A DNA stretch of 64,000 nucleotides, taken from the NCBI GenBank assembly GCA_963422645.2, contig CAXXVO010000004.1, forward strand, positions 256,001 through 320,000, written 5' to 3'. The notes beneath the pieces were generated by a model. It was not told the DNA's origin. It worked only from the letters and a program-made list of their open reading frames with translations, and searched no databases. Source of the stretch: Alphaproteobacteria bacterium. GTDB taxonomy: Bacteria > Pseudomonadota > Alphaproteobacteria > UBA828. This document shows, in pieces, positions 1 to 64,000 of this stretch. The translations under genes were made by a program, and so were the position numbers. Within the stretch, counting starts at the first letter, position 1, and each line of letters opens with the position of its first letter.

Positions 1-548
1 AGCGTCTCCTGATCGCCGAGCACCTCGAGCTTGACCAGGGACCAGCCGCCGGCCTCGCGGGCGAGCCTCAACGTGCGCACGGCGTCCTCGCCGGTGAAGC
101 AGCCGGCGGTGTTGGGCAGATAGGTGTAGCGCTTGGGATCGACGTAATCGATCAGCATCGGCGCGTTCGGGTCTGTGACATTCACCCGGCGCACCGCGAC
201 CGTGATGATCTCGGAACCGGAGGCGTCCAGCGCGGCAGCGGTCTGCTCGAAGTCGCGATACTTGCCGGTGCCGACGATCAGCCGCGAGCGGAAGCACCGG
301 CCCGCGACCTCCCAAGTGTCGTCCTCCGCCGCTACCGGCGCGGGGTCGGCGCCGCCGCCGATGAAGTGCACGATCTCGAGCCGGTCGCCAGCGGCGACGT
401 CCGTCTCGTCGTAGGCGCTCCGGGGCACGATCTCGAGATTGCGCTCGACCGCGATCTTGCGCGGATCGAGGCCGAGCCCGGTCACGATGCTGTGAACCGA
501 CTGGGGCTCCTCGAACTCGCGGAGCTCGCCGTTAATCTGCACCTGCAT
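1..548 (-). CDS. thiG: ThiS-ThiG fusion (sulfur carrier + thiazole synthase); 3' end runs off the window
   Basis: Manual translation from ATG 548: MQVQINGE...[14 protein letters not shown]...[10 protein letters not shown] (ThiS) continues in frame into [10 protein letters not shown]...LPNTAGC...LVKLEVLGD (ThiG). Not in the ORF track. Confidence 0.92.
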
Positions 549-726
549 GGGTGTGTGTTCCGTACGCGTGCAACGATTCGTCGCATCGGTGCGACGTTAG
601 TTGGAGTATTGGTGACGGGCCTGACGATTTCAACAGCGGACGGCGGCAAGAAACACGCGGATTGAAGCCCGAGTCCCGGCCGTGTTAGACCGGTTATGCG
701 GGCGAGCATCACGACTCGGTGCGTCC

Positions 727-1170
727 ATGACTCTCAATATCTTGATTTTGAACGGTCCCAACCTCAATATGCTGGGGTTGCGAGAACCTGAGATCTACGG
801 GCACCAGACCCTGGACGACATTCGCGCGCTGTGCGAGAGCCACGCGGAGGGCCTTGGGCTTGTGGTTGATTTCAGGCAGAGCAATCACGAGGGCGAGCTG
901 ATTGACTGGATTCAGCAGGCGCCGAAGGCCCACGCCGGCATCATCCTCAATCCCGGCGGCTACACGCACACGTCGGTGGCCATCATGGATGCGCTCCGCG
1001 CCGTGGACCTGCCGGCCATCGAGCTGCATCTCTCGAACATCCACCGGCGCGAGCCCTTCCGCCGGCGCTCCTATGTGGCGCAGGCGGTGCAGGGATCGAT
1101 CTGCGGCTTCGGCGCGCAGGGCTACGTGCTCGCGCTCGACGGGATGCGCGCGCTCTTGAAGGAGGAGTGA
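727..1170 (+). CDS. aroQ: type II 3-dehydroquinate dehydratase
   Basis: LNGPNLNMLGLREPEIYG, QSNHEGELID and ELHLSNIHRRE motifs. Confidence 0.96.
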   Translation: MTLNILILNGPNLNMLGLREPEIYGHQTLDDIRALCESHAEGLGLVVDFRQSNHEGELIDWIQQAPKAHAGIILNPGGYTHTSVAIMDALRAVDLPAIELHLSNIHRREPFRRRSYVAQAVQGSICGFGAQGYVLALDGMRALLKEE

Positions 1171-1174
1171 CGCG

Positions 1175-1672
1175 ATGGCAGTGAAACCTGTGCCGGATCC
1201 CCGGCCAGAGGAGCCGGAGCCGATGTTCGGACCCGACGTCGAGTTGATTCGCGCACTCGCGGCGGTGCTCGACGAGGCTGGGCTCACCGAGATCGAAATC
1301 GGCGAAGGCGCGAACCGCATCCGCATCGCGCGCCAGGCCACGGTGGCGGCAGCCCCCGCACCTGCGGTTGCCGCGCGCCCAGCGCCGCTCGGTCCAGCGC
1401 CCGAGCAAGAAGCGCCGGTCGCCGACGATGCCTCACACCCCGGCGCGGTGACCTCGCCCCTCGTCGGTGTGGTCTACGTCGCGCCGGAGCCCGGCGGGCG
1501 CCCCTTCGTCACGGTCGGCGATGAGATCAGCGAGGGCGATACGCTCTTCATCGTCGAGGCAATGAAGACGATGAACCCGGTGCGCGCCCCCAGCGGCGGC
1601 CGGGTTGCCCGAGTTCTTGCCGAGAACGGCGCCCGGGTCGAGTATGGCGAGGTCTTGCTGATCCTCGAGTGA
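1175..1672 (+). CDS. accB: acetyl-CoA carboxylase biotin carboxyl carrier protein
   Basis: EAMKTMN biotinylation motif, Ala/Pro linker, located between aroQ and accC. Confidence 0.96.
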   Translation: MAVKPVPDPRPEEPEPMFGPDVELIRALAAVLDEAGLTEIEIGEGANRIRIARQATVAAAPAPAVAARPAPLGPAPEQEAPVADDASHPGAVTSPLVGVVYVAPEPGGRPFVTVGDEISEGDTLFIVEAMKTMNPVRAPSGGRVARVLAENGARVEYGEVLLILE

Positions 1673-1677
1673 GACCG

Positions 1678-3036
1678 ATGTTCGACAAGGTCCTGATCGC
1701 CAACCGGGGGGAGATCGCGGTCCGGATCATCCGCGCCTGCCGGGAGTTCGGGATCAAGACCGTCGCCGTCCACTCCACGGCGGATGCCGAGGCGATGCAC
1801 GCGCGCCTCGCCGACGAATCGGTCTGCATCGGCCCGCCGACGCCGCGCGAGAGCTACCTCAACATCCCTGCGATCATCGCCGCCGGCGAGATCACCAACG
1901 CCAACGCGATCCACCCGGGCTATGGCTTCCTCTCCGAGAGCGCGGACTTCGCGACCATCGTGGAGGAGCACGGCTTCATCTTCATCGGCCCGAGCCCGTC
2001 GCACATTTCGCTGATGGGCGACAAGATCCGTGCCAAACAGACCGCGACGGAACTCGGCCTGCCGGTAATACCGGGCTCCGCCTCGGCGCTGGAGGACGCC
2101 GCCTCGTTTGCCCAAGCGGCGGACGAGATCGGCTATCCGGTCCTGATCAAGGCGGTGGCGGGTGGCGGCGGGCGCGGCATGAAGCGGGTCGACAGCCGCG
2201 AAGAGCTAGCCACGGCTGCTGCCACGGCGCGCGCAGAGGCTGAGTCCGCCTTCGGCAATGACGCACTCTATCTGGAGAAGCTGGTCGCTGCACCGCGCCA
2301 TATCGAGGTGCAGGTGCTCGCCGACCAGTTCGGCAACGCGGTGCACCTCGGCGAGCGCGACTGCTCGCTGCAGCGCCGCCACCAGAAGGTTCTGGAGGAG
2401 GCCCCGTCGCCAGCGCTCGATGCGCGCCAACGCGAGGAGATCGGCAGCCGCGTCAGCGCCGCGGTTCGCGAGCTCGGTTATCGCGGGGTGGGCACCATCG
2501 AGTTCCTCTACGAGGACGGCGCCTTCTACTTCATGGAGATGAACACGCGCATCCAGGTGGAACATCCGGTCACCGAGATGATCACCGGGATCGACCTTGT
2601 GCAGGAACAGATCCGGGTCGCTGCCGGGGAGCCCCTCGCCTTCGCCCAGGAGGACGTGCGCTTCGAAGGCCATTCCATCGAGTGCCGGATCACCGCCGAG
2701 GATCCCGATACCTTCCGCCCCTCGCCCGGCACCGTGAGCGGCTATCACACGCCGGGCGGGCCCGGCGTGCGCGTCGATTCCGCGCTCTATGACGGCTACC
2801 GGATCCCGCCCTACTACGACAGCCTCATCAGCAAGGTGATCGCCCAGGCCGGCAGCCGGGAAGCCTGCCTGATGCGGCTGCGACGGGCGCTGGAGGAGTA
2901 CGTCATCCAGGGTGTCTCGACCACGATCCCGCTGCACCTACGCCTGCTCTCCAGCCAAGCGTTCGCCGAGAGCGACTACGACATCCACTGGTTCGAGCGC
3001 TTCGTGACGGAGACCGGCGCCGGCAACAGCGCCTAG
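1678..3036 (+). CDS. accC: acetyl-CoA carboxylase biotin carboxylase subunit
   Basis: [39 protein letters not shown] and [14 protein letters not shown] motifs. Confidence 0.97.
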
Positions 3037-3046
3037 CGCGGACACC

Positions 3047-3718
3047 ATGTCGACGGTCGAGCTCACGCCAGCGCTGATACTCAGGGCCTACAGCTGCGGA
3101 CTCTTCCCCATGGCGGAGAGCAAGGCGGAGCGGGACGTCTTCTGGGTCGACCCCGAGACGCGCGGGGTCATCCCGCTCGACGGCTTTCACGTGCCGCGCA
3201 GGCTCGCGCGCACGGTGCGCGCCGGGCGCTTCCGCGTCACCGTGAACCGCGATTTCCCCCGCGTCGTGCGCGGCTGCGCGCGCCGCACCGGGCGGCGGCC
3301 GGAATCCTGGATCAACGGGACCATCTTCGAAGCTTACTGCGCGCTGCACCGGCAGAGGCACGCCCACAGCGTAGAGGCCTGGCAGGAAGACACGCTGGTC
3401 GGCGGCCTATATGGCGTCTCGCTGGGCGCCGCGTTCTTCGGCGAGAGCATGTTCAGCGCCGAGCGGGACGCCAGCAAGGTCGCGCTGGTGCATCTGGTCG
3501 CCCGCCTCCGGGCCGGCGGCTTCACCCTGCTCGACACACAGTTCGTCACCTCGCACCTCACCCGCTTCGGCGCGGTGGAGATGCCGCGGGCGCACTATCT
3601 CTCGCAGCTCTCGGACGCGCTCACGCAGCCCGCGACCTTCTATCCGGCGGGATTTTCCGACGCCGCGCTGTCGGCCTCCGGCGAGGCTTCGGTGCAGGCG
3701 AGCACCCAGATGTCGTAA
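3047..3718 (+). CDS. aat: leucyl/phenylalanyl-tRNA--protein transferase
   Basis: [31 protein letters not shown] and LLDTQF motifs. Confidence 0.95.
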
Positions 3719-4062
3719 ACCGGATGCTCCAGCGCCGCGAGGCCGGGCGTCGACGAGAACATCCAACCGGTGTAGAGGCGCGTCGCGCGGCCTAAGTGAT
3801 CGACCTCGTCGATTTCGAGGAAGGCCGCGTTCTCCGGCGGCTCCTCGGGTGGGGCGGCGTGACAGGCGCGGACGACGATTTGAAGCGTCCCGAACCGGAC
3901 CGCCCTGTCGAGCGGTGCCTCCAGCTCGGAGGTGCGGGCCACCACCTTGTCCAGCGCCTGGAGCACGGCACGCTGGCGCTCGGCCGCGGCGGCACTCGCG
4001 CCATCGGCCACGGCTGCCGCAAGCGCAGCGCCTGCGGCCAGCGAAAGGAGACTTGGCCTCAC
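3640..4062 (-). CDS. DUF2155-family exported protein
   Basis: Signal peptide, [18 protein letters not shown] and [21 protein letters not shown]; usual neighbour of aat/mlaD. Confidence 0.85.
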
Positions 4063-4503
4063 CTACTCCGTGCCGAAGGCGAATTGGCCGATCAGCTCCT
4101 CGAGCAGAAGCGAGGACTGGGTGTACGAAATACGGCCGCCGTCCTTGATAAACGTCTCCTCGGCGCCCGGCTGGAGGTCGATGAACTTGCTGCCCAGCAG
4201 GCCGTCGCTCACGACCGCCGCCGTGGAATCCGTCGGCAGCTCGACCGTCTCGTCGATACTCATGCGGAGCACGGCGCGGAAGGTCTCTGGCTCAAGCTCC
4301 CGGTCGATCACCGTCCCCACCTTGATGCCGCCGATACGCACATCGGAACCGTTGCTGATACCGTCCACACGGTTGAACGCCGCGCTCACCTCGTAGCCGC
4401 TCACCGTGGCGACGCCGCTCCTGGTATAGGCGAAGACGATGAAGCCGATGGCCACCGCCAGCACCACGGCGCCCAGCAGGGTCTCGACAAGGCTTCTGGA
4501 CAT
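4063..4503 (-). CDS. mlaD: MCE/MlaD-family lipid asymmetry protein
   Basis: N-terminal TM segment, GSDVRIGGIKVGTV and DGLLGSKFIDLQPG. Confidence 0.9.
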   Translation of the reverse strand: MSRSLVETLLGAVVLAVAIGFIVFAYTRSGVATVSGYEVSAAFNRVDGISNGSDVRIGGIKVGTVIDRELEPETFRAVLRMSIDETVELPTDSTAAVVSDGLLGSKFIDLQPGAEETFIKDGGRISYTQSSLLLEELIGQFAFGTE

Positions 4504-4623
4504 GGCGATCTCCTTCCCTGCCTCCGGGATGAGGATTGCGGCCCCGCCTCACCCAGACGAGGCCGCGCCGAGTCGCATCTTGCCACAGCGTGCCCGGCTT
4601 CGGGTAACGGCAAAGCTAGAGAG

Positions 4624-5031
4624 CTAACCCACGACCTCGCCTTCGACCATGGCGATCGCCTCGATCTCGATTTCGAGCTCGGGCAACGCCAACGACGTGA
4701 TCTCGACGATGGTGTCCGCCGGATAGGGCGGCGTGAAGAACTTCTCGCGCAGGGCGACGATCTTGCCGAAGTTGCCCATGTCCTTCAGGAAGATGGTCAC
4801 TTTGACAATTTTCGCGAGGCTGGAGCCGCCGGCCGCCAGCACCGCCGCCAGGTTCTTGAAGGTCTGCTCGGCCTGCGCATTGAAATCGCCGACGCCGACG
4901 ATGGTGCCGTCGAGGTCGATGGCGGCCTGGCCAGAGACGAAGATCAAGTCGCCGACTCGGTAGGCCTGCGCCAGCCTGAAGGGCTCGTAGGGATCGGGGT
5001 CAGTCTTTATGCGCACCGCGTTCTCGGCCAT
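4624..5031 (-). CDS. RidA/YjgF-family protein
   Basis: IFVSGQ, IVKVTIFL, YPADT and IEIEAIA motifs. Confidence 0.9.
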   Translation of the reverse strand: MAENAVRIKTDPDPYEPFRLAQAYRVGDLIFVSGQAAIDLDGTIVGVGDFNAQAEQTFKNLAAVLAAGGSSLAKIVKVTIFLKDMGNFGKIVALREKFFTPPYPADTIVEITSLALPELEIEIEAIAMVEGEVVG

Positions 5032-5139
5032 CGGTCTCCTCCCTCATTCGGTTCGTGACACAGCAGTCTCGCTTAGTACGCCGCGTGATGGTAGGACGCG
5101 CGCGCACGGCGGCAGCTGCACCAACGGGAGACATTCGAA

Positions 5140-5937
5140 ATGAGTGACACGGTGCTGATCCAGCGGGCGAACGGAATTGCCCGGGTGACCCTGAACCGGC
5201 CGGAGGTGCTGAACGCGCTCAACGACGAGCTTTGCGAAGCCCTGGTCGAAGCCCTCGCGGAGGTCGAGCGCGAGCCTGAGACCCGCGTCATGGTGCTGCA
5301 GGGCGCCGGTGGTTACTTCATGGCGGGCGGCGACTTGCAGTCCTTCTACGGCCTGCTCGAGCGGATGCCGGACGAGCGCCGGCGGCATTTCGAGACGATG
5401 ATCGACCGCGTCCACGCGATCATCCGGATCATGCGGCGGATGCCGCAACCGGTGATCGCCAAGATCGACGGCGCCGCCGGCGGCTTCGGCCTGAGCCTGG
5501 TTCTCGCGTGCGACCTCGCGATCAGTGCCGCCGACAGCATCTTCACCATGGCCTATTGCCGCATCGGCACCAGCCCCGATGGCTCGTCGACCTGGTTCCT
5601 GCCGCGCACCGTGGGCGCGAAGAAGGCGATGGAGCTCGCTCTGCTGGGCGATCGCTTCGGCGCGCGCGAGGCCGAGCGGCTCGGCATCGTCAACCGCGTC
5701 GTCTCTCCCAACCGGCTGGAGGAGGAGACCGAGGCGCTGGCCCGCCGCCTCGCCGCAGGCCCCGCCCGCGCGCTGGCCAACACCAAACGGCTGCTCAGAG
5801 ACTCAGGCCATGCTTCCCTTGAAGAGCAGCTCCAGGCGGAAGCCGAGATGTTTGCGGACTGTGCGGCGAGCGCGGATTTCGCCGAAGGGGTCGCGGCCTT
5901 CGTCGAGAAGCGCAGGCCAAGCTTCACCGGGCGCTGA
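5140..5937 (+). CDS. enoyl-CoA hydratase/isomerase (PaaG-like crotonase)
   Basis: TLNRPEVLNAL, FMAGGDL, GAAGGFG and EGVAAFVEKRRPSF. Confidence 0.92.
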   Translation: MSDTVLIQRANGIARVTLNRPEVLNALNDELCEALVEALAEVEREPETRVMVLQGAGGYFMAGGDLQSFYGLLERMPDERRRHFETMIDRVHAIIRIMRRMPQPVIAKIDGAAGGFGLSLVLACDLAISAADSIFTMAYCRIGTSPDGSSTWFLPRTVGAKKAMELALLGDRFGAREAERLGIVNRVVSPNRLEEETEALARRLAAGPARALANTKRLLRDSGHASLEEQLQAEAEMFADCAASADFAEGVAAFVEKRRPSFTGR

Positions 5938-6011
5938 ACGATGGGCGCACGCCTCGCGGGCAAGACCGCGCTAATCACCGCGGCGGGGCAAGGCATCGGT
6001 CACGCCACGGC
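5891..6011 (+). repeat. left copy of a ~120-bp imperfect direct repeat flanking the 6.0-11.0 kb island
   Basis: 5891-5948 is identical to 11017-11074. The rest differs only at third codon positions of the SDR N-terminus. Confidence 0.92.
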
Positions 6012-6020
6012 GCTGGCGGT
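5941..6020 (+). pseudogene. 5' stub of an SDR oxidoreductase (duplicate of the start of the 11067 gene)
   Basis: MGARLAGKTALITAAGQGIGHATA matches the 11067 gene, then similarity stops. Confidence 0.85.
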
Positions 6021-6129
6021 GAGAACGTCATGTCACCGCTCCATTATGGGGCGTAGCGCGAGCGATCCCGATGCCTTAGGCTGCGCCGCATGACCCTGGA
6101 CCGAACGATTGGCGGCGAGGGGCTTAGGC

Positions 6130-6832
6130 ATGCGGATTGAGCCGGAGATCGATGGCGTTTCCGTCATTCTCGTTGGCAGCTTCAATCCAGCGATCTTCAC
6201 GCCGGCCTGGTTCGCCATGCACGACCTCCTACCGGCGGGCATTGCGGACAGCGCCGACCTAGCAGTTGCTCATAAGCAGATGACAATGTTCAACGCTGAT
6301 TGGCTCCGCCTCGAGGTTACGCCGGACCAATTCAACGTGGAGACCGTTCAGGCTCCCCACGTTCGTATCCACGACCTCGTATTGCGTGTCTTCGGAGAAC
6401 ACCTTCACCACAACGCCACTCACGGCGTTCGGGATCAATCGGAATGTCCACTTTCAGGTTGGGAATCGGGCCGCAAGAGTCCAACTTGGTAGAATCCTGG
6501 CGCCAGTGGAGCCTTGGGGGCCTTGGGGGCAGGAGCTAGGCTTGGACGGCGAACACGGCGGAATGACCTCATTGACAATGACGCAGGTCGATCCTGAGGG
6601 AAGGCCCGCAGGCGGACGGATCAACGTCAAGGTGGAGCCTTCTATCCGCACCGGCAACGGACGAACCGGAGTTTATGTCGGGGTCAACGATCACTACGCT
6701 GCAGATGATACCGGGCCGGCCACCGCTGGCCGCTTAATTGACCTCTTGGAGGGGAATTTTCAAACTTCACTGAGCCGCAGCGAACAGATCGTTGACCACA
6801 TCATGTCCTTGGCAACGACCCGGGAGGCGTAG
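6130..6832 (+). pseudogene. hypothetical protein (possibly TIGR04255-like), +1 frameshift near 6412
   Basis: SVILVGSFNPAIFTPAWF...GEHLHH in one frame joins TPLTAFGINRNVHF...VNDHY in the next frame if one A is removed from CACAACG. Confidence 0.65.
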
Positions 6833-6835
6833 TCG

Positions 6836-7417
6836 ATGCTGCGGTCGGCGTATTCCATGGCGGTAGAGCATGTCGGTGAGCGGGTTGATCGCAGTAACTC
6901 TGACCATCCGGCTGCCGCCGACGTACTGGATCAGAATGTGAAGGCGGCTCTTCGAGCATCTACAGCAGCGGTGCGCAACCAGGGAGCGAATGCGGCTCCC
7001 CAGCCATTGTTTACTAATCACAAGCAGCACCTTGGCGCGGCGCGAATCATAGGCCTTCCTCCGGCGCCGACGCGTTCCGCACCAGCCGCAAGCTTCCACG
7101 CACTACAGGAGTGGGAAGGATACGTGCTCAGTGCTGACACAACCAGTTTCGTTGCGCGCCTAGTGGATGTGACTACCAGAGCATCCCACGAAGAAGAGGA
7201 AGCGGTCATCCCGCGGGCCGAACTGTCTGAGAGCGACAACGCCAAAATGCGTGTCGGGAGTATCTTCCGCTGGGTGATCGGCTACGAGCGGGCGCGGGGG
7301 GGAACAAAAAGGCGCGTGTCCCAATTTGTGTTTCGCGATCTTCCCGCGATCACTTCAAGCGATCTCCGGGAGGGCGAAGCCTGGGCACGAAAGATGGCGC
7401 GATCGCTTAATCCGTGA
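6836..7417 (+). CDS. hypothetical protein (LQEWEGYV...FRWVIGY), middle gene of the island operon
   Basis: Starts 3 bp after the previous stop; its stop overlaps the next start (GTGA). Confidence 0.7.
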   Translation: MLRSAYSMAVEHVGERVDRSNSDHPAAADVLDQNVKAALRASTAAVRNQGANAAPQPLFTNHKQHLGAARIIGLPPAPTRSAPAASFHALQEWEGYVLSADTTSFVARLVDVTTRASHEEEEAVIPRAELSESDNAKMRVGSIFRWVIGYERARGGTKRRVSQFVFRDLPAITSSDLREGEAWARKMARSLNP

Positions 7418-8091
7418 CCGCAGAGACGACGCCTCCGGGAGCAGGTGAGTTCGAACTCACACTCTTCGGCCCCGGATATGGAGAGGGAATCGTTCTGCAT
7501 GTCGGCGACGGCGTATGGGTCATCGTCGATTCGTGCATCGATGCTGATGGCTCACCGAGAGCTCTTTCTTACCTAGAGAGCATCGGCGTCGATCCCACCC
7601 AGGCTGTCGCTCTAGTCGTCGCGACGCATTGGCACGATGACCACATTCGTGGGATGGAGCGACTGGTCGAGACCTGCGGCCAAGCCATATTCTGCTGCGC
7701 CTCAGCGTTATGCCAAACGGAATTTCTCTCGGCCGTCGATGCCCTTGAACGCCGCCATCTCTCCGTCACTGGTTCGGGCGCACGGGAGCTTTACAAAGTG
7801 TTCACGCTGCTTGTGGAGAGGAAGTCGACACCAACGCACGCAATATCTAATCGGCGAGTCTTCGCAAATGGGGCATGCGAAATTTGGTCGCTTTCGCCTG
7901 ACAATGTGGCCTTTCAAGGTTTCCTGGTAACTGCCCAGGTACCCCCTCTCTCTTATGGAACAAGCCAGTTCCTTTTGCGTCAACGCCCCCACGCCGCGGG
8001 GGTGCCTACTCTCTTGAGCGCGAGAGGATGATGAACGCCGCGTCGCGAACAAGATGAGAGGACAGCGATACTCAGGATGAGCCGGAGAAGT

Positions 8092-9633
8092 TCAGGAGCG
8101 CAGTATAGGGATCAGCTGCATCGGTTCCGGGTGCGCCAGGATTTGCAGGATGTTCCAGCCTTGCTTTCGAGCGGTGACGATGACGCTGCGCATTCCGGCG
8201 AAGTTGCAGGCGCCTTGCAGGGAGCGGAAGCCGCCTGAGATCTTCTCATGCACTTTGTTCATACGGATGTCACGCTCCGCCTCGTTATTCGTGAACGGCG
8301 TGCGCAGGTCGGTGAGGAAGCGCAGGCAGCCCTCCTTATGCTTTTGAAGGCGGCGCGCGAGGTTGTGGCCGATGCGGCGTTTCTTTCGCCCTCGCTTTGC
8401 GATCTGGAGCGGCGGTTGGGCCTCATGGAAGGCGATGGCTTCTTCGAGGATACGGTCCCATGCCCTTGAGATGCGGGCCACCAGGGAGGCGGGGACTTGA
8501 CGGTCTTTCTCACGGGCGAAGCGGGCGGCCCTGCGCGCGCGCTGAAGCAGGCGGTGCATGCTCGCCGCCCATTCCTCCTTCTCGATGTCGATCAGGGCCT
8601 GGAGTTCGCGCAGGTGATGTGCGTTGCAGGCGCCGTGGCGGACGCCCTTGATGGTGAAGTAGGGGGCGAAGTCGTCGTGGACGAGGATGCCTTTCAGGTT
8701 CTTTTCGACACCGCGCGCGCTCACCTCGCCGATGCGCAGGACGGTGAGCAACGGGGTGCACAGCACATGGAGCCAGCGGGTACGGGCGGCGATACGCAGG
8801 CCGGTCTCGTCGAGGTGCTTGACCGGCGCCTGCGTGCGGATCAGATCGGCGACATGGTCGAGGAAGCCCTCGAAGCGCTGCGCTGTGCGCCGGCCCATGG
8901 CGGCGATCGTGGCAGTGGAGATGGACACCGCGAAGATGTCGCTCATGAGTTCGGCCAGACGCTTCTCGGGCACGAACTGGGCGTACAGCAGGTAACTCAC
9001 CCAAGCGGTGATGCGAGGGCCGTACTGGACCGGGGCGGTGACGCCCGGCGGGAAGGCGGCTCGTGTCAGCGTGCCGCATGCGCCGCAGAGGCAGCGATGG
9101 GCGCGGTGTTCGGTGACCTCGAGAGGCTGCGGCTCGGGTACGTCGAAGACCTGCCGACAGGCGGGCGCGCCTTGCCGGTCGGCGTCCGAGAGCTCGACGC
9201 CACAGCCGGAACAGGTGGAGGGGTGGTGATCGACGACACGGTCCGGGCTGTCGCTCCGCGCGAGGGTGGTTCCCTTGTGGCCGGGCTGGCCGCCACTGGG
9301 CCCGCCGGACTTTCCGCGCTGGCTTTGGGTGCGCCTCTGGGCTCCGCTTTTCTTCTTGAGCCCGTCGCTGGCGGGGGGCTTGCTGCTTGTGGTGCTGTTG
9401 AGGGCCGCGCTGCGCTCGAGTTCGGCGATGCGCTCGCGCAGGGCCGCGTTCTCCTGCTCGAGTGCGGCATTTTCCCGGGCGAGCGCGGTGGCTGATCGCA
9501 GCAGCCCCTGCCCCCATTCCCGGACGGCAACGACGACAGTGGTTGCGAGGGATGATGGCTCGAGAAGCTCCTTCAGGCAGCAGAAGGCCTCGTTACGGGC
9601 GGCGAGGTCTTCGTGCCAGTGCGACACCGTCAC
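8092..9633 (-). CDS. IS66-family transposase
   Basis: Coiled coil, NSTTSSKPP, GGQPGHKG, Zn finger, HLDETG, HDD, CNAHHLREL and TNNEAERDIR. The GTG start at 9633 overlapping the MTase stop is inferred. Confidence 0.92.
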   Translation of the reverse strand: MTVSHWHEDLAARNEAFCCLKELLEPSSLATTVVVAVREWGQGLLRSATALARENAALEQENAALRERIAELERSAALNSTTSSKPPASDGLKKKSGAQRRTQSQRGKSGGPSGGQPGHKGTTLARSDSPDRVVDHHPSTCSGCGVELSDADRQGAPACRQVFDVPEPQPLEVTEHRAHRCLCGACGTLTRAAFPPGVTAPVQYGPRITAWVSYLLYAQFVPEKRLAELMSDIFAVSISTATIAAMGRRTAQRFEGFLDHVADLIRTQAPVKHLDETGLRIAARTRWLHVLCTPLLTVLRIGEVSARGVEKNLKGILVHDDFAPYFTIKGVRHGACNAHHLRELQALIDIEKEEWAASMHRLLQRARRAARFAREKDRQVPASLVARISRAWDRILEEAIAFHEAQPPLQIAKRGRKKRRIGHNLARRLQKHKEGCLRFLTDLRTPFTNNEAERDIRMNKVHEKISGGFRSLQGACNFAGMRSVIVTARKQGWNILQILAHPEPMQLIPILRS

Positions 9634-10295
9634 GTGTCTTCGGCCTCGACGGCCATCATGGCGGCGAGCACGGCGAGGCGTTCGCCCGGCGGCAAGGCCT
9701 GGTAGCGCCGGCCCCAGTTGGCTGCCTTGCGCTTGATGCGCTGGCGGTCGGTGAAGTTCCGGCCTGCGTGGCTGGCCCAATGCATCCGGTCGGGGGCGTA
9801 GTTGAACCAGACGACCTCGGTTCGCACCAGACCCTGGGTCGTGACCTGCAGCGCCAGCCGGCGCCATCCCGCCAGCACCTCGTCATAGAGCGCCGACGGA
9901 TGGCCCGAGATCATGACCTGGCAGGGCAGAGCCTTGAGCAGCGCGAGAAGCGCGACGTGGCCGGCCTCCTCGTACTCGAAGCGGTAGCGCTGCGCCGAGC
10001 GGCGGGTCGCGTGCAGATAGGGCGGATCGCTGTAAACCAGCTCCGGGCCCAGGAACGGGAACGAGGCCAGGAAGTCATGGGCACAGCCGTGAACCAGATC
10101 GACCGGGTAGTCGCAGACGAAGGCCTCGAGCGCCTGCGCATCGCGGTCGATGCCGATCGAACGCACGGCCGGCGGCTTGCGCTTCATCAGCGCCCCGCCC
10201 CCAAGGTGGCTTTCGATGTAGACGGAGTGCGGCGGCATCAGCGCAATCAGCGCTTGGCACAGACCTGCTGTCGCCTTCGAGCCGAAATACCCCAT
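9630..10295 (-). CDS. Dam/D12-like N6-adenine DNA methyltransferase (IS passenger)
   Basis: YFGSK, YIESHLGGG (SAM binding), DPPY (catalytic), RTEVVWFNY. Confidence 0.88.
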   Translation of the reverse strand: MGYFGSKATAGLCQALIALMPPHSVYIESHLGGGALMKRKPPAVRSIGIDRDAQALEAFVCDYPVDLVHGCAHDFLASFPFLGPELVYSDPPYLHATRRSAQRYRFEYEEAGHVALLALLKALPCQVMISGHPSALYDEVLAGWRRLALQVTTQGLVRTEVVWFNYAPDRMHWASHAGRNFTDRQRIKRKAANWGRRYQALPPGERLAVLAAMMAVEAEDT

Positions 10296-11016
10296 GGACC
10301 GCTCCCGTCACGCGAGAGAGCAGTCCATAGTCCCGCAACTCTATGAGGTCAAGAACCAATCGCGGTGGCAGAACCAGACCGCGGCCGCCGCCATAATCAC
10401 CGTCCTAAACTCAGGATTGGGGTACCTGGGTAGTTACGTTTCCTGAGGGCGATCGGAGACTTGGTGCCCAACGAAGGAGAGACCAAGAGGCGTATCCCCG
10501 ATCTTTCCCCTAACGATATTGCGGTCGCACTTTGGATCGAGGTCGACGATGTTGCGGCCCTACTTGGCTCGGATCTGGAAGGGCGCGGCTGGGTACAAAT
10601 ACTGGGGAGTGCGGCACGCCCGACCGGCAAAGCCTCGGCGTTCAAGATTCCGCATCATGGTTCGGAGAATGCCGACGAGCCGCAGGTGTGGCAGCGAATG
10701 CTGGATACCGATCCCTTCGCGGTGCTCACACCTTGGCGAAGAGGTGGACACACCTTACCGAGTGAGCCGGGCGTAAAGCGCATCCTGTCGAATACCACGA
10801 ACGCTTACGCAAGCTCAGCGCGCACATCCGTCGTGGCGTCCTCTAAGCGTCGAGGCCGTGCGGTTGATCGGACTATCCGGGAGTCGGGTGTCAAACTCCG
10901 ACGGCTCGATTTGTCTCCCGGCGCGGTTCGCCTGCGGAAGGTGATTCACGCTGAGGATCCCTGGCAAGTCGAGTTGTTTGGAGCGGCTTGTCATCTTGAG
11001 GACTTCGCTTAAGTGA

Positions 11017-11137
11017 TCGCGGCCTTCGTCGAGAAGCGCAGGCCAAGCTTCACCGGGCGCTGAACGATGGGCGCGCGCCTCGCGGGCAAGACCGCACTGA
11101 TCACGGCGGCGGGGCAAGGTATTGGCCACGCGACGGC
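11017..11137 (+). repeat. right copy of the island-flanking direct repeat
   Basis: Repeats the last ~50 bp of the crotonase gene and the SDR start. Confidence 0.92.
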
Positions 11138-11807
11138 CGTCGCCTTTCAGAAGGAGGGCGCGCGGCTTTGGGCCACCGACATCGACGAGAGCAAGCTCGC
11201 GGGCCTCGCCACGCTGGAGGGCGTCACCTGCCGGGCGCTCGATATTCGCGATGACGGCGCCGTGACGGCTGCGGCGGAGGAGATCGGCGCGCTCGACGTG
11301 CTCTTCAGCTGCGCCGGCCGCGTGCCCCACGGCGCACTCCTCGACTGCGAGCCCGCGGACTGGGAAGAGACGCTAAGCGTTAACGTCACCGCGATGTACC
11401 GGATGATCCGCGCCTTCCTGCCGGCCATGCTGGCCCAGGGCGGCGGCTCGATCATCAACATGGCGTCGGTGGTCTCCTCGGTGAAGGCCGCGCCCGACCG
11501 CTGCGCCTACGGCGCCAGCAAGGCTGCGGTCATCGGCCTCACCAAGTCGGTGGCGCTCGACTACGCCACGCAGGGCATCCGCTGCAACGCGGTCTGCCCC
11601 GGTGCGGTCGATACCCCTTCCCTCGATGAGCGCTTCAATGCCCGCCCCGACCCGGACGCCGCGCGCAAGGCATTCATCGCGCGCCACCCGCTGGGGCGGA
11701 TAGGATCGCCGTCGGAGATCGCGGCGCTCTGCGTCTATCTCGGCTCGGATGAGTCCGCCTTCACCACCGGGCAGGCGATGGTGATCGACGGCGCCTGGGG
11801 GCTGTAG
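11067..11807 (+). CDS. SDR-family oxidoreductase (BDH2-like)
   Basis: TAAGQGIG, YGASK and NAVCPG motifs. Confidence 0.92.
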   Translation: MGARLAGKTALITAAGQGIGHATAVAFQKEGARLWATDIDESKLAGLATLEGVTCRALDIRDDGAVTAAAEEIGALDVLFSCAGRVPHGALLDCEPADWEETLSVNVTAMYRMIRAFLPAMLAQGGGSIINMASVVSSVKAAPDRCAYGASKAAVIGLTKSVALDYATQGIRCNAVCPGAVDTPSLDERFNARPDPDAARKAFIARHPLGRIGSPSEIAALCVYLGSDESAFTTGQAMVIDGAWGL

Positions 11808-11812
11808 CCGCC

Positions 11813-13999
11813 CTACTCTCCGGCCGCCGGGCCCCTGCTTCCGGTGAGCGCGGCCATCATGTTGTCGATCAGCCGCATGCCGATGTTGTCGTCGAGGGAA
11901 AGGATCGATTCCGGGTGGAACTGGACGGCGGCGATCGGCCTCTCCTTGTGCTCCAGCGCCATGACGACGCCGTCGTCGGTCTCTGCGGTGACCCTGAGCA
12001 GGTCGCCGGGGAGCGACACGCGCGCGGCGTATAGCGAGTGATAACGGCCGACGCGAAAACGCTCGGGCAAGCCCTGAAAGAGCGCGCTGTCCCTCACCGT
12101 GACGTCCGAGGGCTTGCCGTGGACCGGCTCGTCGAGCTGGCCGAGCTGCCCGCCGAAGTACTCAGCCACGGCCTGGAGGCCCAAGCAGACGCCGAAGAGC
12201 GGCACGCCCTTCGCCAGCACCAACTCGATGGTCTCGGCGGTGCCGAAATCGGTGGGCCGGCCGGGGCCGGGCGAGAGCACGACCAGATCGGGCGTGTCCT
12301 CTTGCAGCATCCGGCGCGCGGGCTCTGGCCGAAGCGTTTCGACCTCGGCGCCGGTCTGGCGCAGGTAGTTGGCGAGCGTGTGGACGAAGGAATCCTCGTG
12401 GTCGACCAGGAGCACGCGCCTGGCAGGCCCCAACTGGGCTGAGGTTGCGCGTACCGGTGCGGGCGCCGCCTCCGCCCGCACGGCGGCGAAGAGCGCCGAC
12501 GCCTTGAGCCGGCATTCCTCGTCCTCGGCCTCTGGTTCGCTGTCGTAGAGCAGCGTGGCGCCAGCCCTGATCTCGGCGATGCCGTCCTTCATGCGGACGG
12601 TGCGGAGCGTGAGCCCGGTGTTCATCGCGCCGTCGAAGCCGATGCGGCCGATGGCGCCGCCGTACCAGCGGCGTGCCGAGCGCTCGTTCGCCTCGATGAA
12701 GCGGATCGCCCAGTGCTTGGGCGCGCCGGTTACCGTCACCGCCCAGGTGTGGCTGAGGAAGGCGTCGAGCGCGTCGAATTCGGGCCGGAGGATGCCTTCC
12801 ACGTGATCGACCGTGTGGATCAGGCGTGAGTAGAGCTCCACCTGGCGGCGGCCGATCACCCGCACCGAGCCAGGCTCGCAGATGCGTGACTTGTCGTTGC
12901 GGTCGACGTCGGTGCACATGGTGAGCTCGGCCTCGTCCTTGGCCGAGTTGAGCAGCTTCGCGATCTGGGCAGCGTCGCCGAGCGCATCCTTGCCGCGCGC
13001 GATGGTGCCGGAGATCGGGCAGGTCTCGACCCGGCGGCCCTCGACCCGCACGTACATCTCGGGCGAGGCCGCGACCAGGAACTCGCCGGCGCCGAGGTTC
13101 ATCAAGGCGCAGTAGGGCGCCGGGTTGATGGTGCGCAGCCGGTCGAACACCGCGGAGGGCGCGTCGGCACAGGCTTCGCTGAACTGCTGGCTCAGCACCA
13201 CCTCGAAGAGGTCGCCCCGGCGGAACGCATCCTTCGCGCGGTCGACCGCCGCCGGATACTGGCCCGGCTCGTGGTCGTTCTCGGGCGGCTCGTTGCCGGG
13301 AAGTGCGGGCCTGTAGGCGTCTTCTCTCGGGTCACGCGCCATGTCGCGCGTGTCACCGGTGGACGTGACGAAATCGTAGCGATGCCGCACCGCCCGGTCC
13401 GACATGTGATCGACGACCAGGATCTCGTCGGGCACGAAGAGCACCAGGTCGCGCTGGTCGGCGGGGCGCTCGAGCTTGAGCTCCACCGGTTCGAACTGGT
13501 GGGCGAGGTCGTAGCCGAAGGCGCCGTAGAGGCCGAAGTGCTGGTCTTCGTCGTTGCCGAAGAGCTCGATGATCGCGCGCAGCAGGCTGAAGATGGAAGG
13601 CTGCCGGCTGCGCTGCTCCTCCGGCACGATCTCCACCGGCGGGTGGATCTGCCCGTGCAGGCGATCGCCCTTCGCTTCCAGCGACGCGACGGCGGCGAGC
13701 GGCTCGACGGCGGCGCGGATGGGCTCCAGCAGAACCCGGCCTCGGGGCTCCAGCGCCGCGACCTCGAAGTCGCGCCCGCGGCAGGTGATGGCGAGCGGCG
13801 GGGCGGCGAAGCCCAGATCCCAGCGCGTGTAGCGGCCGGGGAACTCGAAGCAGGAGGACATGAAGACGCCGGGATAGCGGTCCAGACGCTCGACCAGAGC
13901 CGCGGCCGCAGGGCCGACCGCCGTCTCGCGGTCGTTGCGGTGGATGGTGATGCCGCCGCGGGTGCGATAGCGGCGGTCGCTGGCGACGGGTTCGCTCAT
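11813..13999 (-). CDS. trpE: anthranilate synthase, fused components I and II
   Basis: GDLFEVV, PISGT, TVTGAPK and YGGAIG, plus a C-terminal GATase (SPGPG, GVCLG, RYHSL, QFHPES). Confidence 0.95.
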   Translation of the reverse strand: MSEPVASDRRYRTRGGITIHRNDRETAVGPAAAALVERLDRYPGVFMSSCFEFPGRYTRWDLGFAAPPLAITCRGRDFEVAALEPRGRVLLEPIRAAVEPLAAVASLEAKGDRLHGQIHPPVEIVPEEQRSRQPSIFSLLRAIIELFGNDEDQHFGLYGAFGYDLAHQFEPVELKLERPADQRDLVLFVPDEILVVDHMSDRAVRHRYDFVTSTGDTRDMARDPREDAYRPALPGNEPPENDHEPGQYPAAVDRAKDAFRRGDLFEVVLSQQFSEACADAPSAVFDRLRTINPAPYCALMNLGAGEFLVAASPEMYVRVEGRRVETCPISGTIARGKDALGDAAQIAKLLNSAKDEAELTMCTDVDRNDKSRICEPGSVRVIGRRQVELYSRLIHTVDHVEGILRPEFDALDAFLSHTWAVTVTGAPKHWAIRFIEANERSARRWYGGAIGRIGFDGAMNTGLTLRTVRMKDGIAEIRAGATLLYDSEPEAEDEECRLKASALFAAVRAEAAPAPVRATSAQLGPARRVLLVDHEDSFVHTLANYLRQTGAEVETLRPEPARRMLQEDTPDLVVLSPGPGRPTDFGTAETIELVLAKGVPLFGVCLGLQAVAEYFGGQLGQLDEPVHGKPSDVTVRDSALFQGLPERFRVGRYHSLYAARVSLPGDLLRVTAETDDGVVMALEHKERPIAAVQFHPESILSLDDNIGMRLIDNMMAALTGSRGPAAGE

Positions 14000-14118
14000 C
14001 GCGCCCTTATCCCACCTGCCGAGAGGGCCAACAACCCCGGCTGGCACGGCCACAGCCGCATAGCGGCCAGGCGATCAGCGCCTCAAAATTGCCTTGATGC
14101 CGGGCAACGATCGAGAGG

Positions 14119-15576
14119 GTGCACCGAGAGAGAGCCGGGCACACAGTGATCGAAGAACCCGACACCCCGACCGAGGAGCGACCGGCGCTCGTGCTTCCAT
14201 TTGTTCCGGAGCAGCGGCGGTCCATCGCTGCTTGCGCGTATGCCATGAGCGACAGCCTGATCGGCGGCTTCGACGCCGCCGACTTCAAGGAAGACATCAC
14301 CGAGCGGAAATTCCTCTGGTTTCACCACTTCCTGGTGAACCATCCAGACGGCGTGAAGCACGTCCTGCAGGACAACGCCGCAAACTACGTCAAGGCCGGG
14401 ATCGTCCGCCCGCTGCTGACGCCGGCGCTGGGGAACGGCCTCGTCACCATCGAAGGCGACGCCTGGCGCTGGCACCGCCGCATCATGACGCCCGCCTTCA
14501 ACGCCAAGAGCGTCGCGGGCTACGCCGGCATCGTGACCGAGGCGACCGACGCCACGCTGCGCGCATGGGACGAGGACGGGTCGGACCGCCCGCTCGACCT
14601 CGAAGACGCCATGAAGGAGCTGACCCTCGATATCATCGCGCGCGCCATGTTCTCGTCGGACAGCGAGCGGATAAAGGACACCCTTCACCGGAGCTCGACC
14701 AGCTATCAGGCGGAAATGAACCTCAGCCCCTTCGCCTTGATTCCGGGGATCAACCGCGTGTGGGCCCGTCTCAAGGAGCGGCGGGCGGCGCGGATTCTGA
14801 AAGACCTGAACGTCCTGATGGCGCAACTCATCGAATCGCGAAAGGCCCGATCCAGCGGGCCTTCGAACGACGACCTGTTGGATCGGCTCCTGCACGCGCG
14901 CGACCCGGAAACCGGACGCGGGCTATCGGCGAGCGACGTGCGCGACGAGATGGTCACCATCTTCGTCGCCGGGCACGAAACAACGGCGCTGGCGCTCTGC
15001 TGGACATGGTTCCTGCTGTCGCAGCATCCGGAGGTCGAGCGGAGGGTCTGGGCGGAAGTGGACGACACGTTGAATGGCGCGGCACCTACCTGTGACGATG
15101 TTCGCCGCCTGACATACACGCGCATGGTCTTCGACGAGGCGCTCAGGCTCTTCCCCCCGGTTCACTCGCTCGCTTGGCGCCAGGCGCTGGAGTGGGACGA
15201 GGTCTGCGGGCGCGCAATCCCTGCGGGCGCCATCATCGGCATCATCCCCTGGGTCATCCATCGCCACCGCGCGCTGTGGGACGCACCGGAGCGCTTCGAC
15301 CCCGCGCGTTTCTCGCCGGAGCGGGGCAACGAACATCCGCGTTGCGCGTACATCCCCTTCAGTGTCGGCCCGCGCTTCTGCATCGGCGCCTCGCTGGCGT
15401 TGACCGTGGGCGTCATGGTGCTGGCGCATGTGGCGCAGCATTATCGGCTGCGCCTCGCCCCGGATCAGCCCGTCGAACCGCGCGGGCTGCTCACGCTTCA
15501 CCCGCGCAACGGGCTCCTTATGCGCCGCATCCGACGTAGCGCTCAGAGGCGGCGCAGCTCAACCACGGACTCGTAG
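14119..15576 (+). CDS. cytochrome P450
   Basis: AGHETT, EALR, PERFDP and FSVGPRFCIG heme motif; start uncertain. Confidence 0.93.
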   Translation: MHRERAGHTVIEEPDTPTEERPALVLPFVPEQRRSIAACAYAMSDSLIGGFDAADFKEDITERKFLWFHHFLVNHPDGVKHVLQDNAANYVKAGIVRPLLTPALGNGLVTIEGDAWRWHRRIMTPAFNAKSVAGYAGIVTEATDATLRAWDEDGSDRPLDLEDAMKELTLDIIARAMFSSDSERIKDTLHRSSTSYQAEMNLSPFALIPGINRVWARLKERRAARILKDLNVLMAQLIESRKARSSGPSNDDLLDRLLHARDPETGRGLSASDVRDEMVTIFVAGHETTALALCWTWFLLSQHPEVERRVWAEVDDTLNGAAPTCDDVRRLTYTRMVFDEALRLFPPVHSLAWRQALEWDEVCGRAIPAGAIIGIIPWVIHRHRALWDAPERFDPARFSPERGNEHPRCAYIPFSVGPRFCIGASLALTVGVMVLAHVAQHYRLRLAPDQPVEPRGLLTLHPRNGLLMRRIRRSAQRRRSSTTDS

Positions 15577-16420
15577 AGCGCGCTCCCGTTGGCCTTTCCG
15601 GCACGGACGCTGGACTCGACGATACTGCTGCCGACCCGCGTCTCGCGGGGAACGTGGATGCCAGCGACGGCGAAGCCCCGCGTTTCGGCGATCGAGGCGA
15701 GGAAGCGGTCGGTCGGGATCGGTACCCCCTGCAGGATCGAGTTTCCGATCACCACCAGCCCTGTCGCGCCCGGCCGCAGGCACCGGGCCGCGCCGTCGAG
15801 GAAGCGAGCGCAGTCGTTGAAGTACTGTGCCGCGTAGTTGGCCCAGCCGTTGCCGCCATAGACGCCCTTGTCGGGGTTGCGCTGCCTGACGGCGTCGATC
15901 GCTTCCCTGATCTCGCCGTTGTCGATGGAGGGGTCGAGGTCGATGCGCTCTCGGTCGCGGGCGTTTTGCCAGTAGGTGCCGAAGTTGAGCGCCTCCAGGC
16001 GCTTCAGGTCGCGCGGAGAGCAGCAGAACCCCAGCCAGTAGAGGTGCGGGCGGGTGTTGCGGTTGTAGTGGTAGTTGTTGAGGTAGGGCGGGGAGGTGAC
16101 GAGCAGGTCCACGCTCCCCTCCTCGAGCGCGCTGTAGCCCTCGAAGAAGGATTCTTCGAGCACGCGCCCATCGTCTCGCGCAGGGTTCGCGCGCGTGTCG
16201 CGATACCAGGCGGCATCGTCCGCCATCTGGCGGAGCTTCGCCGCGATGGCGCCGGCTACGTCGTGGTCCTCGACCTCAGGGCGCCCGACCGAGGCCTTGC
16301 GCCCCAAACTCAGACTTCCTGACCTCGTGATGCTGGCTGTTCTGGGCAGCGTGCCGGGAACTCCTTGAATTCTGATACATTTCGGTTGTTTCAGGCGGTT
16401 TTTCGCTGGGTGTCGCGCCC

Positions 16421-16438
16421 GAGGTCTGATATTATAAT
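16421..16438 (+). promoter_or_regulatory. candidate ISX promoter: TATAAT -10 box beside an internal TIR-like motif GAGGTCTG
   Basis: TATAAT at 16433-16438, 28 bp before ATG 16467. GAGGTCTG is the reverse complement of CAGACCTC, which matches the TIR subrepeat. The -35 box is weak. Confidence 0.45.
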
Positions 16439-17137
16439 TTGATACCAATTGCACGGGGTCTCAACCATGCCCAGTACCCTCCCAATGTGCCCTCCAGAGG
16501 CGGTCTCGATCGGCAACAGCTGCTTCGCCGTCCTGATCTCGGACGACACCTTCACCTACTTTTCCAACCTCATTCCCTTTGACAGCCACGCCGCCGATGA
16601 CCGCACGGCCATGCTCTTGCGGATCGGCCGCCTCGCGGCGATCAGCGCGGTCTCGCCGCAGGAACTGGCTGACGCTTTCGCTGTCTCGCGCGCGACGGTG
16701 CAGCGCGCACGACGGCGCTACCTGGCCGAGGGCGAAGCGGGGTTCATGAAGCCCCGGCGCGGTCGCGGGCCGTCGGTGTTCACTCCGGAGTTGGCGGAGA
16801 AGGCGACGGCGTTGCTGGCATCGGGCCTGAGCGGCTCTGCGGCGGCCCGGGTTCTCGGCGTGTCAGCGCCATCGGTCAACAAGTGGCGCCGTCAGGGACT
16901 GATCGGCAACACGGAGGCGGATGGGGAGCCCGGACGCTCAGCGCTGGCTGCGCCGCCTGACGCGGGTGCGGCTCCTGAAGGCCGTGTCGATGAAGAGAGT
17001 ACCGGTGCCCCGGGGCCGGAGACGGCGCCGGGGCTGGAAGCGCAGCCGCAAACGGATCGCAGCGCGCGCGATCGGCGGGACCGGCAGGCGCCGATGGGGC
17101 GTGCGACTTGCGATGTTCCGGCTCGGGTTCTGGCCAG

Positions 17138-18188
17138 ACCGCTTATGCACATGGCTCCGGTTCGATCAACATGCTGTAGGTAAGGGGTTTTGCATTGGTG
17201 GCGATGCGGAAGAGCGAGCGGAAAGCAGCGTGGCGGGTTTTGCGGCGGTTGAAGCGAAAGGCGAACTCATCGAGATAGGCCTGCAGATGCTTGCGGCGCA
17301 GCCCGTGGTAGACGCCTCGCGCCCATCCTTTGAGGTTGGAGAAGACTTGGTGGATCCACGGCAGGACGAGGTGAGCGGCGGTCTTCCCGACGACATGGAC
17401 ATTGTGGCGATCGGCGGGGACCGCAGCGTAGCCGGACCAGCCGTCGGTTTTCGCGATGGCGTCGGGATCGGCGGCGGTTTCGACGAAGTGTCCGAGGTCG
17501 GCGGCGCCGTAGGAGGAGATTTCGGCCAGCCGCAGGCGGCCCGGGATGGTTCCATCCCCCAGTTCGATGGCGCCGACGATGAGCATCTTGCCGTCGTGGC
17601 TGCGTCCTTGCCCTCCGGTGGGAGGATCGTCTTTGGTCCGGAATGGAAGGCTGGCCTCGTCGATTTCCACCAGGCCCGACAACGGGTTGCGCTCGGGGTC
17701 GACCATGCTGGCGCGCAGCTTGTGGGCGAGCAGCCAAGCGCTGCGGTAAGAGCCGATACCGAGCTGTTTCTGGAGCTGCAGGGCAGAGATGCCGTTGGAG
17801 TGGGTCGCCATCAGGTAGGCGGCCCAGAACCAGACGGTGAGCGGCAGCTTGCTGGCGTGCAGGATCGTCCCGGCCGTCACCGAGGTCTGCCGGCGGCAGC
17901 CGGCGCACTCGAAGGTGTGTGCTTTTCTGCGCAGCGCCCATCCCTTTTCATGGCCGCACGCGGGACAGACGAAGCCGTCCGGCCAGCGCATTTCGATCAG
18001 CCAGGCGGCGCAGGCGTCATCGTCCGGGAACATGTGCTGGAAGGCGAGGAGGCTGTCGGCGACCTGTTTCATGTGGTGGCTCCGTCGGCAGGAACGTATA
18101 GGCAACATTCTACCCGTTCTCCCGCCCTAACCTCAACCTCAACATCTGGTGGCAAACTCTCGCGACCGGAGCCATGTGCATAAGCGGT
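17138..18188 (-). mobile_element. IS1595-family element
   Basis: 24-bp TIR ACCGCTTATGCACATGGCTCCGGT; 8-bp TSD CTGGCCAG; 1051 bp. Confidence 0.95.
17143..18072 (-). CDS. IS1595-family transposase
   Basis: RWPDGFVCPACG Zn ribbon, VEIDE, TDG and YLDEFAFRFNRR. Confidence 0.93.
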   Translation of the reverse strand: MKQVADSLLAFQHMFPDDDACAAWLIEMRWPDGFVCPACGHEKGWALRRKAHTFECAGCRRQTSVTAGTILHASKLPLTVWFWAAYLMATHSNGISALQLQKQLGIGSYRSAWLLAHKLRASMVDPERNPLSGLVEIDEASLPFRTKDDPPTGGQGRSHDGKMLIVGAIELGDGTIPGRLRLAEISSYGAADLGHFVETAADPDAIAKTDGWSGYAAVPADRHNVHVVGKTAAHLVLPWIHQVFSNLKGWARGVYHGLRRKHLQAYLDEFAFRFNRRKTRHAAFRSLFRIATNAKPLTYSMLIEPEPCA

Positions 18189-20471
18189 CTGGCCAGTTGT
18201 GGACAGGCGGGGCCGGTCGAACCGCAGTTCGCCGCCGCCGCCCGCGGTGTCCGCTTCGGCGGCGTGCTCGCCGCCCTGCCGGCCCTGCTGAAGGAAGGTC
18301 TTCTCTCCGAGACCGGTCTCCTGCCATTGCTGCCGAAGGGCTATTACGGCTTGCCTACGATCCTGCTCTTCCTGGCCTTCATGACCTTGGCGCGGGTGCG
18401 CAACCCCGAGAGCCTGCGCTACCAGGCGCCGGGCGAATGGGGCGCCATTCTCGGCCTCGATCGCTGCCCCGAGGTCAAGACGCTGCGCCGCAAGATCGCT
18501 CTCATCGCCGACGACGAGGCCGGCGTGCGGGCGTGGCAGCTCGCCCTTGCCAGGCGCTGGCAAGGCCGACGAGCCGGAGCTCTGGGCGACGCTGGCCATC
18601 GACGGGCACGTCAAGGTCTACTCCGGCCGCAAGGGGCGCTTGCCCAAGCACTTCGTCTCGCGCGAGAAGCTGTGCCTGCCGGCGAGCGCCAGCTACTGGA
18701 TCAACGCTCTGGGCGGCAAGCCGCTGCTCTGTCTGCACAAGCCGCTGGACCCGAAGATGGTCGCGGCCATCGAAGCCGACGTGGTGCCGGCGCTGCAGGA
18801 GCTTGGGATCGTTGGCGCCGGGGCGCCGGACCTGACCGCCGAGCATCCCGGCCAGCCGGCGCTCACCCTGGTCTTCGACCGCGAGGGCTGGAGCCCGGAT
18901 CTGTTCCGCCGGCTGGCGAGGCGCGGCGTCGCCTGCCTGACCTGGCACAAGAACTTCAGGGGCGAGGACTGGCCGGCCGAGGACTTCGGCGCGATGACCG
19001 TTCCCATTCACGGACCGGCGGCGGACGGCAGCGCCACCATGCGGCTGGCTGAGAAGCCGGTGACGTTGCCGAACGGCTTCAGGGTGCGCCAGATCCGCCG
19101 CCTGCTCGACAACGGCCGTCAGGTGCCGCTGATCACCACCGATCCGCACAAGCCGATGGCTGAGGTTGCGGGCGCCATGTTCTCGCGCTGGTCGCAGGAG
19201 AACTTCTTCAAGTACATGCGTGACGAGTTCAATCTCGACGCCCTGCCGACCCACGAGCTCGAGCCTCTCGATCCCGCCGCCATGGTCGTCAACCCGCTGC
19301 GGCGGGCCTATGACAAGGCAATCCATCGCCTCGACCGCCAGCTTGGCCGCCTGCGCAACCGCATCGCCGACACGGCCCGGAAGAAGCAGCCGACGGCGGA
19401 ACTCAGGAGGGAAGTCAGGGACCTCCAGGATGTCCGCGACATCGTCAGGGCCAGCCGCAGGGAGACGCCCAAGCACTGCCGGGCCGGCGACCTCGACGAA
19501 GCCGAGCAGCTCGATGCCTTGCCCGCGCGCGAGCGCCTCCTCCTCGACGTCATCCGGATGATCGCCTACCGCGCCGAAACCCGCATGATGCTTCCCGTCA
19601 TGCAGGCGCAGGGCCACAAGCCCCATCCCCGGAAACTGCTTCAAGCGCTGCTCACCGCCGATGCCGACATCCTGCCGGATCCTGGCAATGGCCTCCTGCG
19701 GGTCCACATTCTTGGCCTCGCAAACGACGCCTGCGACCGTTGGATCGATGCGGTTCTGAGCGACCTGAACGCCACCGAAACGGTCTTCCCCGGCACCCGT
19801 CTGCGCATAGTCTACGACATCGACGGGGCCTCGGAATCCGCGCGGCTCGTGTCACCTAAAATCAGCAGAGGTCAGGAAGTCTGAAACTCGGCTCGTAGGA
19901 GTAGTTGGAATAGCCCACCATGGTCGCGGCGAAGGCGAGGCGGAAGAGCGCCGCAACCGGCGCCTCCAGCGTCCCCATAAAATCGAAGGTCAGCAGCACT
20001 TTGCGCTCGACCGCCGGGCTGTAGAACGGCGCCCGTGTGCGGAAGGCTGCGGGAGGCGATGCCTTGGGCACGCGGCCCGTGCGCTCGCCTTCGTCCATGA
20101 ACGTGACGAATTCCGTGGCGGCGGCGCTGAGCCGCGTGGGCTCCAGCCGGTGCGCCCCCAGCTTCGCCCGCGCGGCGAAGGCGGCATAGGGATTGATCTC
20201 GAACCCGATGACCGCGTGGCCGGCGAAATCGGCCTCGACCAGCGTCGTACCGACGCCCGCGAAGGGGTCCAGCACGACACCCGGCTCCGGCAGGTGACGG
20301 GTCAGCGCGTCCTGGACGAATTGCCGCGAAAAACCCGCGATCCAGGGAACCCACCGGTGCACCGGCGTCTCCCGATTGGCCATGAAGGCGGGATCGCGGA
20401 AGGCCCCGCGGCCCTCCGCCCGGCCGGCGGAAGCGCTCACCGGCCGCGGCAGCACGCCGCCCCGCCGGCGG

Positions 20472-21449
20472 TCAGGGGGTCAGGATGGTCGAGCCTGTGG
20501 TCTTGCGGCCCTCCAGGTCGCGGTGCGCCTGGGCGGCGTCCGCCAGCGGGTAGGTCTGGTGGATCTCGATCTTGACCGCGCCCGAACGCACGACGTCGAA
20601 GAGCGCGCCGGCCGATGCCTCGAGCTCCGGCCGCGTCGCGTTGTAGCCGAAGAGGGTGGGCCGGGTGATGTAGGCGCTCTTGGGCGCGAGCCGGGCCAGA
20701 TTGAAGTCGGTGATGGGACCGGAGGCGTTGCCGAAACTCGCGAGCGTGCCCAGCCGTGCGAGGCTGTTGAGCGAGCCCTCCACCGTATCGGCGCCGATGG
20801 AATCGTAGACCACCGGCACGCCCTGGCCGTCGGTGATCTCCATGACCCGCGCGGCGAAATCTTCCGTCCGGTAGTTGACCGGGTGGTCGCAGCCGTGCGC
20901 GCGGGCGAGCTCGGCCTTCTCCTCGGAGCCCACGGTGCCGATCACGGTCACGCCCAGTTGCTTGAGCCACTGGCACTGGATCAGCCCGACCCCGCCGGCG
21001 GCGGCGTGGACCAGCACGGTCTCGCCCGCCTTCACCGGGTAGGTGCGGCGGATCAGGTATTCGACCGTCATGCCCTGCAGCATCATCGCCGCGCCCTGCT
21101 CGAAGCTGATGTCGGCGGGGAGCTCAACCAGCGAGCCTGCGGGCATCACACGGGCCTCGGAATAGCCGCCGGGCGGCGGCGGGCTGGCGTAGGCGACGCG
21201 CATGCCGGTCGCGACATCGGTGACGCCCTCCCCCATCGCCTCGACCACGCCCGCACCTTCCATGCCGATGGTCCAGGGCAGCGAGGGCACCGGGTAGAGG
21301 CCGGTGCGGTGATAGACGTCGATATAGTTGAGGCCGATCGCCTCGTGGCGCACCAGCGCCTCGCCGGGGCCGGGATCGGGTAGCGCCACATCCTCGTAAT
21401 GCAGCACCTCGGGCCCGCCGGCCTCGTGCATCCGCACAGCCTTGACCAT
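20472..21449 (-). CDS. qor: NADPH:quinone oxidoreductase (zeta-crystallin family)
   Basis: GLNYIDVYHRTGLY, HAAAGGVG and RKTTGS. Confidence 0.92.
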   Translation of the reverse strand: MVKAVRMHEAGGPEVLHYEDVALPDPGPGEALVRHEAIGLNYIDVYHRTGLYPVPSLPWTIGMEGAGVVEAMGEGVTDVATGMRVAYASPPPPGGYSEARVMPAGSLVELPADISFEQGAAMMLQGMTVEYLIRRTYPVKAGETVLVHAAAGGVGLIQCQWLKQLGVTVIGTVGSEEKAELARAHGCDHPVNYRTEDFAARVMEITDGQGVPVVYDSIGADTVEGSLNSLARLGTLASFGNASGPITDFNLARLAPKSAYITRPTLFGYNATRPELEASAGALFDVVRSGAVKIEIHQTYPLADAAQAHRDLEGRKTTGSTILTP

Positions 21450-21494
21450 GTGTCTCCCTTTCCTGTCGGGGGCGCCCGCCCGGCCGCGCTCGGC

Positions 21495-21968
21495 CTAGAC
21501 CGGAAGCTGCGGCGGCAGCGCGCCTTCCAATGCGAGAAGCTGGCGCTTGGTATCACAGCCGGCGCCGCCGGAGAACCCGCCGAGCGCGCCGCCGGCACCG
21601 ACGACCCGGTGGCACGGGATGATGAGCGGGATGGGATTGGCCCCGCAGGCGCCGCCCACGGCGCGGGGCGCGCTGTCGAGATCACGGGCGAGGTCGCCGT
21701 AGCTCCGGGTCTGGCCATAGGGGATCGCCTGCATCGCCGCCCAGACCCGGCGGCGGAAGGCCGTGCCCTGTGGCACCAGCGGCAGGTCGAAGGCGCGGAG
21801 CGTGCCGGCAAAGTACTCGGTGAGCTGGCGCGCGGCTTCGGCGAGCACGCCGCCGTTGGGGCGGGGGCCGCCGCCGGGGGCGAAATCGACGGCGGTGATC
21901 GCGCCCTCGGCGGCCGTGATCGTGAGCGGGCCGACCGGGCTCTCGATGGTGCAGCAGGCGGCGGCCAT
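21495..21968 (-). CDS. ogt: methylated-DNA--protein-cysteine methyltransferase
   Basis: IPYGQTRSYG, RAVG and IPCHRV active site. Confidence 0.93.
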   Translation of the reverse strand: MAAACCTIESPVGPLTITAAEGAITAVDFAPGGGPRPNGGVLAEAARQLTEYFAGTLRAFDLPLVPQGTAFRRRVWAAMQAIPYGQTRSYGDLARDLDSAPRAVGGACGANPIPLIIPCHRVVGAGGALGGFSGGAGCDTKRQLLALEGALPPQLPV

Positions 21969-21973
21969 CCGCC

Positions 21974-24010
21974 TCAGCCCTCGGCCGGCGCCCGGGCGTT
22001 GTCGAGGGCGGCGCTCAGCGCGTCCGGCTCGGTCACCGGCAGCGAGCAGACCGGGCCGACGCAGACGTAGGCCGTGGCCTGCCCCTCCTGCTGGCCCTTG
22101 CCAAAGGCGGGATGGCCCAGGGGCAGCGTGGCACTTGGCTCCAGCACGGTCAGCACCCGGTTGGGCAGGCTGGTTGCGTAGACGGCATCGACCAGAGCCT
22201 TGGTCCCCTCATCGGCGCGCGCGCCGCACACCACCACCTGCACCGCGCGGCGTAGAACCTCGCTATTGTTGGCGAGGGTCGAGAGCGGCGAGAAGTTGCG
22301 CTCAAGCTCGCCGGAGAACGCCTTCACCAGCGCCTCGGCGCGGTCGCGATAGGCCGTCTCGCCGGTGAGATGGTGGAGGCGCGCGAGCACGCCCACCATG
22401 GTGCCGTTGCCGGCGGGCGTCGCGGCGTCGTGGGCGGTCTTTGTGCGGCTGATGCTCGCCTCGCCGTCGTCCGGCGCATAGAAGTAACCGCCCTCGTCCG
22501 CGTCCCAGTAGTGCGCATCGAGCACCGCGACCCAGCCGCGCGCCTTCTCCACGTACGAATCTTCGCCCGTCGCCTCGGCCAGCATCAACGCGGCCCGCGC
22601 CATCTCGGCGTAGTCGTCGAGGAACTCGATATCCTTGGAGCGACCATGGCGGGCGGCGTGGCGCAGCCGCTCGCCGGCCGCCATAGGGTCTGCGACATAC
22701 TCGAAGGCCTCGCGGGCCGCATCGAGCCACGCTTGCTCGCCGAAGACCATGGCGGCGTTGGCGAGGGCTGCGATCATCAGGCCGTTCCAGTCGGCCAGCA
22801 CCTTGTCGTCCCAGCCGGGGCGCTCGCGGCCCGCGCGGCGCTCCAGGAGGATGGTGCGCATGCCGGCGAGGCGGGCTTCGTCCGGCGTCCCGTCGGTGCC
22901 GGGAGGCAGGAGGCGGTTGAGGATCGTCTTGCCTTCCCAGTTACCGCCTTGGGTGACGTCGTAGACGGCCTTGAAGTAGGCCGCGTCCGCACCGAGGAGT
23001 TCGTCGATCTCAGCCTCGTGCCAGACGTAGAATTTGCCTTCCTCGCCCTCGGAATCCGCGTCGAGCGCGCTCGCGAACGCGCCCTCGCCGGTGCGCATCT
23101 CGCGCAGCACCCAAGCCACAGTCTCGGCCGCACGGGCGGCGAAGAGCGGCTCGCCGGTCTCCTGCCAGACATGGCAGAGCAGGTCGATAAGCTGGGCGTT
23201 GTCGTAGAGCATCTTCTCGAAGTGGGGCGCGAGCCAGCGCTCGTCGGTGGAGTAGCGCGCGAAGCCGCCGCCCAGGTGGTCGTAGATGCCGCCCTGGCAC
23301 ATGCGCTCCATGGAGAGCACCACGGCGGTCTTCATCAGCTGCGAGCCGGTGCGCAGGTAGCTGCGCCAGAGCAGCTCCAGCATGGAACATTGCGGGAACT
23401 TTGGCGCGCCCCCGATGCCGCCGTGGCGGCCGTCGACCTCGCGCAGCAGCGAGCGCGCCATGTTCTCTGTTTGTGCCTCGGTCACGGCCTCGCCGGGCGT
23501 GCTCCGGGCGAGACCCTGCAGCGCCTCGACCAGCGTTGTTCTGTTTTTGTCCACCTTTTCGCGGTCGTTGCGGTAGGTCTGCTCGATCAGGCTCAGCACG
23601 TCCTTGAAGCCGGGGCGGCCGAAGCGGGGCTCCAGCGGGAAGTAGGTGCCGCCCCAGAAGGGCTCGGCATCGGGGGTGAGGAACATGGTGAGCGGCCAGC
23701 CGCCCTGCTGGCCCATGAGCGCGAGTGCGCGCTGGTAGATGGTGTCGAGGTCGGGGCGCTCTTCGCGGTCCACCTTGATGTTGACGAAGAGGCGGTTCAT
23801 CAGCCGCGCCGTCTCTTCGTCCTCGAAGCTCTCGTGGGCCATGACATGGCACCAGTGGCAGGCGGAATAGCCGACCGAGAGCAGGATCGGCTTGTCGGCT
23901 TCCTTCGCCTCGGCCAGCGCCTCCGGCCCCCAGGGGCGCCAGTGGACGGGATTGTCCTGGTGTTGCAGGAGATAGGGGCTGGTCTCCGCGCCGAGCTGGT
24001 TCTCGCTCAT
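21974..24010 (-). CDS. thioredoxin-domain YyaL/SPATA20-family protein
   Basis: [34 protein letters not shown] and [10 protein letters not shown]. Confidence 0.93.
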
Positions 24011-24149
24011 GGCCCTTCCCGTCTGGTTCGGACCGCGCGGCAGGGAGCGGCCTCGGGTTTGAGCATAGGGTGCTGCCGTCCGGCCCACCAGTGCGGCGGG
24101 CGCATCCGCACCACAGCACCCGGAACGGATCCGATGTGCGATAGAGATT

Positions 24150-27100
24150 CAGACTTCCTGACCTCTGCTGATTTTAGGTGACACGAGCCGCGCGGATTCC
24201 GAGGCCCCGTCGATGTCGTAGACTCAGACTTCCTGACCTCTGCTGATTTTAGGTGACACGAGCCGCGCGGATTCCGAGGCCCCGTCGATGTCGTAGACTA
24301 TGCGCAGACGGGTGCCGGGGAAGACCGTTTCGGTGGCGTTCAGGTCGCTCAGAACCGCATCGATCCAACGGTCGCAGGCGTCGTTTGCGAGGCCAAGAAT
24401 GTGGACCCGCAGGAGGCCATTGCCAGGATCCGGCAGGATGTCGGCATCGGCGGTGAGCAGCGCTTGAAGCAGTTTCCGGGGATGGGGCTTGTGGCCCTGC
24501 GCCTGCATGACGGGAAGCATCATGCGGGTTTCGGCGCGGTAGGCGATCATCCGGATGACGTCGAGGAGGAGGCGCTCGCGCGCGGGCAAGGCATCGAGCT
24601 GCTCGGCTTCGTCGAGGTCGCCGGCCCGGCAGTGCTTGGGCGTCTCCCTGCGGCTGGCCCTGACGATGTCGCGGACATCCTGGAGGTCCCTGACTTCCCT
24701 CCTGAGTTCCGCCGTCGGCTGCTTCTTCCGGGCCGTGTCGGCGATGCGGTTGCGCAGGCGGCCAAGCTGGCGGTCGAGGCGATGGATTGCCTTGTCATAG
24801 GCCCGCCGCAGCGGGTTGACGACCATGGCGGCGGGATCGAGAGGCTCGAGCTCGTGGGTCGGCAGGGCGTCGAGATTGAACTCGTCACGCATGTACTTGA
24901 AGAAGTTCTCCTGCGACCAGCGCGAGAACATGGCGCCCGCAACCTCAGCCATCGGCTTGTGCGGATCGGTGGTGATCAGCGGCACCTGACGGCCGTTGTC
25001 GAGCAGGCGGCGGATCTGGCGCACCCTGAAGCCGTTCGGCAACGTCACCGGCTTCTCAGCCAGCCGCATGGTGGCGCTGCCGTCCGCCGCCGGTCCGTGA
25101 ATGGGAACGGTCATCGCGCCGAAGTCCTCGGCCGGCCAGTCCTCGCCCCTGAAGTTCTTGTGCCAGGTCAGGCAGGCGACGCCGCGCCTCGCCAGCCGGC
25201 GGAACAGATCCGGGCTCCAGCCCTCGCGGTCGAAGACCAGGGTGAGCGCCGGCTGGCCGGGATGCTCGGCGGTCAGGTCCGGCGCCCCGGCGCCAACGAT
25301 CCCAAGCTCCTGCAGCGCCGGCACCACGTCGGCTTCGATGGCCGCGACCATCTTCGGGTCCAGCGGCTTGTGCAGACAGAGCAGCGGCTTGCCGCCCAGA
25401 GCGTTGATCCAGTAGCTGGCGCTCGCCGGCAGGCACAGCTTCTCGCGCGAGACGAAGTGCTTGGGCAAGCGCCCCTTGCGGCCGGAGTAGACCTTGACGT
25501 GCCCGTCGATGGCCAGCGTCGCCCAGAGCTCCGGCTCGTCGGCCTTGCCAGCGCCTGGCAAGGGCGAGCTGCCACGCCCGCACGCCGGCCTCGTCGTCGG
25601 CGATGAGAGCGATCTTGCGGCGCAGCGTCTTGACCTCGGGGCAGCGATCGAGGCCGAGAATGGCGCCCCATTCGCCCGGCGCCTGGTAGCGCAGGCTCTC
25701 GGGGTTGCGCACCCGCGCCAAGGTCATGAAGGCCAGGAAGAGCAGGATCGTAGGCAAGCCGTAATAGCCCTTCGGCAGCAATGGCAGGAGACCGGTCTCG
25801 GAGAGAAGACCTTCCTTCAGCAGGGCCGGCAGGGCGGCGAGCACGCCGCCGAAGCGGACACCGCGGGCGGCGGCGGCGAACTGCGGTTCGACCGGCCCCG
25901 CCTGTCCACAACTGGCCAGAACCCGAGCCGGAACATCGCAAGTCGCACGCCCCATCGGCGCCTGCCGGTCCCGCCGATCGCGCGCGCTGCGATCCGTTTG
26001 CGGCTGCGCTTCCAGCCCCGGCGCCGTCTCCGGCCCCGGGGCACCGGTACTCTCTTCATCGACACGGCCTTCAGGAGCCGCACCCGCGTCAGGCGGCGCA
26101 GCCAGCGCTGAGCGTCCGGGCTCCCCATCCGCCTCCGTGTTGCCGATCAGTCCCTGACGGCGCCACTTGTTGACCGATGGCGCTGACACGCCGAGAACCC
26201 GGGCCGCCGCAGAGCCGCTCAGGCCCGATGCCAGCAACGCCGTCGCCTTCTCCGCCAACTCCGGAGTGAACACCGACGGCCCGCGACCGCGCCGGGGCTT
26301 CATGAACCCCGCTTCGCCCTCGGCCAGGTAGCGCCGTCGTGCGCGCTGCACCGTCGCGCGCGAGACAGCGAAAGCGTCAGCCAGTTCCTGCGGCGAGACC
26401 GCGCTGATCGCCGCGAGGCGGCCGATCCGCAAGAGCATGGCCGTGCGGTCATCGGCGGCGTGGCTGTCAAAGGGAATGAGGTTGGAAAAGTAGGTGAAGG
26501 TGTCGTCCGAGATCAGGACGGCGAAGCAGCTGTTGCCGATCGAGACCGCCTCTGGAGGGCACATTGGGAGGGTACTGGGCATGGTTGAGACCGTGCAATT
26601 GGTATCAAATTATAATATCAGACCTCGGGCGCGACACCCAGCGAAAAACCGCCTGAAACAACCGAAATGTATCAGAATTCAAGGAGTTCCCGGCACGCTG
26701 CCCAGAACAGCCAGCATCACGAGGTCAGGAAGTCTGAGACTATGCGCAGACGGGTGCCGGGGAAGACCGTTTCGGTGGCGTTCAGGTCGCTCAGAACCGC
26801 ATCGATCCAACGGTCGCAGGCGTCGTTTGCGAGGCCAAGAATGTGGACCCGCAGGAGGCCATTGCCAGGATCCGGCAGGATGTCGGCATCGGCGGTGAGC
26901 AGCGCTTGAAGCAGTTTCCGGGGATGGGGCTTGTGGCCCTGCGCCTGCATGACGGGAAGCATCATGCGGGTTTCGGCGCGGTAGGCGATCATCCGGATGA
27001 CGTCGAGGAGGAGGCGCTCGCGCGCGGGCAAGGCATCGAGCTGCTCGGCTTCGTCGAGGTCGCCGGCCCGGCAGTGCTTGGGCGTCTCCCTGCGGCTGGC

Positions 27101-29057
27101 CCTGACGATGTCGCGGACATCCTGGAGGTCCCTGACTTCCCTCCTGAGTTCCGCCGTCGGCTGCTTCTTCCGGGCCGTGTCGGCGATGCGGTTGCGCAGG
27201 CGGCCAAGCTGGCGGTCGAGGCGATGGATTGCCTTGTCATAGGCCCGCCGCAGCGGGTTGACGACCATGGCGGCGGGATCGAGAGGCTCGAGCTCGTGGG
27301 TCGGCAGGGCGTCGAGATTGAACTCGTCACGCATGTACTTGAAGAAGTTCTCCTGCGACCAGCGCGAGAACATGGCGCCCGCAACCTCAGCCATCGGCTT
27401 GTGCGGATCGGTGGTGATCAGCGGCACCTGACGGCCGTTGTCGAGCAGGCGGCGGATCTGGCGCACCCTGAAGCCGTTCGGCAACGTCACCGGCTTCTCA
27501 GCCAGCCGCATGGTGGCGCTGCCGTCCGCCGCCGGTCCGTGAATGGGAACGGTCATCGCGCCGAAGTCCTCGGCCGGCCAGTCCTCGCCCCTGAAGTTCT
27601 TGTGCCAGGTCAGGCAGGCGACGCCGCGCCTCGCCAGCCGGCGGAACAGATCCGGGCTCCAGCCCTCGCGGTCGAAGACCAGGGTGAGCGCCGGCTGGCC
27701 GGGATGCTCGGCGGTCAGGTCCGGCGCCCCGGCGCCAACGATCCCAAGCTCCTGCAGCGCCGGCACCACGTCGGCTTCGATGGCCGCGACCATCTTCGGG
27801 TCCAGCGGCTTGTGCAGACAGAGCAGCGGCTTGCCGCCCAGAGCGTTGATCCAGTAGCTGGCGCTCGCCGGCAGGCACAGCTTCTCGCGCGAGACGAAGT
27901 GCTTGGGCAAGCGCCCCTTGCGGCCGGAGTAGACCTTGACGTGCCCGTCGATGGCCAGCGTCGCCCAGAGCTCCGGCTCGTCGGCGCCTGCCAGCGCCTG
28001 GCAAGGGCGAGCTGCCACGCCCGCACGCCGGCCTCGTCGTCGGCGATGAGAGCGATCTTGCGGCGCAGCGTCTTGACCTCGGGGCAGCGATCGAGGCCGA
28101 GAATGGCGCCCCATTCGCCCGGCGCCTGGTAGCGCAGGCTCTCGGGGTTGCGCACCCGCGCCAAGGTCATGAAGGCCAGGAAGAGCAGGATCGTAGGCAA
28201 GCCGTAATAGCCCTTCGGCAGCAATGGCAGGAGACCGGTCTCGGAGAGAAGACCTTCCTTCAGCAGGGCCGGCAGGGCGGCGAGCACGCCGCCGAAGCGG
28301 ACACCGCGGGCGGCGGCGGCGAACTGCGGTTCGACCGGCCCCGCCTGTCCACAACTGGCCAGAACCCGAGCCGGAACATCGCAAGTCGCACGCCCCATCG
28401 GCGCCTGCCGGTCCCGCCGATCGCGCGCGCTGCGATCCGTTTGCGGCTGCGCTTCCAGCCCCGGCGCCGTCTCCGGCCCCGGGGCACCGGTACTCTCTTC
28501 ATCGACACGGCCTTCAGGAGCCGCACCCGCGTCAGGCGGCGCAGCCAGCGCTGAGCGTCCGGGCTCCCCATCCGCCTCCGTGTTGCCGATCAGTCCCTGA
28601 CGGCGCCACTTGTTGACCGATGGCGCTGACACGCCGAGAACCCGGGCCGCCGCAGAGCCGCTCAGGCCCGATGCCAGCAACGCCGTCGCCTTCTCCGCCA
28701 ACTCCGGAGTGAACACCGACGGCCCGCGACCGCGCCGGGGCTTCATGAACCCCGCTTCGCCCTCGGCCAGGTAGCGCCGTCGTGCGCGCTGCACCGTCGC
28801 GCGCGAGACAGCGAAAGCGTCAGCCAGTTCCTGCGGCGAGACCGCGCTGATCGCCGCGAGGCGGCCGATCCGCAAGAGCATGGCCGTGCGGTCATCGGCG
28901 GCGTGGCTGTCAAAGGGAATGAGGTTGGAAAAGTAGGTGAAGGTGTCGTCCGAGATCAGGACGGCGAAGCAGCTGTTGCCGATCGAGACCGCCTCTGGAG
29001 GGCACATTGGGAGGGTACTGGGCATGGTTGAGACCCCGTGCAATTGGTATCAAATTA
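24150..29057 (-). mobile_element. ISX copy B (outer): interrupted by ISX copy C; left end removed at the IS1595 junction
   Basis: Right TIR at 24150 preceded by AGATT. Sequence resumes at 26742 and stops at CAAATTA (29057). Confidence 0.9.
24225..26736 (-). mobile_element. ISX copy C, nested in copy B in the same orientation
   Basis: Both TIRs present; TSD AGACT (24220-24224, 26737-26741); transposase frameshifted near 25545. Confidence 0.93.
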
Positions 29058-29807
29058 ACCGCTTATGCACATGGCTCCGGCTTGCTCAACATGTTGTAGG
29101 TAAGGGGTTTTGCATTGGTGGCGAGGCGGAAGAGCGAGCGGAAAGCAGCGTGGCGGGTTTTGCGGCGGTTGAAGCGAAAGACGAACTCATCGAGATAGGC
29201 CTGCAGATGCTTGCGGCGCAGCCCGTGGTAGACGCCTCGCGCCCATCCTTTGAGGTTGGAGAAGACTTGGTGGATCCACGGCAGGACGAGGTGAGCGGCG
29301 GTCTTCCCGACGACATGGACATTGTGGCGATCGGCGGGGACCGCAGCGTAGCCGGACCAGCCGTCGGTTTTCGCGATGGCGTCGGGATCGGCGGCGGTTT
29401 CGATGAAGCGGCCGAGGTCGGCGGCGCCGTAGGAGGAGATTTCGGCCAGCCGCAGGCGGCCCGGGATGGTTCCATCCCCCAGTTCGATGGCGCCGATGAT
29501 CAGCATCTTGCCGTCGTGGCTGCGCCCCTGCCCGCCGCCGGGGGGATCGTTCCTGGTCCGGAATGGAAGGCTGGCCTCGTCGATTTCGACCAAGCCCGAC
29601 AACGGGTTGCGCTCGGGGTCGACCATGCTGGCGCGCAGCTTGTGGACGAGCAGCCAGGCACTTCGGTACGAGCCGATGCCGAGTTGCTTCTGGAGTGGCT
29701 CCGTCGGCAGGAACGTATAGGCAACATTCTACCCGTTCTCCCGCCCTAACCTCAACCTCAACATCTGGTGGCAAACTCTCGCGACCGGAGCCATGTGCAT
29801 AAGCGGT
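29058..29807 (-). mobile_element. IS1595-family element with an internal deletion (transposase 5' part lost); no TSD
   Basis: Same TIRs as 17138-18188; 750 bp versus 1051 bp; several SNPs; flanks TCAAATTA and TCCACATT differ. Confidence 0.9.
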
Positions 29808-30082
29808 TCCACATTTTCAACTCGCCGCCGGTGCCGCTCAAAATTGTGTAGACTCCGCGGTGCCAAAATCCGAGTTCTGGATCGTAATGATTCCAACCTT
29901 TTGCCCGGTAGTTTCCATCTCCGCTGTCCACGTACGCGATCACGAATACTGGTCGTTGTCCCAGCAACGTCTTGACCTCCTTGTAGGCTACTACTCTGTA
30001 TGCTGTCTTCCCGCGCCAGCTAGGGAGAGAGTAAGAAACAGTCGTCTTATTTCCTACTTTGAGCGGGAAAAGCTTATCGATT
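29808..30082 (-). pseudogene. internal/C-terminal fragment of a secreted protein
   Basis: Open frame IDKLFPLKVGNKTTVSY...YDPELGFW with lower GC; probably the continuation of 34397-34625. Confidence 0.55.
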
Positions 30083-33000
30083 GTAACTGCCCAGGTACCC
30101 CCTCTCTCTTATGGAACAAGCCAGTTCCTTTTGCGTCAACGCCCCCACGCCGCGGGGGTGCCTACTCTCTTGAGCGCGAGAGGATGATGAACGCCGCGTC
30201 GCGAACAAGATGAGAGGACAGCGATACTCAGGATGAGCCGGAGAAGTTCAGGAGCGCAGTATAGGGATCAGCTGCATCGGTTCCGGGTGCGCCAGGATTT
30301 GCAGGATGTTCCAGCCTTGCTTTCGAGCGGTGACGATGACGCTGCGCATTCCGGCGAAGTTGCAGGCGCCTTGCAGGGAGCGGAAGCCGCCTGAGATCTT
30401 CTCATGCACTTTGTTCATACGGATGTCACGCTCCGCCTCGTTATTCGTGAACGGCGTGCGCAGGTCGGTGAGGAAGCGCAGGCAGCCCTCCTTATGCTCA
30501 GACTTCCTGACCTCTGCTGATTTTAGGTGACACGAGCCGCGCGGATTCCGAGGCCCCGTCGATGTCGTAGACTATGCGCAGACGGGTGCCGGGGAAGACC
30601 GTTTCGGTGGCGTTCAGGTCGCTCAGAACCGCATCGATCCAACGGTCGCAGGCGTCGTTTGCGAGGCCAAGAATGTGGACCCGCAGGAGGCCATTGCCAG
30701 GATCCGGCAGGATGTCGGCATCGGCGGTGAGCAGCGCTTGAAGCAGTTTCCGGGGATGGGGCTTGTGGCCCTGCGCCTGCATGACGGGAAGCATCATGCG
30801 GGTTTCGGCGCGGTAGGCGATCATCCGGATGACGTCGAGGAGGAGGCGCTCGCGCGCGGGCAAGGCATCGAGCTGCTCGGCTTCGTCGAGGTCGCCGGCC
30901 CGGCAGTGCTTGGGCGTCTCCCTGCGGCTGGCCCTGACGATGTCGCGGACATCCTGGAGGTCCCTGACTTCCCTCCTGAGTTCCGCCGTCGGCTGCTTCT
31001 TCCGGGCCGTGTCGGCGATGCGGTTGCGCAGGCGGCCAAGCTGGCGGTCGAGGCGATGGATTGCCTTGTCATAGGCCCGCCGCAGCGGGTTGACGACCAT
31101 GGCGGCGGGATCGAGAGGCTCGAGCTCGTGGGTCGGCAGGGCGTCGAGATTGAACTCGTCACGCATGTACTTGAAGAAGTTCTCCTGCGACCAGCGCGAG
31201 AACATGGCGCCCGCAACCTCAGCCATCGGCTTGTGCGGATCGGTGGTGATCAGCGGCACCTGACGGCCGTTGTCGAGCAGGCGGCGGATCTGGCGCACCC
31301 TGAAGCCGTTCGGCAACGTCACCGGCTTCTCAGCCAGCCGCATGGTGGCGCTGCCGTCCGCCGCCGGTCCGTGAATGGGAACGGTCATCGCGCCGAAGTC
31401 CTCGGCCGGCCAGTCCTCGCCCCTGAAGTTCTTGTGCCAGGTCAGGCAGGCGACGCCGCGCCTCGCCAGCCGGCGGAACAGATCCGGGCTCCAGCCCTCG
31501 CGGTCGAAGACCAGGGTGAGCGCCGGCTGGCCGGGATGCTCGGCGGTCAGGTCCGGCGCCCCGGCGCCAACGATCCCAAGCTCCTGCAGCGCCGGCACCA
31601 CGTCGGCTTCGATGGCCGCGACCATCTTCGGGTCCAGCGGCTTGTGCAGACAGAGCAGCGGCTTGCCGCCCAGAGCGTTGATCCAGTAGCTGGCGCTCGC
31701 CGGCAGGCACAGCTTCTCGCGCGAGACGAAGTGCTTGGGCAAGCGCCCCTTGCGGCCGGAGTAGACCTTGACGTGCCCGTCGATGGCCAGCGTCGCCCAG
31801 AGCTCCGGCTCGTCGGCGCCTGCCAGCGCCTGGCAAGGGCGAGCTGCCACGCCCGCACGCCGGCCTCGTCGTCGGCGATGAGAGCGATCTTGCGGCGCAG
31901 CGTCTTGACCTCGGGGCAGCGATCGAGGCCGAGAATGGCGCCCCATTCGCCCGGCGCCTGGTAGCGCAGGCTCTCGGGGTTGCGCACCCGCGCCAAGGTC
32001 ATGAAGGCCAGGAAGAGCAGGATCGTAGGCAAGCCGTAATAGCCCTTCGGCAGCAATGGCAGGAGACCGGTCTCGGAGAGAAGACCTTCCTTCAGCAGGG
32101 CCGGCAGGGCGGCGAGCACGCCGCCGAAGCGGACACCGCGGGCGGCGGCGGCGAACTGCGGTTCGACCGGCCCCGCCTGTCCACAACTGGCCAGAACCCG
32201 AGCCGGAACATCGCAAGTCGCACGCCCCATCGGCGCCTGCCGGTCCCGCCGATCGCGCGCGCTGCGATCCGTTTGCGGCTGCGCTTCCAGCCCCGGCGCC
32301 GTCTCCGGCCCCGGGGCACCGGTACTCTCTTCATCGACACGGCCTTCAGGAGCCGCACCCGCGTCAGGCGGCGCAGCCAGCGCTGAGCGTCCGGGCTCCC
32401 CATCCGCCTCCGTGTTGCCGATCAGTCCCTGACGGCGCCACTTGTTGACCGATGGCGCTGACACGCCGAGAACCCGGGCCGCCGCAGAGCCGCTCAGGCC
32501 CGATGCCAGCAACGCCGTCGCCTTCTCCGCCAACTCCGGAGTGAACACCGACGGCCCGCGACCGCGCCGGGGCTTCATGAACCCCGCTTCGCCCTCGGCC
32601 AGGTAGCGCCGTCGTGCGCGCTGCACCGTCGCGCGCGAGACAGCGAAAGCGTCAGCCAGTTCCTGCGGCGAGACCGCGCTGATCGCCGCGAGGCGGCCGA
32701 TCCGCAAGAGCATGGCCGTGCGGTCATCGGCGGCGTGGCTGTCAAAGGGAATGAGGTTGGAAAAGTAGGTGAAGGTGTCGTCCGAGATCAGGACGGCGAA
32801 GCAGCTGTTGCCGATCGAGACCGCCTCTGGAGGGCACATTGGGAGGGTACTGGGCATGGTTGAGACCCCGTGCAATTGGTATCAAATTATAATATCAGAC
32901 CTCGGGCGCGACACCCAGCGAAAAACCGCCTGAAACAACCGAAATGTATCAGAATTCAAGGAGTTCCCGGCACGCTGCCCAGAACAGCCAGCATCACGAG

Positions 33001-33454
33001 GTCAGGAAGTCTGATGCTTTTGAAGGCGGCGCGCGAGGTTGTGGCCGATGCGGCGTTTCTTTCGCCCTCGCTTTGCGATCTGGAGCGGCGGTTGGGCCTC
33101 ATGGAAGGCGATGGCTTCTTCGAGGATACGGTCCCATGCCCTTGAGATGCGGGCCACCAGGGAGGCGGGGACTTGACGGTCTTTCTCACGGGCGAAGCGG
33201 GCGGCCCTGCGCGCGCGCTGAAGCAGGCGGTGCATGCTCGCCGCCCATTCCTCCTTCTCGATGTCGATCAGGGCCTGGAGTTCGCGCAGGTGATGTGCGT
33301 TGCAGGCGCCGTGGCGGACGCCCTTGATGGTGAAGTAGGGGGCGAAGTCGTCGTGGACGAGGATGCCTTTCAGGTTCTTTTCGACATCGCCGCGTCCCTC
33401 GCCGATGCGCAGGACGGTGAGCAACGGGGTGCACAGCACATGGAGCCAGCGGGT
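30083..33454 (-). mobile_element. IS66-MTase element copy 3, partial (3' part of transposase only), interrupted by ISX copy D
   Basis: TIR GTAACTGCCCAGGTACCCC at 30083; sequence matches copy 1 on both sides of the ISX; truncated at 33454. Confidence 0.9.
30499..33013 (-). mobile_element. ISX copy D (uninterrupted, 2515 bp; transposase frameshifted near 31817)
   Basis: Both TIRs present; TSD ATGCT (30494-30498, 33014-33018). Confidence 0.95.
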
Positions 33455-34321
33455 GTTTGCGAGGCCAAGAATGTGGACCCGCAGGAGGCCACAACTGGCC
33501 AGAACCCGAGCCGGAACATCGCAAGTCGCACGCCCCATCGGCGCCTGCCGGTCCCGCCGATCGCGCGCGCTGCGATCCGTTTGCGGCTGCGCTTCCAGCC
33601 CCGGCGCCGTCTCCGGCCCCGGGGCACCGGTACTCTCTTCATCGACACGGCCTTCAGGAGCCGCACCCGCGTCAGGCGGCGCAGCCAGCGCTGAGCGTCC
33701 GGGCTCCCCATCCGCCTCCGTGTTGCCGATCAGTCCCTGACGGCGCCACTTGTTGACCGATGGCGCTGACACGCCGAGAACCCGGGCCGCCGCAGAGCCG
33801 CTCAGGCCCGATGCCAGCAACGCCGTCGCCTTCTCCGCCAACTCCGGAGTGAACACCGACGGCCCGCGACCGCGCCGGGGCTTCATGAACCCCGCTTCGC
33901 CCTCGGCCAGGTAGCGCCGTCGTGCGCGCTGCACCGTCGCGCGCGAGACAGCGAAAGCGTCAGCCAGTTCCTGCGGCGAGACCGCGCTGATCGCCGCGAG
34001 GCGGCCGATCCGCAAGAGCATGGCCGTGCGGTCATCGGCGGCGTGGCTGTCAAAGGGAATGAGGTTGGAAAAGTAGGTGAAGGTGTCGTCCGAGATCAGG
34101 ACGGCGAAGCAGCTGTTGCCGATCGAGACCGCCTCTGGAGGGCACATTGGGAGGGTACTGGGCATGGTTGAGACCCCGTGCAATTGGTATCAAATTATAC
34201 TATCAGACCTCGGGCGCGACACCCAGCGAAAAACCGCCTGAAACAACCGAAATGTATCAGAATTCAAGGAGTTCCCGGCACGCTGCCCAGAACAGCCAGC
34301 ATCACGAGGTCAGGAAGTCTG
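33455..34321 (-). mobile_element. ISX copy E, internally deleted remnant with intact left end
   Basis: About 37 bp of the 3' region is joined through CCA microhomology to the 5' third; left TIR ends at 34321. Confidence 0.85.
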
Positions 34322-34396
34322 AGTCTACGACATCGACGGGGCCTCGGAATCCGCGCGGCTCGTGTCACCTAAAATCAGCAGAGGTCAGGAAGTCTG
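34322..34396 (+). mobile_element. ISX copy F, 75-bp right-end stub in the opposite orientation
   Basis: AGTCTACGAC...GAGGTCAGGAAGTCTG followed by ACCAT; exact inverted copy of 24150-24224. Confidence 0.88.
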
Positions 34397-34625
34397 ACCA
34401 TGTGACACCCGTCACATCTGGGCCGCGATTTCCTTTCCTGTAAATCTTGCCGCCATCGACTGCTGTAACCTCCCAAGACATGCCGATATTGTAAGTAACC
34501 TTGGTGCCAATCGGTGTCGGTTTCCACGTTCCATCCGGCTCTTCTGCGGCTATGGTGCTAGTTATGGACACCACCGAAACGACAAGCGCACACAATACGA
34601 ACTTGGGGATATCGAAAATTGCCAT
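34397..34625 (-). pseudogene. 5' part of a secreted hypothetical protein, truncated by ISX
   Basis: GGGAGG RBS and signal peptide MAIFDIPKFVLCALVVSVVSITSTIAA. Confidence 0.65.
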
Positions 34626-34826
34626 GGCGCCCCTCCCGAGTATTCTTTTGCTTGAAGATTCGTAACTGCCCAGGTACCCCCTCTCTCTTATGGAACAAGC
34701 CAGTTCCTTTTGCGTCAACGCCCCCACGCCGCGGGGGTGCCTACTCTCTTGAGCGCGAGAGGATGATGAACGCCGCGTCGCGAACAAGATGAGAGGACAG
34801 CGATACTCAGGATGAGCCGGAGAAGT

Positions 34827-36368
34827 TCAGGAGCGCAGTATAGGGATCAGCTGCATCGGTTCCGGGTGCGCCAGGATTTGCAGGATGTTCCAGCCTTGCT
34901 TTCGAGCGGTGACGATGACGCTGCGGATTCCGGCGAAGTTGCAGGCGCCTTGCAGGGAGCGGAAGCCGCCTGAGATCTTCTCATGCACTTTGTTCATACG
35001 GATGTCACGCTCCGCCTCGTTATTCGTGAACGGCGTGCGCAGGTCGGTGAGGAAGCGCAGGCAGCCCTCCTTATGCTTTTGAAGGCGGCGCGCGAGGTTG
35101 TGGCCGATGCGGCGTTTCTTTCGCCCTCGCTTTGCGATCTGGAGCGGCGGTTGGGCCTCATGGAAGGCGATGGCTTCTTCGAGGATACGGTCCCATGCCC
35201 TTGAGATGCGGGCCACCAGGGAGGCGGGGACTTGACGGTCTTTCTCACGGGCGAAGCGGGCGGCCCTGCGCGCGCGCTGAAGCAGGCGGTGCATGCTCGC
35301 CGCCCATTCCTCCTTCTCGATGTCGATCAGGGCCTGGAGTTCGCGCAGGTGATGTGCGTTGCAGGCGCCGTGGCGGACGCCCTTGATGGTGAAGTAGGGG
35401 GCGAAGTCGTCGTGGACGAGGATGCCTTTCAGGTTCTTTTCGACACCGCGCGCGCTCACCTCGCCGATGCGCAGGACGGTGAGCAACGGGGTGCACAGCA
35501 CATGGAGCCAGCGGGTACGGGCGGCGATACGCAGGCCGGTCTCGTCGAGGTGCTTGACCGGCGCCTGCGTGCGGATCAGATCGGCGACATGGTCGAGGAA
35601 GCCCTCGAAGCGCTGCGCTGTGCGCCGGCCCATGGCGGCGATCGTGGCAGTGGAGATGGACACCGCGAAGATGTCGCTCATGAGTTCGGCCAGACGCTTC
35701 TCGGGCACGAACTGGGCGTACAGCAGGTAACTCACCCAAGCGGTGATGCGAGGGCCGTACTGGACCGGGGCGGTGACGCCCGGCGGGAAGGCGGCTCGTG
35801 TCAGCGTGCCGCATGCGCCGCAGAGGCAGCGATGGGCGCGGTGTTCGGTGACCTCGAGAGGCTGCGGCTCGGGTACGTCGAAGACCTGCCGACAGGCGGG
35901 CGCGCCTTGCCGGTCGGCGTCCGAGAGCTCGACGCCACAGCCGGAACAGGTGGAGGGGTGGTGATCGACGACACGGTCCGGGCTGTCGCTCCGCGCGAGG
36001 GTGGTTCCCTTGTGGCCGGGCTGGCCGCCACTGGGCCCGCCGGACTTTCCGCGCTGGCTTTGGGTGCGCCTCTGGGCTCCGCTTTTCTTCTTGAGCCCGT
36101 CGCTGGCGGGGGGCTTGCTGCTTGTGGTGCTGTTGAGGGCCGCGCTGCGCTCGAGTTCGGCGATGCGCTCGCGCAGGGCCGCGTTCTCCTGCTCGAGTGC
36201 GGCATTTTCCCGGGCGAGCGCGGTGGCTGATCGCAGCAGCCCCTGCCCCCATTCCCGGACGGCAACGACGACAGTGGTTGCGAGGGATGATGGCTCGAGA
36301 AGCTCCTTCAGGCAGCAGAAGGCCTCGTTACGGGCGGCGAGGTCTTCGTGCCAGTGCGACACCGTCAC
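34827..36368 (-). CDS. IS66-family transposase
   Basis: Same protein as copy 1 except GIRS versus GMRS. Confidence 0.92.
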   Translation of the reverse strand: MTVSHWHEDLAARNEAFCCLKELLEPSSLATTVVVAVREWGQGLLRSATALARENAALEQENAALRERIAELERSAALNSTTSSKPPASDGLKKKSGAQRRTQSQRGKSGGPSGGQPGHKGTTLARSDSPDRVVDHHPSTCSGCGVELSDADRQGAPACRQVFDVPEPQPLEVTEHRAHRCLCGACGTLTRAAFPPGVTAPVQYGPRITAWVSYLLYAQFVPEKRLAELMSDIFAVSISTATIAAMGRRTAQRFEGFLDHVADLIRTQAPVKHLDETGLRIAARTRWLHVLCTPLLTVLRIGEVSARGVEKNLKGILVHDDFAPYFTIKGVRHGACNAHHLRELQALIDIEKEEWAASMHRLLQRARRAARFAREKDRQVPASLVARISRAWDRILEEAIAFHEAQPPLQIAKRGRKKRRIGHNLARRLQKHKEGCLRFLTDLRTPFTNNEAERDIRMNKVHEKISGGFRSLQGACNFAGIRSVIVTARKQGWNILQILAHPEPMQLIPILRS

Positions 36369-37030
36369 GTGTCTTCGGCCTCGACGGCCATCATGGCGGC
36401 GAGCACGGCGAGGCGTTCGCCCGGCGGCAAGGCCTGGTAGCGCCGGCCCCAGTTGGCTGCCTTGCGCTTGATGCGCTGGCGGTCGGTGAAGTTCCGGCCT
36501 GCGTGGCTGGCCCAATGCATCCGGTCGGGGGCGTAGTTGAACCAGACGACCTCGGTTCGCACCAGACCCTGGGTCGTGACCTGCAGCGCCAGCCGGCGCC
36601 ATCCCGCCAGCACCTCGTCATAGAGCGCCGACGGATGGCCCGAGATCATGACCTGGCAGGGCAGAGCCTTGAGCAGCGCGAGAAGCGCGACGTGGCCGGC
36701 CTCCTCGTACTCGAAGCGGTAGCGCTGCGCCGAGCGGCGGGTCGCGTGCAGATAGGGCGGATCGCTGTAAACCAGCTCCGGGCCCAGGAACGGGAACGAG
36801 GCCAGGAAGTCATGGGCACAGCCGTGAACCAGATCGACCGGGTAGTCGCAGACGAAGGCCTCGAGCGCCTGCGCATCGCGGTCGATGCCGATCGAACGCA
36901 CGGCCGGCGGCTTGCGCTTCATCAGCGCCCCGCCCCCAAGGTGGCTTTCGATGTAGACGGAGTGCGGCGGCATCAGCGCAATCAGCGCTTGGCACAGACC
37001 TGCTGTCGCCTTCGAGCCGAAATACCCCAT
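36365..37030 (-). CDS. Dam/D12-like N6-adenine DNA methyltransferase (IS passenger)
   Basis: Protein identical to 9630-10295. Confidence 0.88.
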   Translation of the reverse strand: MGYFGSKATAGLCQALIALMPPHSVYIESHLGGGALMKRKPPAVRSIGIDRDAQALEAFVCDYPVDLVHGCAHDFLASFPFLGPELVYSDPPYLHATRRSAQRYRFEYEEAGHVALLALLKALPCQVMISGHPSALYDEVLAGWRRLALQVTTQGLVRTEVVWFNYAPDRMHWASHAGRNFTDRQRIKRKAANWGRRYQALPPGERLAVLAAMMAVEAEDT

Positions 37031-37182
37031 GGACCGCTCCCGTCACGCGAGAGAGCAGTCCATAGTCCCGCAACTCTATGAGGTCAAGAACCAATCGCGG
37101 TGGCAGAACCAGGCCGCGGCCGCCGCCATAATCACCGTCCTCAACTCAGGATTGGGGTACCTGGGTAGTTACGAAGATTCTC

Positions 37183-39061
37183 GTAACTGCCCAGGTTCTT
37201 GCTGTGAAAATTCTCTGGGATTCGGCGCAACGCTACCCACGCGACGCCCGTGTGCTCCTCTGTGGTCGCCGGGTTTCACAGCTCACGATGCCCCTCTTGC
37301 GGACTGCGACCGGTAAGCTACCCCGATGTGGCCCGAAGTCCGCCCGCGCGACGGGCACCGATTTTCATTCTATGGGGTGGTCCAGCACGGCGTCGACCAT
37401 GATCGTTTATGAGAATGGCTCCGCTGTTGGAGAACCCGTGCCAGGTGAGCTTACGCGCACTTGACGGTGGCGATGAGCCGATCCGATGGGCTGGTCAGGG
37501 CTTCGATGATATTCCAGCCCTGCTTTCTGGCGGTGGTGATGACGCTGCGCAGGATGGCGAAGTTCTCGGCCCCCTGCGCGGACCGGAAGCCCCCGGAGAT
37601 CTTCTGGCGCAGCTTCATCATCCGAAGGTCGCGCTCGGCCTCGTTGTTCGTGAACCCGACCTCGAGGTCGATCAGGAACCGGAGCACCGCGCATTTGTGG
37701 TCGCGCAGCCTCAAGGCCGGATTGTGACCGATCCTTCGCTTCCGGCGCTTCTTCCTCTTGCCAGGCGAGAACGGTGGTTGGCTCTCGTGAAAGGCCAGCG
37801 CATCGGCGATGATCTCGTCGTATCGGCGCTCGATCAGCGCCACAAGCCTCGCCGGAACGGCGATATCCTTGTCCAGCGCGATGCGGGCGGCGCGATTGGC
37901 TCGGCGCAGGAGCTGCTGCATCCGCCGGGCCCAAGCCTCCCCTTCGATGTCCACCAGCGCCTGCAACTCCCGCAGGTGATGGGCGTTGCACAGGCCGTGC
38001 TCCACCCCTTCCATCGCGAAGTACGGCTTCCAGTGATCGTGCACGACGATGCCGGAGACACCCGAGAGCAGGGCGCCGCGCTTGCCGCTGACCCGGTACG
38101 CCGCCAGCAGCGGCGTGCAGATCACATGAAGCCACTGCGTCTGACCGCCGATCCGCAAGCCGGTCTCGTCCATGTGTTTCACCCGCGCCGTGCCCGCCGC
38201 CAGGTCCTGTATGTGCAAGGCCGCGTCCCGCAGCCGCTCGGCCGCCCTCTCGCTCATCGTCGCCAACGTCGCAGCCGTCACCGGCGCGCCGAAGAGCTCG
38301 GCCATCACCTGCGACAGCCGATCCTCCGGCAGGAAGTGAGCGTGCTGAAGGTAGACCGCCACCCCGGCAATGCGCGGGCCGTACTGCACCGGCGCCGACA
38401 CCCCGTCGGGGAACGCCGCCCGGGTCACCGTCCCGCAATGCCCGCAGCACTTGGCATGCGCCCGGTGCTCGGTCACCTCCAGGGGGCTCGGCTCGGGCAG
38501 ATCGAACACCTGGCGGGCGACGGGCGTTCCCGCCCTGGCCGCGTCCGAAAGCGGCGAACCGCATCCCTTGCAGGAAGCCGGGACGTGATCCTTCACCCGA
38601 TCCGGGTGATCGGCGCGGCGCAGCGTCTTGCCCTTGTGGCCGGGCTGGCCACCGGGCTTGCGGCCCGATTTGCCGCGCAGGCTTCGGGTTCGCCGCTTCG
38701 AATTCGGCTTCCTCAGCCCATCGCTCGAAGGCGGCTTGCCGCTGTTGAGGCCGAGACGGCGCTCCAACTCCTCGATGCGCTCGACGAGACGCGCGACTTG
38801 CTCTTCCAGCCGCGCGTTCTGCTGCCGAAGCCAGGCATTTTCCTCCCGAAGCCGGGCGTTCTCCTCCTCCAGGCGGGCGATCTTCTGCGCGGGCGTTTCG
38901 GGCGCTGCTCCCGTCGAAGGGCCGCGCGGCGACTCGGGATTGCTCATGTCGTTGTTGAGTCATTTCCCGAAATTCCCGTCAAGCCCTTTCCACCAACTCC
39001 GAACGAGAAACGCCTCAATCCACTGGCCCAAAATGACAAATCAGACGACCTGGGCAGTTAC
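37183..39061 (-). mobile_element. second IS66-family element (IS66b, no passenger), copy 1
   Basis: TIR GTAACTGCCCAGGT at both ends; 1879 bp; flanks do not form a TSD. Confidence 0.92.
37451..38947 (-). CDS. IS66-family transposase
   Basis: GGQPGHKG, HMDETG, HDHW, CNAHHLREL and TNNEAERDLR. Confidence 0.94.
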   Translation of the reverse strand: MSNPESPRGPSTGAAPETPAQKIARLEEENARLREENAWLRQQNARLEEQVARLVERIEELERRLGLNSGKPPSSDGLRKPNSKRRTRSLRGKSGRKPGGQPGHKGKTLRRADHPDRVKDHVPASCKGCGSPLSDAARAGTPVARQVFDLPEPSPLEVTEHRAHAKCCGHCGTVTRAAFPDGVSAPVQYGPRIAGVAVYLQHAHFLPEDRLSQVMAELFGAPVTAATLATMSERAAERLRDAALHIQDLAAGTARVKHMDETGLRIGGQTQWLHVICTPLLAAYRVSGKRGALLSGVSGIVVHDHWKPYFAMEGVEHGLCNAHHLRELQALVDIEGEAWARRMQQLLRRANRAARIALDKDIAVPARLVALIERRYDEIIADALAFHESQPPFSPGKRKKRRKRRIGHNPALRLRDHKCAVLRFLIDLEVGFTNNEAERDLRMMKLRQKISGGFRSAQGAENFAILRSVITTARKQGWNIIEALTSPSDRLIATVKCA

Positions 39062-39135
39062 CAGGGGAGATTCGCTTTGCGTGCATGGCGGCTTTGGCGT
39101 TCAATCGGCCGCCACCATGGAGAGGGGAGAGTCGG

Positions 39136-40533
39136 ATGTCTGATCTGCACGAGCTGATGCTGACCGAGGTCGCGGCGAAGCTTCGGTCGCGGGAGGTGTC
39201 CGCCGCCGAAGTCACCGCCCACACGATCGCGCGGATCGAGCGGCTGGACGGCACGCTCCGGAGCTACGCCACCGTGATGGCCGACGTCGCGACCGCACAG
39301 GCGGCGCAGGCGGACGAGGAGATCGCGGGCGGCTCGGTGAGAGGCCCGCTGCACGGCGTCCCCTTCGGCCTCAAGGACCTCTGCCTGACGAAGGATGCCC
39401 CCACCCATGTCGGCTCGGTCGCGCTCCGCGACTGGTGCCCGGGCGTCGACGGCACCGTGGTGGCGCGTCTCAGGGAGGCCGGCACGGTCTTCGCCGGCAA
39501 GCTGCAGATGACCGAGGGCGCCTATGCTGTCCATCACCCCTCCATCGCGCCGCCGGTCAATCCGTGGCACCCCGACTACTGGACCGGCGTCTCGTCGAGC
39601 GGCTCCGGCGTCGCCACAACGGCCCGGCTCTGCTATGGCTCGCTCGGGACCGACACCGGCGGCTCGATCCGCTTCCCCTCGCAAGCCTGCGGCGTGACCG
39701 GGCTGAAACCCACCTGGGGCCGGGTGAGCCGGGCGGGCGCCTTCGCGCTCTCCGAGACCCTCGACCACATCGGGCCGATGGCCCGCTCCGCCGCCGACTG
39801 CGCCGCGATCCTCGGCGTCATCGCGGGCGTCGACCCCGACGACCCGACCACCGTGCAGGCTCCGGTGCCGGACTACCTCGGCAGCATCGACGCCGGCATC
39901 GAGGGCATGCGGATCGGCCTCGACGAGGCCTATTGCTCGGAGGGTGTGGACCCGCGCGTGACCACCATGGTGATTCAGGCGGCCGACGTGCTGCGCGGGC
40001 GCGGCGCCGACATCCGGCCCATCGCCTTCCCCGATGCCACGGTCATGGTGGACCGCTGGAACGATTTCTGCGGCGCGGACACGGCCATCGCGCACGAGCC
40101 CTACTACGAGGCGCACAAGGCCGACTACGGGCCCGTGCTCTCGGGCCTGATCGAGGTAGGGCTCGCGCTGAGCGGGGTCGATCACGCTCGCATCTTGATC
40201 GAACGGGACAAGTTCATCGGCGCGCTCAATGCGGTCTTCGCCGATGTCGACGCGATCATCATTCCCTCGCAGCCCTACCCGACACCCACCAACGCCTTCA
40301 TGGACACGTTGGGGGCGGAGGAAGGCTCGGTGGAGCGGCTGATTTCGTTCACCGCCCCCCACGACATGGCAAGAACGCCCGCGATGTGCCTGCCCGGCGG
40401 CTTCGACGAAGAGGGCGTGCCTTTGGGCTTCCAGATCGTGGGACCGCAGCTCAGCGAGGAGCGGCTGCTGCAGGCGGGGCACGCCTACCAGCAGGATACC
40501 GACTGGCACAGCCGCACGCCGCCTGCAGCCTGA
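39136..40533 (+). CDS. amidase (amidase-signature family)
   Basis: GLKD, TGVSSSGS and GTDTGGSIRFPS. Confidence 0.93.
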   Translation: MSDLHELMLTEVAAKLRSREVSAAEVTAHTIARIERLDGTLRSYATVMADVATAQAAQADEEIAGGSVRGPLHGVPFGLKDLCLTKDAPTHVGSVALRDWCPGVDGTVVARLREAGTVFAGKLQMTEGAYAVHHPSIAPPVNPWHPDYWTGVSSSGSGVATTARLCYGSLGTDTGGSIRFPSQACGVTGLKPTWGRVSRAGAFALSETLDHIGPMARSAADCAAILGVIAGVDPDDPTTVQAPVPDYLGSIDAGIEGMRIGLDEAYCSEGVDPRVTTMVIQAADVLRGRGADIRPIAFPDATVMVDRWNDFCGADTAIAHEPYYEAHKADYGPVLSGLIEVGLALSGVDHARILIERDKFIGALNAVFADVDAIIIPSQPYPTPTNAFMDTLGAEEGSVERLISFTAPHDMARTPAMCLPGGFDEEGVPLGFQIVGPQLSEERLLQAGHAYQQDTDWHSRTPPAA

Positions 40534-40546
40534 GGGAGATGCCAGC

Positions 40547-42001
40547 ATGACGGCAAAGGGCGAGCTCTGGCGACTGGGCGCGACCGAAGTCGTCGAATTG
40601 CTCCGCCGGCGCGAGGTCTCGCCGCTGGAGCTGGTGGAGGCGAGCACGGAGCGGATCGCGGCGACCGACGGCCACCTCAACGCGATCCCAACGCTCTGCA
40701 TCGAGCGGGCGCGCGCCCATGCCGAGCGGATCATGGCGGACGATTCCGACACCGAGCGCCCGCGCGGCTGGCTCGGCGGCGTGCCGATCGCGGTCAAGGA
40801 TCTGGTGGAGGTCGAAGGCGTGCGCACCACCTGGGGCTCGCCGATCTACGCCGACCATGTGCCGCCGCGCTCGGACATCGCGGTCGAGACCCTGGAGGCG
40901 CGCGGCGCCATCGTCATAGGCAAGTCCAACACGCCCGAGTTCGGTGCCGGCGCCAATACCTTCAACGAGGTTTTCGGCAAGACCCGCAACCCGTGGAACA
41001 CCGACAAGACCTGCGGCGGCTCCTCCGGCGGCTCGTCCACGGCGCTTGCCACCGGCCAGGTCTGGCTCGCGACGGGCTCGGACTTGGGCGGCAGCCTGCG
41101 GATTCCCGCGAGCTTCTGCAGCATCTTCGGCATGCGGCCGAGCCCGGGCCGCGTGGCCCACGGCCCGAAGCACCTTCCCTTCGAGGGGTTGATGGTGGAC
41201 GGCCCCATGGCGCGCAACGCGCGGGACTGTGCGCTCATGCTCGATGCCATGAGCGGCGCTCACCCGGAAGACCCGCTCTCCATCGAAGCGCCTGCGGAGA
41301 GTTTTTCGGAAGCAGTTGCAACGCTGCCGCCGCCGAGCCGGATTGCCTACAGCCCGGACCTGGGCCTGCTACCGGTGGAGCGCGAGGTCGCCGCCGTCTG
41401 CGCCGGCGCCGTGGAGACGCTCGCTGGCGACGGCATGGAGGTCGCGGAGGCGTGCCCGGACCTCTCCGGCGCGCTCGATGTGTTCCAGGTGCTGCGCGCC
41501 GCGCTCTTCGCCGCCGACAAGGGCGAGATGCTGGAGACCCACCGCGGCGCGCTCAAGCCCGAGATCATCTGGAACATCGAGAAGGGACTCGCGCTCGACG
41601 CCGACAGGATCGCGCGGGCCGAGCGCGCGCGTGGCGCCATCTACCAGCGCTGCGTGCGCTTCTTCGCGCGCCACGACGTGCTGGTTTGCCCCTGCGTGAT
41701 CGTGCCGCCCTTCGACGTGGACACGCGCTGGATCGACGAGATCGATGGCCACCGCTTCGACAACTACGTGGATTGGCTGGGCCTCACTTTCGTGCTGACG
41801 CTGACCGCGTGTCCTTCCGCCTCGGTGCCGGTGGGCTTCACGGAATCCGGGCTGCCGGTGGGCCTGCAAATCCTCGGGCCGCCGCGCGGCGAGGCAGCGG
41901 TGCTGCGGGCAGCGGCGGCGATCGAGGAGGCAATCCCGCTCGGGACCGACATCCCCATCGACCCGCGTGGCGCCGACGGCGCCCTACTCCCGCTCGCCTG
42001 A
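40547..42001 (+). CDS. amidase (amidase-signature family)
   Basis: AVKD, GGSSGGS and GSDLGGSLRIPAS. Confidence 0.93.
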   Translation: MTAKGELWRLGATEVVELLRRREVSPLELVEASTERIAATDGHLNAIPTLCIERARAHAERIMADDSDTERPRGWLGGVPIAVKDLVEVEGVRTTWGSPIYADHVPPRSDIAVETLEARGAIVIGKSNTPEFGAGANTFNEVFGKTRNPWNTDKTCGGSSGGSSTALATGQVWLATGSDLGGSLRIPASFCSIFGMRPSPGRVAHGPKHLPFEGLMVDGPMARNARDCALMLDAMSGAHPEDPLSIEAPAESFSEAVATLPPPSRIAYSPDLGLLPVEREVAAVCAGAVETLAGDGMEVAEACPDLSGALDVFQVLRAALFAADKGEMLETHRGALKPEIIWNIEKGLALDADRIARAERARGAIYQRCVRFFARHDVLVCPCVIVPPFDVDTRWIDEIDGHRFDNYVDWLGLTFVLTLTACPSASVPVGFTESGLPVGLQILGPPRGEAAVLRAAAAIEEAIPLGTDIPIDPRGADGALLPLA

Positions 42002-42270
42002 CTCCTCCCTGCGCGCACGCTTCTGCTTTTGGGCCCGCGACCTTGCTTTCGCGCCTTCTGTCCAAAACGGCCAACCCGGACATGAGGGACTCGGTGTTTG
42101 TCGGCGCATGGGTTTGGTGCCGATTGGCGCGCTAACCCTTTGATCTCGCTGGATTGCGAGGGGTCAACAAGGCGCGCTTGGCAACAGGCGAGGAAGACGT
42201 GAGTGGGTCCCAGGCGGTGCCTGGAGCACATGCGAACGGCACAATGACGGGTCTTTGGGGGTTTCCGACA

Positions 42271-43470
42271 ATGCATCGACCTCCCGCAATCGATATCGCC
42301 GACGAGAAAAGGATCCGCGCCTGGCGGGCGGAACGCATCCGGGGGGAACTCCGCCGCCGGGATCTCGGGGCGGTGCTGGTGGTCGATCCGATCAACCTGC
42401 GCTACGCCACCGGCACGCGGAACATGCAGGTCTGGACCATGCACAACATCGTCCGCTACGCACTCGTCTTCGCGCATGAGCCGACGGTGCTGTTCGACCT
42501 GGCCACCGGCCGCCATTTGAGCGCCGGTCTGGAGAGCGTGAGTGAGGTGCGCACGTCGGTCCCCTTCGACTACATGCTGGTCGGGGTCAACGCCGAGACG
42601 ATGGCGCGGCGCTGGGCGCTCCAGATTCACGAGGCGCTGGGTGAGCATGGCTGCGCTGCCGACAAGTTAGCCGTCGACCGCGCCGACACGCTGATGATCC
42701 AGGCGCTGGCAGAACTCGGTACGCGCGTGGTCGACGGAAAGCAGGTTCTGGAGCATGCGAGAGCCATCAAGTCGGCAGAGGAGATCAGGGCGTTCCGGGC
42801 TTCGCTCGCCACCTGCGAGGACAGCGTTCGCTCGCTCCACGCGTTTGCGGTGCCGGGCGTGACGGAGGCGCAAGCCTTCGGTCACCTCGTCGGCCAGAGC
42901 CTTGCGCGGGGCGGCGAGTATCCGGAAACCCGCCTGCTGACCGGGGGTCCGAGGACGAATCCCTGGTTCCAGGAGACATCCGATCGCGTCCTGCAAGCGG
43001 GAGACCTCCTGGCCTTCGACACCGACCTCATCGGACCGATGGGCTTCTACAACGACATATCCCGCAGCTGGGTTATCGGCGAGCGGCGACCGACCCCGGC
43101 GCAGGCAACCCTGCTCGACATCTCCACGGAGCAGCTTGCCCACAACATCGACCTGCTCCGCCCCGGCACGTCATTCGTCGATCTTGCGTCGAAGGCGTTT
43201 CGACTGCCCGACGCCTATCTCGCCAATCGCTACGCCGATCTGGTGCACGGCTGTGGCCTAGGGGTGGAATACCCCTTCGTGCTGTATCCGGAGGACGCGG
43301 ATGACGGGATGTACGACGGCCGTTTCGAGGCGAACATGATCGTGTGTGTGGAGAGCTATGTGGGTGCGCAGGATGGACCGGAGGGAGTCAAGCTGGAGCA
43401 GCCGGTTCTGATCACCGACCGGGGCCCAGAAGTGTTGAGCGTGCTGCCGCTCGATGCGAGCGACTCTTAG
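42271..43470 (+). CDS. M24 (Xaa-Pro peptidase/DddP-like) family protein
   Basis: NLRYATG, ARAIKS, GPRTNPW, FDTD, DISR, HGCGL, VESYVG and VKLEQ; start uncertain. Confidence 0.85.
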   Translation: MHRPPAIDIADEKRIRAWRAERIRGELRRRDLGAVLVVDPINLRYATGTRNMQVWTMHNIVRYALVFAHEPTVLFDLATGRHLSAGLESVSEVRTSVPFDYMLVGVNAETMARRWALQIHEALGEHGCAADKLAVDRADTLMIQALAELGTRVVDGKQVLEHARAIKSAEEIRAFRASLATCEDSVRSLHAFAVPGVTEAQAFGHLVGQSLARGGEYPETRLLTGGPRTNPWFQETSDRVLQAGDLLAFDTDLIGPMGFYNDISRSWVIGERRPTPAQATLLDISTEQLAHNIDLLRPGTSFVDLASKAFRLPDAYLANRYADLVHGCGLGVEYPFVLYPEDADDGMYDGRFEANMIVCVESYVGAQDGPEGVKLEQPVLITDRGPEVLSVLPLDASDS

Positions 43471-43593
43471 AAATCGCGAGTCCAGCCGTCACCGTCTCGA
43501 GCTCTTGTTCAGCGTCGAAGTCTGATCCCTCCGAAACAAGATGAGTCAATGCGTTAGCGCGCCGCTCGGCGTCCGATTTACACGCCGAGATTC

Positions 43594-44634
43594 TTAGTCT
43601 TCGAAAATCTGTACGCGGATCGGGGTCGGTCGGCCTCCGGCAGCCGGGTTGTTGACTTGAGGGCAGTTGGAGACGATTGCGAGGACGTCGCGCTCGGCTC
43701 GCAAATCGACGTGGTCACCGGGCTTGGACGGACCGCCGACGAAGGTCCGCTCTGCCAGACGGCCTCCCTCATAGACCGGCACGGCGCAGAAAAAGTTGAC
43801 GTTGGGCACGATATCCGTCCAGCCCAGGCCGTGCTCCGCCAAGGCGGCCAGGAAATTCTCGCGGCATCCCGGCACGTCTTCCACGCCGTAGAGCATGGCG
43901 GTGGCGTTGGCGCAGTCAAAGCTTCCTTCGACGCCACTCAACGACCCGTCGATGGTGTCGCCGTTTTCGATATACACCACCAAGAAATCTCGACCGGGCG
44001 GAAGAGTCGGCGCCCCGTCGAGCGAAATGTCTTGCGCACGGTTGGTCGCCGTATCCCATTGGTCTGCGGCCCCATCCGTGCTCTGCACATCCGTTGCGAT
44101 ACCGACTTCCAGAGTACCGGCGTTTTCGTAGTCCTTCCTCAGCTCCTCTACGTGCCACTCCGACCCCAGATTATGACCGGTTATCACCTCTCTGGACGTC
44201 GTTACGCCTTCCGGATCGTCACCAATGTAGTATGTACTGACGAACCGACTAGCCTGCATCCAGGGATCGGTTTGCAGAGGCTCTCCGTGCTGAAAAAGCC
44301 CAACATTCAACTGCGGCCCGTTCGCATCGTACGAAATCACCGCTTGTGCGCTTGAACCGTCGCGGTGCGAATGACTCAGGTGCTCCTGATTTCCAGAATC
44401 GTTTGTGCCACGCCGCCACCACCCACTGATGGTGTTGCCGCTGGCATCCTCCGTGGCCCAACTGGCAACCAAGTCGATCCCGCTGGCCACGGCCTGCGGA
44501 TCGGGCTCTGGCGCGGGGATCATTGTTCCGCCCCCAGTCGCCGGGCCGTCGCCGCCCCCGCCACCGCAGCCGTAGAGCCCCAGCCCCAATGCCGCGACTG
44601 CGGCGAGCGGTAGATACGCCTTCCTCTTGATCAT
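43594..44634 (-). CDS. chimeric ORF: lipoprotein N-terminus fused in frame to the C-terminal half of a DUF1989 urea-carboxylase-associated protein
   Basis: Signal peptide and LYGC followed by a Gly run; C-terminus GCRENF...NVNFF...VSNCPQVNNP. Confidence 0.7.
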   Translation of the reverse strand: MIKRKAYLPLAAVAALGLGLYGCGGGGGDGPATGGGTMIPAPEPDPQAVASGIDLVASWATEDASGNTISGWWRRGTNDSGNQEHLSHSHRDGSSAQAVISYDANGPQLNVGLFQHGEPLQTDPWMQASRFVSTYYIGDDPEGVTTSREVITGHNLGSEWHVEELRKDYENAGTLEVGIATDVQSTDGAADQWDTATNRAQDISLDGAPTLPPGRDFLVVYIENGDTIDGSLSGVEGSFDCANATAMLYGVEDVPGCRENFLAALAEHGLGWTDIVPNVNFFCAVPVYEGGRLAERTFVGGPSKPGDHVDLRAERDVLAIVSNCPQVNNPAAGGRPTPIRVQIFED

Positions 44635-45004
44635 GGCTCTTGGTCCTCCCCTTCTTCGCCGGGGTCCCGCTTAGAGGCCTCGGTTGCTCGGACCTGGCCC
44701 CTTGCAGGGCGCGGAGCCTCGGCATCCCGATTCACATGTCCGCTCCGTTCCACCGAACTCCGGCGCTGGAAGAGCGGAGCGGTGCGTTCTCCTTCGCTCA
44801 CGTCGATATACTGTTTACGCATATATATTCTGTTTATACTTGGATGATATGTCAATTAAGTTATTGACCTATCATTATAGATATTCCCGTCGGCGTCTCC
44901 TCCATCCGGTTGTGCGGAGGCGATTGGTGAGGCTGGCCGGCGGCAGGGACGCTCCCTAGAATGGGGGGGCGGAACGTAAGGCGCGGGAACGGCCGGACTG
45001 CCCA

Positions 45005-46075
45005 ATGCCCCAAGCATCGGCCCCAGGAACGGCGACGACGCCTGTGCGGGCGGCGCACCGCTTCGATCAGGCGGGGCTCGCGCGCTATCTGGGCGCGCAT
45101 GTGCCGGAGGCGGTGCCGATCCTGGGGGTGAGCCAGTTCGCGGCGGGGCAGTCGAACCCGACTTATCTGATCGAGGGGCCGGAGCGGCGCTTCGTGCTGC
45201 GCAAGAAGCCGCCGGGGACGCTGCTGCCCTCGGCCCATCTGGTGGAGCGCGAGTACCGCATCCTCGCGGCGCTGGCCGAGACCGACGTGCCCGTGCCGCA
45301 GGTCCACCACCTCTGCGAGGATCCTGAGATCATCGGCACGGCCTTCTACGTGATGGACCATGTGGAGGGCTCGGTCGATCAGGACCCGGCGTGGCCCGCG
45401 CTCGGCACCGAGCGCCGCAGGGCGCTCTATGGCTCGATGGCCGCCGTGCTGGCGCGGCTGCACAGCGCCGATTGGCGGGGGCTGGGCCTCGCCGACTTCG
45501 GCAAGGAGGGGGGAAACTACATCGCGCGCCAGATCCGGCGCTGGAGCGGCCAGTACGAGGCCTCGCGCACCGACGAAATCCCGGAGATGGACCGGCTGCT
45601 CGCCTGGCTCCCCGACCACATCCCCGACGACGACGAGACCACCATCGTCCACGGCGACTACCGGCCGGGCAATCTGATCGTGCACGCGCACGAGCCCCGC
45701 ATCGCGGCGGTGCTGGACTGGGAGCTCAGTACCCTCGGCCACCCGCTGAGCGATCTCGCCCACAACTGCCTCGCCTTCTCGATCCCCCGGGGCACGTCGG
45801 CATTGCCGGGGCTCGGCGGCGCCGACTTCGAGGCGCTGGGGCTGCCGGCGGAGGAGGACTACCGGGACGCCTACTGCGCGCGGGCGGGGCGCGGGCCGAT
45901 CGCCGAGTGGCGCTTCTACATGGCCTTCGCCTTCTTCCGCATGGCAGCGATCTGCCAGGGGGTCTACTCGCGCGGGCTCAAGGGCAACGCCAGCGCGCCC
46001 AACGCGCACGAATACGGCAACCGCGCCCGCGCTCTCGCCGAGCTGGGCTGGGAGAAGGCTTCCGGTAAGGGTTGA
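45005..46075 (+). CDS. APH-like phosphotransferase family protein (ACAD10/11 kinase-like)
   Basis: GQSNPTY, VLRKKPPG, HGDYRPGN and LDWELSTLGHP. Confidence 0.92.
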   Translation: MPQASAPGTATTPVRAAHRFDQAGLARYLGAHVPEAVPILGVSQFAAGQSNPTYLIEGPERRFVLRKKPPGTLLPSAHLVEREYRILAALAETDVPVPQVHHLCEDPEIIGTAFYVMDHVEGSVDQDPAWPALGTERRRALYGSMAAVLARLHSADWRGLGLADFGKEGGNYIARQIRRWSGQYEASRTDEIPEMDRLLAWLPDHIPDDDETTIVHGDYRPGNLIVHAHEPRIAAVLDWELSTLGHPLSDLAHNCLAFSIPRGTSALPGLGGADFEALGLPAEEDYRDAYCARAGRGPIAEWRFYMAFAFFRMAAICQGVYSRGLKGNASAPNAHEYGNRARALAELGWEKASGKG

Positions 46076-46091
46076 GCGGGGAAAGCCCGGA

Positions 46092-47072
46092 TTAGACGCC
46101 GTAGTGCTCGCGGTACCAGGCGACGAAGCGGGGGATGCCCTCGTCGATGGTGGTCTTGGGCGCGTAGCCGTGGTCGCGCTGCAGCGCCGAGATATCCGCC
46201 CAGGTCTCTTCCACGTCGCCGGGCTGCATCGGCGCGTGCTCGATCAGGGCCTTGCGGCCGAGCGCCCGCTCCAGCGCGGCGACGAAGTCGGTCAGGGCCT
46301 CGGGCCTGTTGTTGCCGACGTTGTAGAGGCGGTGGGGCACGCCGCCCCCGGCCGCCGGCGGCGCGTCGAGGACGCTCAGGACTGCCGGCACCACGTCGTC
46401 GACATAGGTGAAGTCGCGCTTCATGCGGCCGTGGTTGAAGAGCGTGATCGGCCGGCCCTCCAGGATCGCCCGAGTAAAGAGGAAATAGGCCATGTCGGGC
46501 CGCCCCCAGGGGCCATAGACCGTGAAGAAGCGGAGCCCGGTCGCCGGCACGGCATGGAGATGCCCGTAGATGTGGCCGATCAGCTCGCCCGCCTTCTTGG
46601 TCGCCGCGTAGAGGGAGACCGGCGTATCGACGCGGGCATCGGTCGAGAAGGGCACCTCTGCGACGCCGCCATAGACCGAGCTCGAGCTGGCGTAGACGAT
46701 GTGCTCCAGCGCAGGCAGTTCGCGGCAGAGCTCCAGGACCACCACCTGGCCCATCACGTTGGCCTGCACGTAGGCGTAGGGATCGACCAGGGAATGGCGC
46801 ACCCCGGCCTGGGCCGCGAGATGGACGATCCGCGTGATCGATTTGCGCTCGGGCGCGACCGCCGCAGCCATGGCCTCGCGCTCGGCGATATCGGCGCGGA
46901 CGAATCCGAAGCCCGCGTGCTCCGCCAACACGGCGCGCCGGACCTGCTTGAGGCGCACATCGTAGTAGTCGTTGAGATTGTCCACGCCGAGGACGCGCTC
47001 GCCCCGCGCAAGCAGCGCCCTGCACACGTGGAATCCGATGAAGCCGGCGGCCCCGGTCACGAGGATCGTCAC
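46092..47072 (-). CDS. NAD-dependent epimerase (UDP-glucuronate 4-epimerase-like)
   Basis: TGAAGFIG, HLAAQAGVR, YAATKK and VYGPWGRPDMA. Confidence 0.93.
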   Translation of the reverse strand: MTILVTGAAGFIGFHVCRALLARGERVLGVDNLNDYYDVRLKQVRRAVLAEHAGFGFVRADIAEREAMAAAVAPERKSITRIVHLAAQAGVRHSLVDPYAYVQANVMGQVVVLELCRELPALEHIVYASSSSVYGGVAEVPFSTDARVDTPVSLYAATKKAGELIGHIYGHLHAVPATGLRFFTVYGPWGRPDMAYFLFTRAILEGRPITLFNHGRMKRDFTYVDDVVPAVLSVLDAPPAAGGGVPHRLYNVGNNRPEALTDFVAALERALGRKALIEHAPMQPGDVEETWADISALQRDHGYAPKTTIDEGIPRFVAWYREHYGV

Positions 47073-47761
47073 CCGGCCGGCGACCCCCGGAATAGACGCT
47101 CGATCGAGGCCGGCAGCTCGGCGAAATCGTCGATCACCGCGTCGGCGCCGAGCTCGCGCGGCGGGATCGGGCTGTACCCATAGGTCGTGACGATCACGGC
47201 GACGCCCGCACCCTTCGAGGAATCGACGTCGGCGGCGCTGTCACCCACCATGACCGCGCGTTCGGGCCGAGCGCCGAGCGCCGCCAGCGCCTCCTGGATG
47301 TGGCCGGGATGGGGCTTAATCCTGGCGACCGTGTCGCCGGCGAGCACCGCGTCGATGTGACGGTCGATGTCGAAGTGCGCGAGCAGGCGGCGGGTCGAAC
47401 GCTCCCCCCTGTTGGTGCAGACGGCGAGCGAGATGCCCGCGTCGCGGAGCCGCTGGATCGTGGCCGCGACAGAGGGGAAGAGCTGCACCCGCTCGGTCTC
47501 GATCTCGAAGTAGTAGGCGATGAGCCGCTCGATCAGGGGCCGGAGCGCCGCATCGTCCGGCCGCTCTGCGCCTTGCGAATCGAGGGCCGCGAGGAGGAGG
47601 CGCTTGGCGCCCGCGCCCGCGCTTTGGCGAAAGCGCTCGAACGCCACCGGCGCGTGGCCGAGTTCCATCAACAGCCGGTTGAGCGCCGCAATGAGATCGG
47701 GCGCAGTGTCGAAGAGCGTCCCGTCGAAGTCGACGAGCACCGCGTCCACATGCTCACGCAT
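47069..47761 (-). CDS. HAD hydrolase, phosphoglycolate phosphatase-like
   Basis: DFDGTLFD, KPHP and VGDSAAD. Confidence 0.88.
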   Translation of the reverse strand: MREHVDAVLVDFDGTLFDTAPDLIAALNRLLMELGHAPVAFERFRQSAGAGAKRLLLAALDSQGAERPDDAALRPLIERLIAYYFEIETERVQLFPSVAATIQRLRDAGISLAVCTNRGERSTRRLLAHFDIDRHIDAVLAGDTVARIKPHPGHIQEALAALGARPERAVMVGDSAADVDSSKGAGVAVIVTTYGYSPIPPRELGADAVIDDFAELPASIERLFRGSPAG

Positions 47762-48096
47762 CGCGCCGATGGTGCGGGAACCCGCGCATGTTGACAAGGC
47801 GTGCTGCTGGAGCCAGCACCCGTGGGCTGACCGCCGGCGCCCAAGACATTCGACACGGCACGTTGTCCGCCCGTCTCCCATCTGCTCCGCCGATCACCCG
47901 GCTTGGCCGTGAAACCGTCTGTGCACTAACATCCAAGTAAGTTCAGCAGATGAAAGCCGGCTAGAATACGAGTCGCCAGGCACCCTGAAGGACCTCGGCC
48001 TCAAGGTCGGCGCCCATGACCGGCACTGGCCGCGGGGTGCCGGGCGACTCGAGCGCTTTGCCCTCGTACAGGACAACGGATGAAGGAGATCATGTC

Positions 48097-49041
48097 GTGA
48101 TTCCGTTGATCGATCTCTCCCGGAGCCAGGACGAAGTGGCGGACGCGCTCGCGGACACGCTGGAGCATGTCGGCTTCTTCATCGTCGTGAACCACGGCGT
48201 ACCAAGGGAGCTTGTCCGGCAAGTATTCGCGGAAGCGGAACGGTTCCAAGCCCAGCCGCAGGCGGCCAAGCACGCTGTGCTGATGAACGAGCACAACAAC
48301 GGCTACGTGGCGATGGCTCGCTACAATGTGCGCACCTCGCGGGTCAGCGAAGCCGCGCTGCCGGACATGAACGAGGCCTTCTTCATCAAGCGCGAGCGCA
48401 GCCAGGACGACCCGCTGGCCGGGCGGCGCTTCGCCGGACCCAATCGCTGGCCGGCGGACCTGCCCGGCTTTCGGGAATCAGTGCTGGACTATTGCGAGAC
48501 CGTGGATCGGCTGGCGGTGAGCGTCCTGCCGGCGCTTTCCCTGTCTCTAGGCCTGCCGGAGGACTGGTTCGCGCCCAAATTCACGCGCAGCCAGTTCACC
48601 TTCCGGCTCTCGCACTACCCGCCCGCGGCGGCCAAGCCGGGACGCTACGGCATCGCGCCGCATACGGACGCTAATTTTCTGACCTTCCTTGCGCAGTCGG
48701 ACGTGCCGGGGCTTCAGATCAGGCGAGAGGGACATGGCTGGGAGGACGTCCCCTTCGTCGAGGACTCCTTTGTCGTCAACACTGGCGACATGCTGCATCG
48801 CTGGACCAACGGGCGCTACAAGTCGACCCCGCACCGCGCGCTGCCACCGGCCGGGCGCCACCGCTACGCGATCCCTTATTTCTTCGGCCCCAATCTCGAC
48901 GCCGAAATCCGCTGCGTGCCGACTTGTACCGGTCCCGACAACCCGCCGCGCTGGCCTCCTATCCTCTACGAAGACCACCTCGCCTGGTGGTACGACGCTA
49001 ACTACAACGCCGCTGAGCAGCAGGATCTCGTCACGGTGTGA
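48097..49041 (+). CDS. 2OG-Fe(II) oxygenase (isopenicillin N synthase-like)
   Basis: PLIDLS, GFFIVVNHG, HTD, HR and RYAIPYF; GTG start after AAGGAG. Confidence 0.9.
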   Translation: MIPLIDLSRSQDEVADALADTLEHVGFFIVVNHGVPRELVRQVFAEAERFQAQPQAAKHAVLMNEHNNGYVAMARYNVRTSRVSEAALPDMNEAFFIKRERSQDDPLAGRRFAGPNRWPADLPGFRESVLDYCETVDRLAVSVLPALSLSLGLPEDWFAPKFTRSQFTFRLSHYPPAAAKPGRYGIAPHTDANFLTFLAQSDVPGLQIRREGHGWEDVPFVEDSFVVNTGDMLHRWTNGRYKSTPHRALPPAGRHRYAIPYFFGPNLDAEIRCVPTCTGPDNPPRWPPILYEDHLAWWYDANYNAAEQQDLVTV

Positions 49042-49287
49042 TCGTCGCGCTCGCCCCTTGGGACCCGCTCGAGGATGGCGATGCCGCGATCGAGCCAGGG
49101 GCTGTGGATTTGGCCAAGCGCGGCGATTCGGTGGTTGACCATATGTGGCCGGGCCTGGTGCAGGACGACCCGACGACCCAGCTACTATGTGTGGAGCACT
49201 ATTGTGCTGCCGCTAACACAGTGCGCTTAGCGGCCTAACTCCAACCGAATACCTTGCGCAACAAGCAGCCCAAGACCCCCAGCCGTC

Positions 49288-49669
49288 TGGACTTGCCCCG
49301 GTTTCGTGGACGGTTATGGATTTGGGCGAGCGGGGGGTAGTTTGCTCCGTTCGTAGTTGACGGGTGACAGGTATCCGATGGCGGAGTGGCGCCGCCGTGG
49401 GTTGTACCATCCCTCGATGAACTCGAAGACGGCCATGCGTGCTTCGGCATGGGAGCGGAACCTCCGGCGGTCGAGCAGCTCGCATTCGAGGGTGGCGAAG
49501 AAGCTCTCGCACATGGCGTTATCGTAGCAATCCCCGACCGATCCGGTCGAGGGGCGCCCGCCGGCGTCCTGGCAGCGCTTGCCGAAGGCGATCGAGGTGT
49601 ACTGCGATCCCTGGTCGGAATGGTGGATCACGCCGTCGGGCCGGCGTTGCCAGAGGGCCATGTCGATGT
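49288..49669 (-). mobile_element. IS3-family 3' fragment, truncated by IS21
   Basis: HHSDQGSQY, YDNAMCESFF and WYNPRRRHS; terminal IR TGGACTTGCCCCGG at 49288. Confidence 0.88.
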
Positions 49670-49785
49670 TGTTAAGCGTGGAAAAGTGACCCCCTATTGG
49701 GGGTGATCGGCGTCCAAAATTGACCCCCTTGGATTTGTGTCCATGAACACACCTCGTCGTTTGGACGGACGGGGTGGTGGGGGAG

Positions 49786-51300
49786 ATGCTGGTTGTGGAA
49801 ACGATCGCGAAGATCCGTCGGGATCATCTGGTGAAGGGCGTTCCGATCAAGAAGCTCGCCCGGGATTTGAGGGTTTCCAAGAACACGATACGCAAGGTGG
49901 TGCGGGGCGATGCGACCTCGCACAGCTACGAGCGCAAGATCCAGCCGATGCCGAAGCTTGGGCTGTGGGTGGAGGAGCTTGAGCGCCAGCTGAAGGCCAA
50001 CGAGAAGAAGGCACGCAAGGATCGGCTGTCTCTTCTGCGGATTCATGAAGACCTTGTGTCGCTGGGCTACAAGGGCGGCTATGACGCGGTTCGCCGCTAT
50101 GCCAGGGCCTGGCGGCGCCGGTGGCGGCTGTTGTCGCCGGCGCAGGCCTATGTGCCGCTGATCTTCGATCCCGGCGAGGCCTACCAGTTCGACTGGAGCC
50201 ACGAGTACGCGCGTCTGTCGGGCGCGACGACCAGGGTGAAGGCGGCGCACATGCGGCTGTGCCACAGCCGGATGTATCTGGTCCAGATCTTTCCCCGCGA
50301 GAGCCAGGAGATGGTCTTCGAGGCGCACGAGCGTGCCTTCCGCTTCTTCGGCGGGGTCTGCCGGCGGGGCATCTACGACAACATGAAGACGGCGGTGAGC
50401 ACGATCTTCGTGGGCAAGAAGCGGGACTACAACCGCCGCTTCCAGGAGCTGTGCTCGCACCATCTGGTGGAGCCTGTGGCGTGCACGCCAGGGGCTGGCT
50501 GGGAGAAGGGGCAGGTCGAGAAGCAGGTGGGTGACCTTCGCGGCCGCCTGTTCGTGCCCATCCCGCGGGGCCGCTCCTACGCCGAGATCAACGAGTGGCT
50601 GATGGATCGGTGCATCGAGGACGCCAAGAAGCATCCGCATCCGACAATCCCGGGCAAGACGGTGTGGCAGGTGTTCGAGGAGGAGCAGCCCTTCCTGATG
50701 GCGTATCGCGGCCCCTTCGACGGCTTCCATGCCAGCGAGGTGTCGGTCTCGAAGACCTGTCTGGTGCGCTTCGACAACAACCAGTACAGCGTCGCGGCCC
50801 GCGCCGTCGGCCGGCCGGTGGACGTGCGGGCCTATGCCGATCGGATCGTCATCCGCCAGGACGGCGAGACCGTTGCCGAGCACCCCCGCAGCTTCGGGCG
50901 CGGCCGGTTCGTCTACGATCCGTGGCATTACGTGCCGATCCTGACGCGGAAGCCCGGCGCGCTACGCAATGGCGCGCCCTTCAAGGACTGGCAGTTGCCC
51001 AACGCGCTCGGCCGCCTGCGAACCCGGCTCGCGGGCCACGACGACGGCGACCGGCAGTTCGTCAAGGTGCTCGCGGCGGTGCTGGAGGACGGACTGGAGG
51101 CGGTTGAGGCGGCCTGTGCCGAGACGCTCGACTGCGGTGCCTGCAGCGCCGACGTGGTGCTCAACATCCTCGCCCGGCAGCGCCAGCCGGCACCGCCGGC
51201 AATCATCCCGACGCCCGAGGGCCTGCAGCTTCGCCACAAGCCGGTAGCCGACTGTCAGCGCTACGACAGCCTGAGGGAGGCCGGTCATGGAGCGTCATGA
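49786..51300 (+). CDS. istA: IS21 transposase IstA
   Basis: [16 protein letters not shown] and EKGQVE. Confidence 0.95.
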
Positions 51301-52015
51301 TGTGCTGGAGATGATGACCCAGCTGAAGCTCGCAGGTATGCGCGCCGCTTACGACGACATCCTTGCCGACGGGCTCAAGCGCCGCCATCCGGTGCAACAG
51401 ATCATCGGTACGCTGCTGCAGGTCGAGATCGCCGACAAGAGGGCCCGCTCGATCAAGTACCAGATGGCCTCCGCCAAGCTGCCGACGGTCAAGGAGCTGG
51501 CCGACTTCGACTTCGCCGCCTCGCCGGTCAACGAGCCCCTGATCCAGGAGCTCGCCGGCGGCGGCTTCCTCGAGGGCAAACGCAACATCGTGCTGGTCGG
51601 CGGCACCGGTACCGGCAAGACCCATCTCGCCGTCGCCATCGCGCGGTCCTGCATCCGCAAGGGCGCGCGCGGCCGGTGCTACAACGTCGTCGACCTGGTC
51701 AACCTCCTCGAGGCCGAGCTTCGCGCCGGACGCCAGGGCCGCACTGCAGACCAGCTCGTCCGCCGCGACTTCGTCATCCTCGACGAGCTCGGCTACCTGC
51801 CCTTCGCCCAGGCCGGTGGGCAGCTGCTCTTCCATCTGATGAGCCGGCTCTACGAGCGCACCTCGATCGTCATCACCACAAACCTCGCCTTCGGCGAATG
51901 GCCATCCGTCTTCGGCGACCCCAAGATGACCACAGCGCTGCTCGATCGCCTCACCCATCATTGCGAGATCATCGAGACCGGCAACGAGAGCTGGCGCTTC
52001 AAGAACCGCTCCTGA
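51287..52015 (+). CDS. istB: IS21 helper ATPase IstB
   Basis: [16 protein letters not shown] and LLDRLTHH. Confidence 0.96.
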
Positions 52016-52946
52016 CCCGCCGCCGGCCTCCCTTGCGGCCCGGTTGCCCCGGTGGGCCAACCAATGGCATTCACTTAGCGGTTTTCGACTGTTCACTTAA
52101 GGAGTCGTGTTCTTGCGCTGTCGGTTGCGTGCGTTTCTGTCGTTCAGGTGTTCAGGCGACGGCCCGCTTTGCGCGTGCCCACTTGCCGCGGGGTTTGCGC
52201 GACCTGCGTTCGCAGGACCGGCCGGGGCGCGGGCGCTGACGCGCCTGGTTGATGCAGGAGAGGACATGGCTGAGGGTTTCGGCGACCATCGCCGTATGGC
52301 GCAGCAGCAGCGCTTCGAGGTTGCGCGCGACGGTGGCGAGGCCGTTGCTGAAGTTGGCTTTCATCGCCGGCTTGCCGTCGGCAGGGCGCTCGGCGTCGAG
52401 GCTTGCGTTGCTGCGGTTGGTGAAGAGCCGGGTCATGGCGATGAGGTTGAAGTGGGCGAAGAGCTCCTGGCGGACGCCGCGCTCGGTCTGGCTGTGGAAG
52501 GCCTCGACGGCCATGGCCTGTTTCGAGGTCTTGTAGAGTTCCTCGATTCCCCAGCGCGCGTGATAGAGCTCGGCCAGTTCCGCGACGCTCCAGGCCTTGG
52601 GGTCGAGGAGGGTGGTGGCGAGGATGAAGACCGTGCTGCCGATGCGGTAGCGGACCAGTCGCAGGCGCAGCGGGGTGGCGTCGACGTGCGGCGTCTTGCG
52701 GCGCAGCTTTCTCAGGGTGTCCTTTCCGGGAGCGACGGTGATCGGCGCGTCCGTGCGGCCGTCGGCGATGAAGGCGTCGAGGGCGGCGCCTGCCTTCTTC
52801 TTGATCCGGAACACGGGGTGCAGGCCGCGGGCGACATGGGCGTGCAGCATCTCCCAAGAGTAGTAGCCGCGGTCATAGACTGAGGTGGCCCCGGAAAATC
52901 GGACAGGTGTCTAAGGTGTATTCCACCGTCTGACGGAGGAATACAG

Positions 52947-53231
52947 ATGAGCAGCAAGCGACGCAGATTTTCAGGGCAGCTGAAGGCGAAGGTAGCGCTT
53001 GAGGCGCTTCAGGGTGATCGGACACTTCAGGAGATTGCCTCGAAATACCAGGTTCACCCGAACCAGGTGGGCGCCTGGAAGCGCCAGGCGATCAAGGGGC
53101 TGGGCGAGGTGTTCTCGAAGGGCGCCGAGGGTCGGGTCCGGGACCATGAGAGCGAGGTCCGCGATCTTCACGCCAAGATCGGGGAGCTGATCGTGGAGCG
53201 GGATTTTTTGTCGCGCGGGTCCGGTCGATGA
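52947..53231 (+). CDS. IS3 transposase OrfA
   Basis: KAKVALEA...HPNQVGAWK HTH; GATTTTTTG candidate -1 frameshift site near 53202. Confidence 0.9.
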   Translation: MSSKRRRFSGQLKAKVALEALQGDRTLQEIASKYQVHPNQVGAWKRQAIKGLGEVFSKGAEGRVRDHESEVRDLHAKIGELIVERDFLSRGSGR

Positions 53232-54163
53232 GCCGGCCGGAGCGCCGCGCGATGGTGGAGCGCGATCACCCGGCGCTGAGCCTGAGCCGGCAATGCCGCC
53301 TGCTGTCGATCGGGCGCTCCTCGCTCTACTACGCAGCGAAGGGCGAGAGCGCGGAGACCCTGGCGCTGATGCGTCGGATCGACGAGCTGTTCCTGAAGTA
53401 TCCGTTTTATGGCGCCCGCCAGATGGTCCGGCACCTGCGCCGCGAGGGCGTGCGGATTGGGCGCGGCCGGGCCGCTCGCCTGATGCGCCTGATGGGGCTT
53501 GAGGCGATCTATCGGGCACCGCGGACCAGCGCGCCGCATCCCGAGCACCGGGTCTACCCTTATCTGCTGCGGGGTCTGGCGATCGAGCGGGCGAACCATG
53601 TCTGGTGCGCCGACATCACCTACATCCCGGTGCGGCGCGGCTTCCTTTACCTGGTGGCGATCATGGACTGGGCGAGCCGGTACGTGCTGGCCTGGCGGCT
53701 GTCGAACACGCTGGACGCGGGCTTCTGCACGGACGCGCTCGACGAGGCCCTGGCTCGGCATGGCGCGCCGGAGATCTTCAACACCGATCAGGGCAGCCAG
53801 TTCACCAGCTTCGTCTTCACCGGCCGCTTGCAGGCGGCCGGCATCCGGATCTCGATGGACGGCCGGGGCCGGTGCATGGACAACATCTTCATCGAGCGGC
53901 TGTGGCGCTCGCTCAAATACGAGGCGGTCTACCTGCACGACATCGCCGACGGTTTCCAGGCCCGGCGCCTGATCCGTGATTGGATCGGCTTTTACAACGC
54001 CGAGAGGCCTCACTCGGCGCTGGGAGGGAGAACCCCGGCCGAGGCATACCGCGGCGAGACGCCTGTGGATATGATGGACAAGCCGCTACGCGCCTTGACC
54101 ACATCTCCACAGGCGCAACAGCAGCAACAGGAAGATCGATTCAAGAGGATCATGGCGGCCTGA
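53228..54163 (+). CDS. IS3 transposase OrfB (integrase core)
   Basis: WCADITY, NTDQGSQF and DNIFIERLWRSLKYE. Confidence 0.93.
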   Translation: MSRPERRAMVERDHPALSLSRQCRLLSIGRSSLYYAAKGESAETLALMRRIDELFLKYPFYGARQMVRHLRREGVRIGRGRAARLMRLMGLEAIYRAPRTSAPHPEHRVYPYLLRGLAIERANHVWCADITYIPVRRGFLYLVAIMDWASRYVLAWRLSNTLDAGFCTDALDEALARHGAPEIFNTDQGSQFTSFVFTGRLQAAGIRISMDGRGRCMDNIFIERLWRSLKYEAVYLHDIADGFQARRLIRDWIGFYNAERPHSALGGRTPAEAYRGETPVDMMDKPLRALTTSPQAQQQQQEDRFKRIMAA

Positions 54164-56304
54164 GAAACAACCGGAATACACCTTACCTTGGCCGCTAAGC
54201 TGTCCGAATAGGCGAGGCCACCTCAGACCACGATGTCGTTGGCCGAGAGCGCCTTGAGGTGGGCGAGGGCGGCCCTTCTTTCGTCGCCGTGCGCGACCAG
54301 GTCGAAGTCCACCGGGATGTTCGCGTGCAGCCGGTAGAGGCAACTCAGCAGGCCCTGCGGGTAGTGGGCCGCCTCGGAGGGCGTGCGGTAGCCGGCCTTG
54401 AGCAGCGGCCGCGGCAGGTTGAGCTTGGAGCCGTCGACCGCGAACACGCGGTGGCCCTTCCAGGCCGGGCCGTCGGCGCGCTTGAGGATCTCGGCGTGCA
54501 GCGTCTTGAACACCGCCTCGTCGACCTTGGCCCGCGCCATGCACATCGCCGAGGCCGAGACCGGCGCCGGCTGCGGCAGTGCGACGCCCAGGACCCGGCA
54601 CTGCTCCCACAGCCCGGCCAGCGTCGTGGCGTAGCCCGCGCGGCCGTTCGAGAACGCCAGCCGGAAGATGAAGAGCATGACGAGAAGGGTGTCGAGGACC
54701 CGCCGGCGGCTCTGCCACACCCGGTCGTGATCGGCGGCCACCGCCGCCAGTGCGCCGATCAGGTCCTGCCACAGCGCCACGAAGGGATCGTCCGGCGCCA
54801 GCGCTGCCGGCCGTGTCCTGTTCCCGCGCCGCGCCGGCCGCGGGCCTTCGAGCAGGATCGAGCGGAAGTCCGGCGTCAGCGGGTAGACGTAGACGCTTTT
54901 GCGGGTCTTGCCCTTGCCGCCCCCGGTCTCGCCGAGACAGCGCCAGTTGGCCGCGCGGTAGCAGGCGCCGTCGAAGAGGCTGGGGTCCACGAAGGTCTCC
55001 ACCAGAACCGGGCGCGCTCCGAAGCGCGCCTCCCAGTCGCCGGGCAGCTGGCGCAGCGCCATCGACAGCGCTTTCGACGCCAGGTTGTCGACCCGGACCC
55101 AGGGAAAGATCAGGAAACGCGTGTGACCCACGACCAGATCGAGGTGCTTGCGGAAGCCTTCCGCCGGCCACCCGATCCACTCGTCGCGGCAGGGCAGCGT
55201 GCGCGACGCCCGGGCAAACAGAAGGCAGCCCAGAGGCCGCCCGTGGCGGTCCAGGAGAAAATAGCGCAGATGCGCGCCGACCAGACGATGCAGCCCGAGA
55301 TAGTGGTGGCGCGCGACGAACTCGTTCCACAGCCCGCCCTCCTCCTTGCCCGCCGCAATCGACAGGCGCAGCGGCATCAGCGCGGCCAGGTCCTCCGCGA
55401 TCGCCGCGGCCGGCGCCGTCCGCTCGCTCCGGGCCATCGCCTCCTGCGGCCCCCGCACCTGCGCCTCGTCCCGCGCCGGCAGGGTCAGGATGCCCAGCCG
55501 CTCCAACTCCTCCAGCATCCGCAGGCAGACCGCGACACGGTTCCGCCCGCTCGGCGCGCGCCAGTTCAAATGCTCGCAGATCGTGTGCCCGAGCTCGTTG
55601 CGGCTGATCGCCGGAAACAGCGCCACCGTCTCCTGGATGTCGGCAATCTGCCGGCGGGTCAGACGTCTGCCGAAAAAGGTCGTCGACTTCAGCGCGGTGA
55701 TGCGGGGGTCCATGGGCCGGCTCCACTGACAGGGGGACAGCCACAGTGTGCCAAAGCACACGCCACCGGTCAATCCCCCTCGTGCGGGAAACGCCGAGAC
55801 CGACAATCCACACAAGAAATCAACTCGTTACGACACCACCAAAAAACCCCGGAACAATCTTCGCGCCAAATGAATGCCATTGGTGGGCCAACAGGGACCC
55901 CCCACGCGGCTTCGCTCCGCGTAGCGCAGGGCGCCACACGAAGCCGCGCGGGTCCCCCCTATTGGCTACCGGGACAACCTCCGCCGTGCCACTCAGGGGG
56001 GTCAATTTTGCACGCCGATCGGGGGTCAGTATTGAAAGCCGATTGACAATAGTGCACGCGAGGTAAGTGCCCGGGACGCCCGATTCGCCATGCTCCAGGC
56101 GTTGGAAGGCGTTGTGAGGCTTATCGCGGAACATCGTACTAGAGAACTAACGCCCGCTCAGATAATGGACTTGCGGGAGCTTCTTTGGAGCACGGAGACT
56201 GTCCGTCGCATGGTCCAAGAACGGGAACGGGTGCTGGCGGAGTTGGAGGATTATGGCAACATCTACCGATCTTTCGCTTCACTCAAATGGCTCGACCTAC
56301 CGCC

Positions 56305-56332
56305 GCACCCCCCTTGGGGCACCCCCCTTGGG
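56305..56332 (+). repeat. perfect 14-bp tandem duplication GCACCCCCCTTGGG x2
   Basis: Read directly; lies where the IS1595 remnant is truncated. Confidence 0.8.
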
Positions 56333-56336
56333 ACAC

Positions 56337-56833
56337 CTAGCCCCCGCCGAAGTCCACCGCGCCATCATCGCGCATGGCTTCACGGATGCGGTGCGACAGA
56401 AACCAAGCTGACCGGACCGTCACGCCCAATGTGCGGGAGAGCTGGTTGCTGCTGATGCCCTTCTTGCTGCTGGTCATCAGGTAGATCGCCCGAAGCCACA
56501 GATGCAGTTCGATGTGGCTGTCTTCGAAGATAGTTCCGATGCGGACGGTGAACTGCTTGCCGCAGCCCTTGCACTTCTTGAGGCCGTGGCGAACCTTGCC
56601 CTCGGGATTCTTCTTCGACGGCTTGGAGCGGACGCCCTTCAACTCGTAGGCTTCGCCAACAACGCCGCACTTGGGGCAGGTCGGACCATCCGGCCAAAGC
56701 ATCGCCTCGATGTGGGCGAATGCGGCAGTTTCATCGTGCATGTAAGGTGCTGAAAGGGCTGACATTGTGGGGTCTCCGTCGCTACCCCACTAACACGGGA
56801 GCTCACTCATGGTTTGTCAATTGACATAACGCC
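56337..56833 (-). mobile_element. IS1595-family remnant (left end + transposase N-terminus) of a different lineage
   Basis: LWPDGPTCPKCG, CKGCGKQFTV and SAWFLSHRIR; end GGCGTTATGTCAATTGAC at 56833. Confidence 0.82.
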
Positions 56834-56917
56834 TTTTCTTTGCCGGCCTTTCAAGAGCCCGCGCCAATTGCGGGTGCAAATGGAGCTTCGAAACAAAACG
56901 GACTTGATTTTGTAACT

Positions 56918-56933
56918 TGGCGAAGGTCTTGAA
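56918..56933 (+). promoter_or_regulatory. degenerate sigma54-like -24/-12 site upstream of aioB
   Basis: TGGCGAAGGTCTTGAA has the correct spacing but GA instead of GC at -12. Confidence 0.25.
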
Positions 56934-57010
56934 CTGGGTCATGATTACATCGATTCTAAACTTGCGCTTCGTAAGTTGAGAATTGGAACTATTACAAGGG
57001 GGGGTAAGCC

Positions 57011-57526
57011 ATGAAATGCGACAAGCTCGTCGACGTCGGTCGGCGGCGATTCCTGCAAGGGGGGGCCGTGGCGGCCGGTGTGGTCACGCTGGGTGTCTCC
57101 CATTCGCCCGCCAAAGCGGCGCCCGCCGCAGCCAGGGTGGAGTATCCGTCGAACCGGCTGGCCAATATCGCCGAGCTGAAGGTGGATATGCCAATGGACA
57201 TCCACTACCCGGATACGGACAGCCCCGGCGTGCTGCTCAAGCTGGGTTCAGCCGTCGAAGGCGGGGTCGGTCCGGATGGCGACGTCGTCGCCTTCTCCGT
57301 GATGTGCCCGCACAAAGGCTGGCAGCTCCAATACAACGCCGGCGACAGGACTCTGAACTGCCCCGGGCATTTCTCGCGTTTCGACTGCGAGGCCGGCGGC
57401 CAGCAGACCTGGGGACACGCGACCCAGAACCTGCCGCAATTCGTGCTGCGGATTGACGACCAGGGCGAGATCTACGCCGAAGGCGTGGACGAGCTGCTCT
57501 ACGGCCGTCTCTCCAACGTGCTCTGA
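57011..57526 (+). CDS. aioB: arsenite oxidase small (Rieske) subunit
   Basis: Tat motif RRRFL, CPHKG and CPGHFS Rieske ligands, GHATQNLPQ. Confidence 0.93.
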   Translation: MKCDKLVDVGRRRFLQGGAVAAGVVTLGVSHSPAKAAPAAARVEYPSNRLANIAELKVDMPMDIHYPDTDSPGVLLKLGSAVEGGVGPDGDVVAFSVMCPHKGWQLQYNAGDRTLNCPGHFSRFDCEAGGQQTWGHATQNLPQFVLRIDDQGEIYAEGVDELLYGRLSNVL

Positions 57527-57539
57527 GGGAGGCGATCAG

Positions 57540-59993
57540 ATGGCTTACAAGCGACAAGTCGACCGTCTGCCGATCATCCCCGCAGACGCCAAGGAGCAAA
57601 ACGTCACCTGCCACTACTGCATCGTCGGCTGCGGCTACAAGGCGTACACGTGGCCCGTCAACAAGCAGGGCACGGTCACGTCGAACAAATTCGGCGTGGA
57701 CCTGAGCAAGCAGCAGGACCAGGAAACCGAGTTCTGGTACGCGCCCTCAATGTACAACATCGTCCAGCAGAACGGGCAGGACGTGCATCTGGTGATCAAG
57801 CCGGACGTCAATTGTAGCGTCAACTCGGGCCTCGGCTCGGTGCGTGGCGCCCGCATGGCGGAGAACCGCCGTTCGGATGTCACCGGCACCCAGCAGCAGC
57901 GGCTCACGGAGCCGATGGTCTGGCGTTACGGCACGTGGCAGCCGACCTCGTGGAACGATGCCCTCGACCTGGTCGCCAGGGTCACCGCCCGTTACATCGA
58001 CAAGGACAACGAGGACGATCTCTACGTCTCGATGTTCGATCACGGCGGCTCGGCGGGCGGCTACGAGAACACCTGGGGCACGGGCAAGCTCTACTTCGGC
58101 TCGATGAAGGTCAAGAACTGCCGGATTCACAACCGGCCGGCCTACAATTCCGAGGTGCACTCGACCCGCGACATGGGCATCGGCGAGCTGAACTACTGCT
58201 ACGAGGACTACACGCTCACCGACACGATCTTCCTGATCGGCGCCAATCCCCTCGAGACCCAGACCAACCTGTACCTCAACCACATGGTGCCGGGCATGAG
58301 GGACGGCGCCCGCGTGATCATCGCGGACCCGCGCCGCACGGTGACCGTCAACGCCTGCGAGCAGGTGGCCGGCGCCGATCACGTGCTGCATCTGGCGATC
58401 AACTCGGGCACGGATCTCGCGCTCTTCAACGCGCTCTTCACCTACATCGCCGATCAAGGCTGGGTGGATAGCGACTTCATCGCCAACTCGACCTTCCAGG
58501 GCGGCGAGGCGCAGGCGCAGGGTACGGCGCATCCCTGTGCGCTCGGCTCCTTCGAGCTGGCGCGCGAGGCCTGCCGCATGTCCACCGCCGAGGCTGCCGA
58601 AATCTGCGGCGTCGCCGAGGGCGATATCGTCAAGGCGGCGCACTGGATTGCGGAGCCCAAGTCCGACGGCTCGCGCCGCAAGTGCGTGAGCGCCTACGAG
58701 AAGGGCATCATCTGGGGCAACGACAACTACCGCACCGTCGGCGCCCTGGTGAACATCGGCCTCGCCACCGGCAATATCGGCCGCGAGGGCGGCGGGGTGT
58801 GCCGTCTTGGCGGGCATCAGGAAGGCTATTACCGGCCGCCCGACGGCCATGTAGGCCGGCCTGCGCCCTATGTCGACGACCTGATCATCAAGGGCGGCGG
58901 CAAAGTCCACCACATCTGGGCCTGCGACCACTACAAGACCACGCTGAACGCCACCGAGTTCAAGCGCGTCTACAACAAGCGCACGAACATGGTGAAGGAA
59001 GCGATGGACGCGGCGGCGGGCAAGACCCGCGACGAGCTGGTCGACGCCATCGGTGCGGCGATCGAGGCAGGCGGCCTCTTCTCGGTCAACGTGGACATCA
59101 TCCACAGCCAAATCGGCCAGGCGGCCCACGTGATCCTGCCTGCGGTCGAGTCCGGCGAGATGAACCTCACGTCCATGAACGGCGAGCGCCGGATGCGCCT
59201 GGTCGAGAAGTACATGGACGGCCCCGGATCGTCGCAGCCCGACTGCTTGATCGCTGCCGACATGGCGCAGCATCTCGAGCGTGTGCTGAACGGGATGGGC
59301 AAGGCCGACTACGCGGCGCAGTTCCAGGGCTACGACTGGGCGACCGAGGAAGATGCCTTCATGGACGGCTATCACCAAGGGAATCCGGACGTCACCTACG
59401 ATCGGCTTCGCGCCATGGGCAACAACGGGGTTCAGGAGCCTGTCGTTGGCTATAAGAACGGCCAGTTGGTCGGCACCAAGCGCCTCTATGCCGATGGCAC
59501 TTTCGGCACCGGAGACGGCAAGGCCCGGTTCTGCGCAGGCGCGTGGCGCGGCCTGCAGGCGCCGGGCAAGGAGGAGCAGAAGGCCAAGTTCACGTACCTC
59601 ATCAACAACGGCCGCTCCAACATCAACTGGCAGAACTGGTTCCTCGATCAGGACAACGACTTCGCCACCGACCGCTATCCCTATCCCTTCATCGAGATGA
59701 ATCCGGATGACATGGCGGCGGTGGGCGTTGGCGCCGGCGACCTGGTGGAGGTCTACAACGACGACGGTGCGACCCAGGCCATGGCGTATCCCACGCCGAC
59801 GGCGAAGAAGGGCGAGACTTTCATGCTCTTCGCCGCGCCGACCGGCACGCAAGGCAACGTCATAAACAACGGGACCAACGAGCTGGTGCTGCCCAACTAC
59901 AAGCAGACCTGGGCCGACATCCGCAAGCTCGCGGAAGCTCCGGCGACCGTGTCGCATCTCTCCTTCAAGTCGAAGGAGTACAGTCCGGGGTAA
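57540..59993 (+). CDS. aioA: arsenite oxidase large molybdopterin subunit
   Basis: CHYCIVGC 3Fe-4S motif, GGYENTWG, HNRPAYNSE, YEKGIIWGNDN and GGHQEGY; B-before-A gene order. Confidence 0.93.
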   Translation: MAYKRQVDRLPIIPADAKEQNVTCHYCIVGCGYKAYTWPVNKQGTVTSNKFGVDLSKQQDQETEFWYAPSMYNIVQQNGQDVHLVIKPDVNCSVNSGLGSVRGARMAENRRSDVTGTQQQRLTEPMVWRYGTWQPTSWNDALDLVARVTARYIDKDNEDDLYVSMFDHGGSAGGYENTWGTGKLYFGSMKVKNCRIHNRPAYNSEVHSTRDMGIGELNYCYEDYTLTDTIFLIGANPLETQTNLYLNHMVPGMRDGARVIIADPRRTVTVNACEQVAGADHVLHLAINSGTDLALFNALFTYIADQGWVDSDFIANSTFQGGEAQAQGTAHPCALGSFELAREACRMSTAEAAEICGVAEGDIVKAAHWIAEPKSDGSRRKCVSAYEKGIIWGNDNYRTVGALVNIGLATGNIGREGGGVCRLGGHQEGYYRPPDGHVGRPAPYVDDLIIKGGGKVHHIWACDHYKTTLNATEFKRVYNKRTNMVKEAMDAAAGKTRDELVDAIGAAIEAGGLFSVNVDIIHSQIGQAAHVILPAVESGEMNLTSMNGERRMRLVEKYMDGPGSSQPDCLIAADMAQHLERVLNGMGKADYAAQFQGYDWATEEDAFMDGYHQGNPDVTYDRLRAMGNNGVQEPVVGYKNGQLVGTKRLYADGTFGTGDGKARFCAGAWRGLQAPGKEEQKAKFTYLINNGRSNINWQNWFLDQDNDFATDRYPYPFIEMNPDDMAAVGVGAGDLVEVYNDDGATQAMAYPTPTAKKGETFMLFAAPTGTQGNVINNGTNELVLPNYKQTWADIRKLAEAPATVSHLSFKSKEYSPG

Positions 59994-60041
59994 GGGAGCG
60001 CTGAAACTCGGGCGTCATCGTCTGAGCAGTGCGCTCGTAAC

Positions 60042-60078
60042 GAAGCAGGCGGTGCCCCACGGGCCCGCCTGCCTTCTT
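60042..60078 (+). terminator. hairpin downstream of aioA, possible terminator
   Basis: GCAGGCGG...CCGCCTGC stem followed by CTTCTT. Confidence 0.4.
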
Positions 60079-60131
60079 GTCCATTGTGGGGCGTTGCCAG
60101 GTCTTGTATCGACCTGTGCATTACCCCATCA

Positions 60132-60222
60132 CGTCATGGCCGGGCTTGTCCCGGCCATCCACGAGGGCACTCCGGTTAGGCCTCAACGCACATGGATGCC
60201 CGGAACAAGTCCGGGCATGACG
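60132..60222. repeat. alphaproteobacterial CGTC-type REP dimer (inverted pair)
   Basis: CGTCATGGCCGGGCTTGTCCCGGCCATCCA...TGGATGCCCGGAACAAGTCCGGGCATGACG. Confidence 0.82.
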
Positions 60223-60285
60223 AAGTGTGTGGTTGACTGGCCCGGGGAGCGCGCACCAGGCGCTGTTGGCCTCGGGCGCGGGCGC

Positions 60286-61179
60286 CTACTCCGCTGCCTC
60301 GGCCTCGGGTCTCGCCCAGCGGCGTTCGAAGGCCCAGACGTCCTTGAAGCCCATGAGCGCGTGCATCTCGGGCAGCGAGATCATCGGCGCATCGACGTTG
60401 GCGGTGGAGCCGTCGCGCTTGAGGGACGCGAAGGCGCTGCGCATGGCGCCGGCCGCCGGCAGCATGCCGATCGCGGGATAGATCGCGATGTTGTAGCCGA
60501 GCGCCGCGAGGCGATCCGCCGGCACGATGGGGGTCTTGCCGCTGTCCACCATGTTGGCGAGCAGCGGCTTGTCGAAGGTCTCGCCGATGCGCGCGATCTC
60601 GGCCTCGTTCTCCGGCGCCTCGATGAAGATCACGTCGGCGCCGGCGTCGGCGAAGGCCTGGCCCCGGGCGAGGGCCTCGTCGAGGCCGAGGCTGGTGCGC
60701 GCATCGGTGCGCGCGATGATCAGGAAGTTGGGATCGCTGCGCGCGTCGGCGGCGACCCCGATCTTCTCCACCATGTCCTCCACCGGGACCACGCGGCGGC
60801 CTGGCGTGTGGCCGCACTTCTTGGGGATTTCCTGGTCTTCGAGCTGGATCGCGCTGCAGCCCGCGTCCTCGTAGCCCTGCACCGTGTGGCGGACGTTGAG
60901 GAGACCGCCGAAGCCCGTATCCGCGTCGCAGATCAGGGGCGAGTCCGTGCCGCCCGCGATGGCGCGCACCCTCGACACGACATCGGCGTAGCTCGCGATG
61001 CCGGCATCGGGCAGGCCGAGGTGGGAGGCCGCGACGCCATAGCCGGTCATGTAGAGCGCCCGAAAACCCATGCCGTCGGCGACCTTGGCGGAGATCATGT
61101 CGTAGACGCCGGGGGCCACGACGAACTGGCCCTCCCGGATCGCGCCGGCGAGCGCGGCGCGCTTCTCGCTCGCATTCAT
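60286..61179 (-). CDS. isocitrate lyase/PEP mutase family protein
   Basis: YMTGYG, DADTGFG, LEDQ, KKCGH and IARTDA. Confidence 0.92.
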   Translation of the reverse strand: MNASEKRAALAGAIREGQFVVAPGVYDMISAKVADGMGFRALYMTGYGVAASHLGLPDAGIASYADVVSRVRAIAGGTDSPLICDADTGFGGLLNVRHTVQGYEDAGCSAIQLEDQEIPKKCGHTPGRRVVPVEDMVEKIGVAADARSDPNFLIIARTDARTSLGLDEALARGQAFADAGADVIFIEAPENEAEIARIGETFDKPLLANMVDSGKTPIVPADRLAALGYNIAIYPAIGMLPAAGAMRSAFASLKRDGSTANVDAPMISLPEMHALMGFKDVWAFERRWARPEAEAAE

Positions 61180-61219
61180 GGTTGAGTTCCTTCGTCTTGG
61201 GGTGGGGCCTGAGCAGGCG

Positions 61220-62107
61220 CTAGCCGCGATTGGCGTCCAGGAAGCCCAGCAGGGTTTCGAAATAGGCCTCCGGCTCCTCGTACATCGGCAGGTGGGAGGA
61301 GTTCGGGAACACCTTGATCTGCGAATTGGGAAGCGCCGCATGCATCTTCATCGAGCACGCCGGTGTGAGCTCGTCGTGCTGGCCGCAGAGCACCAGCGCC
61401 GGCTGGTGGATGCGATGCAGCTCGGGCAGCCAGTTCTTGTCCTTGATGCTGCCGGTGTAGCAGAACTCGTTGGGCCCCTGGATCGCCTCGTAGGGCCCCA
61501 TGTTCCAGTCGCCCAGCGAGCGCATGACCGGGGCCGGCCACGTGTCGAGCCGGCAGACGTGGCGGTAGTTGAGGATGGTGATCGCGGCCTGATAGGTGGG
61601 GTGGTCGAGGGTGCCCTCGGCCTCGTGGCGCTGCATCATCGCCTCGGTCTCGGGCCCGAGCGCGTGGCGCAGCCGGTGCAGCTCGCTCACCAGATGCGGG
61701 ATGTCACCCGCGCCGTCGGCGAGGGTGATCGTCTTGAAGCTCTCGGGATAGGTTAGCGCCCACTCCTGGCCGAGCCAGGTGCCCCAGGATTGCCCGTAGT
61801 AATGCACAGGCCCGAGTCCGAGGGCGGTGCGCACGGTCTCCGTCTCCTCGACATAGCGCTCGATGGTCCAGAGCGAGGCATCGTCGGGCCGGTCGGACTT
61901 GCCGGTGCCGAGCTGGTCGAAGGCCACGACCCGGTAGCCCTTGTCCGCGAGCCATGAATGCGCGTCGCGCACATAGTCGCAGGGCAGCCCCGGCCCGCCG
62001 TTGACGCAGAACAGCACCTCATCGCCGGAGCCGAAGCTGTAGGCCACGACCTTGTAGCCGTCGACGCTGACGTCGATGGTCTCGTCCGGCGCGCGATCGT
62101 CCATCAT
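61220..62107 (-). CDS. proline iminopeptidase-family alpha/beta hydrolase
   Basis: NGGPG, DQLGTGKS, GQSWG, GPNEF and SSHLP. Confidence 0.92.
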   Translation of the reverse strand: MMDDRAPDETIDVSVDGYKVVAYSFGSGDEVLFCVNGGPGLPCDYVRDAHSWLADKGYRVVAFDQLGTGKSDRPDDASLWTIERYVEETETVRTALGLGPVHYYGQSWGTWLGQEWALTYPESFKTITLADGAGDIPHLVSELHRLRHALGPETEAMMQRHEAEGTLDHPTYQAAITILNYRHVCRLDTWPAPVMRSLGDWNMGPYEAIQGPNEFCYTGSIKDKNWLPELHRIHQPALVLCGQHDELTPACSMKMHAALPNSQIKVFPNSSHLPMYEEPEAYFETLLGFLDANRG

Positions 62108-62234
62108 GGCCCGCCTCTCCCTCCCACGTGGCGCGGCGGACTATTCCACATTTGCCAATCGCCTCCAAGCGGGGCTGGGGTCGGGCGGCGCGTGCTAACA
62201 TGACTCCTCGATCATCGGGCGCCGCAACAAAATA

Positions 62235-64000
62235 GTAACTGCCCAGGTCGTCTGATTTGTCATTTTGGGCCAGTGGATTGAGGCGTTTCTCGTTCGGAGT
62301 TGGTGGAAAGGGCTTGACGGGAATTTCGGGAAATGACTCAACAACGACATGAGCAATCCCGAGTCGCCGCGCGGCCCTTCGACGGGAGCAGCGCCCGAAA
62401 CGCCCGCGCAGAAGATCGCCCGCCTGGAGGAGGAGAACGCCCGGCTTCGGGAGGAAAATGCCTGGCTTCGGCAGCAGAACGCGCGGCTGGAAGAGCAAGT
62501 CGCGCGTCTCGTCGAGCGCATCGAGGAGTTGGAGCGCCGTCTCGGCCTCAACAGCGGCAAGCCGCCTTCGAGCGATGGGCTGAGGAAGCCGAATTCGAAG
62601 CGGCGAACCCGAAGCCTGCGCGGCAAATCGGGCCGCAAGCCCGGTGGCCAGCCCGGCCACAAGGGCAAGACGCTGCGCCGCGCCGATCACCCGGATCGGG
62701 TGAAGGATCACGTCCCGGCTTCCTGCAAGGGATGCGGTTCGCCGCTTTCGGACGCGGCCAGGGCGGGAACGCCCGTCGCCCGCCAGGTGTTCGATCTGCC
62801 CGAGCCGAGCCCCCTGGAGGTGACCGAGCACCGGGCGCATGCCAAGTGCTGCGGGCATTGCGGGACGGTGACCCGGGCGGCGTTCCCCGACGGGGTGTCG
62901 GCGCCGGTGCAGTACGGCCCGCGCATTGCCGGGGTGGCGGTCTACCTTCAGCACGCTCACTTCCTGCCGGAGGATCGGCTGTCGCAGGTGATGGCCGAGC
63001 TCTTCGGCGCGCCGGTGACGGCTGCGACGTTGGCGACGATGAGCGAGAGGGCGGCCGAGCGGCTGCGGGACGCGGCCTTGCACATACAGGACCTGGCGGC
63101 GGGCACGGCGCGGGTGAAACACATGGACGAGACCGGCTTGCGGATCGGCGGTCAGACGCAGTGGCTTCATGTGATCTGCACGCCGCTGCTGGCGGCGTAC
63201 CGGGTCAGCGGCAAGCGCGGCGCCCTGCTCTCGGGTGTCTCCGGCATCGTCGTGCACGATCACTGGAAGCCGTACTTCGCGATGGAAGGGGTGGAGCACG
63301 GCCTGTGCAACGCCCATCACCTGCGGGAGTTGCAGGCGCTGGTGGACATCGAAGGGGAGGCTTGGGCCCGGCGGATGCAGCAGCTCCTGCGCCGAGCCAA
63401 TCGCGCCGCCCGCATCGCGCTGGACAAGGATATCGCCGTTCCGGCGAGGCTTGTGGCGCTGATCGAGCGCCGATACGACGAGATCATCGCCGATGCGCTG
63501 GCCTTTCACGAGAGCCAACCACCGTTCTCGCCTGGCAAGAGGAAGAAGCGCCGGAAGCGAAGGATCGGTCACAATCCGGCCTTGAGGCTGCGCGACCACA
63601 AATGCGCGGTGCTCCGGTTCCTGATCGACCTCGAGGTCGGGTTCACGAACAACGAGGCCGAGCGCGACCTTCGGATGATGAAGCTGCGCCAGAAGATCTC
63701 CGGGGGCTTCCGGTCCGCGCAGGGGGCCGAGAACTTCGCCATCCTGCGCAGCGTCATCACCACCGCCAGAAAGCAGGGCTGGAATATCATCGAAGCCCTG
63801 ACCAGCCCATCGGATCGGCTCATCGCCACCGTCAAGTGCGCGTAAGCTCACCTGGCACGGGTTCTCCAACAGCGGAGCCATTCTCATAAACGATCATGGT
63901 CGACGCCGTGCTGGACCACCCCATAGAATGAAAATCGGTGCCCGTCGCGCGGGCGGACTTCGGGCCACATCGGGGTAGCTTACCGGTCGCAGTCCGCAAG
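62235..64000 (+). mobile_element. IS66b copy 2 (right end beyond the window)
   Basis: TIR at 62235; inverted copy of 37183-39061. Confidence 0.92.
62349..63845 (+). CDS. IS66-family transposase
   Basis: Protein identical to 37451-38947. Confidence 0.94.
   Translation: MSNPESPRGPSTGAAPETPAQKIARLEEENARLREENAWLRQQNARLEEQVARLVERIEELERRLGLNSGKPPSSDGLRKPNSKRRTRSLRGKSGRKPGGQPGHKGKTLRRADHPDRVKDHVPASCKGCGSPLSDAARAGTPVARQVFDLPEPSPLEVTEHRAHAKCCGHCGTVTRAAFPDGVSAPVQYGPRIAGVAVYLQHAHFLPEDRLSQVMAELFGAPVTAATLATMSERAAERLRDAALHIQDLAAGTARVKHMDETGLRIGGQTQWLHVICTPLLAAYRVSGKRGALLSGVSGIVVHDHWKPYFAMEGVEHGLCNAHHLRELQALVDIEGEAWARRMQQLLRRANRAARIALDKDIAVPARLVALIERRYDEIIADALAFHESQPPFSPGKRKKRRKRRIGHNPALRLRDHKCAVLRFLIDLEVGFTNNEAERDLRMMKLRQKISGGFRSAQGAENFAILRSVITTARKQGWNIIEALTSPSDRLIATVKCA

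Follow-up and report, generated by a model that had tools for sequence, protein, structure and literature searches.

An interrupted IS4-family insertion sequence whose transposase carries a predicted Mom-like GNAT domain of the DruA/DUF4338 family

Background

Insertion sequences of the IS4 family encode transposases with the signature Y-(2)-R-(3)-E-(6)-K around the catalytic Glu. In two members of the family, IS10 and IS50, adenine marks at the ends are supplied by the host Dam methylase. Most characterised GNAT enzymes act on proteins or small molecules. The Druantia type I operon reportedly has the genes druB-druE, and we know of no function assigned to its DruA protein.

Mom of phage Mu is reported to be an anti-restriction enzyme with glycyl-tRNA as the donor (PMC13219725), the activity described for the Mom family being the transfer of glycine from Gly-tRNA to N6 of adenine in double-stranded DNA. 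Seven residues have been reported to matter for Mom (H58, Y59, R111, S124, D149, R151 and Y159), of which R111, S124 and R151 are given as essential (PMC13219725). A helix-turn-helix-like insertion of Mom is likewise reported as essential, and the authors state that Mom substrates are not predictable from structure (PMC13219725). In jumbo phages, Mom-family domains fused to nucleases have been reported (Iyer et al., Viruses 2021, PMC7824862).

Results and discussion

The IS4-family element and its interruption

The window (the whole stretch of 64,000 nucleotides that was analysed) contains at 52062-55882 one inactivated copy of a 2474-bp insertion sequence of the IS4 family, with an IS3-family element inside its transposase gene. 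The features of the locus are as follows.

52052-52061, no strand: 10-bp target-site duplication GTGGGCCAAC, left copy, identical to 55883-55892
52062-52080, no strand: terminal inverted repeat on the 3' side of the transposase gene, CAATGGCATTCACTTAGCG, matched by the other end at 17/19 positions
52152-52877, minus strand: C-terminal transposase piece, residues 497-737 and stop, identical to residues 497-737 of the 737-aa protein (P0001), with a DDE_Tnp_1 match
52878-52880, no strand: GAC, 3-bp duplication from the IS3 insertion, second copy at 54226-54228 (sequence reading)
52881-54225, plus strand: IS3-family element of 1345 bp between V496 and Y497, inverted ends TGAGGTGGCC.../...GGCCACCTCA
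52947-53231, plus strand: orfA of the IS3 element
53228-54163, plus strand: orfB of the IS3 element
54226-54822, minus strand: N-terminal part of the IS4 DDE core, residues 298-496, including putative catalytic D427 (alignment of relatives without the module; NF033592)
54847-55392, minus strand: predicted GNAT domain, DruA/DUF4338 family, Mom-like, residues 108-289 (Pfam, AlphaFold model, VIA-align, Foldseek)
55474-55713, minus strand: small N-terminal helical domain, residues 1-80, weakly winged-helix-like (model of residues 1-105)
55864-55882, no strand: terminal inverted repeat on the 5' side of the transposase gene (inverted-repeat comparison of both ends)
55883-55892, no strand: 10-bp target-site duplication GTGGGCCAAC, right copy (direct sequence reading)

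Both the terminal inverted repeats and the 10-bp duplication claimed in the sequence-only reading were present, with GTGGGCCAAC on each flank. By our own reading the inverted ends are imperfect, 19 nt long, start with CAATGGCATT and agree at 17 of 19 positions; CAATGGCATTCA occupies 52062-52073 and its inverse 55871-55882. Conservation of the first 10 nt of the end extends to relatives from other phyla, the exact AATGGCATT being found at 15 of the 19 loci sampled. The reported observation of a fused-transposase element in the window was confirmed and lies far above chance expectation. The element is itself nested within an IS21 element and is flanked by genes of IS21 and by arsenite-oxidase-like genes.

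The two ORFs of the IS3 element matched Pfam HTH_Tnp_1 (E 2.9e-11) and rve (E 2e-23). The transposase gene, with its start codon at 55711-55713 on the minus strand, is left in two pieces of 496 aa (55713 to 54226) and 241 aa (52877 to 52155). Without a single difference, the two pieces reproduce residues 1-496 and 497-737 of the 737-aa ORF in an uninterrupted reference copy (L002, G000:C5:386152-388625), so the prediction of a single 737-aa ORF with the junction DIVVYDRGYY was exact.

Ten uninterrupted full-length DNA copies with identities of 99.7-100% were found in the same genome, together with further copies that are interrupted, and a perfect 10-bp duplication was present at 12 of the 17 element end pairs examined in the genome. 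The element is multicopy and recently active. A search for intact copies had been proposed from the sequence alone; in these copies the transposase and the module form a single ORF of 737 aa, and the alternative of two separate genes falls. No record in the plasmid collection covered at least 80% of the 737-aa protein. A group II intron, considered as the identity of a 2.8-kb insert, was rejected: no Rfam match was obtained, and a serine recombinase is encoded in the insert.

Architecture of the transposase and relatives without the module

The 737-aa protein consists of three parts, namely a helical domain (residues 1-80), a predicted GNAT domain (108-289) and the IS4 DDE transposase (298-737). 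Pfam DruA PF14236 matched residues 88-272 with E 1.3e-31 (110.3 bits against a gathering cut-off of 27), which bears out the assignment of the N-terminal part to DUF4338. Pfam DDE_Tnp_1 PF01609 matched residues 418-639 with E 8.4e-21, and the NCBIfam equivalog NF033592 'IS4 family transposase' matched residues 367-647 with 156.9 bits against a cut-off of 115, in agreement with the proposal that the remainder is an IS4 DDE core. Every motif named from the sequence alone could be placed in the protein: HHYLG (136-140), RDEWIGW (176-182), TRFLIFPW (198-205), LASKALS (211-217), ETFVD (239-243) and GACYRAANW (249-257) in the GNAT part, and AVDGS (425-429), DRGY (498-501) and YHARWGIE (601-608) in the DDE part. 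When solved structures were searched by sequence with the 737-aa protein, only a chance match to a DARPin was obtained (E 0.059).

Judged from its sequence, the segment from residue 298 to 737 is a complete IS4 DDE transposase with D427, D498 and E608 as the putative catalytic residues. D498, E608 and the family signature (Y601, R604, E608 and K615 in YHARWGIEELYKTSK) are carried by the piece at 52152-52877. The element belongs to the IS4 family by its DDE_Tnp_1 models, YREK signature, inverted ends, fixed 10-bp duplication and several copies. It shares DDE_Tnp_1/NF033592, the signature, the inverted ends and the 10-bp duplication with IS10, IS50/Tn5, ISPa1635 and the Robbsia element, but its transposase has, unlike theirs, some 297 additional residues with an enzyme fold at the N-terminus, which makes the element 2.5 kb long and not 1.4 kb.

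Relatives without the module (Robbsia, ISPa1635) begin to align at residues 298-335. The Robbsia IS4 element (L113) is 1427 bp long and both of its ends read CAATGGCATTCGGTTAAG, identical at 18/18 positions; it has the CAATGGCATT ends in common with the element described here, and its transposase is 41% identical over residues 298-729. Because this relative has the same ends, the module is accessory and is not needed for end recognition. A role of the module as the end-binding domain was rejected on the same ground.

The N-terminal domain was modelled as residues 1-105 with a pLDDT of 89.1. Foldseek returned no match to it at E <= 0.001; in VIA-align the entries listed were mostly winged-helix DNA-binding domains, and since the best Z of 6.0 is within the noise range of that method, 'winged-helix-like' is a weak label. 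The residues G15, C46, W51, G56, L67, G74, L78 and P79 are conserved in this domain.

The GNAT domain and phage Mu Mom

The AlphaFold and Foldseek comparison with Mom and GNAT proteins that had been suggested gave a predicted GNAT fold for residues 108-289, with phage Mu Mom as the nearest solved structure. The model had a pLDDT of 94.9. Foldseek yielded 139 matches at E <= 0.001 with Mom (8bv8_B, E 1.8e-5) as the top PDB match, and in VIA-align Mom (8bv8_A) was again first, with Z 15.1 and rmsd 3.4 over 162 residues at 17% identity. The next entry had Z 13.1 and the other GNATs formed a plateau at 11.9-12.7; the 50 matches listed (Z 11.9-15.1) were nearly all GNAT acyltransferases.

Sequence similarity to Mom was much lower. 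Comparison by hhalign with Mu Mom alone gave E 0.024 over 49 columns, and with a 25-sequence Mom alignment E 0.0045 over 121 columns with a probability of only 7.8%. Pfam Mom PF25680 scored 11.6 bits over the same region, below its cut-off of 27.1 (E 0.22). The pairing of residues with Mom is therefore based on a weak alignment and on the fold ranking. In this weak profile-profile alignment H58, Y59, R111 and S124 of Mom pair with H137, Y138, R199 and S213, and D149, R151 and Y159 pair with D243, L246 and Y252, so that six of the seven Mom active-site residues have counterparts. Among 71 family members, with identities to the query down to 32%, R199 was conserved in 71/71, H137 in 70/71, Y252 in 70/71 and S213 in 67/71; D243 was found in 50/71 with E in another 14, and R176 and D177 were also invariant or near-invariant. 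Position 246, which is L in the 737-aa protein, is R in 37/71 and K in 10/71. The resemblance to Mom noted from the sequence alone is supported by conserved candidate counterparts of key Mom residues, though through a weak alignment.

In GNATs the acyl-CoA pyrophosphate loop, Q/R-x-x-G-x-G/A, lies between strand 4 and helix 3. This glycine-rich loop is absent here: the protein reads W-V-R-V-D-N-L-A-S and the family consensus is PWVxVxNLAS without conserved glycines. The Mom consensus likewise has no glycine-rich CoA loop. Of the earlier expectation of a GNAT fold with an acyl-CoA pocket, the fold was obtained and the CoA loop was not, and since Mom is reported to use glycyl-tRNA (PMC13219725) such a pocket is probably the wrong test. 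Compared with Mom (PDB 8bv8, PF25680), the domain has in common the predicted GNAT fold and the putative counterparts of H58, Y59, R111, S124, D149 and Y159; it differs in falling below the Pfam Mom threshold, in having L in place of R151 and in the extra N-terminal helical domain. Mom is a free late phage protein, whereas the domain described here is fused to a transposase.

Comparison with Druantia DruA

DruA of Druantia type I (PADLOC PDLC00001/2) has the PF14236 family, the R-D motif (R176, D177) and S213 in common with the 737-aa protein, but in the PADLOC-positive DruA used for the alignment the conserved N-terminal GRxFT domain is missing, as are the ETFVD and CYRAANW motifs, and its identity to the 737-aa protein is 18%. 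With the PADLOC models, DruA models included, P0001 matched 0 families at E <= 0.01; as a control, DruA in genome G319 scored E 4.4e-80. Because the inverted ends and target duplication of an insertion sequence enclose the gene, no druB-E neighbourhood is present at this locus. A Druantia-type DruA, or a member of Druantia, was rejected from the PADLOC result, the low identity and the insertion-sequence context. The link to Druantia drawn earlier holds for the Pfam family and fails for a Druantia-type DruA in a druABCDE operon. In another genome, a PADLOC-positive DruA gene lies directly after tniA-tniB-tniQ. Within a literature search that took in main texts and a minority of subscription journals, no paper tying DUF4338/DruA to transposases was found.

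Distribution of the module

The fusion of the module to IS4 transposases was found in at least 1304 protein clusters from several phyla, labelled simply 'IS4 family transposase', and among the best 120 of the 1304 clusters all 120 had both domains with the module N-terminal to IS4. The fusion is neither rare nor special to the window locus and forms a large family that already carries this label. The module was also found C-terminal to IS66 transposases (P0270, P0298), as a translationally coupled ORF within an IS66 element of the same genome, and in genes adjoining DDE_Tnp_1_assoc and UPF0236 transposase genes. We read this as repeated, independent joining of the module to transposases. Cyclase-fused forms exist, and in Desulfobacterales stand-alone modules occur in conserved non-transposon neighbourhoods, which implies that the function need not concern transposition. 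At five loci (L034, L056, L070, L082, L085) the identities of the module and the DDE core to the query were nearly equal (for example 59/63%, 52/49%, 47/47% and 42/42%), indicating that the module is under constraint as strong as that on the transposase.

Proposed function of the module

Our preferred, still tentative reading, with a probability of roughly 0.45, is that the module is an active Mom-like transferase which, tethered by the fusion, (amino)acylates a nucleic-acid base for the element's own use. The fusion would keep the module at the transposase's DNA, where an acyl or aminoacyl group would be put on a base, most likely on N6 of adenine in double-stranded DNA, with aminoacyl-tRNA a more likely donor than acyl-CoA. 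With such a mark, modified ends or targets could be told apart from those just replicated or just inserted, a service that Dam provides for IS10/IS50. Alternatively, the mark could give target immunity or shield the excised element from host nucleases. IS10 and IS50 use the host Dam, while the fused element may bring a marking enzyme of its own. In the literature we found no modified base, substrate or donor reported for any DUF4338 protein. Against this reading stand the low sequence score with Mom, L246 at the place of the essential Mom R151 and of the family R/K, the transposition of relatives without the module (Robbsia), the stand-alone modules in Desulfobacterales and the fact that a common fold does not fix the substrate.

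A wider reading, which we consider unlikely, is that the helical and Mom-like GNAT module, repeatedly captured by unrelated DDE transposons (IS4, IS66, ISAs1-like and UPF0236/ISLre2-like), provides them with their own aminoacyl-tRNA-dependent base-modification mark controlling movement. The transposase would write an epigenetic mark on its own ends or targets, the mark would set when and where the element moves, which is Dam's role for IS10/IS50, and transposition would be tied to the supply of charged tRNA.

The conserved residues would fit any catalysis, and after Mom the best folds were protein/polyamine N-acetyltransferases of the NatF, RimI and SpeG type (Z 11.9-13.1). Both are compatible with an active GNAT whose target is not DNA but a protein (the transposase or a nucleoid protein, for example) or a small molecule such as a polyamine, so that transposition would be tuned to metabolic state; we regard this as rather improbable, since Mom ranks first by both Foldseek and VIA-align, the conserved residues pair specifically with those of Mom, and V-x-N-L-A-S replaces the glycine-rich acyl-CoA loop. 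It is more doubtful still that the module is non-enzymatic here and binds or senses DNA, charged tRNA or an acyl donor in order to regulate, dimerise or target the transposase. L246 at the site of R151, the small weakly winged-helix-like domain before the module and the relatives that work without it would agree with such a role, but the invariant or near-invariant R199, H137, S213, Y252, R176 and D177 in 71 members are hard to explain without chemistry, and end recognition already comes from the DDE part.

The module might instead be cargo, a genome-wide DNA-marking enzyme that only rides on transposons and is of use to the host or the element in phage or restriction conflicts, in the manner of Mom for Mu or, perhaps, of DruA in Druantia. 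The membership of Druantia DruA in the same Pfam family, the DruA gene directly after tniA-tniB-tniQ, the stand-alone and cyclase-fused forms and the anti-restriction role reported for Mom itself (PMC13219725) speak for this. Cargo genes are normally separate, whereas here the module is in one chain with the transposase in 120/120 of the best of 1304 clusters, and it is joined to IS66 transposases in the reverse order as well; none of the PADLOC defence models is matched by P0001. Insertion sequences usually produce very little transposase, which suits local and not genome-wide action. We therefore give the cargo explanation little probability and prefer a transferase working for the element itself.

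Transposases have been seen as cut-and-join enzymes only, and here a second conserved enzyme domain, the nearest relative of which modifies adenine in DNA, is present in a group of them that is large, active and spread widely across phyla. If this domain marks DNA, it would be, as far as we know, the first transposase to write a base modification; the unusual chemistry with tRNA established for Mom would then be known from a second biological setting, and there would be a hint at the role of DruA in Druantia type I. If it does not act on DNA, its repeated capture by several transposon families would still need explaining.

As reported for jumbo phages (Iyer et al., Viruses 2021, PMC7824862), fusions of Mom and restriction endonucleases also place a Mom-family GNAT in one chain with a DNA-cutting enzyme. 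The partner there is a restriction-type nuclease, whereas here it is a DDE transposase, and the logic predicted for those fusions, in which the phage's own DNA is protected and foreign DNA is cut, need not hold for the insertion sequence. A fold search of viral proteins also gave phage proteins named 'endonuclease-like' or 'homing endonuclease'.

Organization of the element in the window

The element spans 52062-55882, with CAATGGCATTCA at one boundary and its inverse at the other, and its inverted ends agree at 17/19 positions when read by eye. The transposase ORF is cut by an IS3-family element whose insertion point lies two residues ahead of D498 (residue numbers follow P0001, the 737-aa protein of the uninterrupted copy L002). 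The IS4-type element itself is enclosed by an IS21, with istB on one side and the right-hand IS21 repeats on the other.

Features of the nested elements (window coordinates)
49705-49731 and 55994-56020: end repeats of the IS21, 93% complementary
49774-51300: istA of the IS21
51287-52015: istB of the IS21 (IstB_IS21, E 3.2e-75)
52052-52061 and 55883-55892: 10-bp direct repeat GTGGGCCAAC, flanking both element ends
52877->52152, minus strand: second piece of the transposase ORF, resuming beyond the IS3
52881-54225: IS3-family element, 1345 bp, ends TGAGGTGGCC/GGCCACCTCA, 3-bp GAC duplication, ORFs matching HTH_Tnp_1 and rve
55713->54226, minus strand: first piece of the transposase ORF, cut at 54226 by the IS3-family element
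56021-56043: further direct repeat beyond the IS21 right end repeat

Since the IS21 end repeats and istB enclose the whole element, the arrangement is an IS3 within the IS4-type element within an IS21 (window 49705-56048). Just beyond the right end of the element, in the IS21 tail, an inverted repeat of 28 nt (79% complementary, 24-nt loop) was found at 55887-55966. Another end of the IS4-type element, at C5:26079 of the same genome, has the same flank as the window copy on that one side. Further along, a short minus-strand ORF at 56337-56765 encodes only the zinc ribbon of an IS1595-type transposase and adjoins plus-strand genes (57011-59993) for a Rieske protein and for a molybdopterin oxidoreductase of 846 aa that contains a Rieske_3 domain. 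We take this pair to resemble the small and large subunits of arsenite oxidase.

Intact copies encode a single fused protein

Ten uninterrupted copies of 2472-2478 bp with 99.7-100% identity are present in the genome of the window (5.9 Mb, 23 contigs), besides interrupted ones. Perfect 10-bp duplications were present at 12 of the 17 end pairs examined, and the remaining five either seem to result from exchange between copies or have a flank in common with another copy. The sequence-only reading had rebuilt one 737-aa ORF by removing the IS3 and one copy of GAC. Copy L002 contains exactly this single ORF, P0001, and its residues 1-496 and 497-737 match the two window pieces without a single difference. 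In intact copies there is thus one gene rather than two, and movement of the element was recent.

Pfam assigned residues 88-272 of P0001 to DruA/DUF4338 (PF14236, E 1.3e-31) and residues 418-639 to DDE_Tnp_1 (E 8.4e-21), and the protein passes the NCBIfam IS4 equivalog NF033592. The uninterrupted copy retains the catalytic residues D427, D498 and E608 together with the Y-R-E-K signature. These results agree with the earlier assignment of the N-terminal part to the DUF4338 family and of the remainder to an IS4 DDE core. Plasmid relatives without the N-terminal part (an element from Robbsia, 41% identity; ISPa1635, 30%) begin to align with P0001 at residue 298-335 and continue to its C-terminus, indicating that residues 298-737 are a complete IS4 transposase and that residues 1-297, here called the module, are an addition.

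The element is a member of the known IS4 family, and its combination of domains is already visible in public annotation. DUF4338 is called a GNAT domain in an Aravind-laboratory paper (PMC10853773); nothing linking it to transposases or to Mom, the DNA-modifying enzyme of phage Mu, was found in a search of an incomplete literature collection.

The module has a Mom-like fold

Residues 1-300 were modelled with AlphaFold from an alignment of 71 sequences, giving a mean pLDDT of 94.9. In a Foldseek search of the PDB with this model, the Mom crystal structure was the top match (8bv8_B, E 1.8e-5), and many GNAT acetyltransferases came after it. Mom also headed the VIA-align list, where it aligned with model residues 108-289 (Z 15.1; 162 residues at rmsd 3.4 and 17% identity), with the next entry at Z 13.1 and other GNATs on a plateau of 11.9-12.7. 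On the predicted model, the expectation of a Mom-like GNAT was thus upheld. When residues 1-105 were modelled alone (pLDDT 89.1), Foldseek returned no match at E <= 0.001 and the best VIA-align Z was just 6.0, in a list consisting mostly of winged-helix DNA-binding domains; this small domain may, with low confidence, be winged-helix-like.

At the sequence level, the Pfam Mom model gave a sub-threshold match to P0001 (E 0.22), and when the family alignment was compared with 25 Mom sequences by hhalign, the match had E 0.0045 over 121 columns but a probability of only 7.8%. The work that settled the mechanism of Mom (PMC13219725) reports transfer of glycine from Gly-tRNA(Gly) onto adenine N6 in double-stranded DNA, with R111, S124 and R151 as essential residues and H58, Y59, D149 and Y159 in the active site. 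In the weak hhalign pairing, which carries a 10-residue numbering offset, Mom H58/Y59/R111/S124/D149/R151/Y159 correspond to H137/Y138/R199/S213/D243/L246/Y252. Conservation was counted across 71 family members: R199 is invariant, H137 and Y252 each occur in 70 and S213 in 67, position 243 is D in 50 and E in 14 more, and position 246, a leucine in P0001, has R in 37 members and K in another 10. R176, D177 and W182 have no counterpart in Mom, yet are nearly invariant in the module family. Unlike ordinary GNATs, both the module family and Mom lack the glycine-rich CoA loop. We read the module as having a conserved, putative Mom-type active site, from an alignment that is statistically weak and leaves one essential Mom residue unmatched in P0001.

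The label "DruA-like" holds for P0001 as regards the Pfam family PF14236. Its identification as a Druantia protein was rejected: P0001 matched none of the PADLOC models, and a DruA from another genome that scores E 4.4e-80 with PADLOC DruA is 18% identical to it and lacks both its N-terminal domain and the ETFVD and CYRAANW motifs. The label is therefore valid only at the broad family level. That PADLOC-positive DruA (L033, G319:C1:2588000-2607900, ORFs 10622-18742, minus strand) lies directly 3' of tniA-like, TniB and TniQ genes and is followed by an unassigned 404-aa ORF and an AAA/HerA-like ATPase, with no canonical druB-E set.

Distribution of the fused gene and of its tips

A search with the fused protein (90%-identity clusters, 8000 candidates scored) gave 1304 proteins at E <= 0.001. 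Among the best 120 of these, every protein has both Pfam domains, with lengths of 680-886 aa and 51-64% identity to the query (own cluster 100%); the few that are named are called 'IS4 family transposase' or 'Druantia protein DruA/Transposase DDE domain'. With the module alone as query, 7023 representatives of 50%-identity clusters were found at E <= 0.001. PF14236 was present in 24/401 sampled genomes of the phylum. Named genomes with the fused gene, often in many copies, include Gamma- and Alphaproteobacteria, Bryobacterales, Desulfobulbaceae, Planctomycetaceae, Anaerolineae and Legionellales. In the five loci compared, module and DDE core showed near-equal identity to the query.

For a survey of the tips, 19 loci were picked from 79 returned so as to span different genomes. 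The element ends contain exact AATGGCATT at 15 loci and differ from it by one or two changes at two more; a simple search did not find it in the other two, one without an inverted repeat and one with a different repeat. The terminal 10 nt of the element, CAATGGCATT, which include the palindrome AATG-N-CATT, are kept among transposases only 41-61% identical from several phyla (L034-L094), and also in the module-less Robbsia relative (L113:1461-2887). Conservation of insertion-sequence tips over such divergence is unusual.

Another broken example of the fused type occurs on Thiodictyon plasmid pTs485 (NZ_CP020372.1, 282572-287344), where integrase and IS91 transposase genes separate a 'DUF4338 domain-containing protein' CDS from an 'IS4 family transposase' CDS. 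The whole arrangement lies between two DUF2235 CDSs, seemingly halves of one gene.

The module is a mobile accessory

The Robbsia element (1427 bp) has no module and keeps the ends CAATGGCATTCGGTTAAG (18/18), so the DDE part recognises the ends and the module is an accessory. It recurs in other settings. In two representatives, P0270 and P0298, it forms the C-terminal part of an IS66 transposase. A 3532-bp IS66 element in the genome of the window (C13:253005-256536, L018:1505-5036; copies in C6 and C8) has inverted ends of about 48 bp starting GTAATGC and 8-bp duplications at three copies; it encodes an 812-aa IS66 transposase and then a separate 292-aa DruA-like ORF, whose ATG overlaps the transposase stop (ATGA). 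At other loci a DDE_Tnp_1_assoc or UPF0236 protein comes after the module, in one Atlas cluster 42% of members combine it with Tnp_DNA_bind, and P0206 (594 aa) joins it to an adenylate/guanylate cyclase catalytic domain. Stand-alone modules in three Desulfobacterales MAGs (L100, L107, L109) have a common non-transposon neighbourhood, with a TPR-SPOR protein upstream (L100, L107) and a PEP-CTERM protein downstream (L100, L109), and may be a domesticated form.

Proposed function of the module

Beyond its established architecture, fold, conservation and accessory status, we infer that the module would be an active Mom-like transferase: the transposase would hold the DNA and the fused module would act on it. 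This reading is favoured by the conserved Mom-type site, by a constraint equal to that on the transposase, and by fusion of the module N-terminally to some transposases and C-terminally to unrelated ones, the last suggesting that it acts at the site of the transposase. A supporting precedent comes from jumbo phages, in which Mom domains joined to nucleases have been described (PMC7824862).

Three other readings were considered. Acylation of a protein or small molecule by the module seems unlikely. We give slightly less credence to a non-catalytic sensor or binder, and just as little to cargo with a role in defence or anti-defence.

Dam exerts replication-coupled control at the ends of IS10 and IS50. 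If the module is a DNA-directed transferase, its mark could serve a comparable control, target immunity, or shielding of the excised element. The interest of the fusion is real but moderate at present, and would be high if DNA modification by a transposase were shown.

A serine recombinase element inserted in module genes

A 2818-bp element in the same genome (C10:178473-181290, L012:1774-4591; further copies in C5, C6, C8, C13 and C14) codes only for a 736-aa large serine recombinase with Resolvase, Recombinase, Zn_ribbon_recom and C-terminal HTH_17 domains. No match to Rfam introns was found. It is present as seven full and six partial copies with 99.9-100% identity. Every copy checked adjoins DruA-like coding DNA at the conserved V-E-T-F-V-D codons, in IS4-type and IS66-type elements alike, and the element resembles a parasite that targets one specific site in the module gene.
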